Shown here: piece after piece, positions 1-64,000 of the stretch
Position numbering within the stretch: the first letter of the stretch is position 1
Layout: the number at the start of each line of letters is the position of its first letter
From: Mobula hypostoma
Taxonomy: Eukaryota
Direction of reading: 5' to 3'
Assembly (NCBI RefSeq): GCF_963921235.1
Contig: NC_086108.1
Coordinates: forward strand, 39,744,001-39,808,000
DNA length: 64,000 nucleotides
Translations under genes and position numbers: made by a program
The notes under the pieces: model-generated
What the model was told of the DNA's origin: nothing
Databases searched by the model: none
Seen by the model: the letters and a program-made list of their open reading frames with translations, nothing else

Positions 1-1710
1 ATTTGACATTGTGGCCCCTGCCCATCCCCCACATGAGCCATCTGTTGTCGGCCCCCAACCAACACATATTCCACTCTCCCCTCCTACCCCTTCTCACAGT
101 CCCCCACCCTGCTCTCATAACTATACCCCTTCCTCACATGAAACCTCCACGGTGGGCTTCACAGCTGAACAGGTGAGAAGACAGCTGAAACGTCTCAACC
201 CAAGCAAGGCTGCAGGACCGGATGGTGTCAGTACCAGGGTGCTCAAAGCCTGTGCCCCTCAGCTATGTGGAGTACTTCGCCATGTATTCAACCTGAGCCT
301 GAGGCTCCGGAGGGTTCCTGTGCTGTGGAAGATGTCCTGCCTCGTCCCTGTGCCGAAGATGCCGCGCCCCAGCGGCCTCAATGACTACAGACCGGTGGCA
401 TTGACCTCCCACATCATGAAGACCGTGGAGAGACTTGTTCTGGAGCTGCTCGGGCCTATGGTCAGGCCACACTTAGATCCCCTCCGTTTGCCTACCAGCC
501 CCGACTAGGAGTTGAGGATGCCATCGTCTACCTGCTGAACCGTGTCTACGCCCATCTGGACAAGCCAGCGAGCACAGTGAGGGTCATGTTTTTTGACTTC
601 TCCAGTGTGTTCAACACCATCTGCCCTGCTCTGCTGGGGGAGAAGCTAACAGCAATGCGGGTGGATGTTTCCCTGGTGTCATGGATTCTTGATTACCTGA
701 CTGGCAGACCACAGTGTGTGTGCTTGCAACACTGTGTGTCCGACAGAGTGATCAGCAGCACTGGGGCTCCACAGGGGACTGTCTTGTCTCCCTTTCTCTT
801 CACCATTTACACCTTGGACTTCAACTACGACACAGAGTCTTGTCATCTTCAGAAGTTTTCTGATGACTCTGCCATAGTTGGATGCATCAGCAAGGGAGAT
901 GAGGCTGAGTACAGGGCTACGGTAGGAAACTTTGTCACATGGTGTGAGCAGAATTATCTGCAGCTTAATGTGAATAAGACTAAGGAGCTGGTGGTAGACC
1001 TGAGGAGAGCTAAGGTACCGGTGACCCCTATTTCCATCCGGGGGTCAATGTGGACATGGTGGAGGATTACAAATACCTGGGGATATGAATTGACAATAAA
1101 CTGGACTGGTCAAAGAACACTGAGGCTGTCTACAAGAAGGGACAGAGCCATCTCTATTTCCTGTGGAGACTGAGGTCCTTTAACATCTGCTGGACGATGC
1201 TGAGGATGTTCTGCGAGTCTGTGGTGGCCAGTGCTATCATGTTTGCTGTTGTGTGCTGGGGCAGCAGGCTAAGGGTAGCAGACACCACCAGAATCAACAA
1301 GCTCATTCGTAAGGCCAGTGATGTTGTGGGGATGGAACTGAACTCTTTCACTGTGGTGTCTGAAAAGAGGATGCTGTCCAAGTTGCATGCCGTCTTGGTC
1401 AATGTCTCCCATCCACTACATAATGTACTGGTTGGGCACAGGAGTACATTCAGCCAGAGACTCATTCCACCGAGATGCAACACAGAGCGTCATAGGAAGT
1501 CATTCCTGCCTGTGGCCATCAAACTTTACAACTCCTCCCTTGGAGGGTCAGACACCCTGAGCCAATAGGCTGGTCCTGGACTTATTTCCTGGCATAATTT
1601 ACATATTACTATTTAACTATTTATGGTTCTATTCTTATTTATGGTGCAACTGTAATGAAAACCAATTTCCCCCGGGATCAATAAAGTATGACAATGAGAA
1701 TGACTATGAA
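1..1710 (+). mobile_element. Rex1/Babar-clade LINE, copy A (3' part; runs off window start)
   Basis: ORF fragments carry RT motifs KAAGPDGV, NDYRPVALTS, FFDFSSVFNTI, GAPQGTVLSPFLF, KFSDDSAI and the Rex1-type C-terminus (RKSFLPVAIKLYN). 3' UTR ends in AATAAA plus a degenerate (ATGACT)n tail. Near-identical to 30365-31974. Confidence 0.92.
11..1568 (+). pseudogene. Frameshifted reverse transcriptase ORF of Rex1/Babar copy A
   Basis: Split over ORFs 11..508, 577..1173 and 1197..1568. It aligns colinearly with the continuous 496-aa ORF at 30329..31819, with frameshifts near 487 and about 1045. Confidence 0.9.
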
Positions 1711-4510
1711 CAAAGTGGATGAGCTTAGAGGGTGGATCAGTACTTGGAGCTATTATGTTGTGGCCATTACAGAGACTTGGAGGGCTCAGGGGCAGGAATA
1801 GCTACTTAGTGTGTCAGGCTTTAGATGATGTTTCAGAAAGGACAGGGAGGGAGACAAAAGAGGCGGGGGCATGGCTCTACTGATCAAAGATGGTGTCACA
1901 GCTGCAGAAAAGGAGGAAGTCATGGAGGGATTGTCTACTGGGTGTCTGTGGGTGGAAGTTAGAAACAGGAAGGGGTCAATAACTCTACTGGGTGTTTTTA
2001 TAGACCACCCGTAGTAACAGGGACATAAAGGAGCAGATAGGGAGACAGATTCTGGAAAGGTGTAATAATAAAAGGGTTGTTGTGGTGGGAGATTTTAATT
2101 TCCCAAATATTGATTGGCATCTCCAGAGACCAAGGGGTTTAGATGGGGTGGAGTTTGTTAGATGTGTTCAGGAAGGTTTCCTGACACAATATGTAGATAA
2201 GCCTACAAGAGGAGAGGCTGTACTTGATCTGGTATTGGGAAGTGAATCAGGTCAGGTGTCAAGTCTCTCAGCGGGAGAGCACTTTGGAGATAGTGATCAC
2301 AATTCTATCTCTACCATAGCATTGGAGAGGGATAGGAACAGACAACTTAGGAAAGTGTTTAATTGGAGTAAGTGGAAATATGAGGCTATCAGGCAGGAAC
2401 TTGAAAGTATAAATTGGGAACAGATATTCTCAGGGAAATGTATGGCAGAAATGTGGCAAATGTTCAGGGGATATTTGAGTGGCGTTCTGCATAGGTACGT
2501 TCCAATAAGACAGGGAAAGGATGGTAGGGTACAGGAATCGTGGTGTACAAAGGCTGTTGAAAAACTAGTCAAGAAGAACAGAAAAGCTTCCGAGAGGTTC
2601 AAATAACAAGGTAATGATAGAGATCTAGAAGATTATAAGGCTAGCAGGAAGGAGTTTAAGAGTGAAATTAGGAGAGCCAGAAGGGGCCGTGAGAAGGCCT
2701 TGGCAAGCAGGATTAAAGAAAACCTCAAGGCATTCTACAAGTATGTGAAGAGCAAGAGGATAAGACATGAGAGAAAAGGCCAATCAATTGTGACAGTGGA
2801 AAAGTGTGTATGGAACCGGAGGAGATAGCAGAGGTACTTAATGAATACTTTGCTTCTGTATTCACTACGGAAAAGGATCTTGATGATTGTAAGGATGACT
2901 TACAGCAGATTGAAAAGCTTGAGCATACAGACATTAAGGAAGAGGATGTGTTGGAGCTTTTGGAAAGCATCAAGTTGGATAAGTCTCTGGGACTTGGAGG
3001 GGATGTACTCCAGGCTACTGTGGGAGCCAAGAGAGGAGATTGCTGAGCCTCGGGTAATGATCTTTGCATCATCATTGGGGAAAGAAGAGGTTCTGGAGGA
3101 TCGGAGAGTTGCAGATGTTGTTCCCTCATTCGAGAAAGGGAGTAGAGATAGCCCAGGAAATTGTAGACCAATGAGTCTTACTTCAGTGGTTGGTAAGTTG
3201 GTGGAAAAGATCCTGAGAGACAGGATTTATGAACATTTGGAGAGGCATAATATGATTAGGAATAGTCAGCATGGTTTTGTCAAAGGCAGGTCGTGCCTTA
3301 CGAGTCTGATAGAATTTTTTGAGGATGTGACTAAACATGTTGATGAAGGCAGAGTAGTAGATGTAGTTTATATGGATTTCAGCAAAGCATTTGATAAGGT
3401 ACCCCATGCAAGGCTTATTGAGAAAGTAAGGAGGCATGGGATCCAAGTGGACATTGCTTTGTGAATCCAGAACTGGTTTGCCCACAGCGGGCAAAGAATG
3501 GTTGTTGACAGGTTATATTCTGCATGGAGGTCGCTGACCAGTGGTGTGCCTCAGGGATCTGTTCTGGGACCCTCATAAATGACCTGGATGAGGAAGTGGA
3601 GGGATGGGTTAGTAAATTTGCTGATGACACAAAGGTTGGGCGTGTTATGGATAGCATGGAGGGCTGTCAGAGGTTACAGCAGGACTTTGCTAGGATGTAA
3701 AACTGGGCTGAGAAGTGGGAGATGGCGTTCAACCCAGGTAAGTGTGAGGTGGTTCATGTTGGTAGGTCAAATATGATGGCAGAATATAGTATTAATGGTA
3801 AGACTCTTGGCAGTGTGGAGGATCAGAGGGATCTTGGGGTCCAAGTCCATAGGACACTCAAAGCTGCTGCACTGGTTGACTCTGTGGTTAAGAAGACGTA
3901 TGGTTCATTGGCCTTCTTCAACTGTGGAATTGAGTTTAAGAGCCGAGAGGTAATGTTACAGTATATAGGACCCTGGTCAGACCCCATTTGGAGTACTGTG
4001 CTCAGTTCTGGTTGCCTCACTATAGGAAGGATGTGGAAACTATAGAAAGGGTGCAGAGGAGATTTGCAAGGATGTTTCCTGGATTGGGGGGCATGCCCTA
4101 TGAGAATAGGTTGAGTGAACTCAGCCTTTTTTCCTTGGAGCGGTGGAGGATGAGAGGTAACCTGATAGAGGTGTATAAGATGATGAGAGGCATTGATTGT
4201 GTGGATATTCAGAGGCTTTTTCCCAGGGCTGAAATGGCTAACACAGGAGGGCACAGTTTTAAGTTGCTTAGAAGTAGGTACGGAGGAGATGTCAGGGGTA
4301 AGTTTTTTATGTAGAAAGTGGTGAGTGCATGGAATAGGCTGCCGGCAATGGTGGTGGAGGCAGATATGATAGGGTCCTTTAAGAGACTCTTGAATGAGTA
4401 CATGGAGCTTTGAAAAATAGAGGGGTAATTTCTAAAGTAAGTACATATTTGCACAGCATTGCAGGCCAAAGGGCCTGTATTGTGCTGTAGGTTTTCTATG
4501 TTTCTATGTT
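1711..4510 (+). mobile_element. CR1 LINE, near-complete degenerate ORF2 (AP endonuclease + RT) and 3' tail
   Basis: Endonuclease motifs VAITETW, GDFNFPNIDW, LDLVLG, GDSDHNS; RT motifs SQHGFVKGRSCLTSL, YMDFSKAFDKVPH, KFADDTK; (TTTCTATG)n-type tail at about 4492-4510. Multiple stops and frameshifts. Starts abruptly at the Rex1 tail, consistent with Rex1 having inserted into it. Confidence 0.93.
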
Positions 4511-4544
4511 ATGCCGTCTTGCATGCCTCCACATCTTTACTTGC

Positions 4545-5005
4545 ATGCAGTGCTCCAAAAGTGGCCTAACTAGAGTTTTACACAGATGGGCAACGTGACT
4601 TCCTGACTTTTAAGCTCAGCACTGACAAAGCCAATTTTGTATAGCCACCTTTGTTAACTACTTTTGCTTTGCCACTTCTAGGGGGCTAGGGACTTGCACC
4701 CCCAAATCCTTCTATATATCAATGCTCCTGAGGGTCCTGCAGTTTACTGTATGTTTTTCGTTTACATTTGATCTTCCAGACTGTTACACCTCACAGTTTT
4801 ATTAAACTCCTGTATTACTCCACACAAATCTCTAGCTGGTTGACATCCCGCAGTATCTTTTGACAACTTTCTTCCCTCTCCAGAACTTCAATTTTTGTGT
4901 CTTCTGTAAACTTAATAATTCCTGCTATATATCCATCCACATCATTTCCGTATATCTCAAACAACAGAGGTCCCTGCACTGATCCTTCTGGAGCATCATT
5001 GTTTG
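4545..5005 (-). mobile_element. Degenerate CR1 RT fragment
   Basis: Reverse complement resembles the CR1 PQGSVLGPLLF / KFADDTK / RDLGVQV / LVRPLLE region. Confidence 0.65.
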
Positions 5006-5211
5006 TAAATAATCATCCACAAGAATCAATTTTGTTGTGATCCTCTGTTCCTGGTTGTGTATGCCATTTTTCTTGTGAAGCATGAGTGAGTTCCATAATG
5101 TGAAGTTGATGCCAAAAGAAATAGTTTTGAGCTTTTGAGTACATTGTATGTCTGATCTTTCAGTTAGACTGTGCTTTGAGGTTCTTCAATGAAATACTAA
5201 TGGTCAAATCT

Positions 5212-5333
5212 GTTACTTTCTCTTCTATCAGTTAGTCCTGACGAAGGGTCTAGGCCCAAAACGTCATCTGTACCTGTTCCTATAGATGCTGCCTGGCCTG
5301 CTGCGTTCACCAGCATTTTGTGTATGTGTTGCT
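5212..5333 (+). mobile_element. Penelope-like element 3' terminal fragment with degenerate hammerhead motif
   Basis: AGTC-CTGACGA-AGGGTCTAGGCCC-AAAAC-GTC at 5234-5265, followed by the conserved AGATGCTGCCTGGCCTGCTGCGTTCACCAGCA block shared with the GIY-YIG-bearing element at 24227-24971. Confidence 0.85.
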
Positions 5334-5374
5334 GGTAATGCAGAATGGACTGATTTTTAAGATTCTGCAAATTA

Positions 5375-6630
5375 TTTAGTGAGACATCTGGATATAAGTG
5401 GTTCCATCAGGCAGACAGCATAGATTCATGAAAGACAAGTCCTGTTTGACAAACTCATTGGAGTTTTTTTAGGATATAATGAGCACAGTGGATAGAGGGG
5501 AACAGTTGGATGTTGTATGTTTGGATTTCCATAAGGCATTCAATAATGTGCCACATAAAAGACTTGTCCACTAGATAAAGTTGCAAGGAGTTGGAGGTAA
5601 TGTATTAGCATGGAGAGAGAAGATTGTTTAACCAACAGAAGACAGAATTGAGATAAATGGGTGCTACTCTGGTTGGCAATCAGTAGAGAGGGAATGCTGC
5701 AGGGGTTTGTGCTGGGCCCACAACTATTCACAATATACATTAACAATTTGGAAGAGGGGACTGATGCTGATGACAATAAATTGAGTGGTAAAGTAAATAG
5801 TGTCAGCAGACATAAGTAGATAGGTTAAGTGAGTGGGCAAGGGTCTGGCAGATGGAGTACAATGTTGGAAGGAAAACCAGTTTATTATTTAAATAGGAAA
5901 GATCGCAGCTTGCTGTTGCGTGGAGGGACTTCAGAGTGCTTGTGCATGAATTACAAATGGTTGGTTTGTAGGTACAACTGGTTATCAAGAAGGCAATTAG
6001 AATATTGCCCTTTGTTACTAGAGGGATTGAATTTAAAAACATGGAGGTTATGCTACAACTGTGCAGGGTACTGGTGAGCCAGTTCCTGAAGTACTGCAAG
6101 CATCTCCTATCTCCTCACTTGAGGAAGAATATATCTGCTTTGCAGGGTGTGCACTGAAGATTCACCAGGTTGATTCTGGAGATGAGTGGGTTAGCCTATG
6201 AGGAAGATTGAATATCCTGGGACTGTACTCACTGGAATTCAGAAGAATGAGAGGATTTTACAGAAACATAAAATTATGAAAGGGATAGATAAGATAGTGA
6301 CAAGAAAGTTGTTCCTACTGGTAAGTGAGACTAGAACTAGATGACATAGCCTTAAGATTCAGGGCTATGATTTAGGACTGAGATGAGGAGGAACTGCTTT
6401 TCACAGAGGTTAGTGAACTTATGGAATTCTGTGCCCAGGAAACAATTTAGGCTATCTCATTAAGTATATTAGATAGATTTTTGCATTGCAGTGGAATTAG
6501 CGGTTATGGGGAAAAGACTGGTAGGTGGAGCTGAGACCATGGCCGGATCAGCAATGATCTTATTGAATGGTGGAGCAGGCTCGATGGGCCAGATGGTCTA
6601 CTCCGCTTATTTCTTACATTCTGATGTTCT
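5375..6630 (+). mobile_element. Degenerate CR1 LINE 3' half
   Basis: Remnants of QHGF...KSCLTNL, LDFHKAFN.VPH, VLGPQLF; CR1 3' UTR TTGAATGGTGGAGCAGGCTCGATGGGCC and short tandem tail at about 6610-6630. Confidence 0.85.
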
Positions 6631-6724
6631 TGTGTATTTGTTACATTGGCATATGCAAGTTGTCTGTTTGTATAAGTGCTTTTGTTACTGTTTATCAAGA
6701 CATGGAGCATCAATAGTTCCCCTC

Positions 6725-6935
6725 CAAGTCACACGTCATCCTGACTTGGAAGTATGTCATGTGTCCTTTATTGTCACAGTTCTGAATCCTGGAGCTGCCT
6801 GCCCAATGACTATGGGTAGAGCTTTACTAGAAGCATTGCAGGGTTCTAGAATGTGGCTCACCACTGAGGGCATTAAGAGATGGGCAATAAAAGCCCACCT
6901 TGCTAGTAGCACAAAGATTCTGTAAACAAACATAT
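6725..6935 (+). mobile_element. Old LINE 3' end (CR1/L2-group; family uncertain)
   Basis: CATCCTGACTTGGAA...GGCTCACCAC...GATGGGCAATAAA...CCTTGCTAG resembles a common elasmobranch LINE tail as I recall it; heavily diverged. Confidence 0.45.
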
Positions 6936-8252
6936 AAAACAAAAACTTGAGTGTGGTCTGGAAACTGTAATCTTTGTCAAATCAAGCATTTCTTCACCCA
7001 CCTCACATGATTTCAACAATGAGCTGCCACAGCAAAATAAGATGTTTTCATGTTGTTAAATGAAACGCATCCTTTATTGGAACCTTGTGCTCATATGATG
7101 CACATTCATGTTATGTTGATTGACGACAATCTGGACAGCTTTGTGTATTTGCAGTGTTCTTGATTGCAAATCTAAACTAAAGTGTCAATTACTTTGTGCA
7201 GGGCTTGGATTCTGAATTTTAAACACTCAGAGCAGTCCTTCACTCTGCTGTTGTTTAAGCTGTGTGGGTAACTCATAAGATTCTACTGTATTGAGAGAAA
7301 AAGTAAAGGTCCTCGGTGTAACTTGACTTAGTAGAAGCAGAGATATTCTCAAAACTACGTTATTGAAGTAGCAGGCAGCGAAAGCTAGTGTTTTTAATTT
7401 GAGGTGTAATGCAACTTGCATCTGTATTCATATCCTGTTTACAAATGGAGTTTGTAACTCTTTCTTCTGAACCACTGTTGAAGTTTCAATGCTTTAGATC
7501 ACTAAAGTGTGTCTGACACTCCAGATATAAATATGTTGGCACATGTTAAAGATAGCAAGGCACAATAGCAAAGAAGGCATGGAGTTGATGCTCAATTACC
7601 AAAATGGCATCTGATCATTATTGCCTTGTTGATTGAGGAGTTTGTTATTGGCAAATAGGTTGCTGTGTTTCTTACTTAACAGCAATGACTATATTTCAAA
7701 AACATTAATCAATTACATAAAGTTGTCTTTTCTGTTCTTGTACAAAATCTTTGATTGAGACTGTAAGACTATAAGACATAGGAGAATTAGATCATTCAGT
7801 CCATTTAGTCATGGCTGATCCATTTTCCTCTCAACCCCATTCACCTGCCTTCCTCCTTTTACCTTTCATCCCAGACTTAACATGAATCTATCAACGTTCA
7901 GATTAAGTGTGCCCAATGACCTGGTCTCCACTACAGCCTGTGGCAACTGATTCCACTGATTCACCACCCTCTGGCTTTAAAAAAAAAATTCTAATTTCCA
8001 TTCTAAATGGACATCCCTCTATTCGAATGTCCCACTTTTGGAAGGATCCTCTCTACATCCACTGTATCTAGGCCTCTGAATATTTGATTGGTTTCAATGA
8101 GTTTTCTCTCCTCTTTCCCCCTCCCCTTTCTAAATTCCAGTGAGTCCAGGACAAAAGCCATCAAACACTCCTCAAATAAAAGCCACTTTTCACAGAATCA
8201 TTTTCATGACCTCCTTTGAACTCTCTCCAATGTCAGCACATCCTTTCTTAGA

Positions 8253-10042
8253 TACATAAAGTGTAAAAGAGAGGTGAAAGTGGATATTAGACTGCTGGAA
8301 AATGATGCTGGAGAGGTTGTAATAGAAGGACAATGAAATAGCGGACGAACTGAATAAGTAGTTTGCACCATTCTTCACGATGGAAGACGCCAGCAGTGTG
8401 GTGTAAGTTCCAGGTGTCAGGGGTGACAAAGTTTGTGAAGTTACCATGACAAATGAGAAGATTCTTGGGAAACTGAAAGATCTGAAGGTAGATCAGTCAC
8501 CTGGACCAGATGGTGTACACCTTCTGACGGAGGTGGTTGAAGAGATTACGGAGGCATTAATAAAGATCTTTCAAGAATCACTAGGTTCTGGAATGGTTCT
8601 AAAAGACTAGAAAATTGCAAATGTCACTCCATTCTTCAAGAAGGGAAAGGGGTTGAAGAAATGAAACTATAGGCCAGTTAGTTTGACCTTAGTGGTGGCG
8701 AAGATGCTGGAGTTGATTACTAAGGATGAGGTCTCAGGGCACTTGAAGGCACATAATAAAATAGGCCATAGACAGCATGGTTTCCTCAAGGGAAATTTCT
8801 TGCCTGACATATCTATTGGAATTCTTTGAGATAGACAAAGGGGAATCAGTTGATGTTGTGTACTTGGATTTTAAGAAGGCCTTTAACAAGGTGCCACACA
8901 CAAGGCTGTTTACCAAGCTACGAGCCCATGGTATGACAGGAGAGATTCTAGCATGGATAAAGCAGTGGCTGATTGGCAGGAGACAAAGTGTGGGAATGAA
9001 GGGAGCCTTTTTAGGTTGGCTGCTGGTGAATAGTGATGTTCCACAGAGATCTGTGTTGGGACCGATTCTTTTTACGTTATACGTCAACGATTTGGATGAT
9101 GGAATTGATGGCTTTGTTGCAAAGTTTACAGACGATATGAAGATAGGTGGAGGGGCGGGTAGTTTTGAGGAAGTAGAGAGGCTACAGAAGGACAGTCAGG
9201 TTTGGAGAATGGGCAAAGAAATAGCAGACGGAATACAGTGTTGGGAAGTGTATCGTCATGCACTTGGGTAGAAGAAATGAAAGGGTTAACTATTTTCTAA
9301 ATGGAGAGAAAATACAAAAACCTAGGTGCAAAGGGACTTGGAGTCCTTGTGCAGGATTTCCTAAAGGTTAATTTGCAGGTTGAGTCAGTGGTAAGGAAGG
9401 CAAATACGATGTTTGCATTCATTTTGAGAGGACTAGATTGTAAAAGCAAGGATACAATGCTGTGACTTTATAAAGCACTGGTGATGCCTTAGTTGGAGTA
9501 TTGTGAACAGTTTTGAGCCCCATTTCTTAGAAAGGATGTGCTGAAACTGGAGAGGGTTCAAAGGAGGTTCATGAAAATGATTCCAGGATTAAACAGCTTG
9601 TCATATGAAGAGTGCTTTGATGGCTTTGAGCCTGTATTCTCTGGAATTCAGAATAATGAGTGACCTCATTGAAACCTATTGATTGGTGAAAGGCCATGAT
9701 AGAATGATGTGGAGAGATGTTTCCTATGGTGGGAGAGTCTAACACTGGAGGGCACAGCCTCAAAATAGAGAGGTGTTCTTTTAAAACAGAGATGGGAGGA
9801 ATTTCTGTAGCCAGAGAGTGGTGAATCTGTGGAATTCTTTGCCGCAGGCAGCTGTGCAGGCCGAATCATTATGTATGTTTATGGCAGAGGCTGATAAATT
9901 CTTGATTGGTCAGGGCATGAAGGGATAAGGGGAGAAAGCAGGAGATTGGGGCTGAGAGGGAAATTGGATCAGCCATGATGAAATGGTGGAGCAGGCACGA
10001 TGGGCCAAATGGCCTAATTCTGCTTCTATATCTTATGGTCTT
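8253..10042 (+). mobile_element. 5'-truncated CR1 LINE nested in opposite orientation inside the 7758-14280 CR1
   Basis: ORF 8777..9271 (YLDFKKAFNKVPH, VPQRSVLGPILF, KFTDDMKIGG); tail TCTTATGGTCTTA at about 10030-10042. Host sequence resumes at AAGGGGCCAAAACT. Confidence 0.9.
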
Positions 10043-11582
10043 ACAAGGGGCCAAAACTACTCGCATTACTCCAAGTGAGACCTTACCAGTGCCTTTAAAA
10101 CGTCTCAGCATTTTATTCTTGTTTTTCTATTCTATTTCTCTCAAAATGAATGCTAACATTTCATTTGCCTTCCTCACTAGTGACTCAACCTGCAAGTTAA
10201 CTTATAAAGAATCCTGGATGAGGACTCCCAAGTCCTTTTGCATGTTGGATTTTGGGTTTTTGATTTTCCTCCCTGTTTAAAAATAGTCTAAGCTTTTATC
10301 CTACTTGCCAAAGTGCATGACCATAAACTCTCTGACACTGTGTTCCATCTACCACTTGCTTGCCCATCTTCCTAATCAAAGTCCTTCTGCAGCCTCCCTG
10401 CCTCCTCAACACTATCTCCCCCTCCACCTATCTTCATATCATTTGCAAACACCCACAAAGCCATCAATTCTATCATGTAAGTCATTGACATATAATGGAA
10501 AAAGAAGTGGTCCCAACACTGACCCCTGCGGAATACCACCAGTCACTGGCCTCCAATCAGTAAAGGCTCTCTGTACATTCTTTGCCTCCTGCCAATCAGC
10601 CAATGCTCTATCCATGCAAGGATCTTTCCTGCAATACCATAGGTCTTAGTAAGCAGCCTCATGTGCGGCACCATGTCTAAAGCTTTCTGAAAATCACACC
10701 ATCAAATGATTCTCCTTTGTCTATCCTGCTTGTTATTTCTTCAAAGAATTTCAACAGATTTGACAGGCAAGATTTTCCCCTTGAGGAAATCATGTTGCCT
10801 TTGGCCCACTTTATCATATGCCTCTAAGTACCCCGAAACATCATCCTTAACAATTGACTCCAACATCTTTCCAACCAGTAAGGTCTGGGTAACTGGCCTG
10901 TAATTTCCTTCTTCTGCCTCCCTCCGCCTCCCTCCTTTCTTGAAGAATGAAATGATATTTGAAGTTTTCCGGTCCTCCAGAACCATGCCGGAATATAGTG
11001 GCTTTTGAAGTAACTTTAATGTCTGCACAGTCTCTTTCAGAACCCTGAGGTGTAGTGCATCTGGCCCAGGTGACTTATCTACCTTCAGACTTTTCAGTTT
11101 CCCAAGCACCTTCTCCCTAGTAATAGCAAGTGGACTCACTTCTGCGCCCTGACACTCTTGCTAGTGAAGACTAATACAAAATACTTATTCAGCCCATCCA
11201 TCATTTCTTTGTCCCCCATTATTACGTCTCCAGTGTGGTTTTCCAGTGATCTGCTATCTACTTTTGCTTCTCTCTTACTCTGTATATCTGGAAAAAAACT
11301 TCCGATATCCTCTTTGATGTTATTGGTTAGCTTACCTTCATATTTCATCTTTTCCCTCCATATGGCTTTTTTAGTTGGCTTCTGTTGGTTTTTAAAAGCT
11401 TTCCAATCCTCTAACATCCCACTTTTTTTTTGCTCTATTATATGCCCTCTCTTTTGCTTTTGTGTTGGCTTTGACTTCTTTGTCAGCCATGGTTGTGTCT
11501 CCTGCCTTTAGAATACTTCTTTGGGATTTATCTATCTTGCCACTTCCGAATTTCTCCCAGATTCTTCAGCTGTTGTTGTTTT

Positions 11583-12645
11583 GTCAAGTCAAGTCAAGTC
11601 ACTTTTTATTGTCATTTCTACCATAACTGCTGGTACAGTACACGGTAAAAACGAGACAATGTTTTTCAGGACCATGGTGCTACGTGAAACAATACAAAAA
11701 CTACACTGAACTACCTAAAACAACACAAAATGACACTAGACTACAGACCTACCCAGGACTGCATAAAGTGCACAAAACAGTGCAGGCATTACAATAAATA
11801 ATAAACAAGACAATAGGCACAGTAGAGGGCAGTAGGTTGGTGTCAGTCTAGGTTCTGGATATTGAGGAGTCTGATGGCTTGGGGGAAGAAATTTACATAG
11901 TCTGGTCGTGAGAGCCCGAATGCTTCGGTGCCTTTTGTCAGATGGTAGGAGGGAGAAGAGTTTGTATGAAGGGTGCATGGGGTCCTTCATAATGCTGTTT
12001 GCTTTGCGGATGCAGCGTGTGGTATAAATGTCTGTAGTGGCGGGAAGAGAGACCCTGATGATCTTCTCAGCTGACCTTACTACCTGCTGCAGGGTCTTGC
12101 AATCCGAGATGGTGCAATTTCCGAACCAGGCAGTGATGCAGCTGCTCAGGATGCTCTCACTACAACCTCTGTAGAATGTGGTGAGGATGGGGGGGGTGGG
12201 AGATGGACTTTTCTCAGCCTTCGCAGAAAGTAGAGATGCTGCTGGGCGTTCTTTGCTGTGGAGCTGGTGTTGAGGGACCAGGTGAGATTCTCCACCAGGT
12301 GAACACCAAGAAATTTGGTGCTCTTAACGATCTCTATGGAGGAGTCGTCGATTTTCAGCGGAGAGTGGTCGCTCCGTGTTCTCCTGAAGTCAACAATCAT
12401 CTCTTTTGTTTTGTTCACATTCAGAGATGGGTTGTTGGCTCTGCACCAGTCTGTTTGCCGCTGCACCTCCTCTCTGTATGCTGACTCATCGTTCTTGCTG
12501 ATGAGACCCACCATGGTCGTGTGATCAGCGAACTTGATGATGTGGTTCAAGCTGTGTGTTGCAGCACAGTCGTGGGTCAGCAGAGTGAACAACAGTGGAC
12601 TGAGCACACAGCCTGTGCTGGTGATGTCTCCCTCCCAGATGCGTT
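11583..12645 (-). mobile_element. 5'-truncated Rex1/Babar-type LINE (different family from copies A/B)
   Basis: ORF 12146..12676 (-) has GCVLSPLLFTLLTHDC, KFADHTT, LNVNKTKEMIVDFRR, FLGVHL, LYFLRRLRK; (TTGAC)n tail seen as GTCAAGTCAAGTCAAGTC at 11583-11600. Confidence 0.9.
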
Positions 12646-15600
12646 CACCATTATCCCTGCTAGTGTCCTCTTCCAATCAACTTTGGCTAAAGCCTCTCTC
12701 GTGCCTCTGCAGTTCCCTACACTCCACTGTAGTAGTGATACGTATGACTTTAGATTCTCCCTCTCAAATTGGAGGGTGATTTCTATCATATGATCACTGC
12801 CTCCTTAGGGTTCCTTTACCTTAAGATCCATAATCAAATCTGATTCATTACACAACACTTAATCCAGAATAGCTGATCTCTTTGTGGGCCTAACCACATG
12901 CTGCTCCACAAATTCATCTTGTAGACATTCTACAAATTCTTTCTCTTGGGAACCAAAATCTGCAGCAACCTGAATTCCCCAATCTACCTACATATTAAAA
13001 TTCCCCATGACATTGCCCTTATAGCATGCATTTTCTATATCCTGCTGATATTTGTAGGCCACATCCTGACTTCTGTTAGGAGATCTGTATCAGGGTCTTT
13101 TTACATTTGCAGTTTCTTAATTCTACCCATAAAGATGTACTTCTTCCAAACCTATGTTACCTCTTTTTAAGCATTTGAATTCACTGTTTTCTTTACCAAC
13201 TGGACCATTCACACCCTCTGCCTACCTGTCTGTCCTTTTGATACAGTGTCCATCCTTGAATGTTCCCAAATGTAATCTATCAGTCATGAGTCCATGATGC
13301 CCACAATGTCATACTTGCCAATCTCTAATTGCGTTACAAGATTGTCTCCTTATTCTGTTTACTGTGCATTCAAATATTACACCTTCACTTCTGTTTTTGT
13401 TACCTTTTTTGATTTTTGTCACCCTTTTCGATTTTTGTCCCCGTTGTACTGCAACTCATCCCACTGACTACAATTTTACTGTATCATCTGCCTGTCCTTC
13501 CTGACAGTCTCACTGCACACTGTCTCTGCTTGTATACCAACTGCTCCATTCTCTGCCCTATCACTCAGGTTCTCATCCATCTGCCAAATTAATTTAAATC
13601 TTCTCCAACAGTTCCAGCAAACCTGTCTGTTATTATATTAGTTCCCCTCGGGTTCAGGTGTAATCCGATCCTTTTGTACAGGTCATACCTTCCCCAGAAG
13701 AAATGCCAATAATCCAAAAATCTGAAGCTCTAAGCTCTGCACCCTGCACCGGTTCCTCAGCCATGCATTCAGCAGCCAAACCATTCTATTCTTACCCTCA
13801 CCTGCTCCACTCCTCCAACTGTGGATTCTGGTATAACAACTTCAGTCGTCTTCCCCACTTCCTTTCTGAGCCTCAATGCCAGAGACCTGGTTGCTGTGGT
13901 TTCCAGAGATTACTGCCCCGGAAGTCTAGCTTTTCAGCTTTCTACCTAACTCCTGAAATTCTGTCTTTAATACTTCCTCCCTTTACTTACCTATGTCATT
14001 GGTGCCAATATGTACGGAGACATCTGGCTGCTCACCCTCTCCCTGTAGAATGCCATGGACCCGATCTGAAGTGTCCCTGACCCTGGCGCCTGGGAGGACA
14101 CATACCATTCAGGTGTCTCTGTTGTGCCCACATAATCTCTTGTCCACTCCTCCAAACGTGGATTCTCCTATCACTACTTCAGTTGTCTTCCCCACTTCCT
14201 TTCTGAGTCGCAATGCCAGAGACCTGGTTGCCGTGTTTTCTTCCTGTTTTCCACTCTACCTCGCCCCCTCGTGGCATACTTAAATTCAGACAGGGCTCTA
14301 GTTCATTACAAGGAGGCCAGGAAGGCTCTTCAACCTAGACTTAAGAGAGTAGAAGGGGACAGGAGAAGGCCTTAACGAGTATGTTTAGGGAAAACTCCAA
14401 GGCATTCTACACATATGTGAGGAACAGGAGGATAACAAGAGTGAGGGTAGGACTGATCAGGGGTAAAAGAGGAAATATATGCCTGGAGTTGGAGAAGATA
14501 GGGAAGATCCTTAATGAATATTTCAGTATTCACCGGTGAGAGGGCCCTTGACAAATATGAGATAAGTATAGAGCAGGCTGATAAGCTGGAACGTGTCAGC
14601 ATTAAGAAAGAGGATGTACTGAATATAATGAAAAATATTAGGATACGTAAGTTCCCAGGGCAGGATGGGTTATATCCCAGGGTACTACGAGAAGCAAGAG
14701 AAGTGTTTGCTGCATCTTTAGCGATGGATTTTGTGTCCTCACTGACCACATGGGTAGTGCCAGAGGATTGGAGGGGGACAAACGTTATTCTTTTGTTCAA
14801 GAAATATAATAGGGATAACTCTGGGAATTATAGACGAGTGAGCCTTTTGTTAGTGGTGGACAACTTTTCGAGAGGGTTCCTAGGGACAGAACTTAATGAG
14901 TATTTGGAAAAGCATAGTCTGAATAGAGATAGCTGACAGGACTTTCTGAGAGACAGGCCGTGCCTCACAAGTCTTGATTGAATTCTTTGAGGAAATGTCA
15001 AACAAATTAATGAAGGCAGAGTAGAGGATGGGCTGTATATGGATATTAGAATGGCATTTCAGAAGGTTCCATTTGGTGGGTTCATTCAGAAAGTGAGGAA
15101 GTATAAGATCCAGGGAAACTTGACTTTGAGGATGCAGAATTTGCTTGACCATGGTAGATGGAGCATATTTTGCTTGGAGGGCAGTGACCAGTAGTTTTCC
15201 ACAGGGATCTGTTCTGGGGCTTGTGCTGTTTGTGATTTTTATAAATGACTTGAATGAAGAAGTGGAAGGATAGATTTTTAAGTTTGCACAAAAGATTGGT
15301 TGGGTTTTGTATAGTGTAGATTGTTGTCCTAGGTTACAATAGGACATTGATAGGATGCAGAGCTGGGCTGAGAAGTAGCAGATGTAGTTCAATCTGGAAA
15401 AGTATGACTTTGGGGGGAAGACTCTGGTTAGACTATACAGGTTTCCCCCGCCATCCGAAGGTAGAGCGTTCCTGTGAAACGGTTCGTAAGCTGAAATGTC
15501 ATAAAGCGTAGAAGCAATTACCATTTATTTATATGGGAAAATTTTGTGAGCGTTCGCAGACCCAAAAATAACCTACCAAATCATGCCAAATAACACATAA

Positions 15601-15860
15601 AACCTAAAATAACAGTAACATATAGTAAAAGCAGGAATGATATGATAAATACACAGCCTATATAAAGTAGAAATACTTCTCTACAACGATTGCCTGCACA
15701 GATCTCCGTAGCGAAAATCTCACGTAAGCGCTCTCGGCAGAAAATCTCATGCAAGCGCTGTTGGCATAAACGCGCTCTCCAGTAACCTTTAAACTATGAA
15801 GCTGCCAAATCTACCAAATAACACGTAAAAATACACAGCCTATATAAAGTAGAAATAATG

Positions 15861-16541
15861 TGTAAGGGGGTTTCGTCTTTTACTGCGTAGGCTAATTAAA
15901 ATGGCTTCTTTGTCATGTTATACTGGGGAATGCTTCTTTGTTATGTTAAATGCTGAGAAAGTCTCTAGCTAGACAGTTGCTTGGGTTAATACAGATAGCA
16001 GGGTGCTATTAACCAATTGAGATAGTTGTTATGATCTTGGTGTATCTGGGAGATTTGTATGTGCGGGGTTTTGGGGCAGAAGGCAGGAGAGCGAGTCAGA
16101 GGATGGTGCTGTGATGTCCGCTAACGGGGTCGGACCCCGAGGAGGGCGTTCGGCGAGGAGACAGAGACGGACTCATGTAGAGTGTCTGGTCGACCACCGT
16201 TGTGGGTCCCATGTGGCCGGTCGAGGTGGTCCGAGGGGTCGCAGGGTGAAGAAGAAGGTTCTTGAGCTCCAACTGTTTTGTGCACGAAGAGATTGAACTT
16301 TGCTAAGTGTGGTGCCTTTTATTTTCCTTTTATATTTTATTCTCTATTAATTATATAGTTCCAGTAATATCTATAAACTGTAAATCATTTAATGGTATCT
16401 GGTGTATTGTCTGTTATTTGGACGGGGTGGGATACATCACACAGCATCCACACAAACTAATTACCCAGTTTGGCGGAGGCGAGGGTTATTTCCCTAGACG
16501 ACAGCGAGCTGAGCGACCCTGAGGCTGACCGGGGGGCTACA
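15861..16541. mobile_element. Solo LTR (Gypsy-like), 681 bp
   Basis: TGTA...TACA termini; 4-bp TSD AATG at 15857-60 and 16542-45. The uninterrupted target (GAAATAATGTATGTACAG) is visible in the sister Tigger copy at about 32357-32374. No coding motif. Confidence 0.85.
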
Positions 16542-16689
16542 AATGAATGTACAGTGTAGTATCACTTACGGGAATTGGGACGACATCGAGCACACTGATG
16601 ATGGTGTGTTAGACTGACTTGTCGCAGGTTGGGATGGTGCAGTGGCCCCCACCCTCTGGGCCGCTGATTGATACATTGCCGCGAAGCAC

Positions 16690-16923
16690 GCAGGGGTAGC
16701 CGGGAGGCACACAGCACATCTTTAAGAAAAAAGCCGAAATAAACATGCTAATTAATTAGGTGCTGCCCAGCACGTAAATGTTGGCGCAGATCAGAGGCGA
16801 TTGCCGATTGCATCGGCACTGATCTGGGCCGACAATTACGTGCTAGGCGGCACCTAATTAATTAGCATGTTTATGTTGGCTTTTTTCTTAAAGATGTGCT
16901 GTGTGCCTCCCCGCTACCCCTGC
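16690..16923. repeat. Long imperfect palindrome (about 112-bp arms, about 10-nt loop)
   Basis: GCAGGGGTAGC...CTAATTAATTAGGTGC...GATCAGAGGCGAT pairs with ATCGGCACTGATC...GCACCTAATTAATTAG...GCTACCCCTGC. Confidence 0.93.
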
Positions 16924-17400
16924 ATTTTCCGCGAATCGGTACAGTATCTGTCTGGGGCCCGGGGGTTGGGGTGGTGGGACATGGGGGTGTTATCTCATCG
17001 TCGATCAGGGCAGGCAGCTCATCTTCTCCTATGACTGCCGACCTCGATGTTGAAGGTCGAGGTTCGTCGTCTGCTGTGGCTGATGTGGAAGGCTTGCTTG
17101 ACTGCTGAGCCTCACGCATTTTTATATCACACAGTTCTTTGTAAGGACTCAAAACATCCTGCAAATATCCCCTAAACCTACGTACCCTTTCAAAATTAAA
17201 GTGGTACTTTATCATTGCAGCGAAAGTCTCACGCAGTTGGTTCGCTTTCTGCATTCAGTTTCAATTATTATCCTTTCCTCTTCCAATTGCATCAGCTCTT
17301 CATCTATCAGTTCTTGGTCATGGGATGCCAAAACCTCTTCAACATCATCTTCGTCAGCTTCCACAAGCCAAACTCACTTCGTCCTTGCTTCGTTCACCAC
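16871..17400 (-). pseudogene. Tigger/TIGD-type transposase C-terminal remnant
   Basis: Minus-strand translations EADEDDVEEVLASHDQELIDEELMQLEEE and NFERVRRFRGYLQDVLSPYKEL match the acidic C-terminal region of Tigger transposases. No DDD domain retained. Confidence 0.75.
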
Positions 17401-17407
17401 GATCGAA

Positions 17408-17703
17408 ACAATAGACAATAGGTGCAGGAGTAGACCATTCGGCCCTTCGAGCCAGCACCGCCATTCACTGTGATCATGGCTGATCATCCACTATCAGTAT
17501 CCAGTTCCTGCCCTATCCCCATAACCTTTGATTCCGCTATCTTTAAGAGCTCTATCCATCTCTTTTTTGAAAGCATTCAGAGACTTGGCCTCCACAGCCT
17601 GCTGGGACAGAGCATTCCATATATCCACCACTCTGTGGGTGAAAAAGTTTTTCCTCAACTCCGTTCTAAATGGCCTACCCCTAATTCTTAAACTGTGGCC
17701 TCT
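17408..17703 (-). mobile_element. CR1 3'-end fragment nested in the Tigger element
   Basis: ORF 17494..17718 (-) GHSLRIRGRPFRTELRKNFFTHRVVDIWNAL; tail ACAATAGACAATAG. Confidence 0.88.
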
Positions 17704-19439
17704 TTTATGCCCCCTCATATAACACCCTTACGAGCTCTTTCAGGCTTTTCCGACACCTTAGAACTCATCTTGTAAACGGCTGCTCACAGGCTCGTGATTA
17801 AGCAATGCCATTCCGAATCCGGGGGAGAGCGGCTGCTCGGAGTGCGCGCTGCCTTTTATTGCGTGCTGCCTTTCTTCGTAACAGTGAAAACACCTTCTGA
17901 AAGGGAAAACAAGGTACTAATGTAGGTCTTTCATAACAGTGAGGTTTCGTAAAGCGAACGTTCGAAAAGCAGGGGACACCTGTACTTGGAATATTGTGCT
18001 CAGTTCTTGTTGCCTCATTGTAGTAGGATGGATGGTGAAACTTTAGAGAATATGCAGAGGATTTACCAAGAATGTTCCTGGATTAGAGAGCATGTCTTGG
18101 GATAGGTAGAATGAGTTGGAGGTTTTCTCTTTGGAGCGAAGGAGGGTGACAGGTAGCTTGATAGAAGGGTACAGGAAGCATGGATAAAGCAAGCTGGAGA
18201 CCTTTTCCCAGGGTGGAAATGTCTAATATGAGGGGGCATAATTTCAAGCTGTTTAGAGGAATGTACAGGAGGGATGTCAGGTTTTTACAGAGTGGTAGGT
18301 GCGTCAAACGTGCTGCCGAACGTTGTGGTAGAGGCAGCATTAAAGACACTTAAGAGGTTCTTTGATAGGCACATGGATGAAAGAGAAATAGAGGGCTATG
18401 TGGGAGGAAGGAGAGATCAATTTTAGAGGAGGTTAGAGTCAGCACAGTATCATGGGCCAGATGCACGTAAGAGTAATGTTCTATGTCGTTTATTCAACAT
18501 TGTTTACTTGCCAACTAAAAAGGATTGTTTCCTATTGTGTAACGTTTCTGTGATCATGATGCCCTTCATCTTGGATATAAGACTGGAATCTTAGCCAGTC
18601 AGTAGTCCACTTAGTCCAGTCAGCAGATTATGTGCTTCAACCTTCTATTTTAAGATGTGGTCACAAAGAACCAGATCATAGTTGCATGGAGGCATTTCTG
18701 CACTGTTGGGATGTACAGTAGATGAGATGGTGAACTAGGATCCATTTGCCCTTGCAGTGGTTTCAATAATCTTATTATGAAGCAGTAGATTTCAGCTAGT
18801 TGTGTTCAATGGTTGTTTCAACCAACAAGACTATAGTGTTTCTCTGAATAAATCAGCACCTTTCTTTTTCTTTCAATCTGTTTTTCTTTATGCTTGCAGT
18901 TTCATGTGATGAAAGGTCACAATTAAGGCCTTTTTTTTGTAGAAATGCAAACCCCCACCCCCATCGCATGAGTCAGGAGTCACACGCAGTAACATTTTTT
19001 TCTGTGAATTTTCACTGATGCTGCTGTGAAGGCAATACTCTATATAACTGCTGGGAGATTTCAGTTGCATGAATGAAACTGAGAATATATGCCAGTACAA
19101 TCCAAGGAAGCAAAGTTCTTTCAAGATTTGGAGTTTTCTGTTTACAAATAATCAATAATGAAGTGAGATACAAGTCATGTCATTAAAGATAAAGGTTTAA
19201 CAATAGATGGTTTACCTTTTAAGTGATAACTGTGGCCATTGCTACTTTAAGAGCAGCAATGTGTTCAGTGTTGAGTGTTGGTGAACATTCTTGCACTGTT
19301 ATAATTTTTTGGTTCTTTGGTTCACATTTCAATATGATCACTTTACTGATTGAAACATAAGTTGTGAATTCTTTTGCAGTATCAGACTTGTCTGCAATTA
19401 ATGATACTTAGCAACTATTTTTGCATCCTGCTTCCTGCA

Positions 19440-21100
19440 CCCAAGCTGAGCATGTCGACCATCAACTTTTCTTCCAATTTCTGATCCATTTCTGACACCT
19501 TCCTTTCCTTTCTCAATCTCTGTCTCTGAAGACAGCTTATCTACCGCTATTATAAATCCATTGACTCTCACAGCTACCTGGACTATACCTCTTCCCACCC
19601 TGTTACTTGTAAAAAAAAAACCACTTCCTTTTCTGAATTCCTCTGTCTCCTCCACATCTGCTCTCAGACTGAGGCTTTTCATTCCAGAACTAAGGAGATG
19701 TCCTCCTTCAAAGAAAGGGGCTTCCCTTCCTCCTCCTCCTCCATCATCAACGCTGCCCTCAACCGCATCTCTTCCATCTCGCACAGGTTCTTGCCTCACC
19801 CCATCCTTCCACCACCCCACTAGGGATAGAGTTCCTCTCGTCCTCACCTACCACCCCACCAGCCTCTGCATCCTGCACATAGTTCTCCGTAACTTCCACC
19901 ATCTCCAGAAGGATCCTACCACCAAGGACATCGTTTCCTCCCCCCCACTTTCTGCTTTCTGCAGGTATTGCTTTCTACACGACTCCCTCCTACTGTCCAT
20001 TCGTGCCTCCCCACTGATCTCCCTCCTGGCACTAATCCTTGCAAACAGATCAAGAGCTACACCTGCCCCTACACCTCCTTCCTCACTACGATTCAGGGCC
20101 CCAAACAGTCCTTCCAGCTGAGGTGACACTTCACCTGTGAGTTTATATCCGATGCTCCTAGTGTGGTCTCCTGTATGTTGCTAAGACCTGATGCAGATTG
20201 GGAGACCACTTCACCAAGCACCTATGCTTCGTCTGCCATAAAAATCAAGTTCTCCCAGTGGCCAGTCATTTTAATTCCACTCCCCATTCCCATTCTGATA
20301 TGTCTGTCCATGGCCTCCTCTACTGTTGGTCACAATGAGGCCACATTCGTGTTGGAGGAGCAACACCTTGTATTCCACCTGGGTAGCCTCCAACCTGATG
20401 GCATGTCCCTCCCACCCCCCCACCTTTACCATTCCCCATTCCCACTTCCCTCTCACCTTATCTGCTTATCATCTCCCTTTGGTGCTCCTCCCCCTTTTTC
20501 CATAGCCTTCTGTCCATAAGACCATAAAATATAGGAAAAGAATTAGGCCATTTGGCCATCAAGTCTGTTCTACCATTCAATCATGACTAATCCTTTTTTT
20601 AAATAGTTGACATTTTGGGCCGAGACCCTTCATCAGAACTGGAGGAAAAAAGATGAGAAATCAGAGTAAGAAGGTGGGGGGAGGGGAGGAACCAATACAA
20701 GGTAGTAAGTGATAGGTGAAACCAGGAGGGGAGGAAGGGTGAAAGCTGGGAAGTCGATTAGTAAATGAGATAAAGGGCTGAAGAAGAGGGAATCTGACAG
20801 GAAAAGACAGAAGGCCATGGAAGAAAGAGAAGGTGTCCTCTCCTATCAGATTCCCCCTTCTCCAGCCCTGTATCTCTTTCACCAATCAACTTCCCAGCTC
20901 TTTACGTGACCCTCACCCCCCCCAACCCTGGTTTTAGCTATCACCTTGCAGTTCTTCCTCCCCAACCCCCACTTTCTTACTGATTCCTCATCTTTTTTTC
21001 CGGTCCTGATGAAAGATCTCGGCTCAAAACATTGACTGTACTCTTTCCTATAGATGCTGCCTGGCCTTTTGAGTTCCTCCAGCATTAGATGTTTATTGCT
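19440..21100 (+). mobile_element. Penelope-like element (Neptune type): RT C-terminus, Cys linker, GIY-YIG remnant, terminal repeat with degenerate hammerhead
   Basis: Frameshifted DSHSYLDYTSSHP, RDRVPLVLTYHPTS, PCKQIKSYTCPYT, EEQHLVFHLGSLQPDGM; CTGATGA...CAAAAC at 21006-21030. Interrupted at 20516-20833. Confidence 0.88.
20516..20833 (-). mobile_element. Composite insert: PLE terminal-repeat fragment ending at hammerhead motif, joined to a CR1 3' tail
   Basis: 20516-20600 is a CR1 3' end (CCATAAGACCATAA tail); 20603-20833 is PLE pyrimidine-rich repeat with CTGATGA...CAAAATGTC on minus. TGTCC flanks both sides (20511-15, 20834-38). Confidence 0.7.
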
Positions 21101-21134
21101 GCCTGGCATTCAGTTTAATTGCATGAGACTTTGC

Positions 21135-21215
21135 CTCTACAGATGCCAATTGACCTATTAAGTTCCTCCAGCAGACTTTTTTTTTGCTCCAGATTCCTGT
21201 ATCTGCTGTTGCTTG
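21135..21215 (+). mobile_element. Old PLE 3' tail fragment
   Basis: AGATGCC...AGTTCCTCCAGCAG...GCTCCAGATTCC...ATCTGC resembles the PLE terminal block found elsewhere in the window. Confidence 0.55.
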
Positions 21216-21783
21216 AATAACTTTTGTTGCTTGTGCCCACTCTAATCCAAGTTTTCTCACTTTGGTGTTAAGAATACTTTTACCATGAGATGATTTGTAT
21301 TTTTAGAGTGGTAATACTTGCAAAGTGGCAGGATTTCCAAATAGCTTTTTGTAAAAAATGCTGGAAAGGAGTAGCATGTGGAATTTTGTTTTGGACAAAG
21401 CATATAATAAAACTTACCACTTGTGGATTGTTATTGCAGGTGCTATGCTGAATTGTAGGGCTAAAAATAATAGGATCAACAGTCGTCATGAAGTTAATTG
21501 AAGTACAGCTTCTAAAGTTGGCACAATTGCTTTCCCAGTGAGTTACTGTGCTGTCCAGAAGATTTCCTGTAGTGATTCAGCTGTGAAACATGAGAATGAA
21601 ATGTACTTATCTTTTGACAGCAGTTTGAAATAGAACTGCGGGGAATGGGCTGCATTTGCAACTTCCATCCCTGTGCAATGCAGCATTTAAGTGCAGATAT
21701 GCTAGAGGTCAAACGCTGGTGGCAGACTTAGCAAAAATTTCAGGGTGGAACACAAACATCCTGAGCTTGAAGGACTGTATGTG

Positions 21784-22596
21784 CGGTGGATTCTGGTTAA
21801 TCAGTTAATCAGGCAGCAACTTATTTGGGACAACTCTTTAAAGAACAAAAATGATTCGAGAAACTAGCATGATTCCTTTTTATTTGGGACATTATGCTGC
21901 CTAATTGAGACAGAAGACTATTGCCAAACAGTTTCTAACTAGCATCAGTCACGTGCACTTGAATAGCTGTTAGATTTTAAAGCAAAGAGTTTTTAAATAG
22001 CATCAGTTGCTTGTATTCAAAATCCAATGATTTTTGTCACTGATAGTGAGAAATAAGCAGGAAAATAATTCAGCACTGCTTTGTTCACTGTAGTTTCAAG
22101 CATCCAGGCTTGGAGACTCCAGAATTAACCATTAGACATTATGAAGTGAACAGTTTTCAAATAGAGTCAGTTTATGTGCTTGTGTTATGTTATTCATTTG
22201 GGCCAACAGACACCGATTCCAAAAAAAAAGTGATTTTTTTGATAATTCGTTTTTTTTTAAATTTCAACTTTAAGCAGGAAGGCAATGAGGTAGTCCATTA
22301 TGTGCACTAGTTGGCGGTGACCTCTGCTGATTTTGTTAATCAAAATAGCAGTGATGAATTCTTCCGTTGATAACTATTAGGAACTAAAACACAGTTTTAC
22401 CGCACTGTAGTAGCTTGGCAGTATTCTAATTTGCTCTGTATTTCATTTCAATGCGTAATTTGTTACTCAGTTAAATGATACTTTGTCGTTGTTATGTCTT
22501 TTAACTATTTCCATTAAACTTCAGCTAATTGGGGCAGCCACTTATTAGGGCAAAATGTACTGGTCCCGATGTGACTGAATTAACTAGAATCCACTG
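21784..22596. mobile_element. Non-autonomous Tc1/mariner-superfamily (pogo-like) DNA transposon
   Basis: TIRs CGGTGGATTCTGGTTAAT / ATTAACTAGAATCCACTG; TA at 22597-98 (left side reads TG). Confidence 0.75.
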
Positions 22597-24324
22597 TAAT
22601 TGGTATTTGCCCTATAGTTATCTTTTGCACTCTGATTTATATGAATTAGGCCACTGTTCTAAATGGAAAATTGTTGGTTAATTTGAATTCTGATTCACGT
22701 TTATTTACATCAGTAAATGTTTTTGTGGACTTTTCAAATATCAGGTGAAAGCTGGATTAACAGTCTGTCCCATGCACATCATTGGATTGCTGAATCCATT
22801 ACTTACCCCCAAATATAACATGAAGATGTTACAAAAGGTGCACTAAAGTATAAACAAATATCTCATGGTAGGCGGTTTAACTGCTGCAAAGTAGTCATGA
22901 TGTTGCTATTACTGAGGCTGTGATAGGTTTGTGGAGGTTAGTTCAAGAATCGGATAGTTGAAGGGAACCCAATCTACATTTGTTCCTCCAGTACACAGGA
23001 GGCCTTTTATGATCAGTGAATGAGGTATGCTAGATTGGAAGAACTGTGAGTGATTTGCAGCTTCATCTGGAAGGGGGTTGGTGAGAAGAGGGGAGTTGAA
23101 TGTCTACCAGCTTTGGTCAAGGAAATTAACAATGAAGATGAAGTGCTGTATACATGCTGTAATTCTTTTGACTTATTGAGATAAAACTAAGATGTTTTAG
23201 TAATAAAAACTAATAGTGAGAGTTTTATTTTCATTTGTGCAATTAGACTTTGATGCACTAATTGTTTGGAATTATATGTTGTATCTTCAAAATAAGATGA
23301 ATTATCATCCAACTAAAACCTTTGGCAACATGATTGTAGCTAGGGTTTAAGAATGTCTGTTCCAGTACATGACAGATAAAACTGATTTCTTAGTTTCTGA
23401 GTTCTGCCAATTTAATTTTAGTTAGATTTTCAGGTTCAACAAAACATAATCAGCATCACACACAAAATACTGGAGGAATTCAGCCAGTCAGGCAGCATCA
23501 ATGAAGGGGAATAAACATTTGACATTTTGGGCTGAGGCCCTTCATCAGGACTGGAAAGGAAGTAGGCAGAAGCCAGAATAAGAAAGTTGGGGGTGGGGGG
23601 GGGGAGGAATGAATACTAGCTGCCAGCTGATAGATGAAATCAGGTGGGTGGGCGGGGGAAGGGGGGAATGAAGAAAGTAGCTGGGAGGTGATAGGTGGAG
23701 GAAGCAAAGGGCTGAAAAAGAGGGAATCTGATAGGAAATGACTGTGGAAGAAGGGGAAGGAGGCGGGACACCAGAGGGAGGTGATGGGCAGATGTAGAGA
23801 AGAGAAATGGGGTGATGGGAACCAGAATGGGGAATTGGAAAAAAGAGAAGGAAAAGGGAGAAATTATTGGAAGTTAGAGAAATCAATGTTCATGTAATCA
23901 GGTTGGAGGCTACAGAATTTGTAGCCTCATCATGGCAGTAGAGGAAGTCGTTAATCAACATCTCAGTCTGGGAATGGGAAGTCAAATTGAAATGGATGGT
24001 CACCAGGAAATCCCATCTTTTGTGGTGGATGGAGCGAAGGTGCGCGACAAAGTGGTCCCTCAATCCATAGTACGTTGGGTCTCCTCACCAGTGTCGAGCA
24101 GGCCACACTTCGAGTACTGGTTATAGAAGACCACCCCAACTAGACTCACAGGTGAGCTGTTGCCTCACTTGTGTTCCTCCAGCATTTTGTGTGTTTTGCT
24201 CAAGATTTCCAGCATCTGCAGAATCTAAACAACAGGAATTCTGCAGATGCTGGAAATTCAAGCAACATACATCAAAGTTGCTGGTGAACGCAGCAGGCCA
24301 AGCAGCATCTATAGGAAGAGGCGC

Positions 24325-24360
24325 AGTCGACGTTTCAGGCCGAGACCCTTCGTCAGGACT
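24325..24360 (-). ncRNA. Minimal type-I hammerhead ribozyme motif (intact core)
   Basis: Minus strand AGTC-CTGACGA-AGGGTCTCGGCCT-GAAAC-GTC-GACT: stem I AGTC/GACT, core CUGANGA and GAAA, stem II hairpin, palindromic ACGU in place of stem III, GUC cleavage triplet. Confidence 0.85.
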
Positions 24361-24654
24361 AACTGAAGGAAGAGTGAGTAAGGGATTTGAAAGCTGGAGG
24401 GGGAGGGAGAGATGCAAAATGATAGGAGAAGACAGGAGGGGGAGGGATAGAGCCGAGAGCTGGACAGGTGATAGGCAAAAGGGGATACGAGAGGATCATG
24501 GGACAGGAGGCCTAGGGAGAAAGACGGGGGGGGGGGTGACCCAGAGGATGGGCAAGAGGTATATTCAGAGGGACAGAGGGAGAAAAAGGAGAGTGAGAGA
24601 AAGAATGTGTGCATAAAAAGGAGTAACAGCTGGGGTACGAGGGGGAGGTGGGGC

Positions 24655-24948
24655 CTAGCGGAAGTTAGAGAAGTCAATGTTCATGCCATCAGGTTGGAGG
24701 CTACCCAGAAGGAATATAAGGTGTTGTTCCTCCAACCTGAGTGTGGCTTCATCTTTACAGTAGAGGAGGCCGTGGATAGACATGTCAGAATGGGAATGGG
24801 ATGTGGAATTAAAATGTGTGGCCACTGGGAGATCCTGCTTTCTCTGGCGGACAGAGCGTAGATGTTCAGCAAAGCGGTCTCCCAGTCTGCGTCGGGTCTC
24901 ACCAATATATAAAAGGCCACATCGGGAGCACCGGACGCAGTATATCAC
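24655..24948 (-). CDS. PLE GIY-YIG endonuclease domain (C-terminal fragment of a 5'-truncated element ORF)
   Basis: VIYCVRCSRCGLLYIGETRRRLGDRFAEH...PVATHFN...H...EEQHLIFLLGSLQPDGMN: GIY/YIG motifs with CxxC, catalytic Arg/Glu/Asn positions and His residues. Not an independent gene. Confidence 0.85.
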   Translation of the reverse strand: MIYCVRCSRCGLLYIGETRRRLGDRFAEHLRSVRQRKQDLPVATHFNSTSHSHSDMSIHGLLYCKDEATLRLEEQHLIFLLGSLQPDGMNIDFSNFR

Positions 24949-27164
24949 CCCAGTCGACTCACAGGTGAAGTGAATCTCCTGTGTTTAAAAATTGGCTTCA
25001 TTTTGTAGCCACAAACATAATTGCTCTGATTTTGAATTTATTTCTTCCTGGATACAAAAACTTGTTTAGAATTATTGCTGTACTATTTTAGGGAGATATG
25101 CACCACGTCTGAGCTTGTACCCTTATTTCTGTTGGTGACAGCTGCACTTAGAAACCAGCATGCAATGAAATACATGTTACCAATATTGACTAAATTTTTA
25201 ATGTCTAGCACAAGAAAAATTTAAGTTATTGTTTAATTAACAAGACTGATCATATGTGACTCCACAACAACTTTAACAAGAACTTTTAAAAGTAATTTGA
25301 TAGTTATATTGACATCTTTTAACTAAATGGATCATGCGAAAGTTTAAGCAACAGCTAAGCAAATTCTGTTGCGTATCTTAAAAGTGTCCTTGGTTTGCAT
25401 ATGAGAATTTGTACTGCTTGAACTGGGTATGTGTGATGAGACTGGCCCTTTAAAGGGCAGCTCCCACTAAGGATTTGTATTTGGCATGAGAAAAATTCCT
25501 AAACTAGACAGCTGAATATATTCCTCAAAGATGACAGCAGGATCAGGGGTCGGTTGTCATTTTGAATCATTTGGAAAGTTTGATTGTATTACATCTAAGT
25601 CTAAAATTCTTTGAATATTGCCATCATTTGTTAAGTTGTCATGTTACTTTTATTCCATAGGCATACACAATGTTAATTAAGTATTTAAATTTATTAAAAT
25701 CTGTTTTGTGCCCAGAGAACAAGTTTTGTATTTGAATCTATCATGAACCTTCTACTTGTGGAGACGAAATGTAATTTTGTTTGTTAGACTTGTGAAGAGA
25801 AAGTGCAAGGCAATAATTCTTATTTCGTGCTTGAAATGACTTGCAGTATCAACATGTTTGAAAGCTTCAATGTAATGAACAGTTGGTCAGGCATTTTGGA
25901 GCAGTCAGAAGCTTAGTGTTAGCTTGAATATTGAGACATTGTATGATATTTTGGCATTCCAAAGGAAAACAAATATAAAATGTTGAATTGTGTGCTATTT
26001 TCAATTTGCTGCTTTTTTTGATCTGAAGCATATTTATCAAATAAACATTAGCATTATGTTCATTTTAATAACCTTAGAAGAGCAGACAATCATACTAAGT
26101 GTTTTCTTGTTGCCTACTGTGAGTTATCAGCAAACATAAGCTGTAATTAGCATTCAGGCAGTATGTTTTCTGAGAACAATAATTTTGTTCAGTTTGTTTC
26201 ACGGCACCTTTGTGGGCGTGTGCCGTAATGGACTGTGGATGGAACACATTGTAACTTGATCTGTTTCAATTTAATCCCGAGAGCTAACAGATGAAGTATC
26301 AAGATGTGACTCAGGTCATTTGTCAGAAGTGCAGTGTTCAGTATTGTGGATAGAAGACTTGTGCCTATGTATGTTTCCAAGAGGATTCTATACAATGTTT
26401 CTGTGGAGCTTTTTCTTTTAATGTTGTCTAAGTATGAATCTCATAGTTGTGTTGGAATTGGAGCATTTGTGAATGGTTTGTAAACCAAACAATGAAACTG
26501 GAAAATGCAGTGAGGTCTAGGAGGTACAGAAGTAAATGTAATTACTACTAACAGTGTTAATACTGGCAATAGCAGGGAAATTGTTGATTTGAATATGTTG
26601 GATGGATCAGATAACAGTAACTGGTAACAGTAAATTAATTAGTTCAATGTGAAACCATATGTTTCATTTCCATGTGCAAAGAATATTAATGCAAGTTATT
26701 GCAGGTATTCTAATTTAATCATTTTGTTGCAAATGGTGTTTATTATAAGCAACTTAGCTTCAGTACCTTCTTTATTGCAATACTGACTTTTTTATTGTCT
26801 AAAGCAGTTAAGGACTTCCTCCTCTATGATAATGTAAATGTGAAACTGCCTGTGACTAGAGCAGAGGAATTAATGTTCAGATGCTAGGTCTAAAGGCTGA
26901 TTATTGAAATGTAATGTGGCTCAGAGTATTTGCCATCAGTGATTAAGGGAGCTAGATTGATTCCTTCAGAAGTAGCCTTTTTACAAAGTAGATTTGTTTT
27001 TTTTGTAAAACGTTTACATAAAACAATTAAACATATATTTCGTTTTTAGAGTAAAGCTAATGGTTAGATTTCTGTTGATTTGCACAACATTCTTGTGCGA
27101 GAAATTTTGCTGTCTGCAGTTTGAGATAAAGCCTCATTAACTTGGTAATATGACAGAAAGTAAC

Positions 27165-27377
27165 ACACATCAAAATTGCTGGTGAATGCAGCAGGCCAGG
27201 CAGCATCTCTAGGAAGAGGTACGGTCGACATTTCTGGTCAAGACCCTTCGTCCTGATGAAGTGTCTCAGCCCGAAATGTCGACTGTACCCCTTCCTAGAG
27301 ATGCTGCCTGGCCTGCTGCGTTCACCAGCAACTTTGATGTGAGTTGCTTGAATTTCCAGCATGTGCAGATTTCCTCG
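27165..27377. mobile_element. Fold-back (head-to-head) PLE terminal mini-element with hammerhead motif
   Basis: 14-bp TSD TGACAGAAAGTAAC (27151-64, 27378-91); about 88-bp inverted arms joined at GTC 27250-52; plus-strand GTC-CTGATGA...CGAAAT-GTC-GAC at 27250-27283. Confidence 0.92.
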
Positions 27378-27446
27378 TGACAGAAAGTAACGTGTAGTGA
27401 ATTTTTCTGGAAAGGTTATGCTGAATAGAGTAAATTCAATTCAATA

Positions 27447-27776
27447 CAGTTGGCCCTCTGTATCCGCAGATTCAACCAACCGCGGATCGAAAATATCAAC
27501 CATGGATCGCGATTATTGCGTCTGTACTGAACATGTACAGACTTTTTTTTCCTTGTCATTATTCCCTAAACAATACAGTATAACATCTATTTACATAGCA
27601 TTTACATTGTATTAGGTATTATAAGTAATCTAGAGATGATTTAAAGTATACGGGAGGATGTGTGTAGGTTATATGCAAATACTACGCCATTTTAATAAGG
27701 GACTTGAACATCCGCGGATTTTGGTATCCGCGGGGAGTCCTGGAACCAGTCCACCGCGGATACCGAGGGACGACTG
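27447..27776 (+). mobile_element. Tigger-family MITE, Tigger3a/MER7A (Golem)-like, 330 bp
   Basis: TA flanks (27445-46, 27777-78); TIRs CAGTTGGCCCTCTGTATCCGC / GCGGATACCGAGGGACGACTG. Internal sequence matches my recollection of the MER7A consensus. Second copy at 32077-32948. Confidence 0.88.
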
Positions 27777-30328
27777 TAATTACAAATAAGAACTCATTTC
27801 CAATTGAGATAACTCTTCATCATTCTTTCTTCAAAATCAATTGCAATAATTCTGAATGATAAAGAGCTATCTCAATTGGAAATGTGTTTGTAAGGATTAT
27901 TGTTTTATTGTCTGAATCCAGATGCCATGTGAATTTCAGCAGATCATAATCTTAACAGAGACATGAGAAATGGTTCCTTAGATTTTTAGTTCACCCCTTG
28001 ACAAATTGAGTTTTTCTTACTTACCATTTCTAGGACTGTTAAGTAGCTAGGTGCTGAGATTTTACAATATGTCTCTTTCACTGATATTTTCGGTCGTGAA
28101 GCTTATTTGGCAAAGCTGGTTGATCATATAGCTACCTTTTTATTTATTGTCAAGGTATTAAATAAGTTAATGAATTGTGGATATAGAATAGATAAAAGTC
28201 ATCCATGATAGATAGTGAAGCTGTAAACAAAACAATATATTATGCTTAATACACCAAGGATATCTTTTGGGATAAAAAGCATTTGAGCACTAGAAAAGTT
28301 ATGCTTTAGACTTGTAAAATGAGTGACAGTATTGATTTATATATTCCTTTGGCATTGATTGCTGGTGTTTGTTCAGCTTCCTTCTGTTTGAATTTTGGAT
28401 TTAAAGATCAATAATAATATTGTTTCACTTTTGGAAATACTAAAATTTAACCTTTGCAGTGTTTGGAAAGGTGAATTGTGGATAACATTCAGACCTGAAT
28501 ATCTAATCGCTGTGGGGGATTTCTTGCTCTTGTGAGGTAATGTCATTCCTGACATGGGAGGTCACTTTGCTTGGCCCGTGAGACTTGAGACTGTGAAAAC
28601 AATCTCAGTTTCTGGGCCCTCCACCTTGGTGGTTGTAAGAGTTGATTCTGAGACTTCAGGAAGTGGTTCTGACAGCTCTGGACACCTTTCCTCTCCATTT
28701 CTTGGCTCTTCACTTTCCTTTTTCTTCTAGTTTGTGCACCTTGATCCTGGGAAGGTCCATTTAGTTCAAGGGAGTATTCTCTTATTAATCCTTCTATTTC
28801 TCCCTTTATAATCTGATACCCTCTCGGTTTCCTCATCCACAACATCATCTGATAGATCCTCTGTTTTCATATCTTTATTGACCCCTTTCTTTTCGGTCTT
28901 CCATTCACTTTGCAGGCTTTTGTATCAACCTTTACAAGCAGCTTTTATTCTCCCACTTGAAGTTCATACAATAACATTAATGTACACAGATTAGATTCTG
29001 GTTCTTTATACGCAGAAAAGCCATATGCTTGCGACTTTCCTGTAGCTCCTTGAACTCTCTTCCAATTTAAAACCAAGCCATGGTTCACAAGTAACTGCCT
29101 GGTTAGCATATCAGAAGCTTTTTCAGATATGTTGCCTACAAAAACTGTTGGAGTCGGACCAGTATTTTCTTCACTTACTCACTTCCTCTGAGCAGCATGG
29201 TCTTTCCTTGGTCCAATATGCTTTCCAATCTGAGGCACAGAGACTGGGATCAACACCTGCTTGCTCTCTGTTACGCAATGGTTCTTGGTTTTCAGTATGG
29301 AAGTGGTTGTGGCAAAATCCAGTACTTTTCTTAATTTGATTTCAGTTGTCTCAATTTCAGGGGATGTGGCATATAAGTTATGGATGGATCTCCTTTCAAG
29401 TTGTAGTTGTCTGTCACTCACGACCTCAGAACGCCAGCTCTCCTGTATTACCACATGCAAGCCCAATGTGGCTTGTTGGTTGTGGTATTTCACTGTCATG
29501 AATGTCATTCCCACAGGAATGATCTTTTCTCCAGTATAAGTTCTTAGTTGGATATCTGGAGGCTTCAGTTTAGTATCTTTGAAATGCTGTTCAAACTAAT
29601 TTTGTGAAATAATTGAAACAGCTGAGTCAGTGTTGAATTCCATTTTAATTAATTTGCCATTCACTTCTGTTGTAAGCCATTTTGCTTGTCTACTATTAGT
29701 TTTCACATTGTAAAATCTCAAGGCTATTCAGTCCTGTGTCACTCATCATTATCAGATTTTTCATTAATAGCATGCAGATTAGTGCTCTTTTTGAAACTAC
29801 AACTTGACTTTTATCTTTTTCTCTTCCATGTGCAGTCCGTTTACTTTTGTCTACCCAACATGCTCTTTTGCATGTGTCTTAATTTGTTGCATTTTCGGCA
29901 AGTTTCACCTTTAAACCTGCATTGGTCTAGTGTTTGTGACCCTCTGCCACAATGGTAACACAATTTGTTCGGCCAGGCCAGTTTCTTTTTAGAGATTGCA
30001 ATTTTGTTCATACTCACTTTCATTCTTGACTGGAACTCAATGGTATCTCCCACCACTGTTTCTATTGGTGCAGCTATTGTAGCTGCTCCTTTAAAAGTAC
30101 GTTGTGCTTCAGTTAGGAGCTGTTTTTGTATACTTTTTTTTGTATACTTTTTTTTTGTAAGATTCCACAAGCTAAACAATTTCTCAATGCATAATTAAGC
30201 CCATTACCGAACTGACGATGCTCAGACCTCTTCAATTCAGTCAGGTATGCTGAAAAGGACTTCCCTTCCTTTCGATTCCGTGTATGAAACCTAAAGCATT
30301 CTGCAATCAACAATGGTTTCAGTTCTAA

Positions 30329-31819
30329 ATGTTCCTGCAATACTTCCACAATATCAGCAGAACTTATAACTATATCCCTTCCCCACATGAAACCACCATG
30401 GTGGGCTTCACAGCTGAACAGTTGAGAAGACAGCTGAAACGTCTCAACCCAAGCAAGGCTGCAGGACCGGATGGTGTCAGTACCAGGGTACTCAAAGCCT
30501 GTGCCCCTCAGCTATGTGGAGTACTTCGCCATGTATTCAACCTGAGCCTGAGGCTCCGGAGGGTTCCTGTGCTGTGGAAGACGTTCTGCCTTGTCCCTGT
30601 GCCGAAGACGCCGCGCCCCAGCAGCCTCAATGACTACAGACCGGTGGCATTGACCTCCCACATCATGAAGACCGTGGAGAGACTTGTTCTGGAGCTGCTC
30701 GGGCCTGTGGTCAGGCCACACTTAGATCCCCTCCAGTTCACCTACCAGCCCCGACTAGGAGTTGAGGATGCCATCGTCTACCTGCTGAACCATGTCTACG
30801 TCCACTTGGACAAGCCAGCGAGCACTGTGAGGGTCATGATTTTTGACTTCTCCAGTGTGTTCAACACCATCCGCCCTGCTGTGCTGGGGGAGAAGCTGAC
30901 AGCGATGCAGGTGGATGCTTCCCTGTTGTCACGGATTCTTGATTACCTGACTGGCAGACCACGGTATGTGTGCTTGCAACACTGTGTGTCCGACAGAGTG
31001 ATCAGCAGCACTAGGGCTCCACAGGGGACTGTCTTGTCTCCCTTTCTCTTCACCATTTACACCTCGGACTTCAACTACTGCACAGAGTCTTGTCATCTTC
31101 AGAAGTTTTCTGATGACTCTGCCATAGTTGGATGCATCAGCAAGGGAGATGAGGCTGAGTACAGGGCTACGGTAGGAAGCTTTGTCACATGGTGTGAGCA
31201 AAATTATCTGCAGCTTAATGTGAAAAAGACTAAGGAGCTGGTGGTAGACCCGAGGAGAGCTAAGGTACTCGTGACCCCTGTTTCCATCCAGGGGGTCATT
31301 GTGGACATGGTGGAGGTTTTCAAATACCTGGGGATACGAATTGACAATAAACTGGACTGGTCAAAGAACACTGAAGCTGTCGACAAGAAGGGTCCGAGCC
31401 GTCTCTATTTCCTGAGGAGACTGAGGTCCTTTAACATCTGCTGGACAATGCTGAGGATGTTCTACGAGTCTGTGGTGGCCAGTGCTATCATGTTTGCTGT
31501 TGTGTGCTGGGGCAGCAGGCTGAGGGTGGCAGACACCAACAGAATCAAGAAACTCATTCGTAAGGCCAGTGATGTTGTGGGGATGGAACTGGACTCTCTG
31601 ACGGTGGTGTCTGAAAAGAGGATGCTGTCCAAGTTGCATGCCATCTTGGACAATGTCTCCCATCCACTACATAATGTACTGATTGGGCACAGGAGTACAT
31701 TCAGCCAGAGACTCATTCCACCGAGATGCAGCACAGAGCGTCATAGGAAGTCATTCTTGCCTGTGGCCACCAAACTTTACAACTCCTCCCTTGGAGGGTC
31801 AGCCACCCTGAGCCAATAG
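30329..31819 (+). CDS. Open 496-aa reverse transcriptase ORF of Rex1/Babar copy B (no endonuclease domain; ATG from flank)
   Basis: Uninterrupted frame with KAAGPDGV, NDYRPVALTSHIMK, DFSSVFNTI, PQGTVLSPFLF, KFSDDSAI, FKYLGI and C-terminal domain. The first ~12 codons lie in antisense Gypsy sequence. Expression not shown. Confidence 0.75.
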   Translation: MFLQYFHNISRTYNYIPSPHETTMVGFTAEQLRRQLKRLNPSKAAGPDGVSTRVLKACAPQLCGVLRHVFNLSLRLRRVPVLWKTFCLVPVPKTPRPSSLNDYRPVALTSHIMKTVERLVLELLGPVVRPHLDPLQFTYQPRLGVEDAIVYLLNHVYVHLDKPASTVRVMIFDFSSVFNTIRPAVLGEKLTAMQVDASLLSRILDYLTGRPRYVCLQHCVSDRVISSTRAPQGTVLSPFLFTIYTSDFNYCTESCHLQKFSDDSAIVGCISKGDEAEYRATVGSFVTWCEQNYLQLNVKKTKELVVDPRRAKVLVTPVSIQGVIVDMVEVFKYLGIRIDNKLDWSKNTEAVDKKGPSRLYFLRRLRSFNICWTMLRMFYESVVASAIMFAVVCWGSRLRVADTNRIKKLIRKASDVVGMELDSLTVVSEKRMLSKLHAILDNVSHPLHNVLIGHRSTFSQRLIPPRCSTERHRKSFLPVATKLYNSSLGGSATLSQ

Positions 31820-31974
31820 GCTGGTCCTGGACTTATTTCCTGGCATAATTTACATACTACTATTTAACTATTTATGGTTTTATTACTACTTATTATTTAT
31901 GGTGCAACTGTGACAAAAACCAATTTCCCCCGGGATCAATAAAATATGACTATGACTACTATGACTATGACTAT
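30365..31974 (+). mobile_element. Rex1/Babar LINE, copy B (5'-truncated, young)
   Basis: Near-identical to 1-1710; continuous RT frame; AATAAA followed by (ATGACT)n tail at 31945-31974. Gypsy gag is colinear across it. Confidence 0.95.
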
Positions 31975-32076
31975 TTCTGCTGGTTTGGTTGGAGCAGTAA
32001 ATCTTCAAATCAAACCCAATGCACTCAGCAAAATTGATATTTCTTTCTCTTGGGCTATTCCACTTGCTTCAAAATA

Positions 32077-32948
32077 CGGTAGGCCCTCCGTATCTGCGGG
32101 TTTTGCATCTGCAGATTCAACCAACCACGGATCGAAAATACTGTACACAGGTTTCCCCCGCTATCCAAAAGTAGAGCAGAAATGGCGTAAAGCGAAGAAG
32201 CAATTACCATTAATTTATATGGGAAAAATTTTTGAGCGTTCCCAGACTCAAAAAATAACCTACCAAATCATACCAAATAACACATAAAACCTAAAGTAAC
32301 ACTAACATATAGTAAAAGCAGGAATTATATGATAAATACACAGCCTATATAAAGTAGAAATAATGTATGTACAGTACAGTGTAGTTTCACTTACTAGAAT
32401 CGGGAAGACAGCGAGCACACTGGAAGGTTCATGCATTTTACTATCATACAGTTCTTTGTAAGCACTCAAAACATCCTGCAAACCTGCCCTAAACCTACGT
32501 GCCCTTTCAAAATTAAAGTCATACTTTTCTGCAATAATTGCAGCACTGTCAATCATAGCAAAAATCTCATGCAGTTCAAAGCTATGGCTTGCGCGCTGCC
32601 TCTATAACGGCTTGCTGCAAAAGAAACGCTGAACGCTATTTTCGCTGAGGCAGCATCAGCATTCCCAGAAGAGCTACGATGGTTGCGTCTCTACTGAGCA
32701 TGTACAAACTTTTTTTTCTTGTCATTATTCCCTAAAAAATACAGTATAACAACTATTTACATAGCATTTACATTGTATTAGGTATTACTGTATAAGTAAT
32801 CTAGAGATGATTTAAAGTATATGGGAGGATGTGTGTAGGTTATAAACAAATACTACACCATTTTATATAAGGGACTTGAGCATCTGCAAATTTTGGTATC
32901 CCTGAGGGCTCCCGGAACTAATCCCCCGTGGATACGGAGGGCCGACTG
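32077..32948 (+). mobile_element. Second Tigger3/MER7-like element, interrupted by a MER82-like fragment
   Basis: TA flanks (32075-76, 32949-50); TIRs CGGTAGGCCCTCCGTATC / GATACGGAGGGCCGACTG; body matches 27447-27776. Confidence 0.88.
32148..32646 (-). mobile_element. Tigger (MER82-like) deletion fragment with one TIR
   Basis: Starts CAGGTTTCCCCCGCTATCC, same family as 15438-17982; ORF 32302..32556 (-) NFERARRFRAGLQDVLSAYKELYD. Second TIR not seen. Confidence 0.85.
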
Positions 32949-35011
32949 TACTGTTCAATTAACTCTGTACATGAGCCAGTTATCTGTTGAGGAATTGAAC
33001 ACAACTATTTTTTCCATGCAGCCAGCTATTTCTGATTTAAAAAAAATGATTATTATCACCTGGTCCTCACTGTTTATGAACACATGAATTCATCCGTTTA
33101 GAGGTGGATGGAAGCTGGAAGTTACTGATGAATATTTGAAGATGCATGGAACTGGAGGCAGTGAAAGATCTGCTCAGTGTAGTAGTGAAGAAATTGGAAA
33201 GAAATGCTGAACGAGTGAAGTTTGAAATAAAACTTGATGTTTTTGTTACCATGGCGCATTACTTAGCAGACAATCTGTTAAATAGGTAGGGAGCTATTAA
33301 AGTAAAGGGTAATAGCAATGAAAACATCAACTTTGATTTCAAACTTCACACTAACGAGGAAGATGAGGAACTAAGTCTGAAATTTAATCAATTCCAAGGA
33401 TGAATGTGGGTATGAAAAGAGAAAACTATCTGATCGTTTGAGTAGAAAGGTGTAGGATCATATAACACCATCAAGATTACATTGAATAACAATGCAAAGC
33501 ATGAATGATCTGAAAAGTCAGTGTCACAGTAGCTTGGGAATTATATGTTGATAATTTGTCATTATTACAGACAATGCTGCTTATGTCTTTGCTTTCAGAA
33601 GGAAAGGCAACAGCCCTGCCCTGTTACGAGCCATTTAAAAGGGAAGAATAAATTTAAAGATGGTCTTCAGGATTGCAGTGGGAATAAAATGATCTGTTAA
33701 ACATGAAGTCAAACATAAGTGAAGTATGGAGGTGGACGAACAAAAATTCTGGATACATAATTTTAAATGTAAGCATAAGTAAACTTTCAACTTTCACTAC
33801 CCTTATTTTAGTGTCCAAATGAGGATTTTGGTAGCACCTCCAGCATTGTTCCTTTTAGTTTCAACTCTCAGTTACAGCTCTCATCTGCACCTCCTCTGCA
33901 AATAATCCTTTCAGAACTATTGTTTCTGTATTGTATTTCTCCTCAACTTTCCTCACTAATCTATTAATCAGACAGCTTTGTAATTGGAGATTTCCTTCTG
34001 TAACCTTGTCCACAGTCTATTGGTGATAATCTTTTTGTCTAAGCCATCCTCCTTCCACTCTCTTTATAACTTTAAATTCTCTTCCCATAAAAGCTGTCTG
34101 ACCAGTTGAGTTCTTCCATTATTATTTTTCATTTCAGATTTACAGTTTTTTAAACTTTTATTTATAGATGAAGCATGAATAGCAGGGTAGTGTGGTGATC
34201 CAGGAATGAGGTGAAGTGAGTAAGTGAGGCACGGTGTGGGAATTGATGGAAGAAAAGCCAATTAAGTCAAACCAGTGAAGTCTCTTTTCATCTTTTAAGC
34301 ATGTTCTGGTGAATAATCTGGAATTGAGTTCATTGTTGAATTTTATGTCTATTGAGCTACTTGTTTTATTAGAAAGCGGTCTGACTTTTTTTTTGCATTG
34401 TAGAAACAAACAAACATCCACATTTTTAAAAAAATCTTGTGTGAGAGAACCGTGGCATAATTTGCAGAAACATCCTTGCAGTTATACAGTTATTGGCTAA
34501 AATCCTAAATTAAAACTTGTATTCTGCAGATTTTGAGAAGCAGTAGTTTTGGCATGTAATAATCTACCACATTGGACTTGCATCATATATTACAATTCTC
34601 CTTTAATTGCTTATAAAATGAGGAATTTAAATTGTGGGAAACTGCAAATGCAGCACTTGATTCTACTATCAGAGTTTATATAATATTGATAGGACTTGGC
34701 AGTGGACCCCCATTGGCCAAGTAGAAATTGGTCACCTGTGGATGATGTCAGCATACATTCATAGGCCGGCCATGTGCAAATTTACAGTTAAGTCAAAGTG
34801 GATTTGAAAGGGTTTTGAAGGATGCTTAGCTATAGTAGAGTTGTTTAACTCTTGGAAAGATTCTAGGTAAATGGAATTATAACTGATGTGTTTTTAGATG
34901 GAAGAACAGGTTTGTTAGGATGATAACATGAATGTTAATCAGATATTTTTTGTGATGAACCCACTCATATTCTGTTCTTGTAAAATGCCAGTTATTTAAC
35001 CCACAACTCAG

Positions 35012-36030
35012 TAGGGCCTTTGATAAGGTTCCACATAGTAGGCTGATTTGAAAGATTAGATTTCAGAGACAGCTGGCTTATTGGATACAAAATTGGCTTG
35101 ATGGTAGAAGCAGAGGATGATGGTATAAGATTTTGTTGGACTGGTGTGCCTTGGGTAGGTGTTGGGCCCACTGTTGTTTGTCATCCATGTCAGTGATTTG
35201 ATGAAGAATGTACAGTCATGGTTAATAAGTTTACAGATGACGCAAACGTAGGTGGACAAAGAAAAAAGTTATTTAAAAAAATTACAGGGGGCATCTAGAT
35301 CAGTTGAATAAGTGGTCAAGGAATGGCAAATTGAGTTAATTTGGCTAAGTATGATGCATTTTGGAAAGTCAAATCTAGTATGACCTTTGCAGTATACGAT
35401 AGGGCCCTGAGAAGTGTTGTAGAACAGAGGGACTTTGGAGTACAGTTACATGGTTCATTGAAAGTGGACTCACAGGCAGACAGGGTGGTAAAGAAGGCTT
35501 TTGGTATGCTGGTCTTTTTTTGGGAGGGGACCGAGTGCAGAAGTTGGAAGATCATGGTACGAGTGTACAGGTGTGTAGTAACTGGTGAGGCTGTACTTGA
35601 AATGCTGTGGTCAGTTTTGGTCGTCCTGCTATAGGGAAAGATGTTGTTGAACTTAAAAGAGGGCAGAAAAGATTTATTAGGATAATGCCAGGACTTGAGG
35701 GACTGAGTTATAGAGAGAGGTTGTACAGGCTAGGACTTACTTGGTATAAGAAATTGAAGAGGTGATCTTCCAAGAGGTGTATAAAATCTTGAGGGGTATA
35801 GTTAGGGTGAATGCCTTTTCTCCCCAGAGTTGGGGAAATCAAGAATAAGATGGCATAGGTTTAAGGCAAGGAGAGAAAGATTTAAGAGGAACTTATGGGG
35901 CAGCTTTATTTGCATGAAGGATGGTATCAATGTAAATCAGCTGCCAGAGGAAGCAGTTGAGGCTGGAACGATAACAATCTTTGAAAGCTAAATCGACAGG
36001 TGCGTGGATTGCAGAATTGGACGAGAAGAT
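35012..36030 (+). mobile_element. Degenerate CR1 LINE 3' fragment
   Basis: AFDKVPH remnant, ORF 35341..35634 (EQRDFGVQLHGSLKV...VVKKAFGML), GHRFK motif near 35850. Confidence 0.82.
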
Positions 36031-36119
36031 AAGACTTTAAAGTCAGTCCACTGTGGCAAGTTATCTTACAACATTAGGATGTTGGAAAATCACCACACTT
36101 CTAAACCTTATTCATTGTA

Positions 36120-36982
36120 CCTCCCTCTGAACTTCATTACCAGGAAACCACAGTCTGTATGGATCAGGCATAACATCTCCTCTTCACTGACAGTCAACAT
36201 GGACACACATTAAGAATGAAGGCTTAGCCCACAGCTCTGTTCTAGGAGCCATACAAGAGTGAGATAGATCAGCTGGTTGAAAGGTATTGCAACAACAACA
36301 CAAAATATCAGTAAGACCAAGGAATTGATTGTGGACTTCAGGATGGGAAGGTCAGAAGAACATCCACCAGTCCCCATTGAAGGGTCACTGTTGGAAAGGG
36401 TGAGCAACTTTTGTGGGTCAAGATTTTGGCGAATTTATTTTAGTCCCAACATATTGATAGATTCATGAACAAGGCATGCCAGTGCTTTATTTTGTTAAGA
36501 GTTTGAGGAGATCTGGTGTGTCATCAAACTCATATAAGTTCCTACACACGTATGGTGCTGAGAACACTGACTGGTTGCATCACAGCCTGTTATAAAGGCT
36601 CCAGTGCAGATGATTATAATAGGCTGCATAGGGCTGTGGACACTGCCAGCTCCATCATGGACACAACCCTCCCCATCATTGATGAGGTTTTTGAGAGATG
36701 GTACTTCGAGAAAGTGGCATTCATCACTAAGCACTCTCACTATCCATGAAATGCCATCTTTTACTATCATCAGGGAGGAGGTACAAGAGCCTGCCCACTC
36801 AATGATGTAGGAGCTGCTTCTTCACCATCAGATTTCTGAATGGTCCAGGAACCCTACCTTGTTTTTCCATTTGCATGATTTATTTATTTTCTAATTTGTA
36901 TTGACTCTCTTTGCACTGTATTGCTATTGCAAAACACCAAATTTCATGTCATTTATGACAGTGATAATAAACCTGATTCTGA
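36120..36982 (+). mobile_element. Degenerate Rex1/Babar LINE 3' fragment
   Basis: NISKTKELIVDFR, LTGCITACY; 3' end GATAATAAACCTGATTCTGA. Confidence 0.82.
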
Positions 36983-38766
36983 AATATCAGGAGTAAGCCT
37001 CCCAGTCCCTCAAGCCTGTCCTGCTATTCAGAGTTTTTTTTTGGCTGATGTGCTTTGAGCTCTATCTTCTTTTGAGCTCTCCCTGGACTGTATTTCCCTG
37101 ATCTTTGAAGAATTTATTTACTTCCTTGTTAAATCCATACTCCCTCTTTCCCCCACAGAGATTCAAAGAGAGATGCTGCAAGAAGTTTATGATGAATTAT
37201 TAAATATTTTAACTGGCCATTTGTAATATTTTTGAATTGTACTGTGTCTTAATACTGGAGGTAATAACAAAGAGAACATTGTCACTTTTGGATCAATTTG
37301 ACTGATTTATAGTATTTGTAATTGTGAGGACCTTTTGGCCCCATGAAACCCAGAGGGGAATGTGATAATTAGCTCCATCTTATTTACTGGTGGTTTGTTT
37401 TCTGGCCATCATATAATTGGAATAAAATTATAGTGTGGTTTGTGATTACTTAGTCGCTTCAATAGTTGTGATAACATGATGGCAGATGCACCACTGTGCG
37501 TTCTAATTTAACACTTCGTTTTGATTTGCCTACCTTGTCAAACGTAGATTTTGTGCTGAAACTTCCTTAAGATGACTTTATGGTGTATGTATGTATACCC
37601 AATTTCATTCAAGTTTACTTGGTAAGAGTAATTGTTGCAGATACATTCTTCCTTTCCTGTTGGGTATCTGTACTGCAAGGAACTAAGGAGCGTTTTTAAT
37701 GTATGGGATGCAAGCTGAAAGAAATGATGGAACATGGGAGGCCAGTTGGTCCATCCAGTTTATGCTGGTCTCAGAGTTCAACGATTCTCTGTAACCTGTC
37801 CTCTGATCCCCAACTATACCTCTACCCATCTCTAGCAGGGGTAATTTTTAGATGCTGGATTGACTCTAAACCCTTTGGAAAATAGTGAAGCTTTGTAAAT
37901 CAGAAAGACAGAAGGAAATGCATATTGGATATTTTGATTTTGTATTCTTATGGATAGAGAGTGGCATGCTATTTGTTACAGCAAAAAAGTTTCACAGGTC
38001 AAAGGTGGATACCCAAAATGGAAAATTATAAATCAAAGAATTACTGTAAACAGTTTAACTGACGCCACAACCTCCAGTAACTTCCTTCAACCCTGCATAC
38101 CTATTGCTCTTTTGATGGTTCATTGACAAATCTGACAATATTTATGTTCTGGTGACTGGCATGATCACAACTTCCTGATTTGTTACTGCTTTGAAGAGAG
38201 GATGTTGTGTTTTTTGAGAATGGGCTCACTTAGTTGATGTTATAGGTCTTTTCAACTTAATTCAATTCAAATTGTGTAATGAAGTGCTGACCCTTTGGTC
38301 AACGAATAAGGTAAATGACCACACAAATTGTAACTAATTCAAACTTGCAGCTTCACTGTATCAACTTGGATATCAAATTTAATATCCATGTAAATTATGT
38401 TGCCCCTCCCCCAGGGCAACAATTCCCAAGTGCTATTGTTCATTTAGTATCGTACTCAATAGTACTCACCCAAATTACTGTTCTTATTTACACGAAAATG
38501 GGGATCACACATTTCCAAATGACTGACTCCATCTCTCTGCCCAGGTTTGAGAGTCTTTGCAATAGTTTGTCCTTCCAGAGTACTTGCTTGTTAGTTTCCT
38601 GAGTTATTAACGTTCTACCTCCAACAACCGTTATTATTATTTTCCTTTATTGGTTTTGTGCAATTATACTTTGATTCTATTGGCTCTGATGCATTGGGCC
38701 ATCCTGTGTCTATTTGTCAATAACTAGCACAAGACTACAGGTGGTGCCACCTTTCTCCCAAAGTAG

Positions 38767-39130
38767 GACTATAATACGCAGGCACAGAATCAGGCCATTC
38801 AGCCCATCAAGTCTGCTCCACCATTCCTTCATGGCTGATCTCGGATTCCACTCAACCCCGTACACCTGCCTTTTGGCCATACCTTTTGATGCCCTGCCCG
38901 ATCAGGAAACTATCAACTTCTGCCTTAAATATACGCACAACCTTGGATTCCATCGCAGCCTGTGGCAAAGCATTCCACAGATTTACTACTCTCTGGCTAA
39001 AAAAAAATCCTCCTTACCTCTTTTCTAAAGGGTCTTCCCTCAATTTTGAGACTGTGCCCTATAATTCTGGATACCTCCACCATAGGAAACATCCTCTCCA
39101 CATGCACCCTTTCAACAATTCCCAAGTGCT
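38767..39130 (-). mobile_element. CR1 3'-end fragment
   Basis: AGGCCATTCAGCCCATCAAGTCTGCTCCACCATTC...CATGGCTGATC is the reverse complement of the CR1 3' UTR; AAGTAG flanks both sides (38761-66, 39131-36). Confidence 0.85.
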
Positions 39131-39481
39131 AAGTAGAATGTGTCTCTGATGTCATTCCTTTGCCTTTTGCTGAATCAGGCCACTTTCCCCTAAAGTTGCC
39201 TGTTCAAGTCAGACACTGGGATCAGACCACTCTAATTCATGAACATAGCCTACTCCTCAAAGAGCATCTCACAAATCACTTCTTATTTGGAAATTATCTC
39301 TGATTAGCAGATTATCAATAGGACTTTCATTATGTCCACATTCAATTACATAAATCGTAAAAAAAAAATTCAGAAAACAGCTTCCATCTCTTCCATCACC
39401 TGGTGACAACTAAGATATTTGTTTCATTTACTTATCCACTCTTTGACCTGTTTCAGATTTTTAATTTGGTTAGGTCTATAG

Positions 39482-39700
39482 GAGACATGAGACTGCAGAT
39501 GCTGGAATCTGGAGCAAAAATTAAACTGTTGGAAGGATGTTTCATGTTGAGAGTCTGCATCAGGACTGAGGGTATAGACTAGGGAAGATTGCCACTATGT
39601 AGAAGCGAGGTGGGGTGGGGATGGGTGGGAGGAAAAAAAAATTTAAACGAATATGGGGAAGGACTAGTGATAGAGACTCGTAGGTGATAGGTTATAACCA
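39482..39700 (-). mobile_element. Old PLE terminal fragment with decayed hammerhead motif
   Basis: GAGACTGCAGATGCTGGAATCTGGAGCAA tail; minus-strand CAGTC-CTGATGC...TGAAACATC at about 39536-39568. Confidence 0.65.
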
Positions 39701-42276
39701 GATATTATCTGTGTCCTTCGAGTTTATCTTTGTAGAACTTACAAAGTCCATGGATATGTAATTAAAGCTTACCATGTGCTCCAGTACATCAGTTGATTGC
39801 ATAAGTTTGTGTGTGCAAATGATCTTTTCTATCTTACACTTGATATTATCTTTATTCTGTTGCTATAACTCCATAGGTGAGTTGATTTGGGCAACAAGTC
39901 ATTGGTCATTAAGGAATTGTTTGATATTCATCCATTATTAAGCAAAGTTGTTCTGATGGGAAAAATTCTGGGTTTATCAGCATTTTAAAAGGTTGAATGA
40001 GTTGTACTCCAAGAATAATCTTGAACATGAACATTTTTAAGGCTTTGAGGATGGATACATATCTGATGAAGTCAATGTTTCTTTTGATATTTGGGTTTAT
40101 AAATCTTGTAGAAAGCCAAGCAATGGGATTTGGAACAAGATGGATAATTTAACTTTAAAGACACATTAACTCTCTAGCATTTCCTTCAGTTTGCAAACAA
40201 TTTTTAAAAGTTCAGTAATAATTTCCTTGGTTCCTTTCTTGTATGTTTGATCAGTTATTTCCTGTGATGGTCATAAATTGCCTTGACTATAATGGTGACT
40301 ATGTCTATTAATGGTAGTTTATTTGGAGATGGTCAGGCATATAACTGAGTAGCCCAACTTTTCTTGCTGTAGATTTGGTTTCAACAGACGCAAGCTGCAA
40401 AAATGACTTAGTTAATTCTGTATTTTTCAATGTAGAATATGTTTCATAAATTTAGAACCCTAATCCATTTCACTTAAAATACTGGAAACCCACATGATAT
40501 CACACAATTTTAAACTGTGAATTAATTTGGCTATTAATTAAATATTTACGATAATAGGATCAATTGGGTAGGGATTTTTACACAAAATAATTGAATTTGA
40601 AGCAGAATGTTATTAAAAAATTTGGTACCGTTGTGTGATTCATAAAGTCTCCACTTTGAACATGACACTTGTTTGATTTTAATCCTTTTGCTCTATCATG
40701 CACAATTATAGAAAATAGCTTAATGATTATTGTCTTTTATACATTCAGCATCTGCATTATCACTTAGGTATGTTTGTGGTCTGTGACCACAACTAACTAC
40801 AACAAGATTCTAATTCTAACTGCTTTAAATGAATGCTTTTCTCAAAATATTTGTAATAGTTCTATATTGCCTTAAATCCGAAGTTATCTTTTATGCTTTC
40901 TTTTTCTGTATAAGGTTTTTCTGGAAAAACATATAATATGATGAGCAAAGAACTGTAACACAGGTCACCTGTAAAACTAAATGCTTCAACTGCTTTGTCA
41001 CCAAAGACAATGGTGGAAGATGTGTTACATAGTGGCCTAAAGCAACAACAAAACCAAGTAAATTTTAAGAGACCACTTTTTGTGTAGTTTCATGTAGATT
41101 GATTTTATTAAATGGAAAGTTTAAAAAAAAGTCAAACTGAATTTGTTTTATACTGCAACTTAATATTTTTATTGCAATCATAGAAATAAAAAACGTCTGA
41201 AATGACACAGTGAGATTAAGATTAGTGATTCATACAATTTAATTATAGATGTAATTTAGTTAAAGTGTATTATAGATCCTTCATTTGATTGTTTCACCAT
41301 TTCTTAGGACATTGAGGGGTTGGCATAATAATACCATAAGACACTGGAACAGACCATTTGGCCCACTGAGTCTGCTCTGCCATTTGATCATGGCTGATCC
41401 ATTTCCCTGTCAATCCAGTTCTCCTGCTTTCTCCCCGTAGCTCCTCATGCTCGACTATTTAAGAACCTATCAATCTCCACTTTAAATACACTCATTGACC
41501 TGGCTTCCACAGCAACCTGTGGCAGTGAGCTCCAAACATTTACCGTCTGGCTATAAAAAATTTCTCCTCATCTCCATTCTAAATGGTTGTCCCCTCTATC
41601 TTGGGGTTCCTCTCATCCTAGACTCTCCCACTATAGGAAACAGCCTCTCCACATCCATTCTATCTAGGCCTTTCAGTATTCAATAGGTTTCATTGAGATC
41701 CCCATCCATTTTTTCTAAATTCCAGCAAGTATAGACATAGAACCATTAAATGCATTTCAATCCCAGAATAATTTTCGTTAGCCGCCTTTGAGCCCGCTCC
41801 AATGTAAGCACGATGTTAGCACATGCTTTTTTAGGTAAGAGGCCCCAAACTGCTCACAATACTCCAAATGAGGCCTCACCAGTGAATTTTAAAGCCTCAG
41901 CATTACATCCTTGCTTTATTTTTTTCCTAGTCTTCTCAAAATGAATGCTAACATTACATTTGCCTCCCTCACCACTGACTCAACCTGCAAGTTAACCTTT
42001 AGAGAATCCTGCACAAGGACTCCGAAGTCCCTTTGCACCTCGGATTTTTGAATATTCTCCCTGTTTAGAAAAAATTCTATGCTTTTATTCCTTCCACCAA
42101 AATGTATGACTGTACACTTTCCAACACCATATTCCATCTGCCTTTGTTCAATCTTGCAATCTAAGTCCTTCTGCAGCTTTCTTGTTTCCTCAACACTTCC
42201 TGACCCTCCACCTATCTTTGTATCATCCACAAACTTGGCCACAGCCGTGAATTCCATCGTCTAAATCAATGACATA

Positions 42277-42802
42277 CGTGGGGTGATTGCTAAGTTTGTG
42301 GCCTAAGGTAGAAGGAGTCAATTTTAGAAAACCTAGCATATTTATTTTTCAACATAGTCCCCTCCTACATTTACACACTTAGTTCAGCGGTCGTGGAGCA
42401 TACGGATCCCTTCTTTGTAAAAGTCGGTGTCTTGGACCTCCAGAAAGTGGTCCATAGCAGGGGTGATTGATAAATTCGTGGCCTAAGGTAGAAGGACATG
42501 AGTTATACAGCTCTCGTTACACGCACATGCAGTTCAACTCTTTTTGAGTGATTATGCAGGAAGTTTGAAATTAATAACTCATCTCCTTCCACCTTCGGCC
42601 ATGAACTTATCAATCACCCCGCTGTGGACCACTTTCTGGAGGTCCAAGACATCGACTTCTACAAAGAAGGGATCCGTATGCTCCACGACCACTGGACTAA
42701 GTGTGTAAATGTAGGAGTGGACTATGTTGAAAAATAAATGTGCTAGGTTTTCTAAAATTGACTCTTTGTACCTTAGGCCACAAACTTATCATTCACCCCT
42801 TG
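42277..42802. mobile_element. Fold-back mariner-derived MITE (526 bp, about 230-bp inverted arms)
   Basis: TA flanks (42275-76, 42803-04); arms 42277-42506 and 42574-42802; 42621-42737 translates to the mariner transposase C-terminus AVDHFLEVQDIDFYKEGIRMLHDHWTKCVNVGVDYVEK*. Confidence 0.93.
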
Positions 42803-44315
42803 TACAATGTAAAAAGAAGCAATCCCAGCACCAAGCCCTGTGGAACTCCACTAGTCACCACCAGCAGCCAATCAGAAAAGGCTAACTTTATTCCTAACTT
42901 TTTGCCTCCTGCCAAACAGGCAATGCTCTTGCCATGCTATTATCTTTCCTGTAATACCATGGGCTCTTATCTTACTAAGCAGCCTTTTGTGTGACACCTT
43001 GTCAAAAGCATTTTGAAAATCCGAGTACATGACATCCACCAATTCTCCTTTGTCAATTCTGCTTGTTATTTCCTCAAAGAATTCTAATAGGTTTGTCACG
43101 CATGATTTTCGCTTGAAGAAAGCATGCTGACTTTGGCCCATTTTATCTTTTGTTGCCAAGTACCCTGAAACCTCTTCCTTAACAATTGACTCCAGCGAAC
43201 TTCTAACCACTGAGGTCAGGCCTATAATTTCCTTTCTTCTGCCTCTCTCCTTTCTTGAACAGAGGAGTGACATTTGCAATTTTCCAGAAATCTAGAACCA
43301 TGCCAGAATCCAGAAGATCATTACTAATGCCTCCACAGTCTCTTCAGATACCTCTTTCAGAACCCAGGGGTGTAGTCCATCTGGTCCAGGTAACTTAGCC
43401 ACCTTCAGACCTTTCAGTTTCTTAAGTGCCTTCTTCCTCGTAATAGCAATTGCACTCACTTCTGTGTTCCGACACTCTCGAACTTCTAGTATACTGCTGT
43501 GTGTTCCACAGTGAAGCCTGATGCAAAATACTTATTCAGTTTGTCTGCCATTTCCTTGTCCTGCATTACTACCTACCAAGCGCCATTTTCCAGTGGTCTG
43601 ATATCTATTCTTGCATGTTTTTACTCTATATATCTGAAAAAGCTCTTGATATCCTCTTTGATATTATTGGCTAGCTAACCTTCATACTTCATCTTTTCCA
43701 TCCTTATGGCTTCCTTAGTTGCCTTCTGTTGGTTTTTAAAAGCTTCCCAATCCTCTAACTTCCCACTATTTTTGCTCTATTATGTTTTCTCTTTTGCTTT
43801 TATGTTGGCTCTGACTTCCCTTGTCAGCTACAGTTGTGTCATCCTGTCGTTAGAATACCACTTCAGGATTTATTTATCCTGTGCCTTTCAAATTGCTCCC
43901 AGAAACTCCAGCTATTGTTGCTCTGATGTCAGCCTTGCTAGTGTTGCCTCCCAGTCAAATTTGGCCAGCTTATCTCTTATGCCTCTGTAATTCCCTTTAC
44001 TCCACTGTAATGCATTCCACTGTAATACTGATGCATGTGATTTTTAGCTCCTCCCTCTCAAATTGCAAGGTGAATTCTATCATGTTAAGGATTCCTTTAC
44101 TATAAGCTCCCTCATCAAATCTGATTCATTACACAACACAAATCTGGAGTAGCTGATCCCCTAGTAGACTCAACCACAAACTGCTCTTAACAACCTCATT
44201 TCATAGATATTCTATAAATTCTCTCTCCTGGGAACCAAAAGCAGCAGCAACCTGATTTTCCCAATCTAGCTGCATATTGTGATCCCCATGACTATCGTAA
44301 CATTGCTCTTTTGAC

Positions 44316-44489
44316 GCAAACAACAGGAATTCTGCAGATGCTGGAAATTCAAGCAACATACATCAAAGTTGCTGGTGAACGCAGCAGGCCAAGCAGCATC
44401 TATAGGAAGAGGCGCAGTCGACGTTTCAGGCCGAGACCCTTCGTCAGGACTAACTGAAGGAAGTCCTGACGAAGGGTCTCGGCCTGAAA
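44316..44489 (-). mobile_element. Young 174-bp PLE mini-insertion: tail + intact hammerhead + inverted partial hammerhead
   Basis: 10-bp TSD CTCTTTTGAC (44306-15, 44490-99); 44318-44463 identical to 24227-24372; inverted AGTCCTGACGAAGGGTCTCGGCCTGAAAC at 44462-44490. Confidence 0.93.
44416..44451 (-). ncRNA. Minimal type-I hammerhead ribozyme motif (intact core)
   Basis: Identical to 24325-24360: AGTC-CTGACGA-stem II-GAAAC-GTC-GACT on minus strand. Confidence 0.85.
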
Positions 44490-44968
44490 CTCTTTTGACA
44501 TGCTTTTCCTATTTCCTGTTGTAATTTGTAGCCCCATTCTGGCTGCTGTTTGGAAGTTTGTGTAAAACTCCCATCAGGTTCTTTTTATCCTATCAGTTCC
44601 TTTGCTCTACCCACAACAATTCAACATCTTACAATCCTATATCACCATTTTCTAAGGATTTGATTTCATTTTTGCCAACAGTGCCATGCCACCCCCTCTG
44701 CCTGATTGTGTATCCTTGGATGTTAAGCTTCCAACTATAGTCTTCTTTCAGCCACAACACAGTGATGCCCACAACATCATACCTGCCAACCTCTAACTGT
44801 GCTGCAAGAACATCTACCCTTATTCTGTATACTGCGTGCATTTAAGTATAATGCCTTCATTCCTATATTTATCACTATTTAAAATTCTGTCCCCTTGTTT
44901 CACTGCAACTCACTCCACTGACACCTAATTTGCCTGATCATCTGCTTGTCCTTTCTGACAGTCTCACT

Positions 44969-45740
44969 AATCAATTCAGATTCATTAAAAAAATGGACTC
45001 ATTGAGTTCCATGAGCCGGTAATCACTGGATGATCAGAGGTGGAGAAGGTCAGTCGCTTTAAATTCCTGTTTGTCACTCGGAGGACCTCTCATGGACCCA
45101 TCATATAAATATAATTGCAAAGAAAGCATGACAGTGTCTCTTCTTTCTCAGGAGGCTGTGGAGATTCGGTATGTCATCAAAAACCTTGGCAGACGTGTAG
45201 ATATGTGGTGGAAAGTGTGCTGACTGGCTGCATTACAGCCTGGTGTGGGAACATCAATGCCTTTGAGTGGAAAATCCTACAAAAGTTAGTGGATTTGGCC
45301 CTGTACATCACAGGTAATACTCTCCCAACTATTGAGCCCATCTAAACGAATTGTTGTAGAAAAACAGCATCCATCATCAAAGATCCTCACCACTCTATGC
45401 CATGTTCTTTTCTCGCTGCTGCAATCAGGTAGAAGGTACAAGTTCCTCAGGACTTGCACCACCAGGTTCAAGAACAGTTACTACCTCTCAACCATCAGGC
45501 TCTTAAACAAAAGGGGATAACTACACTCGTTATATTTCTGGTGTTCCTACAACCAATGGTCTCACTTTAAGGACTCTTTATCTTGTTATTTCATGCTCGT
45601 TATTTATTGCTATTTGCACAGTTTCTTGTCCGTTGATCCTGTTTACAGTTACTGTTGTATGGATTTGTAAATATGCCCATAGAAATCTCAGGGTTGTATG
45701 TGGTGTCATCTAAGTACTCTGATAGTAAATTTTACTTTGA
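44969..45740 (+). mobile_element. Rex1/Babar LINE 3' fragment nested in CR1
   Basis: YVVESVLTGCITAWCG and FSLLQSGRRYKFLRTCTTRFKNSYY motifs; CR1 flank GTCTCACT|GCACACTG continuous across it. Confidence 0.87.
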
Positions 45741-45841
45741 ACTGCACACTGCCTCTGCTTGTTTATCGACTGCCCTATCATCAGCCCTATCACTCAGTTC
45801 CCCTCCTCCCACCAATTTAGTTTAAACCCTCCTTATCGGTT

Positions 45842-46735
45842 CTAGCAAACCTGCCCGCAAGGATATTGGTCCCCCGTGGGTCCAGGTGTCCTTATGTACA
45901 GGTCATATCTTTTCCAAAAGAGATCCCAATTATCCAGAAATCTGAAATCCTGCAATCTGCAGCAGTTCCTCAGCCACGCATTCATCTTCCAAATCATCCT
46001 AGTAATATGCTCAGTGGCACATGGCACAGGCAGTAATCCAGAGATTACTACCCTGGAGGTCCTGCTTTTCAGCTTTCTACCTAGCTCCCCAAGTACTTTC
46101 TTCCGGACCTCCTCCCTTTTCCTACCTATGTCACTTGTGTCAATATGTACCAACACTTCTGCCTGCTCACCCTCCCCCTTTAAAGTGCTGTGGACCCGAT
46201 CTGAGATGTCCCTGACCCTGGGAACTGGGAGGCAACATACCATCCACGTGTCTCTGTTGCATCCATGGAATCTCCTGTTTACTCCTCTAACTGTGGAATC
46301 CTCTGTCACTGCTGCTGTCCTCTTCTTCCTCCTCCTGAGCCATAGTGCCAGACCCAGTGCTAAAGACCTGATGGCTGCAGCTTCTCCCTGGTAGGTTGTT
46401 TCCTGCCCCCCCCCCCAACAATATCCAAAGCGATATACTTATTATTGAAAGGAATGGCGACAGGGGTATTCTGCACTAGCTATCCATTTCCTTTCCCTCT
46501 CCTGACAGTCACACAGGTGCATGCCTCCTGGAACCTATTGGCGACTAACTCCCTATAGCTCCTATTTGTCACTTCCTCAGTTTCCCTTACGAGCCGAAGG
46601 TCATCAAGCTGCAGCTCCAGTTCCTTAACATGGTCTCTGAGGAGCTGCAGCTCAGTGCACCTGATGCAGATCTGATTATCTGGGAGCCTGAAGGTCTCCT
46701 AGAATTCCCAAATTTCTCACAGCCCCTGGTGCCAT
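45842..46735 (-). pseudogene. CR1 ORF1 remnant (N-terminal Cys/coiled-coil region + SGNH esterase-like domain)
   Basis: ORF 45842..46309: DSTVRG, VCCLP..RVRDI, VLVHIDTSDIG, RVVISGLLPVP, NAWLRNCC..FRFLDNWDLFW; upstream ICIRCTELQLLRDHVKELELQLDDLR; ATG at 46733-35. Confidence 0.82.
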
Positions 46736-49044
46736 CCTCAGCTCTAAGTATGCAGTAACAGGAAGAATGAAGAAGAAACTTACCAGTTACTTACCTCGCT
46801 CAAGCCTCCCCACTCCAACATTGGTCCACTCCAAAAATTGCCACTCCCTGCCCTACTTTTATTTTCCCTTGCTAATGATCTATGATTTGATTGGACCACT
46901 GGAAAAATGGGTCTGAGGTGGGAGTGAGAGGTGTTAGGAAGATAGCTGGAGGAAGCATGTCAGGTGATTTTTATTTTGGGGGGGATTTATTTTCATGCAG
47001 TGCAATATACTGCTGTTACTGCCTTCAAGAGTGTCCTGCTCCATAAAAGGGGGTGGGGGAATATTAACTTGCCCTACAAACTGCAGGCTTATCTGGCTTT
47101 TCATTACTGATGGAATATTATTTTGCACTTGAAATTACCGCTAGATTTTATTCTGCTCAAGTGGGCTTAATCTAAGCATTTTGTATAGTCTGCAAAGTAG
47201 ATTTTTTTAATTGAATTCTCTTTCATTTGAATTACTCTTTTGAAATTACGAGGTCAGTTGCGGGTCTGTTTGAATGAGCAGTGGTGCTCAGTACAGAATT
47301 AATTGACCTACTATAGCAAGGTTTTAAATTGCTGCAGAACACTTACTAAGGTAATTTGATGACTTTGGCTTGCCTAATTTAGTAACTAAAAGTTTGTTTT
47401 AAATTAAAAAGCAGAAAACTACTTATAATTTTGATTTATTTTTTGGATGGGATTCTCTGATGAGAAAGGACATAATGTAAGGGACTAGAAATATTATATA
47501 GCTTTACTTTGATAAATAATTACATTTTATCTGCAAAAATTGCACTCATTCATCAATTCATTACACTTATTAGTTGTACTTTCCATTTATATGACATAAA
47601 ATTTCAGAAGTGGCTTGCAATCAATCTGTTATGTGGCATCAAAGAGTGCTTTTTATTTTTTTTAAAGTTCTTTACCACCAAAATTAAAAGCACATTTTCT
47701 GTATTGTGCTGAATAGTTCTGTGTTATTTCAATGGATTGTTCAGCAGTCAAAAATAATTAGATAATTTTGCTGAAACAATAAATCTGAATTAAAATTAAC
47801 ATCATGCTTGTGTTATCGAAGTCATGAAATTATTCTTGTCAAAACATCTTAAGAGGTGTGAGAATTTTATATCTGCTAAATTTTCTGCATTGTATTTTAC
47901 CATGCGTTTATGTATGTATCTACTCATTAATACTCATCTCCTGCTCTTCTGATCCATTTTCTACAAAGATCTGATTGCTTAACTTCTTTTTATGATCTCC
48001 CTATTCGCTGATATTATTCCTAACTTCAATCAGAGTTGTTAGTTCTTAAAGATAAAAATCCCAGAACCTATTAGCATTGTTCCTTAACAAAATGCTTGAA
48101 AATGTTTTTGTATCCCAAATCTACATCCATCGTTGCCACATATTTTCATCCCTGTAGCAGTACTAAAATGATTCTTATTAAATTCGTAATTGATATGATG
48201 TGACTATTAGTGTGAAAACTCTGTCTGACAATGCACTACTTACTTCTCTATCACATTTGTATTCTTCAGTACTGGTTATCATTGCAGTCTTTCTCCAAAG
48301 CCTTTTGTTGCCTGGTATGGTCTGCTTTGTTGTGCTCTATGTTGTTTTGCTGAGCTTTGTCGGCGACTCTTGAGGGCGGCCTCCAGCACATCCTTGGGTG
48401 TGTTGGTGGTTAATGCAAATGGCACATTTCACAGTATGTTTTCATGTACATGTGATAAATAAATCAGAATCTGAAAATCTGAATCAAAGAAATCTTTAAG
48501 AATGAAAGAATAATAGATCCTGTATGTTGAATATTTTATGTATAAGAAAATGATTTTTTTCTGTTGAAGCAGTGAGATGCGTTAATGTTAATTAATTGAA
48601 AGAAAACTAGTATTTCTGTTGGAGATCTCTTGAGTTTCATGATCCTTCTTTTCATGTAAATTCCATGCTTGGCATTCATTTGTATGTACAGGTATATGCT
48701 TGTTTGCAACTTTCCCATTTACTGAGCATGCAGAATTTGTTATTTGTAGGCAAATTTCCTGCAAATTTGTTATTTCAATCTATATTGTTGCTATTGATAA
48801 CTCTCATGGAAAATGACATTTTGGGCAATAAAAAATATCCTGGATTGCTGTAACAGTATGCATGTACAGTGTGAAATACAATCATTCTTTCTTTGAGGTC
48901 TTATTCTTCCTTATTCTTCTGGAAAAAAAAACTTATATTCTGATGCTGTTCACATTGTTACTTATATTGTGTTTTTAAATGCTTATGCTGCTCCTTTCTT
49001 TAACTTGGATTTTATAATGACTTTATCAGCAACATTACTGCAGA

Positions 49045-49241
49045 TACTCTCATAGCTTCTTCCACCAGGCCATCAGACTGATTAACTCACGCTGATTAGA
49101 GTGTATTTCTATGTTATATTGACTGTTCTGTTGATTATAAATTACTATGATTGCACATTGCACATTTAGAGATGTAACGTAAAGAGTTTTACTCCTCATG
49201 TATGTGAAGGATGTGAGAAATAAAGTCAGTTCAATTCAATA
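49045..49241 (+). mobile_element. Rex1/Babar-type LINE 3' end
   Basis: AGCTTCTTCCACCAGGCCATCAGACTG (SFFHQAIRL) followed by 3' UTR ending AATAAAGTCAGTTCAATTCAAT. Confidence 0.75.
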
Positions 49242-49242
49242 A

Positions 49243-49449
49243 TCACAGGAGATTCTGCAGATAGGTGTTGGATATCTTGAGAACACAAACTGAAGTCAGG
49301 CAACATCTATGGAGGGGTATAACGGTTGACGTTTCAGGTTGAGGCTCTTCATCAGTACTCCTGAAGGACCTTAGCCCAAAACATCGACTGTTTATTCCTC
49401 TCCTTAGATGCTGCCTGACCTGCTGAGTTTTCCAGCATTTTTGTGTGAT
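49243..49449. mobile_element. Older fold-back PLE terminal mini-element with two opposed hammerhead-derived motifs
   Basis: Minus arm with tail and CTGATGA...TGAAACGTC (about 49324-49359); plus arm TGAAGGACCTTAGCCCAAAACATCGACTG...AGATGCTGCCTGACCTGCTGAG. No clear TSD. Confidence 0.8.
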
Positions 49450-50636
49450 ACATTCATAAATAATGATGCTGTGACTATGTTTGTGTTCCTGGCCAGTTTG
49501 TAATTCTCTTTCAGAAAAGGTTGTATTAATTCTGATGTTTTTGGTTGGCCTATATCTCATAATGTGATGTCTGTTCATGTAAGAAGAAACAAAATAGCAC
49601 TTAATTTTAATAGGCTGGTTCTTGTTGAATCTTGCTGCACCTGATTATTTGACCTGTGGCTTTTGAATAGTTTCTGAATGCTTTTTGCTTTCAGCAACAC
49701 AAACTACTGTACTGAATTTAATGTAAATAATTAACTACATTTAAAGATTAATTAAAACATTTAAAAATCATTGAAGATGGAGTAAACAATTTTATTTCCT
49801 TTTCCCTATTACAACAATCATCTCACCGGCTCTTCAAGGCTTTGCCGCTCTCAGAACGATTCCCCACAAAATTTGCCATATCTCTTCTATTTTCCTGTAA
49901 CCTATTTTCTTTCACATAACCATTAATGCCACTCCGATTCTCCTACCATCTATGTCCACTCGGACTGAGTACCTAATTAATTTCTTCACTTTTACCCTTT
50001 TAGTCGGAGATTCCCTGATTTTGTTAATGGTTTGTGAATGTCCGGAACATTTAATCCCCATCCCTAATTCCTCAGTGGATGCATGTGCCTATTGAATATG
50101 CTCTTCTAGATTCCTTCCCCCCCCTCCCCCCCCCTATTATATATACTATATATTCTGAGTTCTGAATCCCTTTTGTATGTTGTGGAGTGCTGTTGTCACA
50201 ATGCATTTGATTCAGGTAAATGTCATTCTGTCATTACCCCTCTGCAAAACAATAAGCAAGCACACCCCACACATATGATTGCAAGAAAAAAGTTTGTGAA
50301 CCCTTTACAATTGCCTGGTTTTCTGCATTAATTTTCATAAAATGTGATCTGATCTTCATCTACGTCACAATAATAGACAAACACAATCTGCCTAAACTAA
50401 TAACACACAACAATTGTACCACTTCTCGTCAATACCGAGTTCACCATTTAAACAATCACAGTCTTGGTTCAAAAAAGTATGGGAACCTCTGGGCTAATGC
50501 CTTCTACAAAAGCTATTTGGAATCAGGTGTTTCATTCAATAAGTTGAGATTAGGGGTGTGGGTTGTTGAGGTGCTCTGCCCTATAAAATGGACAGCACAA
50601 AGTTAGGTTACTAAGAAAGATCTGTTTATGTGCACC

Positions 50637-51619
50637 ATGCCTTGATCAAATCAACTTTCAGAGGACCTTAGAAGGAGAATTATAGAGATGCATGAAGCTG
50701 GAAAAGGCTATAAATGCACTTCTGAAGACCTGAGTGGTAATCAGTCCATAGTAAGAGAAATTGTATACAAATGGAAGAAATTCAGTACTGTTGCTTCTCT
50801 CATTAGGAGAGGGCATCCTGCAAAGATTACACCAAGAGCACAACATGCAATGCTGAAAGAGGTGAAAAAGAACCCAAGGGTAATAGCAAAAGACCTGCAG
50901 AAATCTCTAGAACTTGCTAAAATCTCTGTTCTTGTGCCCACTATAAGTAAACACTGAACAAGAATAGTGTTCATGGAAGGATCCGCAGAGGAAACTATTG
51001 CTCTCCAAAATAAAAAAAAACATTGCTGCACATTTCAGGTTTGCAAAAGTCCACCTGAATGTTCCACAATACTTCTGGGACAATGTTCTGTGGCCACAAT
51101 GGACAAATATTGAACTCTTTGGCGGAAATGCACACTGCTGGATTTGGAGGGGAAAAGGGCACTGTACACCAAAACCTCATCCCAACTGGGAAGCATGGTG
51201 GAAGGAGCATCATGGGTTGGGGCTGCTTTGCTTTCTCAGGGCCTGAACAGCTTGCAATCGTTGAGGGAACAATGAATTCAAAATTGTATCAAGACATTTT
51301 ACAGGAGAATGTCAGGGTAGCGGTCTGTCACCTGAAGCTTAATAGAAGTTGGATGATGCAACAAGACAAGGATCTGAAACACAAAAGTAAATCTTGGAGT
51401 AGCCAAGTCAGAGTCTAGCTTTAACCCAATTGAGATGCTGTGGCATGACCTGAAGAGGGCTGTTCATGCAAGGTGTCCCAAAAATATTGATGAACTTAAA
51501 CTGTTTGCCATGGAGGAATGGTCTAAATTCCTACTCGCCATTATGTAAGTCTGATTAGCAGCTACAGGAAATGATTGGTGGAGGTTATTGTTGCTTACGG
51601 AGGTTCTACCAGTTATTAA
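50637..51619 (+). pseudogene. Tc1 transposase pseudogene
   Basis: MP*SNQLSEDLRRRIIEMHEAGKGYK, GHPAKIT (GRPR-like), FWDNVLW, KHGGRSIMGWGCF, MQQDKD.KH, NPIEMLW; stops, frameshifts and a deletion in the DDE region. Confidence 0.9.
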
Positions 51620-51694
51620 ATACAAGGGTTCACATACTTTTTCTAGCCTGGGCTGTGAGTGATTAAGCAATGTGTTCAATAAAGGCACGAAAAG

Positions 51695-52181
51695 AATCAG
51701 AATCAGGTTTAATATCACCAACATATGCTGTGAAATTTGCTGACTTAGTGTTAGCATTACAATGCAATACATGATAATATAGAAAAAAATAAGTTAATCA
51801 GTTACAGTAAATATAGGTATATATATTAAATAGTTAAATTTTTAAAAAGTGCAAAAACAGAAATAATATTTTTAAAAAAGTGAGATAGTGTTCATGATTT
51901 CAGTGTCCATTTAGGAATCAGATGGCAGAAGAGAAGAAACTAAGAAACTGTCCCTGAAACACTGAGTATGTGTCTTCAGGCTTCTGTACCTCCTTCCTGA
52001 TGGTAACAATGAGAAGAGGGCATGTTCTGGGTGATGGGGGTCCTTAATAATGGGCACTGCTTCTTGAAGATGTCTCGGATGCTATGGAGGCTAGAACCCA
52101 AGATGGAGCTGACTAATCTTACAACTTTCAGTAGCTACTTTCGATCCTGTGTAGTAGCTTCTTTCAATCATGCACAGGATT
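51695..52181 (-). mobile_element. Rex1/Babar LINE 3' fragment inserted in the Tc1 right TIR
   Basis: (GAATCA)n tail on plus strand; minus-strand FSLLPSGRRYRSLK; 6-bp TSD GAAAAG (51689-94, 52182-87). Confidence 0.85.
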
Positions 52182-53149
52182 GAAAAGTACAATTGTTTGC
52201 GTTTTATTAGGTTAGGCAGATTGTGTTTGTCTATTATTGTGACTTAGATGAAGATCAGATCACATTTTATGAGTAATTAATGCAGAAAGCAGGTAATTGC
52301 AAAAGGTTTACAAACTTTTTCTTGCAACTATACTTGTTATATTGAATATCAATGATGCTATTAAATGTTGAATGTGTCAAGACTTCTGAAGATGGCGATG
52401 ATCATAACGCAAAAATATTGTTTTTAATCTTGTGAAAAGAATCACTCACATTGTTCATTCCTCAGTTCAAATAGAAATACATTTATTTGACCCAATCTGG
52501 CACTTGTAGTTGAGAGATGGTAGTCTACACATTCCGAAAATTTATGCTGAATATGGTATTTTACATATAATTAAAGAGATGGTACAGGCATTGCTTATGT
52601 GCACATATTTTTATTATTTGGAGCTATTGAAAGAAAACAGTGCAATTATTTATAAACATACCAATTTTTGATGTTTTGATGAAAAGATCAATAATAAAGG
52701 GTAAAAATACATTGTTCTGGAAACTTCTGTTGTGATGGTGTCTACTTGTTCTATAATGTTATTTTAGTGAAGGCTAAACCATAAGATATTTCTTTCACAT
52801 TTAGCTCAAGGCTCTGTGTAATGACTTGATCTGTATAAATAATATGCAAGATGAGCATTTCATTGTATCTTGGTACATGTGATAATAATACACCAATATA
52901 GCTATGCTGTGCTCTAAAATACCAATATAGAAACTCTGTTTATAACTGCTGAGTAAAACTTCTCTGAACCAGTGTGGTATGTTTGGCATTCTCAGTGATT
53001 GTATTTTATGGGTATCCTAAACTACCATACTTTAGTCTTGTACATGTTAAATATTATTTCTAATTCAACATATTGTACCAAAGATATTCATATTTTATGA
53101 CCTCATCTGTTTGTTTTTCCATGTTTTAAAAACTTGCCACAAAAGTATG

Positions 53150-53615
53150 TCTATGGTCACCATGTTGTTGGAAAGATGCTGTCAAATTGGAGAGCATATG
53201 GAAAAGATTTGGAAAGATACTGCCTGGACTAGAGGCTGTGAAATGTAGGGAGAGAATCTTATTTCTGGAGCATAGGAAAATGAGAGAGATCCTGCAGGTT
53301 TATAAAATCATGAGGGGAATAGACTAGGTGGATGGATGGTCATAGTCATTTCCCAGAGTTGGTGAGTCTAAAACTAGAAAGCACAGATACAAGATAAGAG
53401 GAGATACTTAAAGGAGACTGGAGAAGTAACTTCTTTATACAGAGGGTTGTGAGAATCTGGAATGAGTTGCCTGAGGAAGTGGTCAAGGTGGGTACAATTG
53501 CAATGTCTAAGAGGCATTAGATAGGTTCACAGAGGGAATGGCTTGGTGTAACAGAGAGGTGTCGTTGGCATGGACCAGATAGGCTGAAGGGCCTTTTTCT
53601 GTGCTCTGTTACTCT
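53150..53615 (+). mobile_element. Degenerate CR1 3' fragment
   Basis: TATAAAATCATGAGGGG, AACTTCTTTATACAGAGGGTTGTGAGAATCTGGAATGAG, GGCTGAAGGGCCT...TGTGCT 3' UTR. Confidence 0.8.
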
Positions 53616-54896
53616 AAGGTGCCACTACTTTTCCAGTCAGAACCATTTTCTTGCACGTCCCTTAAGATTCAAAAAATATGTTCATAAGTATTTTGAAAAT
53701 ATTCAGTGATGTGCTAAACCCCTCCCTGCTTTCTTGGGTATGGAATTCCAGTTTTAATGTCCTCGGTGTGAAGAAATTTCGCCTTGTCCTGAATAACTGA
53801 CTCCCTCATTTTGAGACTGTGACCTTGGATTTTTAGACACAGTAGCCGAAAGTAGTATCTTCATATATCCTGTCAAATCCCAGAAGAATTATGTATGTTT
53901 CAATGAGATCACATCTTAGGGTTTGAAACAAGTTATCTTCACTATTTTTCAACCACGAGTGTCTTAGGCACAAATAGTCCATCATGAGTACGGAGTGTTG
54001 TGATTCTACAGGGCAACTTGTGGAACTAAAACAAAACCTGCTTGTATAAACTACGCTTGTAGGAAACTTAGAAAAATATCAGAAATTGGCAAGACACCAA
54101 AACATCTTCACATAATAATGCTCTTTCAGACACAAATAGTCTTGCCCACTGCCTCCCTTCTTTGCATCTCATCCACCTACCTCTTCACATCTTGCACTTG
54201 CTCTTCCACATCACTGAAGTTTCCTATTCCTCTTCCTCATACAGTAATTTAGCCGCTTTCTTGAATATCATCACCTTCCTTTAGCCTCTGCACCTCCTCC
54301 CTCTCAAAGCACACTTGACTTTACTTTGTCTACTCACCTGGCAACATTCTCATTGATACATAATAGAATATAAAAACAATATTTTAAGAGCTGCACGTTG
54401 GGTTAATGGGAACCATCACTGGCTCTTTGCCATTGCTGTGAAAATGTCACTCTAAACTGTAATGGGTATAGGCAGCTGATTTGTTTGGAGCTTTGTATGT
54501 GAGATGTTTAGCATGTATATTAATCAAACTGAATCTTGTCCTCTGATTTTTTGATGTTTCTTGTAAAAACAGTAAATACTAAAGCCTTTGTAGTACAGAA
54601 TTATTATTTGCTCTTTGTAATTGTTGAAAAATTATCTATTTAGATATTGTTTTGTATTCTACTTCGACAAGCTCATCAGAATACGTGTATTCAAATGACT
54701 AGGGATGGTGTGGGTTCATAGAGGGTATTGTGGGCAGCAAGTTGCATATTTTAGGTGGGCTATCTTTAGCTTTTAGGTAGTTGCTAAGTATGCATTTATC
54801 AGTCTTTTGGGAAGTCTTTCTAAGTACTGTATACTTGCACTTGAGTTTGGAATTTTGAGTATTTTAGTTAATGTTCAGTTTTCTTGCATTTTTTAA

Positions 54897-55220
54897 AGAG
54901 GTGGATAGTCAGAGGTTTTTTCCCCAAGGCTGGAATGGCTAGCATGAGAGGGCACAGTTTTAAGGTGCTTGGAAGTAGGTACAGAGGAGATGTCAGGAGT
55001 AAGTTTTTTTTTAACGCAGAGAGTGGTGAGTGCATGGAATGAGCTGCTGGTGACGGTGGTAGAGGCATATACGATAGGGTCTTTTAAGAGACTCCTGGAC
55101 AGGTACATGAAGCTCAGAAAAACAGAGGGCTTTGGGTAACCCTCAGTAATTTCTATGTTAAGGACATGTTCGGCACAACTTTGTGGGCCGAAGGGCCTGT
55201 ATTGTGCTGTAGGTTTTCTA
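54897..55220 (+). mobile_element. CR1 3' end, same family as 1711-4510
   Basis: Matches 4200-4500 (GGGCACAGTTTTAAGGTGCTTGGAAGTAGGTAC...GGGCCTGTATTGTGCTGTAGGTTTTCTAT). Confidence 0.88.
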
Positions 55221-55224
55221 TATA

Positions 55225-55460
55225 TAGCACAGCAGCAGCCTCTTCTAGCCCAACAAGCCCATGCCACCCAATTATACCCATGTGACCAATTAACCTATTA
55301 ATCAGTATGTCTTTGGAGTGTGAGAGGAAACTGGATCACCTGCAGGAAATCATGTGGTCACTGGGAGAATGTACAAACTCTTCACAGATAGCATCAAAAT
55401 TGAGCCGGGGTTGCTGGCACTGTAGTCACATTACGATAACTGCCTCGCTACTGTGACACA
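55225..55460 (-). mobile_element. tRNA-derived V-SINE (HE1-like, elasmobranch)
   Basis: Minus strand contains GAGTTTGTACATTCTCCCAGTGACCACATG..TTTCC...CCAGTTTCCTCTCACACTCCAAAGAC (V-domain) preceded by a decayed tRNA-like head and followed by a CR1-like tail. Confidence 0.78.
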
Positions 55461-55979
55461 TTCTATCTCCATATCAGAGGAATATCTTTGTATTACAGAG
55501 ATGCTTTCAGAAATGTATTTATTTGGAATGGACATTGAAATATCCTGTAGTAAAATGTGGAACAATGGTGCAGGTAAAAATCTTCCTTACAAGAAAATCT
55601 GATTTTAAAAGAAGGAAATAATAGGACATTCATTGAGTCTTTTCTCTTGCTATATACTTCATGCAGATGTTGCAAAGACTGCACAGCAATATTTTGTTGA
55701 ATCTGATCATTTTGAAGTAAATTTTTCAGCGTGTTTACATGCAATGTTAGAAATCGTTTTGCATGAACAATTATAGTAAATATACACTTTGGAATAACAT
55801 GAAGTGGTGAGCTTTGGAAGTGTGTTTGACTTGACATGGACCAGAGCAGCAAAAGCGGTACTTTTTAAACTCCTAACATCTGAATTCCTAGGTATATCGT
55901 CATTTAGGCACCAAGCCTAATAAAGAAATATCAAGGTGAATTATAAAGCATAAAAGTTGTGTCTTGAGGTTCATCTTAA

Positions 55980-56265
55980 GGTATGGGAATGTCAAATGCT
56001 AGAGGGTATAGATTAAGGTGAGAGGAGGGAAGTTTCAAGGAGTTCTGTATAGTGTGTAGTACCTGGAATGCACTGCCAGGAGAGATGGTGAAAGCAGATA
56101 TGATAGCAACATTTAAGAGACATTTAGACAGGCATATGAACAGATAGGAGATTGAGGGAGATTGACTATATTGAGGCAGATGGGTTAAGTTTAAGTTGGC
56201 ATCATAGTTGGCACTGATATAATTGAGTGAATGGCCTATTCTTGTGCTGTATTGTGTTATGTCCC
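55980..56265 (+). mobile_element. CR1 3' fragment
   Basis: CTAGAGGGTATAGATTAAGGTGAGAGG...TGGAATGCACTGCCAGG...TTTAAGAGACATTTAGACAGGCATATGAA. Confidence 0.8.
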
Positions 56266-57064
56266 GTAGCATACAACGTGATTGATACTGGAATTTGCTG
56301 CAAGTTAGGACATGGGGAGGAGAGATAGAATGAATGACTCAGACTTCCCAGAAGTTTGTTGAAACTATCAGTTCTTCAGTTAACAGGAGAGTGAACATGA
56401 GCTTCAGAAACTGTTGGGGTGAGATAGAGCCAGGCAAAAGTATGTAGGTCCAAATAAGTGGTTAGAAACTAGAACAGTGCTGCATAGAACCTTTCCTGCT
56501 ACATAGCCTTTCATTGTTCTTTTATCTGTCTGCCTAAGAGTTTATTAAATGTACCTAATGTATCTGCCTCTACCATTACCCCTTGCAGTGCATTCTATGC
56601 ATTTACCACACTCTGTAAAAGAAAAACTACTATCTCTGACATTTCCCCACCACATACCTTTGTCCAGTCACCATATAAGTATGTTATCTGATATTAGCCA
56701 TTACCACTGCGGTGGGGGGGGGGGGGTTGCTTGTTGTCCACTTTATCTATGCCTCTTATCATCTTATACAACTCTATCAAGTTTCCTGTCTTCCTTCTTC
56801 ATTACAAAGAGAAAAGGTCTAGCTTGCTCAATCTTTCTTTGGAAGACATGTTCTCTAATCCAGGTAGCATCCTGGTAAATCTACTGTGCACTGTCTGTAA
56901 AGCTTCTGCATCCCTCGTGTAATGAGGTTACCAGAACTAAATACAATACTCCCAAGAGTGATCGATCTAGAGTTTTATAGAGTTGCAGCATTACCTTGTG
57001 GATCTTGAACTCAATCCCCCGACTAACAAAAGGCCAGCACACCCCCATACACTTAATTTGCATG

Positions 57065-57160
57065 CAACACACATAAATGCTGAAGGAACGCAGCAGGCCA
57101 GGCAGCATCTATAGGAAGAGGTACAGTCGACGTTTTGGGCTGAGACCCTTCGCCAGGACA
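57065..57160 (-). mobile_element. 96-bp PLE terminal mini-insertion beginning at the hammerhead motif
   Basis: 11-bp TSD TAATTTGCATG (57054-64, 57161-71); minus strand GTC-CTGGCGA-AGGGTCTCAGCCC-AAAAC-GTC-GAC (core mutated). Confidence 0.9.
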
Positions 57161-57287
57161 TAATTTGCATGGCAACTTTGAGGCATCTTTGGACTTGGAA
57201 CCCAAGATCCCTCTGTTCCTCCACGCTGCTAAGAATCCTGCCATTAACTTTGTATCTGCCATTGGGTTTGATCTTCCAAAGTGTATA

Positions 57288-57672
57288 AGAATCAGAATCA
57301 GGTTTATTGTCACTGGCATGTGACGTGAAATTTGTTAACTTAGCAGCAGCAGTTCAATGCAATACATAATCTAGCAGAGAGAGAGAAAAAAAACGTAATA
57401 AATAAACAAATCAATTCCGTATATGGAATAGATTGAAAAAATGTGCAAAAACAGAAATACTGTATATTTTTAAAAAAAAGTGAAGAAGTGTTCAAAGCTT
57501 CAGTGTCCATTTAGGAATTGGATGGCAGAGGGGAAGAAGCTGTTCCTGAATCGCTGAGTGTGTGCCTTCGGGCTTCTGTATCTCCTACCTGATGGTAACA
57601 GTGAGAAAAGGGCATGCCCTGGGTGCTGGACATTCTTAATAATGGACACTGCCTTTCTGAGACACCGCTTCA
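57288..57672 (-). mobile_element. Rex1/Babar LINE 3' fragment
   Basis: ORF 57500..57727 (-) HPGHALFSLLPSGRRYRSPKAHTQRFRNSFFPSAIQFLN; (GAATCA)n tail. Confidence 0.88.
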
Positions 57673-58457
57673 TACTTCTCTTGATTGAACGCCATCTGCC
57701 ACTTCTCAGCCCAGTTTTACATCTCATTTTAACCTACGGCAGTCTTCTACACAATCCACAACACCACCAACCTTTGTGTCATTTGCAAACTTACTAATCC
57801 AACCTTGCACTTCCTCATCTAAGTTGTTTATAAAAATCACAAAGAGTGGAGATTCCTGCAGGACACCACTAGTCATATAACTCCTGGAAGAATATGCTCC
57901 AATTGCACCACCCTCTGCCTTTTGTGGGCAAGCCTTTTCTGAATTATTGGCAACAATGCAGTAATCTCTTTTCTTGCCTCCCATACTAATCTGACTTGAT
58001 CCTGGCGACTTATCTATCCTAATGTTTTTCAAAAGTTCGAACACTGCCTCATTCATAACCTGGATGTGTTCCAGCACATTAGTCTGTTCTATGCTGACCT
58101 CACATTCATCAAGGTCCTTCTCACTGGTGTATACTGAAGCAAAGTATTCATTAAAGATACCCCTTCCCTACTCTGACCCCAGACACATGTTTCATCTTTT
58201 TGCCCTGAACCTGACCCTCTCTTGAGTTATCATCTTCCTATTCACGTGTGTTGAACGCCTGGTGGTTTTGCCTAATACTACTCGCCAGGCCTTCCCATGT
58301 CCACTTATAGTTCTTGAGCTTTATCCTGGCTGCCTTATAACTCTCAAGAGCCCTGTCCGAAATTTGCTTCCTAAACCTTAAGTAAGCTTTCTCCTTCCTC
58401 TTGACTAAGTGTTCCACCTCTCTTGTCCAATATGGTTTGGGTTAAGTAGTATCACTT

Positions 58458-59212
58458 ATTATAAGACCATAAAACATAGGAGCAGAGTTAGGCCATTTGG
58501 CCCATTGAGTCTGCTCCATGCCATCATTGCTGATTTGTTAACCCTCTCAACCCCATTCTTTTGCCTTCTCCTTATAACCTTTGATGTCCTTACTAATTAA
58601 GAAACCATCAACTTCCACTTTAAATATACCCAATGATTTGGCATCCACAGCTGTCTTTGGCAATGAATTGCACAGATTCACCATGCTCTGACTAAAGAAA
58701 TTCCTCCTCGTCTCTGTTCTAAAGGGATATCTGTGTATTCTGAGGCTGTGCCATCTTGTTCAAGACTCCCCCATTATGGAAAACAGTTTCTCCATATTCT
58801 CTGTATTTAGGCCCTTCAATATTCAATAGGTTTTGATGAGATCCCCTTGATTTTCTAAACTTCAATGAGTACAGGCTCAGAGCCATCAAATGCTCCTCAT
58901 ATGGTAACACTTTCATTTCCGGGATCATTCTCTTGATTTTCCTTTTGACCCTCTCCAATGCCAGCACATCCTTTCTCGGATAAGAGGCCCAGAACTACTC
59001 AGAATACTCCTACGTGTGATCTGACCAATACCTTATAAAGTCCCAGCGCTAAATCCTTGTTTTTTAAATTCTTGTCCTCTTGAAATGAATGATAACATTG
59101 CCTTCCTTACCACAAATTTAACCTGCAAGTTCTCCTTTAGAAATCCTGCACCTCTGAGTTCTGAATTAGCTCCCCCGTTTAGAAAATGGTCTATGCTTTT
59201 ATTCCTTTTAAG
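58458..59212 (-). mobile_element. CR1 3' fragment
   Basis: Tail ATAAGACCATAA; ORF 58719..58967 (-) LALERVKRK...YEEHLMALSLYSL. Confidence 0.85.
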
Positions 59213-59894
59213 TATTCTGAAGATCATCCTGGGGCAGATTGGATGGTATGAGGGAAATGAGTTGGAGGCCAAGAAATAAAGATTGTGAAAGGGGGCTGAA
59301 GGCAATGACTTTAATATTCCCAGTCTCCAAATGGAGAAACTTATGCCCATGCATTGAATGGTGTAGATCAAGGAAGTTTGTAAACTAGGGAGTGTTAGTG
59401 AGGTAGAGTTGCATGAGTTCATCTCATGTCTGGAAATTAACAAATTTGGATGTTGCTTTTTTTTTTGAAAAGTGTTGAGGAATAAGAAGGGGCTAAGATA
59501 AATCCTTGCAGTTCACTTCAAGTAATAGTCAGAGCGATTCAGCATGGAAACTGATCCTTTGGCCCACCATCACTGTCAACCAGTGAGCACTCATCCATAT
59601 GAAACTTTCTTCGAGCACTCGGTTTATAATCTTCACTGCCAAGATGATTTAAATGCAGTTGGTAACTGTGCTTCCACCACTCTCTGGCAGGGCATTTCAG
59701 GTATTCATCATTTCCTGTGTGGGGGTAAGAAGTCCCATTCAAATCCCCTCTAAATTTCTGAGACAACCCCATCAATGTACACCTTCATACATATCCAAAT
59801 CACTTACATATATTTTAAGAAAAAGATCCCAACACTGATTCTTGAGGAATGCAATCAGTTACTTGAATCTAATCATAGAAACAGCCCTCTGCAG

Positions 59895-59896
<2 letters not shown>

Positions 59897-59925
<29 letters not shown>
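59897..59925 (+). repeat. (CT)n microsatellite
   Basis: About 14 perfect CT units. Confidence 0.95.
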
Positions 59926-59929
<4 letters not shown>

Positions 59930-61609
59930 TGTTAAGCCTTTTTTTGATCTGAGTTGCCTTGAATTAAATGGGCCCTAACTTATGGACCAGTCTCCTGTGT
60001 GGCAGGTTTGGCAGCAAGGAACAAATGAGGGATAAGAATTGCAAAAGAATACTTAAGGAGGAAATCAGTACAGATAAGTATAGATTTGGACAAATGCAGT
60101 TTTACCTAGCTATACGATGATAGAAACATTGAAGGAAGGTGGAATTGTTAAAGGATGCGGATTGACTGATAAAAGCAAGCAAAGTTTATTAATGTCATTA
60201 GCAACTTTGATTCGAGATGTTTTGATATGATGCCAGAGAATGAAGTAATTGAAAATCACGAAGAATTCAGGAGATGGGCATAAATTTCAGAGATTATGCA
60301 ATGGAATGGTAAGATTGATTGAGATGGGGTGGCACCTTGAAAAGAGGGATGGTTGAGGTTTTTGAGCTGAAGGATAATGGCAGATTTGCTGGCAATATAG
60401 CATTTCCTGAGAATAGACAATTAACAAAAAAAAGCTAACGAGAACAAAGAAATGCAAACTTTAGTCTAGTAGTCAATGAACACTGACTGATGGTCTTCGT
60501 CAATATGTCAAAGTCCATGTACCGCCCACACTGGTTGCGAGCAATAAGGGTAATGGGTGTGCAAGGTGGGATGGAAAGGGGAAAATGGGCTTGAAGATCG
60601 TTTGCAATGTGGAATGGTCAAGGACAGAGATGGGAAATTAGAGTTAGTCTGTTGGTGTTTGTAGCCAAAGTTGCAGAAAAATGATTAATGGAGATAGCTG
60701 GGATTTTAGCATGTAAGTAAGTTGGGAAAGCTACTTTTTCTTTTTTATCCCCAGGATGTATGTGGACAAAAGTGGTATTTGAAGGAATATGAGTGGTGGG
60801 CAGTACATTGAAGTATCAGAAATCACATTATCTGTTACTGAATTGGAAGCAGAAAGGTTACAAGAGATGGCAAGTACAAGGATATTTTCTTGAGTTTACA
60901 TGGAGAGTGAGATTAAGAAATGGGAGGACAATGACAAAGAATGAATTAAGATGAAGGTAGAAATTTCACAGGTTATGTTACTTGATCTATAAAGTTGAGG
61001 AAGAAGGTAACTAATGAAGATATCAGTGGAAAAATGTATGTAGTACATGGATGAATAATAGTAGGGGGCTTTAAACCAAAAGGTGAGAAGATTGGAACAA
61101 CCAAAGACGCCCCAAAACAAGAGAAAATCACAGATGTGTAGAGAGCAGTCCAGCAGGTGGAGTGGGCATGACTTGGTAAAAGGATGCACACTACTGCTGC
61201 AGTAATCTTGGCAGAACAAGTGGTGTAAGGTTGAATTAACGAAAATGCTTACTTTCAGGTGTCTTCACTAAGGTTTTTGTCAGGTTGTGGTGGTGATTTA
61301 GTTAAAGGTTCTTGAACTGGAAGAAAATGTTTAGAGAGCTGATAATTCATATTCTGGAAGGTTATTGGATATGAAAGAAATGAACAGTTCATGAAGGGTG
61401 GGAAGTTTAGTGAGAGAAAAGATTGGGGTTCCTTGCAAGGAGGTGATGGTGCCTCTCTCTGGGTAACTTGGAAGTTGAAGAGGAACACAGGAAGAAATCT
61501 TAATCATGAAGGAGTCTAGGGTGGGATGATGATAAGAGTAGAAGATTGAGTACTGTTGAAGATTTGGTATTGTATTTGGAATAACAGGTTGCTCAAGAGC
61601 CACTACAAT

Positions 61610-62925
61610 AGTCCACAATTTCCATCTGCTTCAAGAAAACCTCCATCATTCCAGTCCTCAAGGAAAATCATGTCCTGGCTCAGTGACTATTGATCATTGC
61701 CTTTAAAACTTAAGATAATGAAGTGCTTTGAAAGATTAGCCAACAGCAACACCAGCCTCCTGTTTGACCTTGGCTCCTTGTGATTTGCATACTAGAAAAC
61801 TAGGTCTCTGGAGGACACTGTATCCCTTGCACTACAAACAGCAGTAGGTCACCTTGACAATAAGAATACATTTGTCAGGATGCTCAATATCAATTACAGC
61901 ACAACTTTTAACAACCGAATACCTAAGAAGATCTATCCTAACCCTCAGTCTTAGTGCTCTCCAAAGTTCAGTGCTCAGTTCCATGTTCTACTCCATGTGC
62001 CGAAATACAGCAGCATCTTGATCATTTCTAAGTTTGCCAGTATCTCCACTGTTATTAGGTTGGATCAACAACAGTGATACAATGGAGTACAGGTATGAGA
62101 TCGTAAACCTTGTATCATGGTGTGAGAATGACAACCTAGCTCAAAATGAAAGAGCTGGTTGGGGTATGGGATAGGGTAGGGTGGGGTCGTGTGAGGGTGA
62201 TCACAACCCTGTCCTTGTCAGTGGAGCTACAATAGAGCTGGTTGATAGTTTCAGGTTCCTAGACATTCATATCATCAGTCACCTCATCTGGTCCATCCAT
62301 ACTGATGTGGTGATTTAAAAAAAACATTGGTTTCTCGGGCATCTGGAAAATTTAACTTATCCTCAAGAATTCTCTTGAACTATTACAGATGCACTTCAGA
62401 AAGCATTTTTATTGGTTGCACATCGATATAGTGTGGCAACTGCTATTCTCTGGACCAATGGAACATGCAGAGAGAAGTAAACACAACCCAGTCCATACTG
62501 GATCTTCACTTTCTTCCATGTGATCTATCTTCATAGTGGATTGCTTTAGGAAGGCTTATGGTATCATCAAGGATGCCTAATACCTTTTATCTCTTGTATT
62601 TTCTGGGAGAAGATACAGGAGCTTGAAAGACTGGATGACCATATTCCCCATTGCCATAAAATTACAAAAACAATCACCTCTTTCACATACCTTTCCTTGT
62701 GGTACTGCTGCCACATTATTGGACTCTTAATTCTACTTTTCTTGGTTACACAATTATTGTCACTAGCATTTCTTGCACTACTTCAAATTTCACTACAATC
62801 TTTGTATCATTCTGTTCTTTCGTAGTAGTTGTATTACCATGCATAGCGTTTACTCTGTGAGCTTTGTGTGAAAAGGAATTTCATTGCACTCCAGCATATA
62901 TAACTATAGGTTAGTCTGAATCTGA
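61610..62925 (+). mobile_element. Highly degenerate Rex1/Babar LINE
   Basis: CFKKTSIIPV, IMKCFERL, HLDNKNTFVRML, WCENDNL, SGRRYRSLK remnants; tail CTGAATCTGA. Confidence 0.8.
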
Positions 62926-63019
62926 GAAATGGAAGTGATGGACTTAGTAAAGAGAAGAAGAAGAGGGGAAAATATTGAAAAAGTATACTAATATTTAAGT
63001 AGGAAACCTTGCTAATGTA

Positions 63020-63572
63020 CAAATTATTATGTTTTATACAGAGCATTTGGAGTATTCTGTACAATTTTAGTCTCCTAACATAAGAAAGGAATATACTATT
63101 AGACGGAGTGAGTCTTCAGTGCACAAGATTGGTTCCAGACATGCTGTTGTAACAGGGGAGATTAGAGAATATAGTCCAACTGTATTTTCAAGAATAAGAA
63201 CTGCTTTTTTTTTAATTGAAGCGAAAGGGATGACAGGCAAAACGCAGATACTCAGACCTAAATAGCTTATGTCTTATTCTGAGACTGAACTCTGGCTGAT
63301 CAATTCAAACCCAGAGTTGGAGCCTCACAAATAGGGGTAGGGCATTTAGGAGTGAAATGAGAAGTTTTCATACTCAGTGAGTAGTGAACTATTGGAATTC
63401 TGAGGGTTGTGGAGGCTTGGTCTTTTATGTTCATTCAAAACAAGGATTGGTAGATTTCTGGATTTTAATTGAATCAAGGAATATGTAGATACTGCAGTAA
63501 AATGGTACAGGTGTAAAATTGGCAATGATCTCAATGAATAGTGAGGAAGGTTTTAAGGACTAGGTGGCTGCT
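63020..63572 (+). mobile_element. Highly degenerate CR1 3' fragment
   Basis: CATTTGGAGTATTCTGTACAATTTT, GCATTTAGGAGTGAAATGAG, ACTCAGTGAGTAGTGAACTATTGGAATTC. Confidence 0.65.
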
Positions 63573-63735
63573 GTTATTTTTTGGTTGTTTTGAAAAAGAT
63601 TATAGTAATAGGGAATGATTGAGATCTAGACTTAATATCCAAAGGTAGTATGGTTAAAGATGAGGTGTAGTCTATATGAAGTATTGGTGAACCATCTTCC
63701 AGCTTCAAAAATAGGTGACTCATTTGAATGAAGTT

Positions 63736-64000
63736 CAGAATCGGAATCAGAATCAGATTTAATATCACCAACAAATTAGTTGTTATGTGGTAGCTGTACA
63801 TTGCAATACACAATAAAAATTATTAAAAACATTAAGTAAATAGTGCATGAAGAGAAAAAAGCATTAAGAGCATTAATGATGGCAGAGGGGAAGAAGCTAT
63901 ACCTGAATCATTGAGTATGTGCCTTCAGGCTCCTGTACCACCTCCCTGATGGTAGCGGTGAGAAGAGGGTATGTCCTGGGTGATGAGGGTCCTTAATGAT
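63736..64000 (-). mobile_element. Rex1/Babar LINE 3' end (runs off window end)
   Basis: (GAATCA)n tail; GATGGCAGAGGGGAAGAAGCT...CCTCCCTGATGG as in 57288-57672. Confidence 0.85.

Follow-up and report, generated by a model that had tools for sequence, protein, structure and literature searches.

A decayed Tigger copy in a ray genome, the intact transposase of its family, and probable ties to MER82 and GTF2I

MER82 is a eutherian, non-autonomous element, about 650 bp long and nearly devoid of coding sequence. In the accessible parts of the literature it is classed under Mariner/Tc1 in Repbase (PMC5753468), one copy common to human and mouse is the source of a shared CTCF site (PMC6979391), and no autonomous partner is named. 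Tigger elements are characterised by a TA duplication, short terminal inverted repeats (TIRs) and a transposase with CENP-B_N, HTH_Tnp_Tc5 and DDE_1 domains and a triad in the DD29-36D range (PMC7386202, PMC9219625). Transposases also enter host genes: in a survey that began with tetrapod annotations, 8 of 9 fusions used a splice acceptor lying upstream of the transposase (Cosby et al., bioRxiv 10.1101/2020.05.07.082677), and GTF2IRD2 carries a 3' hAT transposase, according to the accessible part of PMC10641963.

The element described here is a Tigger of the pogo superfamily. It shares with published Tiggers the TA, the short TIRs and, at the level of its family, the three domains and a triad whose DD32D spacing falls inside the known range. 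It differs in its TIR and subterminal motifs, which are not generic Tigger sequence, because they are absent from the supplementary tables of both Tigger studies. We consider it probable that one joint account holds: the element is a dead ray Tigger copy, a ray transposase is its partner, MER82 stems from the same family or a sister family, the family spread horizontally, and rays captured its transposase at GTF2I.

A deleted copy inside a CR1-type LINE

Within the window (the whole stretch of 64,000 nucleotides that was analysed), the copy occupies 15438-17982 on the minus strand, 2,545 bp, and splits a CR1-type LINE. The sequence-only reading had described a TA-flanked element with asymmetric TIRs, and both features are present. 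The 3' TIR (15438..15459) and 5' TIR (17961..17982), both on the minus strand, agree at 17 of 22 positions, and TA lies outside each end (15436..15437 on the left; 17983..17984 on the right, beside the 5' TIR). The element ends, 15438-15472 and 17961-17982, had 0 matches in 100 shuffles each. The flanks are the two halves of one CR1-type reverse-transcriptase stretch, reading KTLVRL and then LEYCAQF across the TA, and they correspond to 3515-3732 and 3988-4296 of another CR1-type copy in the window. The boundaries are fixed because the flanks rejoin as one LINE stretch across the TA.

The family transposase moved this copy in trans into a TA of the LINE, and three other mobile elements later landed in it. 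These inserts (an LTR-like piece, a palindrome and a LINE tail), which the sequence-only reading did not mention, make up about 1,320 bp of the total, and the element's own sequence amounts to about 1,220 bp, coding stubs included. The first insert (15861..16541) resembles a solo LTR, runs from TG to CA with a 4-bp duplication on each side, and is skipped in other family copies (joints 15859>16547 and 15861>16553). The second, a palindromic MITE-like sequence with approximate boundaries 16641..16971 and 122-nt arms (89%), has termini that we take to be hAT-like; no joint skipping it was found among the joints listed (15 of 158). The third (17411..17719) is a CR1/LINE 3' fragment that matches other window copies and stands in place of about 27 bp of N-terminal coding sequence, as seen in a joint 17410>17720 with 27 letters between. 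An extra minus-strand segment (15676..15860) combines duplicated 3' sequence, including a 29-bp exact duplication, with a weak trace of transposase residues ~151-175 (E 0.28). A search of 14000-34000 against Rfam gave no match.

The coding remnant consists of two stubs, about 35 N-terminal codons joined to about 140 C-terminal codons. Residues ~36-439 of a 578-aa transposase are deleted, including the whole DDE domain, and one frameshift remains. On the minus strand, the start codon and first 16 codons lie at 17721..17768 (75% to P0002 residues 1-16), and the second part of the N-terminal stub, FDRGERSKD, lies at 17381..17407, in frame -3 when compared with relatives' N-termini, followed by the internal deletion junction. 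The C-terminal stub (16964..17364, residues ~440-580, with the frameshift) matches P0002 at 84% over 37 aa and 68% over 76 aa (E 1e-32); this is the Tigger-type transposase C-terminus that had been claimed, at 17364-16964. Beyond the palindromic insert, at 16609..16632, the unspliced frame picks up again with its final codons and stop, as judged by eye against the ends of P0001 and P0034. A probable terminal coding exon of 14 codons stands at 15529..15572 on the same strand behind an AG acceptor-like site of a predicted splice; it resembles the C-terminal tail of four full-length relatives, sharing 10 of 13 residues with P0025, a match not seen in any of 300 shuffles. The 97-aa C-terminal frame of the copy has no Pfam match. 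The copy is non-autonomous, with no intact transposase frame between its TIRs. The statement that it retains transposase coding sequence therefore stands for the two stubs, but with the catalytic domain gone it is not a coding fossil.

A second partial copy had been proposed at 32148-32646, and it is present on the minus strand. It belongs to the same family, is a deletion derivative truncated at its 5' end, and matches the first copy at 92.6% over 188 bp and at 88.9% over 99 bp. It keeps the 3' TIR, the terminal exon, a C-terminal stub covering residues ~495-552 and a fragment of the 5' UTR, and has no clean TA at its TIR. One of the sequence blocks quoted for 15438-17982 is not found there, but in this second copy, at 32591-32646. 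The family is high-copy in three runs of two organisms, with 83,084 contigs in run X1, where contig depth is not copy number; run X20 gave only 26 contigs, and runs with a small share such as X19 were left out. The first copy is an internally deleted member of a high-copy DD32D Tigger family in a myliobatiform-type ray.

The intact transposase and its relatives

Guided by the stubs, the search led to a 578-aa DD32D transposase, residues 1-578 of XP_059829001.1, that is annotated as intact in Mobula and Hypanus and is 68-84% identical to them. Its domains are CENP-B_N, HTH_Tnp_Tc5 and DDE_1 (in P0007, P0025 and P0029) and its triad is D194-D309-D342. The expectation that the remnant could identify an autonomous partner was borne out, and the full transposase ORF sought by the sequence-only reading was recovered at protein level, as the intact 578 aa. 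At that level the evidence identifies a transposase of about 590 aa, intact in Mobula and Hypanus, as the family's autonomous partner. These two genera also give the best named protein matches, which supports a cartilaginous fish as host.

We examined 351 fetched proteins, 341 of which align to the ray transposase over at least 80 aa. Identity reaches at least 60% in 31 of the 341: 12 from rays, 6 from Trichuris suis and 13 without a species label. In the protein databases, named matches at this level are limited to three ray genera and Trichuris suis. Tiggers of other named vertebrates reach 49% identity at most (human TIGD1, 39%), carnivoran Tigger1-type proteins of 593 aa only 38-39%, and word-sharing candidates in protein databases included no member of this family from a named mammal. 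Among 50%-identity representatives, HMMER returned no full-length protein nearer than 49%; the seven near matches with species names come from snail, crab, spider, arowana or Tasmanian devil. Scans for the transposase in viral contigs, JGI metagenomes and GTDB genomes found nothing.

In the tree, a long stem leads to a single clade (100/100) of the rays, the species-unlabelled proteins and Trichuris, in which the ray proteins have short branches (0.04-0.07). Constraining the ray proteins to group with bony-fish or bamboo-shark Tiggers was rejected (p-AU 1e-80 and 2e-5, respectively). The Trichuris suis gene models KFD69417.1, KFD62076.1, KFD64279.1 and KFD61368.1 are 64-73% identical to the ray transposase, are DD32D where the triad region is complete, and form the sister clade to rays (100/100). 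They differ in being annotated only as hypothetical proteins and in falling into two subfamilies. Incongruence of a tree with its hosts is, taken alone, expected among paralogous Tigger families.

MER82 and probable spread between distant animals

A non-coding subterminal block of the element (17913..17932, minus strand) is identical at 20 of 20 positions to a dog-genome primer for marker CAMC11.002, in the accessible part of PMC2732616. The primer was found with a motif picked beforehand as MER82-like, one of three motifs searched being matched, and a rough estimate puts chance at about 0.005 (three motifs; one billion printed bases assumed). The block lies 50-70 bases inside the element end and outside the TIR, where subterminal sequence may be under constraint. 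The primer carries no MER82 label in that part of the source, and its 20 bases are the only eutherian sequence compared. The same 20-mer had 0 matches in 596 billion GTDB (prokaryote) bases and 0 in JGI metagenomes. One IMG/VR match, L001, we set aside as chance: it lies inside a phage-like reading frame and its flanks are unrelated.

The terminal and subterminal blocks of the ray element presumably agree with MER82, as the sequence-only reading had proposed. With this presumed agreement and the dog match, we infer that MER82 arose from the ray element's own family or from its very close sister. Compared with the roughly 650 bp of MER82, the ray copy has about 1.2 kb of its own sequence, coding stubs and different deletion points, and because of this length and these deletion points it is an independent derivative rather than a MER82 copy. 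The supplements of PMC6979391 and PMC3714349 yielded no MER82 sequence, and a further literature search with outer-element motifs and two peptides gave no match. If the relationship is true, MER82 gains its mobilising enzyme, and binding to MER82 ends becomes testable.

It is unlikely, though worth weighing, that this is an ordinary ray Tigger without a close eutherian relative, so that the MER82 likeness is mistaken or confined to short subterminal blocks common to related Tiggers, and the ray-whipworm link alone remains. None of the 341 aligned proteins is a named mammal match of at least 60%, as this reading would have it. Against it, the dog match was obtained at 20 of 20 positions with a preselected motif, at a roughly estimated chance of about 0.005, the matching block is non-coding and outside the TIR, and the motifs, as noted above, are not generic Tigger sequence.

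Transfer is judged by patchy distribution, a host-incongruent tree and divergence below that of host genes, as set out in the accessible part of PMC9219625. That study has already put forward Tigger transfers linking Eutheria with two sharks. Neither rays nor Trichuris figure as partners in the transfers described in the accessible parts of PMC7386202 and PMC9219625. Here, the taxonomic map that had been proposed proves patchy, with named proteins of at least 60% identity coming only from rays and Trichuris suis. The tree is host-incongruent for ray versus nematode, which paralogy among Tigger families weakens. The suggestion of horizontal transfer is supported by the patchy distribution and the whipworm relatives, while its mammal-ray leg depends on the 20-base match and the presumed likeness to MER82. 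Together, the ray family, the MER82-source family and the whipworm relatives probably point to transfer between distant animals. The Trichuris link appears older or indirect, because identity is only 64-73%. Horizontal transfer rather than descent would have brought the family to rays and placental mammals, and invertebrates, for instance trichurid nematodes, would be a likely reservoir or relay, in either direction.

Vertical descent from the jawed-vertebrate ancestor or earlier, with activity in rays and on the mammal stem and loss elsewhere, we regard as improbable. Rays evolve slowly, and decayed copies escape gene-model databases, which makes a lack of the family in other vertebrates a weak argument against such descent. 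Tigger elements also occur in nearly all vertebrate classes (PMC7386202). Yet the closest named relatives are in a nematode and not in other fishes, the likeness of the window copies (89-93%) and the short ray branches fit one invasion, and DNA transposons do not as a rule persist vertically for long under constraint (PMC7070016). Mammalian contamination or an assembly chimera, for which only the likeness to a mammalian repeat itself speaks, is largely refuted and merits almost no credence: the element splits a resident CR1-type LINE at a TA, its nested repeats recur elsewhere in the window, the family is high-copy in the runs mentioned above, and the transposase gene sits in chromosome-scale ray assemblies.

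Fewer than 3% of 975 vertebrate transposon transfer events involved mammals and birds (PMC7070016). If true, a mammal-ray transfer in which a named parasite lineage bears the family would clearly illustrate a rare class. We found no literature on Trichuris Tigger transfer or on DNA transposon transfer between Myliobatiformes and mammals, in a search that left subscription journals and Repbase Reports mostly outside, and none on Tigger in rays among the matches listed.

Probable transposase capture at ray GTF2I

The intact ray transposase is fused in frame to GTF2I in NCBI gene models, the source from which the fusion is known, of Mobula hypostoma, M. birostris and Hypanus sabinus; P0007 joins CENP-B_N, HTH_Tnp_Tc5 and DDE_1 to six GTF2I repeats. 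The fusion is absent from the Hemitrygon and Pristis isoforms among the 15 of 29 cluster members listed. Both genera keep the 575-codon transposase frame open; it is 91% identical between them, compared with 98.9% in the GTF2I part. Between genera, the DNA-binding part is 95% identical and the rest of the transposase about 89% (Fisher p 0.036).

Like the fusions of Cosby et al. (bioRxiv 10.1101/2020.05.07.082677), this one joins a transposase in frame to a host regulator, and an unfused GTF2I isoform is still annotated beside it. Unlike those cases, the ray transposase comes first and would supply the donor, and whereas GTF2IRD2 has its hAT transposase at the 3' end, the ray GTF2I gene has a Tigger transposase at the 5' end. 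By title and abstract, we found no ray GTF2I-Tigger transposase fusion in the accessible literature. With the ray fusions, transposase capture reaches cartilaginous fishes, and a single family of host genes appears to be a repeated target.

How the fusion arose may be read from the protein ends. Three alternative endings part at the same residue, and each window copy encodes the 14-codon tail after an AG. The native gene probably had a short intron near its 3' end, with a donor after the ...EEG codons leading to the 14-codon exon near the 3' TIR. Judging from the protein junctions, rays may have put that donor to new use, joining the complete transposase to GTF2I's first coding exon by splicing. 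No joint matching the predicted 3' splice was found among those listed (15 of 158), and the GT is absent at the expected donor in the 15438-17982 copy.

More tentatively, the front half of the ray GTF2I fusion, triad intact, could itself be MER82's autonomous transposase, surviving in stingrays and mantas, and one Tigger lineage could have moved between early placental mammals and myliobatiform rays by way of parasitic nematodes, one among several Tigger families that the two share. Domestication would then have occurred separately in rays and other hosts, and the GTF2I family would have captured transposases convergently in rays (twice) and mammals (GTF2IRD2).

Two tail-bearing ORFs, on 39-kb and 118-kb contigs, fit an intron-less form of the gene as well as a splice. 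Another first exon of ray GTF2I encodes a second, unrelated Tigger-type DNA-binding domain.

Structure and insertion of a dead Tigger copy

The MER82-like Tigger element at 15438-17982, on the minus strand, is flanked by TA at each end, and 17 of the 22 positions of its terminal inverted repeats (TIRs) agree. It splits a CR1-type LINE: the sequence to its left corresponds to 3515-3732 and that to its right to 3988-4296 of another copy, and the LINE reading frame around the TA gives KTLVRL on one side and LEYCAQF on the other. The insertion and the limits of the element are thus secure. Both end motifs quoted in the sequence-only reading occur exactly in the element (0 matches in 100 shuffles each). 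Its remaining quoted block lies at 32591-32646 in the second copy and not in the element.

Later inserts account for about 1,320 of the element's 2,545 bp. One, at 15861-16541, is a 681-bp solo-LTR-like sequence (TG...CA) bordered by a 4-bp duplication; the others are a palindrome (about 16641-16971) and the tail of a LINE (17411-17719). Contigs from public sequencing runs lack the LTR-like insert (breakpoint joints 15859>16547 and 15861>16553) and the LINE tail (17410>17720), and none of the 15 joints listed, of 158, skips the palindrome. What remains of the transposase, all on the minus strand, is a start codon with 16 codons (17768-17721), nine further codons (17407-17381) and a C-terminal stub that begins at about residue 440, carries one frameshift and ends at 16964; the catalytic domain is entirely absent, as is the greater part of the DNA-binding region. 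Against the transposase of P0002, a ray transposase-GTF2I fusion, the stubs show 75%, 84% and 68% identity. The copy is non-autonomous and a dead Tigger deletion derivative, and it behaves as any non-autonomous Tigger.

The family is abundant. The element is matched by 83,084 contigs of one public run, most at 90-99% identity, and among the 8 of 24 runs listed the best carry 0.53-0.60 of sampled element words. The second copy (32148-32646) lacks the 5' end and has deletion points that differ from those of the element. It sits within a different TA-flanked element (32077-32948) with 24-bp TIRs matching at 20 of 24 positions, which we take to resemble mammalian Tigger3/Golem derivatives closely. 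If this likeness is true, a second family would be common to rays and eutherians; two of its motifs had no match in the literature text search.

Other repeats were also observed in the window. LINE reverse-transcriptase copies at 30329-31819 and 114-1568 are 93-96% identical, one with a 496-codon open frame, and represent a young LINE family. Frames at 50646-51418, which presumably resemble Tc1 transposase, lie between 76-nt inverted arms (50335-50410 and 52197-52272). A long inverted repeat at 42275-42804 (188-nt arms at 93%, 154-nt spacer) is probably a MITE.

An intact transposase and its predicted fusion to GTF2I in rays

The sequence-only reading proposed that the coding remnant could identify an autonomous partner, and a search with the C-terminal stub did lead to a complete 578-residue ray transposase. 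Five proteins among 185 candidates were recovered: four from Mobula/Hypanus, which stand at 63%, and an unnamed protein at 51%. The cluster of P0002 consists of GTF2I isoforms in which residues 1-578 make up a complete Tigger transposase with the catalytic triad D194-D309-D342 (DD32D); Pfam domains of the fusion are CENP-B_N, HTH_Tnp_Tc5 and DDE_1 plus six GTF2I repeats. These predicted proteins show an intact partner of the element in rays, and the fusion itself exists as gene models in Mobula hypostoma, M. birostris and Hypanus sabinus. It is not among the Hemitrygon and Pristis isoforms listed (15 of 29 cluster members).

Between Mobula and Hypanus the transposase part of the fusion is 91% identical and the GTF2I part 98.9%; within the transposase, the first 160 residues are 95% identical versus about 89% for the rest (Fisher p 0.036). 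That a 575-codon open frame is kept in both genera suggests selection, and we lean towards a functional role for the fusion.

Family proteins have three alternative endings that diverge at one same residue. Unspliced ray forms extend about 30 residues further, as does the window copy; four full-length unnamed proteins have a 14-residue tail; and the fusions read on into GTF2I. The tail is encoded near the 3' TIR of both window copies, immediately after AG, with 10/13 and 11/12 residues identical to P0025, an unnamed full-length open reading frame (ORF) (0/300 shuffles). The simplest reading is that the native element would have a short intron near its 3' end, whose donor would have been reused for joining the transposase to GTF2I. 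We consider this 3' splice reasonably likely; against it, a GT is missing from the expected donor position of the element, and none of the 15 joints listed (of 158) fits the predicted intron. Alternatively, the tailed ORFs may be an intron-less form, an explanation that is equally possible for the two that sit on 39-kb and 118-kb contigs. Under the splice reading, donor-side capture in rays would be the rarer kind, because the captured splice site was an upstream acceptor in 8/9 cases in a tetrapod fusion survey (bioRxiv 10.1101/2020.05.07.082677). CFDP1 and GTF2I are not mentioned in the accessible part of PMC2777200.

Other ray gene models also carry Tigger sequence. GTF2I isoforms X6 and X7 of Mobula and Hypanus (P0009, P0014) have another first exon, a 214-residue Tigger/Jerky-type DNA-binding region unrelated to the element's transposase and 94% identical between the two genera; its best non-ray match among fetched proteins is 32%, and we assume that it resembles mammalian Tigger7. 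A 328-aa, internally deleted family protein of Hypanus and Hemitrygon (P0034, P0113), in which the DNA-binding domains run directly into the C-terminus, shows 98% identity between these stingrays and is possibly a further domesticated gene. Two Hypanus LSM12-like gene models (P0003, P0004) start with the family's C-terminal stub, possibly another exon capture.

Distribution of the family and its probable link to MER82

Relatives were pooled from word-sharing protein searches (7,999 best candidates scored in each) and a HMMER search; of 351 proteins fetched, 341 could be aligned with the ray transposase across 80 residues or more. Identity reaches at least 60% in 31 proteins (12 from rays, six from the whipworm Trichuris suis and 13 unnamed); among named vertebrate proteins the next closest come from arowana (45-49%), and human TIGD1 is at 39%. 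In a 28-protein tree, ray, unnamed and Trichuris proteins form a single clade (100/100) whose stem measures 0.5 changes per site; within it, the unnamed proteins fall among those of rays, on longer branches and at an unresolved fork. The predicted whipworm proteins are shown as relatives of the ray transposase. In a 13-protein tree with the unnamed rows left out, constraining ray proteins with bony-fish Tiggers (p-AU 1e-80) or the bamboo-shark Tigger (p-AU 2e-5) was rejected; the constraint groups were picked after the first tree, and paralogy can yield the same rejection. We consider it likely that the family spread horizontally.

The N-terminal extension of P0026, an unnamed full-length ORF, matches part of the 5' UTR retained in the second copy at 7/12 residues (0/300 shuffles), and therefore at least one unnamed host retains the same non-coding leader. 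The P0026 cluster has 9 members on 18 contigs. The four full-length unnamed ORFs (P0026, P0005, P0024, P0025) are 73-80% alike. In P0026, as in P0005, one of the catalytic aspartates is substituted, a replacement frequent in domesticated transposase copies.

Tigger transfer is an already known kind of event. Eutheria-shark Tigger transfers have been claimed for other elements (PMC9219625); our family's motifs are absent from that supplement and from Table S1 of PMC7386202. Mammals and birds figure in under 3% of 975 vertebrate transfers, and DNA transposons evolve neutrally unless transferred (PMC7070016). In batoid genomes DNA transposons are under 3%, according to a 2026 mobulid genome preprint whose available text does not discuss transfer (10.64898/2026.10.27.761883). 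No ray, Trichuris or GTF2I account of the family was found in a literature search in which subscription journals were mostly missing and Repbase Reports was absent.

MER82 is a Mariner/Tc1-class human repeat (PMC5753468), with one copy common to human and mouse (PMC6979391); its sequence was not found in the available passage and supplement of PMC3714349. Three window motifs were searched in literature text in both orientations, and one that the sequence-only reading had named as MER82 beforehand gave a match: a dog-reference-genome primer equals 17913-17932 at 20/20 bases, four beyond the search term (PMC2732616). The chance of this match is about 0.005, a rough value that assumes a billion printed bases. 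Neither 596 billion GTDB bases nor the JGI metagenomes contain the 20-mer; a single IMG/VR occurrence was dismissed as chance. The MER82 consensus probably agrees with the element ends and the leader of the second copy. From the 20-base dog match and this presumed likeness, kinship of the element with MER82 is probable. The element is no MER82 copy; it is probably a sister derivative from the same autonomous family.

Separately, Tiggers of hagfish (Myxine, P0054) and bamboo shark (Hemiscyllium, P0093) pair on very short branches with full support, making them another candidate for transfer, unrelated to the element's family.

Follow-up and report, generated by a model that had tools for sequence, protein, structure and literature searches.

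The motif at positions 24325 to 24360, on the minus strand of the 64-kb stretch of Mobula DNA analysed here (the window), is by the features that we tested a minimal type-I hammerhead of the kind carried by Penelope-like elements (PLEs), and its catalytic activity is a prediction. The explanation that best accounts for the data overall, and which we consider likely, places this ribozyme in a young, 5′-truncated PLE copied from uncut RNA, with a probable RNA start just upstream of the motif. The motif class itself has already been published (Cervera & De la Pena 2014); the interest here lies in the copy number, in the recovery of an intact element that is probably active, and in a map of the insertion junctions.

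Read directly from the minus strand, the core consists of CUGACGA (24356-24350), GAAA (24336-24333) and CGUC (24332-24329), the remainder being a stem I arm (24360-24357), stem II with its loop (24349-24337) and GACU (24328-24325). When the C of CUGA (24356) is numbered +1, the predicted cut falls after +28, between 24329 and 24328. The initial annotation had reported an intact minimal hammerhead here, and its sequence and predicted cut site stand as written. Its assignment of the motif to the PLE type is likewise borne out. Indeed, the type-I order CUGANGA, GAAA, UH is present, helix I is short (4 bp, extended to 5 bp in the fold by a U.G pair), one unpaired A lies between positions 9 and 10.1, ahead of a 4-bp stem II with two G.U pairs, a palindromic ACGU replaces helix III, whose loop is absent, and full-length elements carry the motif in both repeats. 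Folded alone, a 41-mer forms the 5-bp stem I and the 4-bp stem II with an ordinary energy (z −0.93), and some core bases pair with the CGUC that precedes the cut. Position 10.1-11.1 is G.U in this copy and in the youngest subfamily, and G-C in the 16,946 copies of the C11.1 variant set and in the older subfamily majorities. A G10.1-C11.1 pair is highly conserved in PLE hammerheads, where it lies outside the descriptor (PMC4209133; here and below, what is cited by accession or DOI refers to excerpts of the source). An Rfam scan of the window returned 19 matches at E ≤ 10, none of them to a hammerhead family; the microRNA matches among them (mir-15, mir-16 and others) were rejected, being far under the gathering scores, with several on inverted repeats. 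Two long inverted repeats occur in the window, at 42275-42804 and 16680-16933, with arms of 188 nt and 122 nt that are unrelated to the hammerhead tail.

The ribozyme lies within a 747-bp copy (24227-24973, minus) that is 97.6% identical over its length to the full-length locus L061. In minus-strand order this copy comprises the C-terminus of a GIY-YIG endonuclease (24658-24973, open to its stop codon; Pfam PF01541, scoring above the curated cut-off at E 1.9e-5), a 3′ UTR rich in pyrimidines, the hammerhead and a long tail. The pyrimidine-rich stretch directly 5′ of the ribozyme (24363-24377) forms the upstream edge of the 5′-end hotspot described below, and 24227-24262 is an optional tail segment of about 35 nt between two 3′ end points (about +95 and +130). 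The insertion target was the tail of an older two-armed PLE copy (23452-24228), whose own motif, at 23552 on the minus strand, has lost G12; this tail picks up again after 24973, with a short GAATCT duplication seen by eye.

The full-length loci L061, L062, L063 and L066 carry a motif at each end of a frame of 1,043 codons (1,064 in L066), and the two motifs of L061 are 3,512 bp apart. The frame combines a reverse transcriptase (RT) with a C-terminal GIY-YIG domain (RVT_1 E 3.3e-5; GIY-YIG E 0.001; neither reaches its curated cut-off), and its translation contains a DKG motif and, before the endonuclease, a zinc-finger-like linker CxxxxCxxC. A DKG motif and a C-x2-5-CxxC linker ahead of the endonuclease characterize the Neptune-type layout, which Nematis shares (PMC8557442). 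We assign the element to the Neptune type from this domain layout and not from tree placement. The frame has 1,211 homologues, those listed being mostly RT-bearing, and the closest named protein among the matches listed comes from the shark Chiloscyllium punctatum (72%). The frame-start junction is carried by 344 copies and the whole 1,043-codon frame is kept in 6 of 20 loci picked irrespective of frame length, and the family is therefore probably still active. Pairing of full-length loci gave 22 loci with paired motifs. The element shows a partial-tandem pseudo-LTR, an inverted 5′-truncated arm and an optional tail of 30-40 bp; in most full-length loci the partial tandems, 25 to >1,300 bp long, lie upstream of the 5′ motif. 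A common 5′ boundary at the endonuclease start proved to be an artefact of the query edge. The match to L061, the GIY-YIG domain and the intact full-length loci together uphold the earlier description of the carrier element as a young GIY-YIG PLE.

About 13 related motifs had been noted in the window. A profile built from the focal motif and fetched loci recovers all 13 named positions as family members (12 of them at E ≤ 6.4e-8), and the reversed window used as control gave no match below E 1.9. The relationship thus holds for every one, but CUGANGA, GAAA and UH are retained together in only four (24356 minus, 27253 plus, 44447 minus and 49355 minus). The remaining motifs have lost G12 or the 5′ core, or are cut short, and most of the core-broken ones carry G12 to A, a CpG transition. 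The density of motifs in the window, which had been singled out as notable, is ordinary for this genome, with four core matches against 2.9 expected per 64 kb (P 0.33).

Three of the window loci are head-to-head pairs. The youngest (44318-44490, with a 10-bp target duplication) has an intact minus-strand motif identical to the focal one and a plus-strand arm that breaks off after GAAAC. In a middle-aged mini-insertion (27155-27375, 13-bp target duplication) the plus core is intact within a predicted hairpin of −158 kcal/mol and the minus arm is without C3-U4; in an old pair (49294-49443) the minus core is intact with decayed stems, and the plus arm is degenerate. An old PLE remnant running from the RT thumb to the endonuclease (19481-21100, 77% identical to L061) holds G12-lost motifs at 20640 minus and 21003 plus. 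Solo tails are found at 5204-5327 (plus, by structure and profile search, with a G12-lost motif) and at 57061-57159 (minus), the latter a 100-bp tail that begins 3 nt upstream of the core, has A6 and G12 broken and is flanked by an 11-bp target duplication. The most weakly matching motif (39536-39568, minus, profile E 0.0045) is highly decayed and has lost A9.

The window also holds repeats and gene remnants of other kinds. A decayed, frameshifted processed pseudogene of an RRM protein (28546-29178, minus; Pfam RRM_1, E 4e-4), which we take to resemble RBM25, adjoins a frame resembling an LTR-element fragment (29182-29595). Two related LINE RT fragments lie on the plus strand at 30329-31819 and 385-1568, the first of which retains a 496-codon open frame (RVT_1, E 2e-22), and a Tc1/Sleeping-Beauty-like transposon remnant with inverted ends occupies 50448-51666 (HTH_SB E 1e-13; DDE_3 weak).

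Genome-wide, a core pattern that sets no stem requirement finds 156,260 matches (about 45 per Mb), against 1,153 for the reversed-pattern control. The inner 31-mer alone has 39,897 exact copies (control 0), and the decayed set with G12 changed to A has 10,824. Across the subfamily majorities (young, n=187; middle, n=76; old, n=37; and a fourth group of 4), positions −4 to +32 are constant except for +20, loop II and the CpG-decay columns, and both flanks differ. Because the motif is constant between subfamilies whose flanks differ, these comparisons suggest that the motif as a whole is under selection in active lineages and decays freely once inserted, the core decay falling at CpG sites. The very large, multi-subfamily repertoire proposed earlier is therefore real, and the check suggested with it, that the core should be kept while loop positions drift, comes out in its favour between subfamily majorities.

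Is the cut site used in forming new copies? We mapped both ends of 100 young copies chosen by a tail word downstream of the cut, the motif itself not being required; these copies are the first listed on contig C1 and not a random draw, the filter under-counts truncated copies, and those that have T at −26 escape the pattern. The 3′ ends fall into two clusters, near +95 and +130. As for the 5′ ends, five of 100 fall at +29 to +36 and six of the remaining 95 at +9 to +28, while 40 of 89, from 32 insertions, fall at −21 to +8, where 2.8 were expected from the upstream rate. Farther upstream, as far as −1,000, the rate drops about 18-fold, to about 0.1% per nt. The cut site is read through in 95 of the 100 copies. 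Therefore, most young copies were reverse-transcribed from RNA that was uncut at the 5′ ribozyme, or cut and re-ligated. A second subfamily behaves in the same way, with 27 of 88 ends at −21 to +8 and 3 of 100 at +29 to +37 (by eye, among the rows listed, which again come first on contig C1).

No pile-up of genomic 5′ ends at the cut site was found among the 100 young copies, a single end lying exactly at +29 by script and two by eye, and no row beginning at the cut site was seen by eye among the 100 frame-start rows listed. A weak residual excess is nevertheless detectable in the cut zone (five ends at +29 to +36 vs 0.9 expected, P 0.002). Copies ending at +24 to +37 number 207 after the filter and about 750 in all, some 4%; plain-flank ends make up 30 of 100 listed, with 5 to 6 exactly at +29 against 2.1 expected (P 0.06 to 0.02, by eye). 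It is possible that a small fraction of copies, well below 1%, stems from cut RNA. As a side observation, one and the same non-PLE sequence precedes the PLE tail at C1:170457 and at C1:2960828, joined to it at +37 in both, which hints at a chimeric repeat family.

What, then, causes the hotspot at −21 to +8? Length-limited fall-off of the RT can be rejected, as the stopping point does not shift with tail length: the 5′-end medians are +1 for short-tail arms (n=23) and −5 for long-tail arms (n=25), and a length limit predicts a 35-nt shift in the opposite direction. We favour an RNA start as the cause, with a hairpin as its main rival. By eye, initiator-like words place an A at −19 and at −8, in a stretch that can also be read as a 3′ splice site; an initiator-like TCACT has been noted in a rotifer pseudo-LTR (PMC3846280). 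Furthermore, the −21 to −11 shoulder of the hotspot holds 12 of 61 ends in the family with the upstream initiator-like word vs 3 of 64 in the family in which the word is missing from many copies (Fisher P 0.013; 0.04 when ends at −23 are counted).

In the mechanism that we propose, the element protein would prime at one of two sites, about 95 or about 130 nt downstream of the motif start, and reverse transcription would proceed toward an RNA 5′ end placed at the initiator-like words 8-19 nt upstream of the core. Run-off at this end would yield the 100-150-bp solo and head-to-head mini-elements. The ribozyme would be kept by selection only in active lineages and, by analogy with other PLEs, its cleavage would require a dimer or the protein of the element. 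A predicted hairpin would mask the ribozyme where the upstream sequence is present.

That same hairpin offers another cause for the hotspot. With upstream sequence present, −19 to −7 is predicted to pair with the core, at a hairpin probability of 0.85-0.90 and over the same interval as the hotspot. The ends could then mark a roadblock, formed by structure or by protein, instead of an RNA start: either the −19 to +12 hairpin, acting by RT pausing or by fold-back of the cDNA, or splicing factors bound to a 3′ splice site ending at −7 or −3. We think this possible, though we lean clearly away from it. A pyrimidine tract and an AG adjoin helix I in all subfamilies, the intron end of the Drosophila virilis Penelope maps to helix I (PMC4209133, PMC2377424), and the two arms of inversions usually stop at nearly the same place, as a fixed obstacle would have it. 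However, the hairpin is kept in both the young and the middle subfamilies, yet their −21 to −11 shoulders differ. Its advantage over shuffled upstream sequence is only modest (5.3% of 150 shuffles mask the core equally). Among further observations on inversions, the arms of L130/L131 and of L232 share private substitutions, those of L258, L261 and L285 stop hundreds of bases upstream at points no more than about 30 nt apart, and inverted insertions usually combine one long-tail with one short-tail arm.

A variant of the roadblock adds a switch: splicing would remove the masking arm and turn the ribozyme on, so that only unspliced RNA is copied. Stems I and II are indeed predicted to form (at 0.6-0.7) in RNAs that start at −6 or −8, and, if true, the switch would explain intron retention in PLEs. 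We also regard it as a lesser possibility. Among the rows listed, no common upstream exon was seen by eye at −6 or −2 junctions, no spliced genomic copy was seen by eye, and a matching donor site did not emerge.

An RNA start upstream of the motif, the reading that we prefer, leads to a further proposal, which we advance tentatively and hold to be doubtful. The mini-elements could be integrated 'strong-stop' cDNAs: the RT would prime at the 5′ repeat-ORF junction, stop at the RNA start 8-19 nt upstream and be followed by strand transfer, the cDNA jumping to an RNA 3′ end trimmed at the cut site by the downstream hammerhead, with the shared −19 to +28 stretch serving as a retrovirus-like R region. 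If this were so, PLE hammerheads would gain a job, 3′ end formation, and pseudo-LTR regeneration would be explained. The two repeats of a locus are closer to each other than the between-locus median in 18 of 21 usable loci (L298 was dropped as mis-paired; L293 and L295 did not pair), but only in about 5 of the 21 does the strictly nearest repeat come from the same locus. This homogenization fits strand transfer, circles and tandem read-through alike.

The circle model (Cervera & De la Pena), argued in the discussion of PMC4209133, holds that a tandem transcript is cleaved at both ends and the monomer circularized, so that the RT runs round a circle; it thereby predicts read-through of the cut site and attributes partial tandems to more than one turn. 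The partial tandems seen in most full-length loci and the closeness of within-locus repeats speak for it, and circles that were cut and re-ligated would also read through the cut site. Against this, an endless template gives no sharp step at −21 without an added roadblock, the own-locus repeat is mostly not the strictly nearest, and in the Anolis system no reads at the cut were found (PMC11167929, in its excerpted text). We judge the model unlikely, both as a route to the copies and as the source of the read-through and partial tandems.

The possibility had also been raised that the dispersed motifs cut host pre-mRNA if the region is intronic. The intronic setting is likely. A plus-strand exon 59 kb beyond the window end (L078:8817-8957) matches NEK7 from residue 19 (E 4e-22), and a 21-codon plus-strand exon with a Met start and a donor end lies 10 kb past the window end (L074); we located the latter from a start motif that is presumably that of NEK7. 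A CpG island with a donor-like site stands 23 kb before the window (L071:6800-7500) and, we infer, belongs to the same gene. Because these two exons and the CpG island flank it, the window is likely part of NEK7 intron 1, with the gene on the plus strand; its first two introns would be about 97 kb and 48 kb long. Across 164 kb, the unmasked DNA shows on its plus strand T over A of +0.051 and G over C of +0.057. No host exon was found within the window by a Pfam scan of 241 of 247 unmasked frames; a RECK-like match at 48229 (E 0.0027) was rejected as it had no PDB match. A strict splice-site scan of the window gave no convincing exon and had little power, as it also missed both NEK7 exons. Elsewhere in the NEK7 interval, two adjacent antisense VWA-domain frames separated by a stop (L074:7817-8272, minus; E 5e-11 and 3e-11) are probably a pseudogene fragment.

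Nevertheless, cutting of the host transcript at this locus is unlikely, because the focal motif is antisense to NEK7 and each sense motif is either broken or trapped in a hairpin. Of the five in the window, those at 5233, 21003 and 49354 are G12-lost or degenerate, that at 44466 is cut short and that at 27253 lies in the predicted hairpin. The focal motif is thus probably inert for the host gene. More generally, we find it very unlikely that the dispersed motifs work as ribozymes on host pre-mRNA, as dimers of neighbouring copies or in trans. The 156,260 core-intact motifs give scope for such cutting, and in the NEK7 interval the intact cores divide 4 antisense to 1 sense, as expected under selection against sense copies. 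However, this bias is not significant (P 0.38; 12:8 for all motifs, P 0.50), intact partners on one strand lie 20 kb from each other, head-to-head copies are predicted to be trapped in hairpins, and cores decay freely once inserted. In addition, an active core shared between two copies is predicted to cost 14-20 kcal/mol in a nearest-neighbour linker model that ignores tertiary contacts, which agrees with the low dimer activity reported in PMC4209133 and the protein dependence in PMC11167929.

The initial annotation had also called the mini-element forms notable; their junctions do not support a separate amplifying form. As these junctions vary between copies, each mini-element is a short cDNA of independent origin, whether single or head-to-head, and the mini-elements do not make up a separate family. 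That they are a non-autonomous, MITE-like or retrozyme-like family amplifying from its own master copies is thus highly improbable: about half of the young copies are ≤150 bp per arm and bear target duplications, and one locus holds 4.1 tandem motif-bearing units of 310 bp, but the junctions differ among the 100 rows listed, the few recurrent ones falling on short self-complementary words. The array in question (L286:974-2236, on C2 near 157.8 Mb) has units that are 99% alike, each with a motif and the frame start, and is possibly a newborn retrozyme-like array where dimers could form.

The Mobula motif resembles the minimal hammerheads of metazoan PLEs (PMC4209133), among whose carriers fish Neptune elements are named, in its type-I core, its 4-5-bp helix I, the unpaired base before helix II, the palindrome at 15.2-16.2, its presence in both repeats, its mostly solo occurrence and the placement of inverted pairs on opposite strands. 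Its copies are highly uniform, as in D. virilis. It differs in its 4-bp helix II and, in the youngest subfamily, in the G.U at 10.1-11.1. In the same source the single motif is inactive and the dimer weakly active, and about 9,000 motifs are counted in Xenopus tropicalis and about 4,000 in the coelacanth, against 156,260 here under a different descriptor. Our literature search, which covered the titles and abstract openings of openly accessible papers, turned up none pointing to such motif numbers in cartilaginous fishes.

With the PAc Poseidon of Anolis carolinensis (Frangieh et al. 2024, PMC11167929), for which cleavage is described as protein-assisted and dispensable for insertion in vitro, uncut RNA being the main substrate, the Mobula element shares two RT starts that give a 30-40-nt tail, an uncut RNA template and a hammerhead at the repeat-ORF junction. 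An optional PLE tail of about 30-40 bp is also described in PMC8557442. It differs in a Neptune-type linker, CxxxxCxxC, in the position of the motif, all of which precedes the likely start codon, and in a 5′-end hotspot just upstream of that motif, no such hotspot being reported in the excerpts on PAc Poseidon. Titles and abstract openings of openly accessible papers likewise yielded no pointer to a PLE 5′-end hotspot or to strand transfer in PLEs. The D. virilis Penelope (Schostak et al. 2008, PMC2377424), which has a TATA-less promoter within its pseudo-LTR, is alike in its partial-tandem layout and in the regulatory signals that adjoin helix I. There, transcription begins about 120 nt upstream and a 75-nt intron extends as far as helix I, whereas the start proposed here would lie 8-19 nt upstream.

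Animal non-LTR retrozymes (PMC7229834; bioRxiv 10.64898/2026.07.22.740005) are similar in their very high copy number, their dimer-type hammerheads and their origin from PLE repeats. In the axolotl, 126,247 motifs correspond to about 4.5 per Mb vs about 45 per Mb here, the descriptors being different (PMC7229834). Retrozymes are tandem arrays, those of the axolotl being canonical and giving circular RNAs, whereas the Mobula copies are dispersed truncation products, solo or head-to-head in the window and arranged in an array at the one locus elsewhere.

The role of PLE hammerheads and the regeneration of the pseudo-LTR are stated as open questions in the excerpts of PMC8557442 and PMC2377424. 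Both can be approached in this genome, where a vertebrate Neptune-type element that appears to be active has left many intact copies and >150,000 insertion junctions. These junctions show templates uncut at the 5′ ribozyme, suggest that either a fixed obstacle or an RNA start lies just upstream of it, and make the cut, circle and strand-transfer models directly testable.

Follow-up and report, generated by a model that had tools for sequence, protein, structure and literature searches.

Tigger transposons end in TIRs of about 20 bp (8 to 33 bp), most of which start with CAG, and transfers of these elements between animal classes have been reported (PMC9219625). Three human families, GOLEM (Tigger3), GOLEM_A (Tigger3a), and MER2, are placed by Repbase under Mariner/Tc1, as listed in an extract of PMC5753468. 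Human Tigger3 is given as primate specific and 54 to 67 My old in a passage of PMC5441408 that quotes Pace and Feschotte (2007), rather than as eutherian-wide, the distribution assumed in an earlier note on this DNA. Several transfers or patchy distributions offer points of comparison. Mariner-1_Tbel and Mariner1_BT are described in excerpts of PMC3517439 as mammal-insect transfers of cut-and-paste elements, with consensus identities above 95% and ages of ~100 to 69 My. MER6/MER6A is a mammalian TA-flanked MITE with a patchy distribution (primates, bats, and eulipotyphlans), parts of which come from non-mammals (a turtle element and a bony-fish SINE) (PMC6887750). Tigger transfers between Eutheria and Chondrichthyes have already been claimed by Diaby et al. 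(2022), in the relevant parts of PMC9219625.

We analysed a 64,000-nucleotide stretch of the genome of the ray Mobula hypostoma (hereafter, the window), which holds two related elements of unequal length, copy A (330 bp) and the longer copy B (Table 1). Like Tigger3a (GOLEM_A), MER2, and Tigger3 (Golem), copy A is a short, non-coding, TA-flanked Tigger derivative, and we take human Tigger3a/MER2 to have the same asymmetric ends and AT-rich interior and a length class of ~340 bp. It differs from these families in its host, a ray instead of a primate, and in a 15-bp loss with filler at the junction, while copy B differs in carrying a nested ray Tigger. The 5' and 3' parts retained by the two ray copies are almost the same. 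Copy A is a real Tigger MITE in native ray DNA. We further consider it probable, given a presumed likeness to the mammalian families, that it belongs to the Tigger3 (Golem)/MER2 lineage and that this lineage entered both rays and early primates horizontally.

Structure of copy A

Copy A (27447-27776) is directly flanked by TA on both sides and bounded by imperfect TIRs of 22 bp, which match at 20 of 24 positions when the TA is included. Stops occur in all six frames, and no transposase is encoded. A MITE is recognized by its short length, TIRs, target-site duplication, and lack of coding capacity, and copy A shows all of these, its flanking TA being taken as the duplicated target, in agreement with the 330-bp TA-flanked MITE that the earlier note had claimed; the AT-rich stretch quoted there is also present in the element. 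MITE families further tend to many copies of one length, and the 64 kb of the window hold 2 related elements, which differ in length. The window contains 25 TA-bounded inverted pairs (at most 5 mismatches in 24), of which copies A and B are two. Such pairs are therefore unremarkable in themselves, and the case depends on three features taken together: the type of ends, the presence of a second copy, and the family signature.

Seventeen CpGs were counted in copy A, with an o/e ratio of 1.20 against 0.27 for the whole window. Among 1,158 sliding windows of 330 nt, only 2 reached an o/e of at least 1.19, namely copy A itself and a window in another Tigger at 15456. The single strand of copy A folds better than expected (z = -4.06), with none of 100 shuffles equally good. 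There were no Rfam matches within the window, which gives no ground for reading the locus as an RNA gene.

Near the left end, 15 bp present in copy B between two short direct repeats are missing from copy A. Bases 27497-27509 duplicate 27477-27489 (11 of 13 bases) and are likely to be repair filler at the junction. Towards the right end, the 10-bp TIR core occurs once more without mismatch at 27723-27732, where it is likely a transposase site. This core is present three times in each of copies A and B, making up 6 of its 10 matches in the whole window, a recurrence expected for transposase binding sites.

Table 1. Positions, strands, and supporting comparisons of the Tigger-related features of the window
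Feature	Positions	Strand	Basis
Left TA, target-site duplication of copy A	27445..27446	.	Flank sequence
Left TIR of copy A (5' end of the parent element)	27447..27468	+	20/24 to right end including TA; 3' motif absent
5' subterminal part of copy A and deletion junction	27469..27509	+	Alignment to copy B
AT-rich non-coding interior of copy A (3' region of the parent)	27510..27694	+	137/143 identical to copy B over 27552-27694
3' subterminal region of copy A: extra TIR core, hairpin, Tigger 3' motif	27695..27754	+	Fold, motif searches
Right TIR of copy A (3' end)	27755..27776	+	21/24 to 5' end of Tigger in L015
Right TA of copy A	27777..27778	.	Flank sequence
Left end of copy B with TIR and subterminal repeats	32077..32147	+	Alignment, TIR comparison
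Nested piece of second ray Tigger family in copy B	32148..32577	-	TIR match, protein matches
About 100 bp of mixed origin in copy B	32578..32676	.	Weak; pieces picked after inspection
Right part of copy B common with copy A (3' interior, subterminal, TIR)	32677..32948	+	Alignment
Third element: longer, interrupted, TA-flanked derivative of second Tigger family	15438..17982	-	TIR, block, and protein comparison

Tigger-type ends and search for the parent element

Metagenome contigs were scanned with an alignment of 38 Tigger proteins. Tigger relatives were encoded in 256 of the 571 matched stretches, and 80 loci were kept (L001 to L080). TA-bounded TIR pairs were found in 15 of these loci. Twelve were used; in the other 3, which were left out, the pair fitted poorly or had the transposase match outside it. 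A four-base motif situated 33 to 36 bases from the end was found at 11 of the 12 Tigger 3' ends and at none of the 12 5' ends. The same motif is present at the right ends of both ray copies (33 to 36 bases inside the end in copy A) and absent from both left ends, showing that these ends are of Tigger type and that the parent is read on the plus strand. The start CAG is found at three of the four ends of copies A and B, while the left end of B starts with CGG. Both copies thus present TA on both sides, short TIRs, and the 3' motif, the last being an empirical criterion derived from this analysis. The triplet GTT, 33 to 35 bases inside the 3' end, was present in all 12 complete Tiggers and in none at the 5' end, and its position provides a simple means to orient Tigger MITEs.

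Of the 24 terminal positions at the right end of copy A, including TA, 21 agree with the 5' end of the Tigger in locus L015, a match that is weak alone (blastn E value of 0.075). The matching end of L015 is bordered by TA and precedes a Tigger transposase ORF by 244 bp. Together with the 3' motif, it supports the assignment to Tigger made in the earlier note. The best match of the L015 transposase is a TIGD1-like protein of Aphis craccivora (94%), and no ray or primate protein is found among the named entries of the best 120 of its 357 matches. This aphid-type element was rejected as the parent of copy A, since the likeness is limited to the TIR, with no match beyond it. The interior of copy A matched none of the 80 metagenome Tigger loci, the best hit being this 24-base end match.

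A tblastn search of the whole window with 218 proteins, nearly all of Tigger type, gave no match to copy A at an E value of 1e-3. A permissive search on copy A alone returned two weak matches (27% over 48 aa and 37% over 30 aa), which were taken as noise. An autonomous Tigger would encode a transposase with a CENP-B-type HTH and a DD29-36D domain; the lack of a transposase match is expected for a MITE, and copy A was classed as non-autonomous. Its TIR occurs in none of the vertebrate rows in parts 5 and 6 of Table S1 of PMC9219625, suggesting that, as far as these rows go, Tiggers of vertebrates do not share it as a generic end.

A second, composite insertion

Copy B (32077-32948) is also flanked by TA (32075-32076 and 32949-32950). 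It shares with copy A a left part of ~50 bp (91.9% over 37 columns) and a right part of ~270 bp (87.6% over 275 columns). The 1-kb flanks of the two copies have no sequence in common, which indicates two independent insertions and rules out a segmental duplication as their origin. Over 268 aligned bases the copies differ by 17 transitions (7 at CpG) and 10 transversions, giving a K2P distance of 0.109 (0.081 without CpG transitions). The AT-rich interior is identical at 137 of 143 bases and the CpG-rich last 84 bases at 68.

The ~530 bp between the A-like parts of copy B come mostly (~430 bp) from a second Tigger family. The nested piece starts with a 3' TIR at 32148 (4 mismatches in 26 to 15436-15461), contains blocks 88 to 96% identical to 15434-17210, and encodes on the minus strand a transposase C terminus (32383-32577) with 73 to 77% identity to the Mobula proteins P0001 and P0002. 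It is identified by the third element of Table 1 (15438-17982), which is not a copy of A. The second copy announced by the earlier note therefore stands as a related, TA-flanked element, but it is composite, and the view that it arose from the same parent by a smaller deletion is rejected for 32148-32577. Five of 244 candidate proteins matched the C terminus of the second family, and all 4 named ones belong to Mobula hypostoma or Hypanus sabinus. A ray Tigger nested in copy B shows that the family of copy A has resided in a ray germline and makes contamination very unlikely, a stronger argument against contamination than that of the earlier note.

The remaining ~100 bp of the middle part are of mixed origin. 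Their left part resembles the 5' leader of the nested Tigger family, with a DNA match that was reached in 4 of 300 shuffles. Positions 32641-32679 (plus strand) can be read as 13 residues resembling the HTH-DDE linker of several Tigger transposases (10 of 14 with P0144), adjoin the shared 3' part of B, and might be left over from the transposase of the parent. When 32578-32679 was read as plus-strand transposase, the score was 55, and the best of 30 shuffles gave 46; the peptides were picked after inspection, and the first has a minus-strand rival.

Proposed origin of the MITE and its probable horizontal transfer

Family chemistry suggests that an internal deletion of a parent Tigger would have left ~55 bp of its 5' end and 270 bp of its 3' end. 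As judged from the biology of pogo and Tigger elements, a Tigger transposase acting in trans would bind the TIRs and subterminal repeats and excise the piece (PMC9219625, PMC7386202), which would insert at a TA with duplication of this TA, the copies afterwards decaying neutrally. Copy A would have lost the 15 bp between the two short repeats at its left end, with duplicated filler left at the junction, while copy B would later have acquired part of another Tigger or been assembled around it. The lineage would have reached rays and early primates horizontally, probably via a third host, which we find more plausible than direct contact between rays and primates.

The interior and right end of copy A are presumed, as in the earlier note, to be nearly identical to the human consensus of MER2/Tigger3a (MER7A being presumably a synonym of Tigger3a). 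An identity of ~95% in non-coding DNA could not have survived some 390 My of independent evolution on the mammalian branch and would argue for transfer. Given the primate-specific distribution and age quoted in PMC5441408 for Tigger3, a near-identical element in a ray, if real, would also need horizontal transfer. According to parts of PMC7070016, DNA transposons evolve neutrally within vertebrate genomes and Tc1/Mariner elements are those most often transferred; the same parts describe transfers involving mammals or birds as rare, with 24 events detected in the largest vertebrate screen considered. Lizard MITEs with ends similar to those of marsupial Tigger3, described in an extract of PMC3014272, fit a patchy, mobile lineage.

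The proposed transfer is of the same kind and period as those of Mariner-1_Tbel and Mariner1_BT, which differ in being Mariner and not Tigger elements, in involving insects and not cartilaginous fish, and, in the excerpts of PMC3517439, in being shown by alignment, whereas here the mammalian likeness is presumed. MER6/MER6A also differs, as its non-mammal matches are partial and 17 to 39% diverged, in a screen of 85 tetrapod genomes that had no cartilaginous fish (PMC6887750). The four eutherian-chondrichthyan pairs of Diaby et al. (mongoose with two sharks) have distances of 0.65 to 0.70 and other TIRs in the relevant parts of PMC9219625 and are not of the family of copy A. Searches of the open-licence literature gave no description of Tigger3/MER2 elements from rays or sharks; Repbase and Dfam may already list such a family. 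The main text of PMC7070016 has no shark, chondrichthyan, or Tigger term, and no shark or Tigger term was found in the text of PMC10162687.

A wider scenario is put forward tentatively, since we lean slightly against it: rays (Myliobatiform) would carry a near-ancestral Tigger3/MER2 MITE with the same breakpoints, a single wave of transfer in the Late Cretaceous to Paleocene would have brought it to early primates (54 to 67 My ago) as well as to marine rays and a lineage of arthropods, and the slow ray genome would keep the best source copy of a human repeat that has since become a regulatory element in prostate cancer.

The alternative that survives best, although we regard it as unlikely, is a ray-specific Tigger MITE that resembles Tigger3a at the family level only, in its ends and AT-rich 3' region, its near-identity having been overstated, with no link between ray and primate. 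TIR likeness is cheap, as shown by the aphid-type Tigger of L015 with its 21 of 24 terminal bases and no interior match, and the lizard MITEs are likewise a case of Tigger3-like ends for which the extract of PMC3014272 reports no whole-element match. A presumed consensus may be coloured by the very sequence with which it is compared, and this one window already contains a second Tigger family. However, the presumed match extends beyond the ends across the AT-rich interior, and the TIR of copy A is missing from the vertebrate rows of Table S1 mentioned above.

Vertical descent from the jawed-vertebrate ancestor, with a slow ray clock, selection on the ends, and a late revival in primates, appears improbable. 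Its slow clock is in line with the mutation rate of 7e-10 per base per generation given for a shark in an extract of PMC10587355. Old fossils have turned other patchy TE patterns into vertical ones, and five pre-amniote TcMar-Tigger fossils are known in human, according to a portion of PMC9004415; the label "primate-specific" also proved too narrow for MER6A (PMC6887750). Against this, the two ray copies are already separated by the K2P distance given above, and the tetrapod side was not slowed. Rays and tetrapods split ~390 My ago, which at 1 to 2.2e-9 per year would correspond to 0.4 to 0.9 substitutions per site. The upper rate is that quoted in PMC6887750.

The last alternative concerns the assembly itself. 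Human or mammalian contamination, which comes into question solely through the presumed mammalian likeness, is highly improbable, because the nested piece of B is 88 to 96% identical to a ray element of the same window and its encoded protein has its nearest models in Mobula and Hypanus, the TA lies precisely at the ends of both copies, a repeat in the 1-kb left flank of A has several further copies in the window, and copy A has a CpG o/e of 1.2, whereas human copies 54 to 67 My old should have lost most of their CpGs.

Horizontal transfer of a Tigger3/MER2-type element remains our preferred reading. If real, a ray family near-identical to Tigger3a/MER2 would provide a clear example linking fish and mammals and would help to date and trace the source of DNA transposons that flooded early primate genomes. 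As this kind of event is already known, the gain would be a new case and not a new mechanism. The case would also concern a repeat for which a regulatory function has been described: Tigger3a is named 101 times in PMC10618745, a paper whose relevant portions deal with TEs co-opted in prostate cancer.

Age of the ray copies

The shark mutation rate is among the lowest measured in vertebrates, according to the same extract of PMC10587355. In such a slowly mutating lineage, the many intact CpGs pointed out in the earlier note, although confirmed by the counts above, are weak evidence of youth and no sign of a recent burst. The divergence of 4 to 5% per ray copy may represent tens of millions of years or more; the slow shark rate is compatible with a burst of the same age as that in primates but does not establish it. 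The pedigree rate would give 58 to 78 million generations, an estimate that was discarded because such a rate is no credible long-term clock.

The second ray Tigger family and other repeats

The transposase of the second family (P0005 as the query, 78 matches; proteins P0005 to P0014) has as relatives 4 proteins of Trichuris suis, a parasitic nematode, with 59 to 67% identity, and others in ENA/Logan contigs with 73 to 77%, and the named matches from non-ray vertebrates lie below both, at 44% or less. A parasite-linked transfer of this family is possible as judged from these protein identities. Among viral contigs, no relative was confirmed for P0005 (1 pattern match) or for alignment A1 (81 matches).

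The second family is also fused into ray gene models (proteins P0002, P0003, and P0004). In a Mobula model of 1,626 aa (cluster of 29), its whole transposase stands in front of GTF2I, reminiscent of the mammalian GTF2IRD2 transposase fusion, and in Hypanus its C terminus lies inside an LSM12 gene model. The GTF2I fusion may be an annotation artefact. The element at 15438 itself contains a TG...CA piece of ~680 bp with an AATG duplication (15862-16540), which is solo-LTR-like, and a near-perfect palindrome at 16680-16933 (arms of 122 nt, 89%, 10 nt apart), which is probably another MITE.

Elsewhere in the window, two 146-nt copies 20 kb apart (24227-24372 and 44318-44463) are 100% identical, unlike most repeat pairs of the window, and may represent a very recent copy, gene conversion, or an assembly effect. 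Two LINE copies (114-1709 and 30363-31970) share 94% over 1,608 bp, the second retaining a reverse-transcriptase frame of 496 aa (30329-31819). Inverted repeats were found at 42275-42804 (188 nt, 93%) and at 50335-52272 (76 nt, 95%), the latter enclosing transposase fragments at 50646-51418 that we take to be Tc1-like.

Follow-up and report, generated by a model that had tools for sequence, protein, structure and literature searches.

The insert at positions 44316..44489 of the window, the 64,000-nucleotide stretch of DNA analysed here, is 174 bases long and is a severely shortened copy of a very abundant Penelope-type element (PLE). We put at about 0.5 the probability that it was made in one integration by priming of both target strands on uncleaved element RNA. 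That it belongs to the class of terminal repeat copies of a young Penelope-like (GIY-YIG) element is close to certain. The head-to-head architecture of such insertions has already been published, and the insert is an ordinary example of this known pattern. Its inverted arm stops beside the predicted cut site of a hammerhead ribozyme, a position that is likely due to chance.

The insert, its target and its family

The element reads in sense on the minus strand. The forward arm (44316..44463, minus strand) is the 3' end of a PLE terminal repeat, 5'-truncated 11 nt above a minimal type I hammerhead motif (44415..44452, minus strand). It carries a 36-nt PLE tail (44316..44352, minus strand), which lies between the two start zones usual for PLE arms in the window and is found on the forward arm only. 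The inverted arm (44462..44490, plus strand) is 29 bp long and is the exact reverse complement of 44423-44451, confirming an earlier note's description of an inverted second hammerhead copy that ends at GAAAC, 3 nt before the cut. This arm contains the hammerhead core without the cleavage triplet and without the 3' strand of stem I; it overlaps the forward arm by two bases (AG at 44462-44463, common to both arms) and the right target-site duplication by one. The two arms form a fold-back hairpin around a 10-nt loop (44452..44461, assigned to no strand), with a stability well above that of shuffled sequences (z of about −9).

The 10-mer CTCTTTTGAC occurs at both 44306..44315 and 44490..44499 on the plus strand and extends no further on either side, so the perfect 10-bp target-site duplication claimed previously is present; the empty site of a related species, organism C, has one copy. 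Up to two bases at the end of the left duplication also match the element tail (contigs of the family match through 44314, with loose ends), and the last C of GAAAC also opens the right duplication. We rejected a later deletion as the cause of the short inverted arm, since arm end and duplication meet exactly.

Canonical EN+ PLE insertions are described as having an inverted 5'-truncated pLTR, a one-sided tail of 30-40 bp and a duplication (PMC3846280; PMC8557442), and the insert likewise has an adjacent inverted 5'-truncated copy in head-to-head orientation, a one-sided tail and a duplication of its target. In the Pen2a_Av / Pen2 derivative of Adineta vaga, head-to-head arms overlap at the junction as they do here, and the Pen2 insertions described in that species resemble the insert in having a tail on one side, a 9-10 bp duplication and another retroelement as target (PMC3846280). 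Unlike Pen2a, the insert has no ORF left, and its inverted arm is 29 bp long and starts ~105 nt inside the tail end, whereas the inverted arm of Pen2a is given as 37 bp shorter than the full repeat (PMC3846280).

The target is a decayed LINE on the minus strand (42802..46399, outer bounds approximate), and the insert breaks the endonuclease-to-RT part of its ORF2. Remnants of an esterase-like ORF1 (45845-46399) and of an RT (42875-43291), both Pfam matches below curated cut-offs, fit what we take to be a CR1-type element; the proposed insertion into an old CR1 is upheld in this form. A second window copy of this LINE can be aligned to both flanks of the insert. Other repeats in the window include MITE-like palindromes unrelated to the PLE at 42280-42799, 16690-16923 and 27791-27888, the first of which sits at a break in the host LINE, and a 1.6-kb repeat present at 114-1709 and 30363-31970 in direct orientation with 94% identity.

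A sister copy of the same subfamily lies at 24227..24972 on the minus strand. Identity between 44318-44463 and 24227-24372 is complete (146/146 bases), with 6 CpG within 44318-44463 in a window whose overall CpG observed/expected ratio is 0.27; the earlier observation of identity with CpGs intact is therefore correct, and this identity ties the insert, itself non-coding, to the sister copy. On its minus strand, the sister copy holds the last 105 residues of a GIY-YIG endonuclease in an open frame (24655-24972), a pyrimidine-rich untranslated part, the hammerhead motif and the tail, and this C-terminal GIY-YIG upstream of the terminal repeat scores 25.4 bits against PF01541 (cut-off 22.6). The arrangement is one PLE nested in another: the young copy, with its own 6-bp duplication (24221-24226 and 24972-24977), sits close to the tail within the inverted tail arm of an older PLE (23451-25012) that has a 9-bp duplication. 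We rejected 24227-24972 as donor or master of the insert, because it is itself 5'-truncated, retaining only the C-terminus of its GIY-YIG domain, and the family is very abundant.

The nearest protein relatives of the sister copy are from rays, matching a Mobula hypostoma model at 95% and a Hypanus sabinus model at 89%. The best relative (P0002, 95%, 422 aa) comprises the C-terminal part of an RT, the endonuclease and, judged by eye, a Cys-rich linker; RVT_1 was matched below its cut-off only, in 2 of the 6 relatives scanned. As to full-length RT+GIY-YIG masters, none of 30 matches among 86 candidates (185-2000 aa) was a full-length, near-identical RT+EN ORF, which is weak evidence either way. 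A Cys-rich linker motif is reported for Neptune and is common to Nematis too (PMC8557442). The window copy is truncated before the linker; its presence in the nearest protein makes a Neptune-type family likely.

Arm boundaries and the route of insertion

We placed 13 PLE arms of the window on the coordinates of the insert, counting a pair near 20.6k that we flagged as unclear. Eleven of the 13 start in one of two zones, either at the tail end (5 arms, one by eye) or ~36 nt inside it (6 arms). Three of the 4 other inverted pairs combine an arm with a tail start and an arm that begins ~36 nt inside (the tail start of the 49.2k pair was placed by eye), and pairs with one arm per start zone are the pattern expected from two primings at two adjacent starts. 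The tail of PLEs is described in several reports (PMC11167929; PMC3846280; PMC8557442), and in the anole PLE it is defined by two adjacent RT start sites (PMC11167929); the two zones in the window match such sites. The inverted arm of the insert is the sole clean exception to this two-zone rule, starting ~70 nt inside the nearest usual zone.

The 5' ends of the arms are also clustered: 7 of 13 fall at the equivalent of 44445-44465, on the hammerhead's outer edge, and none of the 13 falls at the cut. In the sister copy, the minus-strand segment above the hammerhead (24359-24385) contains a branch-point-like word, a pyrimidine tract and two AG directly above stem I. A splice acceptor or RNA end in this segment might set the truncation hotspot; in Drosophila Penelope, the end of an intron is reported to map to the 5' end of helix I (PMC4209133).

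Under the reading that we prefer, the endonuclease would nick the target at two points 10 bases apart. The top strand would prime at the usual tail start through a 2-base match and copy 148 nt through the intact cut site, and its cDNA would end right above the hammerhead, as do most short copies in the window. The bottom strand would prime at an unusual internal GAAAC through a 1-base match and copy 28-29 nt to the same zone, and the two cDNA ends would then join through their shared AG/CT. The microhomology seen in the insert amounts to 2 bases where the tail joins the target, 2 at the point of inversion and 1 where the arm joins the target. The anole PLE, Poseidon of Anolis carolinensis (PAc), is described as cleaving and extending both strands from a pair of adjacent RT starts, with a hammerhead just upstream, and as inserting equally well when its ribozyme is dead (PMC11167929). 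The insert differs from PAc in its likely Neptune-type family and in an inverted arm that starts at neither usual site.

Several observations count against two-strand priming on uncleaved RNA. The start of the inverted arm ~70 nt inside the nearest usual zone has no explanation in this scheme; the target offered longer matches elsewhere in the repeat (5 bases at 44411 and 3 at 44435); an arm of the 20.6k pair in the window ends near the cut; and one type of read junction at other loci (44419 to 44468) lies on the cut. A related process is known from L1: in the 5' inversions produced by twin-priming, synthesis is primed from two target ends, and short microhomology joins the cDNAs within a single duplication. 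There the inverted segment derives from upstream RNA and is no repeat of the forward segment, whereas the inverted arm of the insert duplicates part of the forward arm.

This exact duplication is what would be produced if a single cDNA, made from the tail to 44463, folded back at CT (44450-44451) and copied 28 nt of itself, with repair then joining the cDNA end to the other target strand via one shared base. The class of the element would be the same. Such a snap-back would explain the non-standard arm end without an unusual RT start, and it suits both the 10-nt loop and the 2 bases shared between the arms; PMC3846280 interprets palindromes at junctions of inverted PLE copies as self-priming. 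However, just 2 paired bases would prime the fold-back, self-copying alone leaves the two-zone starts in 3 of the 4 other pairs unexplained, and the arms do not differ at any base that could tell one template from two. We consider a snap-back of one cDNA a possible but doubtful origin of the arm.

The earlier note had suggested that the inverted arm might record the use of self-cleaved RNA as template, which we judge unlikely. In this case, the bottom strand would have primed on the 5' product of the hammerhead, ending GAAACGUC, and the top strand on uncleaved RNA, with the last three bases of the primer pairing to C, U and C of the RNA end and one G bulged. The junction of GAAAC with TC equals the cleaved end less one base, and TC follows C in 7.6% of cases in the window (counted for that one register). 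An arm end 3 nt before the cut has a chance of ~5-6% if the end is free over 120 positions, and the longer matches that the target offered elsewhere favour this template as well. But the case was picked for the coincidence, and uncleaved RNA gives the same bulged pairing. Further, the forward arm spans the cut intact, so that two templates in different states would be needed, and no stop at GAAAC/GTC was found in the other 4 inverted pairs of the window. What survives of the suggestion is a junction that fits a bulged 3-base pairing with the cleaved end; the stop of the arm near the cut is likely chance.

Reads from other loci bear on the same question. Six of the 15 read joints listed, beyond which there are 916 more, link forward-arm positions to 44462-44468, and head-to-head junctions like that of the insert therefore exist at other loci. 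One of these junction types, seen in organism A, joins 44419 to 44468 on the cut site with 4 shared bases, at a depth of 71.5 in run X1 and 289.3 in X2 and of 0 in X5 and X9. Its presence speaks for a cleaved template, but 44419 is the other end of an arm and the 4 shared bases could explain the joint alone; it could be run-off on the 3' cleavage product or plain microhomology. Among the 24 loose-end rows listed, beyond which there are 3214 more, the tail end (44314-44318) is represented, and no pile of ends occurs at 44420-44423 or 44489-44490.

Published work on related elements also weighs against a cleaved template. Minimal PLE hammerheads are described as cleaving poorly in vitro, not at all as monomers and at a low level as dimers (PMC4209133). 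For the anole element, PMC11167929 describes an absence of RNA-seq ends at the cut, and uncleaved RNA as the main substrate in vitro. The literature covered, which is thin for subscription journals, including older PLE reviews, contained no report of PLE arms ending at a hammerhead cut.

In the 20.6k pair, the arm ends 4-8 nt 3' of the cut; this old pair borders a LINE 3' fragment and lacks a convincing duplication. Because this arm includes bases beyond the cut, we ruled out its origin from a 5' cleavage product. The surrounding composite (20130-21100) combines the 3' part of a PLE in sense orientation with a LINE 3' fragment and a PLE pair arranged head to head, the left arm of which ends a few bases beyond the cut site.

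Very improbable, in our assessment, is a self-propagating non-autonomous mini-element, retrozyme-like or SINE-like, that PLE proteins would copy as a 174-base unit. The insert does keep the tail and the adjoining RT start region, and animal non-LTR retrozymes, which have been argued to derive from PLE terminal repeats, resemble it in being non-coding and PLE-derived, in their type I hammerhead and in their similar length (bioRxiv 10.64898/2026.07.22.740005). Other short hammerhead-ended inserts are also present in the window, one at 57065-57160 with an 11-bp duplication and one in the 27.1k palindrome with a 14-bp duplication. Yet retrozymes are described as tandem arrays with at least 2 complete hammerheads (bioRxiv 10.64898/2026.07.22.740005), whereas the insert is no tandem array, has one complete hammerhead and an inverted partial one, and carries a ribozyme that is predicted to be sequestered. 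Its fold-back junction occurs once in the window, and each short insert there has its own ends. A self-copying mini-element finds no support in the window.

Older non-coding head-to-head PLE palindromes at 27165-27377 and 49244-49446 turn at the edge of stem I, and the copy at 57065-57160 is an older 96-bp solo PLE. Non-coding PLE stubs have been made over a long time.

The hammerhead and its predicted fold

On the minus strand, stem I (5 bp) pairs 44452-44448 with 44419-44415, and the core consists of CUGACGA (44447-44441) and GAAA (44427-44424) with a short helix II between them. A palindromic ACGU stands in place of helix III, and the predicted cut falls between 44420 and 44419. The forward arm accordingly carries the elements of a minimal type I motif (CUGANGA, GAAA, the cleavage triplet, helix I and a palindromic 15.2-16.2), and 3 of the 12 hammerhead stretches listed in the window passed all three motif checks. 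The minimal type I hammerheads described for metazoan PLEs share with the insert a conserved core, a 5-bp helix I, the lack of a stable helix III and the palindrome at 15.2-16.2, with a dimer predicted to be necessary (PMC4209133). The insert departs from them in a short helix II closed by G.U or A-U and in a core that is predicted to be locked in a hairpin of 28-29 bp.

The G10.1-C11.1 closing pair of helix II is absent, with G.U or A-U in its place in this subfamily. The majority variant in both organism A and organism B lacks this usual G-C pair, and the variant that gives the C accounts for ~24% of depth at 44428 in X1. At gathering level, Rfam gave 0 matches in the window; we rejected 10 weak matches around the insert, which are below cut-off and reflect the hairpin. 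We likewise rejected the plus-strand arm as a second ribozyme: it lacks a GUC, its helix III is mismatched, and its bases are taken up by the hairpin. In metagenome and viral contigs, exact scans for the hammerhead pattern gave 0 loci.

Fold prediction argues against the working ribozyme cassette that had been proposed. In a transcript of the element sense, the inverted arm emerges first and is predicted to pair with the whole core. To force the hammerhead stems is predicted to cost 40.5-41.8 kcal/mol in the insert, compared with 8.4-9.7 kcal/mol in the sister copy, and the predicted pair probabilities of stems I and II in the insert are 0.0 when the arm is transcribed. With the whole core in all likelihood sequestered by the arm, the insert is predicted not to be a working cassette, its ribozyme being shut catalytically by its own inverted arm. 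The insert is also predicted to have been dead on arrival as an element: it has no ORF, a single hammerhead without a dimer partner and an arm predicted to pair with the whole core.

Age, spread and significance

We compared the window with Logan contigs of four of 23 listed runs: X1 and X2 from organism A, X5 from organism B and X9 from organism C. X1 and X2 derive from a single sample, which may itself be the source of the window, and are not independent. Three X1 contigs (117, 214 and 171 aligned bases) match the window with 0 differences, and one X1 contig (record 5) crosses the filled right junction with just 25 letters on the arm side, below the 31-letter bridging rule applied. No empty-allele contig for X1 or X2 is among the rows listed; contigs drop variants, and this says nothing firm on zygosity.

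In organism C, by contrast with the filled window, a contig of 377 bases (record 26, depth 12.3) covers 44110-44305 and 44490-44670 with a single 10-mer between them, as expected of an empty site. It has single-copy depth, with 12 differences listed per piece, and is the sole contig in X9 to cover 44193; it is likely the orthologue. Organism B differs from the window by ~1.5% (5/327 bases over two contigs). X5 gave no identifiable filled junction and no identifiable orthologous empty one, and its joints over the site may stem from paralogous copies of the LINE. The insertion is lineage-specific and young on the scale of its family.

The abundance of the subfamily differs sharply between the runs. 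Summed depth at 44368 reaches 6.0 million in X1, 11.6 million in X2 and 22.5 million in X5, and 163.5 in X9, compared with single-copy depths of ~6-8, 8.5, 62-74 and 12-14, respectively; these sums are not copy numbers, as overlapping contigs inflate them by an estimated factor of up to ~31. The depths imply roughly ten thousand copies or more in organisms A and B and almost none in organism C, where the subfamily is nearly absent at diagnostic positions. The letters of the window at 44359 and 44413 account for at most 21% and at most 33% of depth in X1 and for 4% in X5; they are 5-8 times as common in organism A as in B. Because they are so much commoner in X1 than in X5, the variant in the window expanded mainly in the lineage of organism A. 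The insert and the sister copy, identical and 20 kb apart, most likely arose as separate insertions of a young, very abundant subfamily.

Identity by itself sets a loose limit on age. With 146 bases identical, the divergence of each lineage is limited to 0.6-1.0% (95%), or 0.8-1.3 times half of the distance between organisms A and B. At the rate of 7e-10 per generation reported for the epaulette shark (PMC10587355), this bound corresponds to millions of generations, and the permitted age reaches about the split from the closest sampled species. The earlier interpretation is upheld in part: the empty site in organism C, the near absence of the subfamily there and the variants enriched in organism A over B support a young PLE family as the source of the insertion, but very recent or current mobility does not follow from an identity that allows millions of generations.

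PLE hammerheads show poor cleavage in vitro, and insertion does not depend on them in the sole reconstituted system. If a cleaved template were the true origin of the inverted arm, the insert would be a genomic record of hammerhead cleavage in the germ line and of a cut RNA usable for integration. One selected case cannot show that arm ends are enriched just before the cut; if they are, this abundant family would offer a natural read-out of ribozyme activity during retrotransposition. The insert itself is a tidy young example of the PLE pattern, and its presence or absence is a candidate marker for telling ray species apart.
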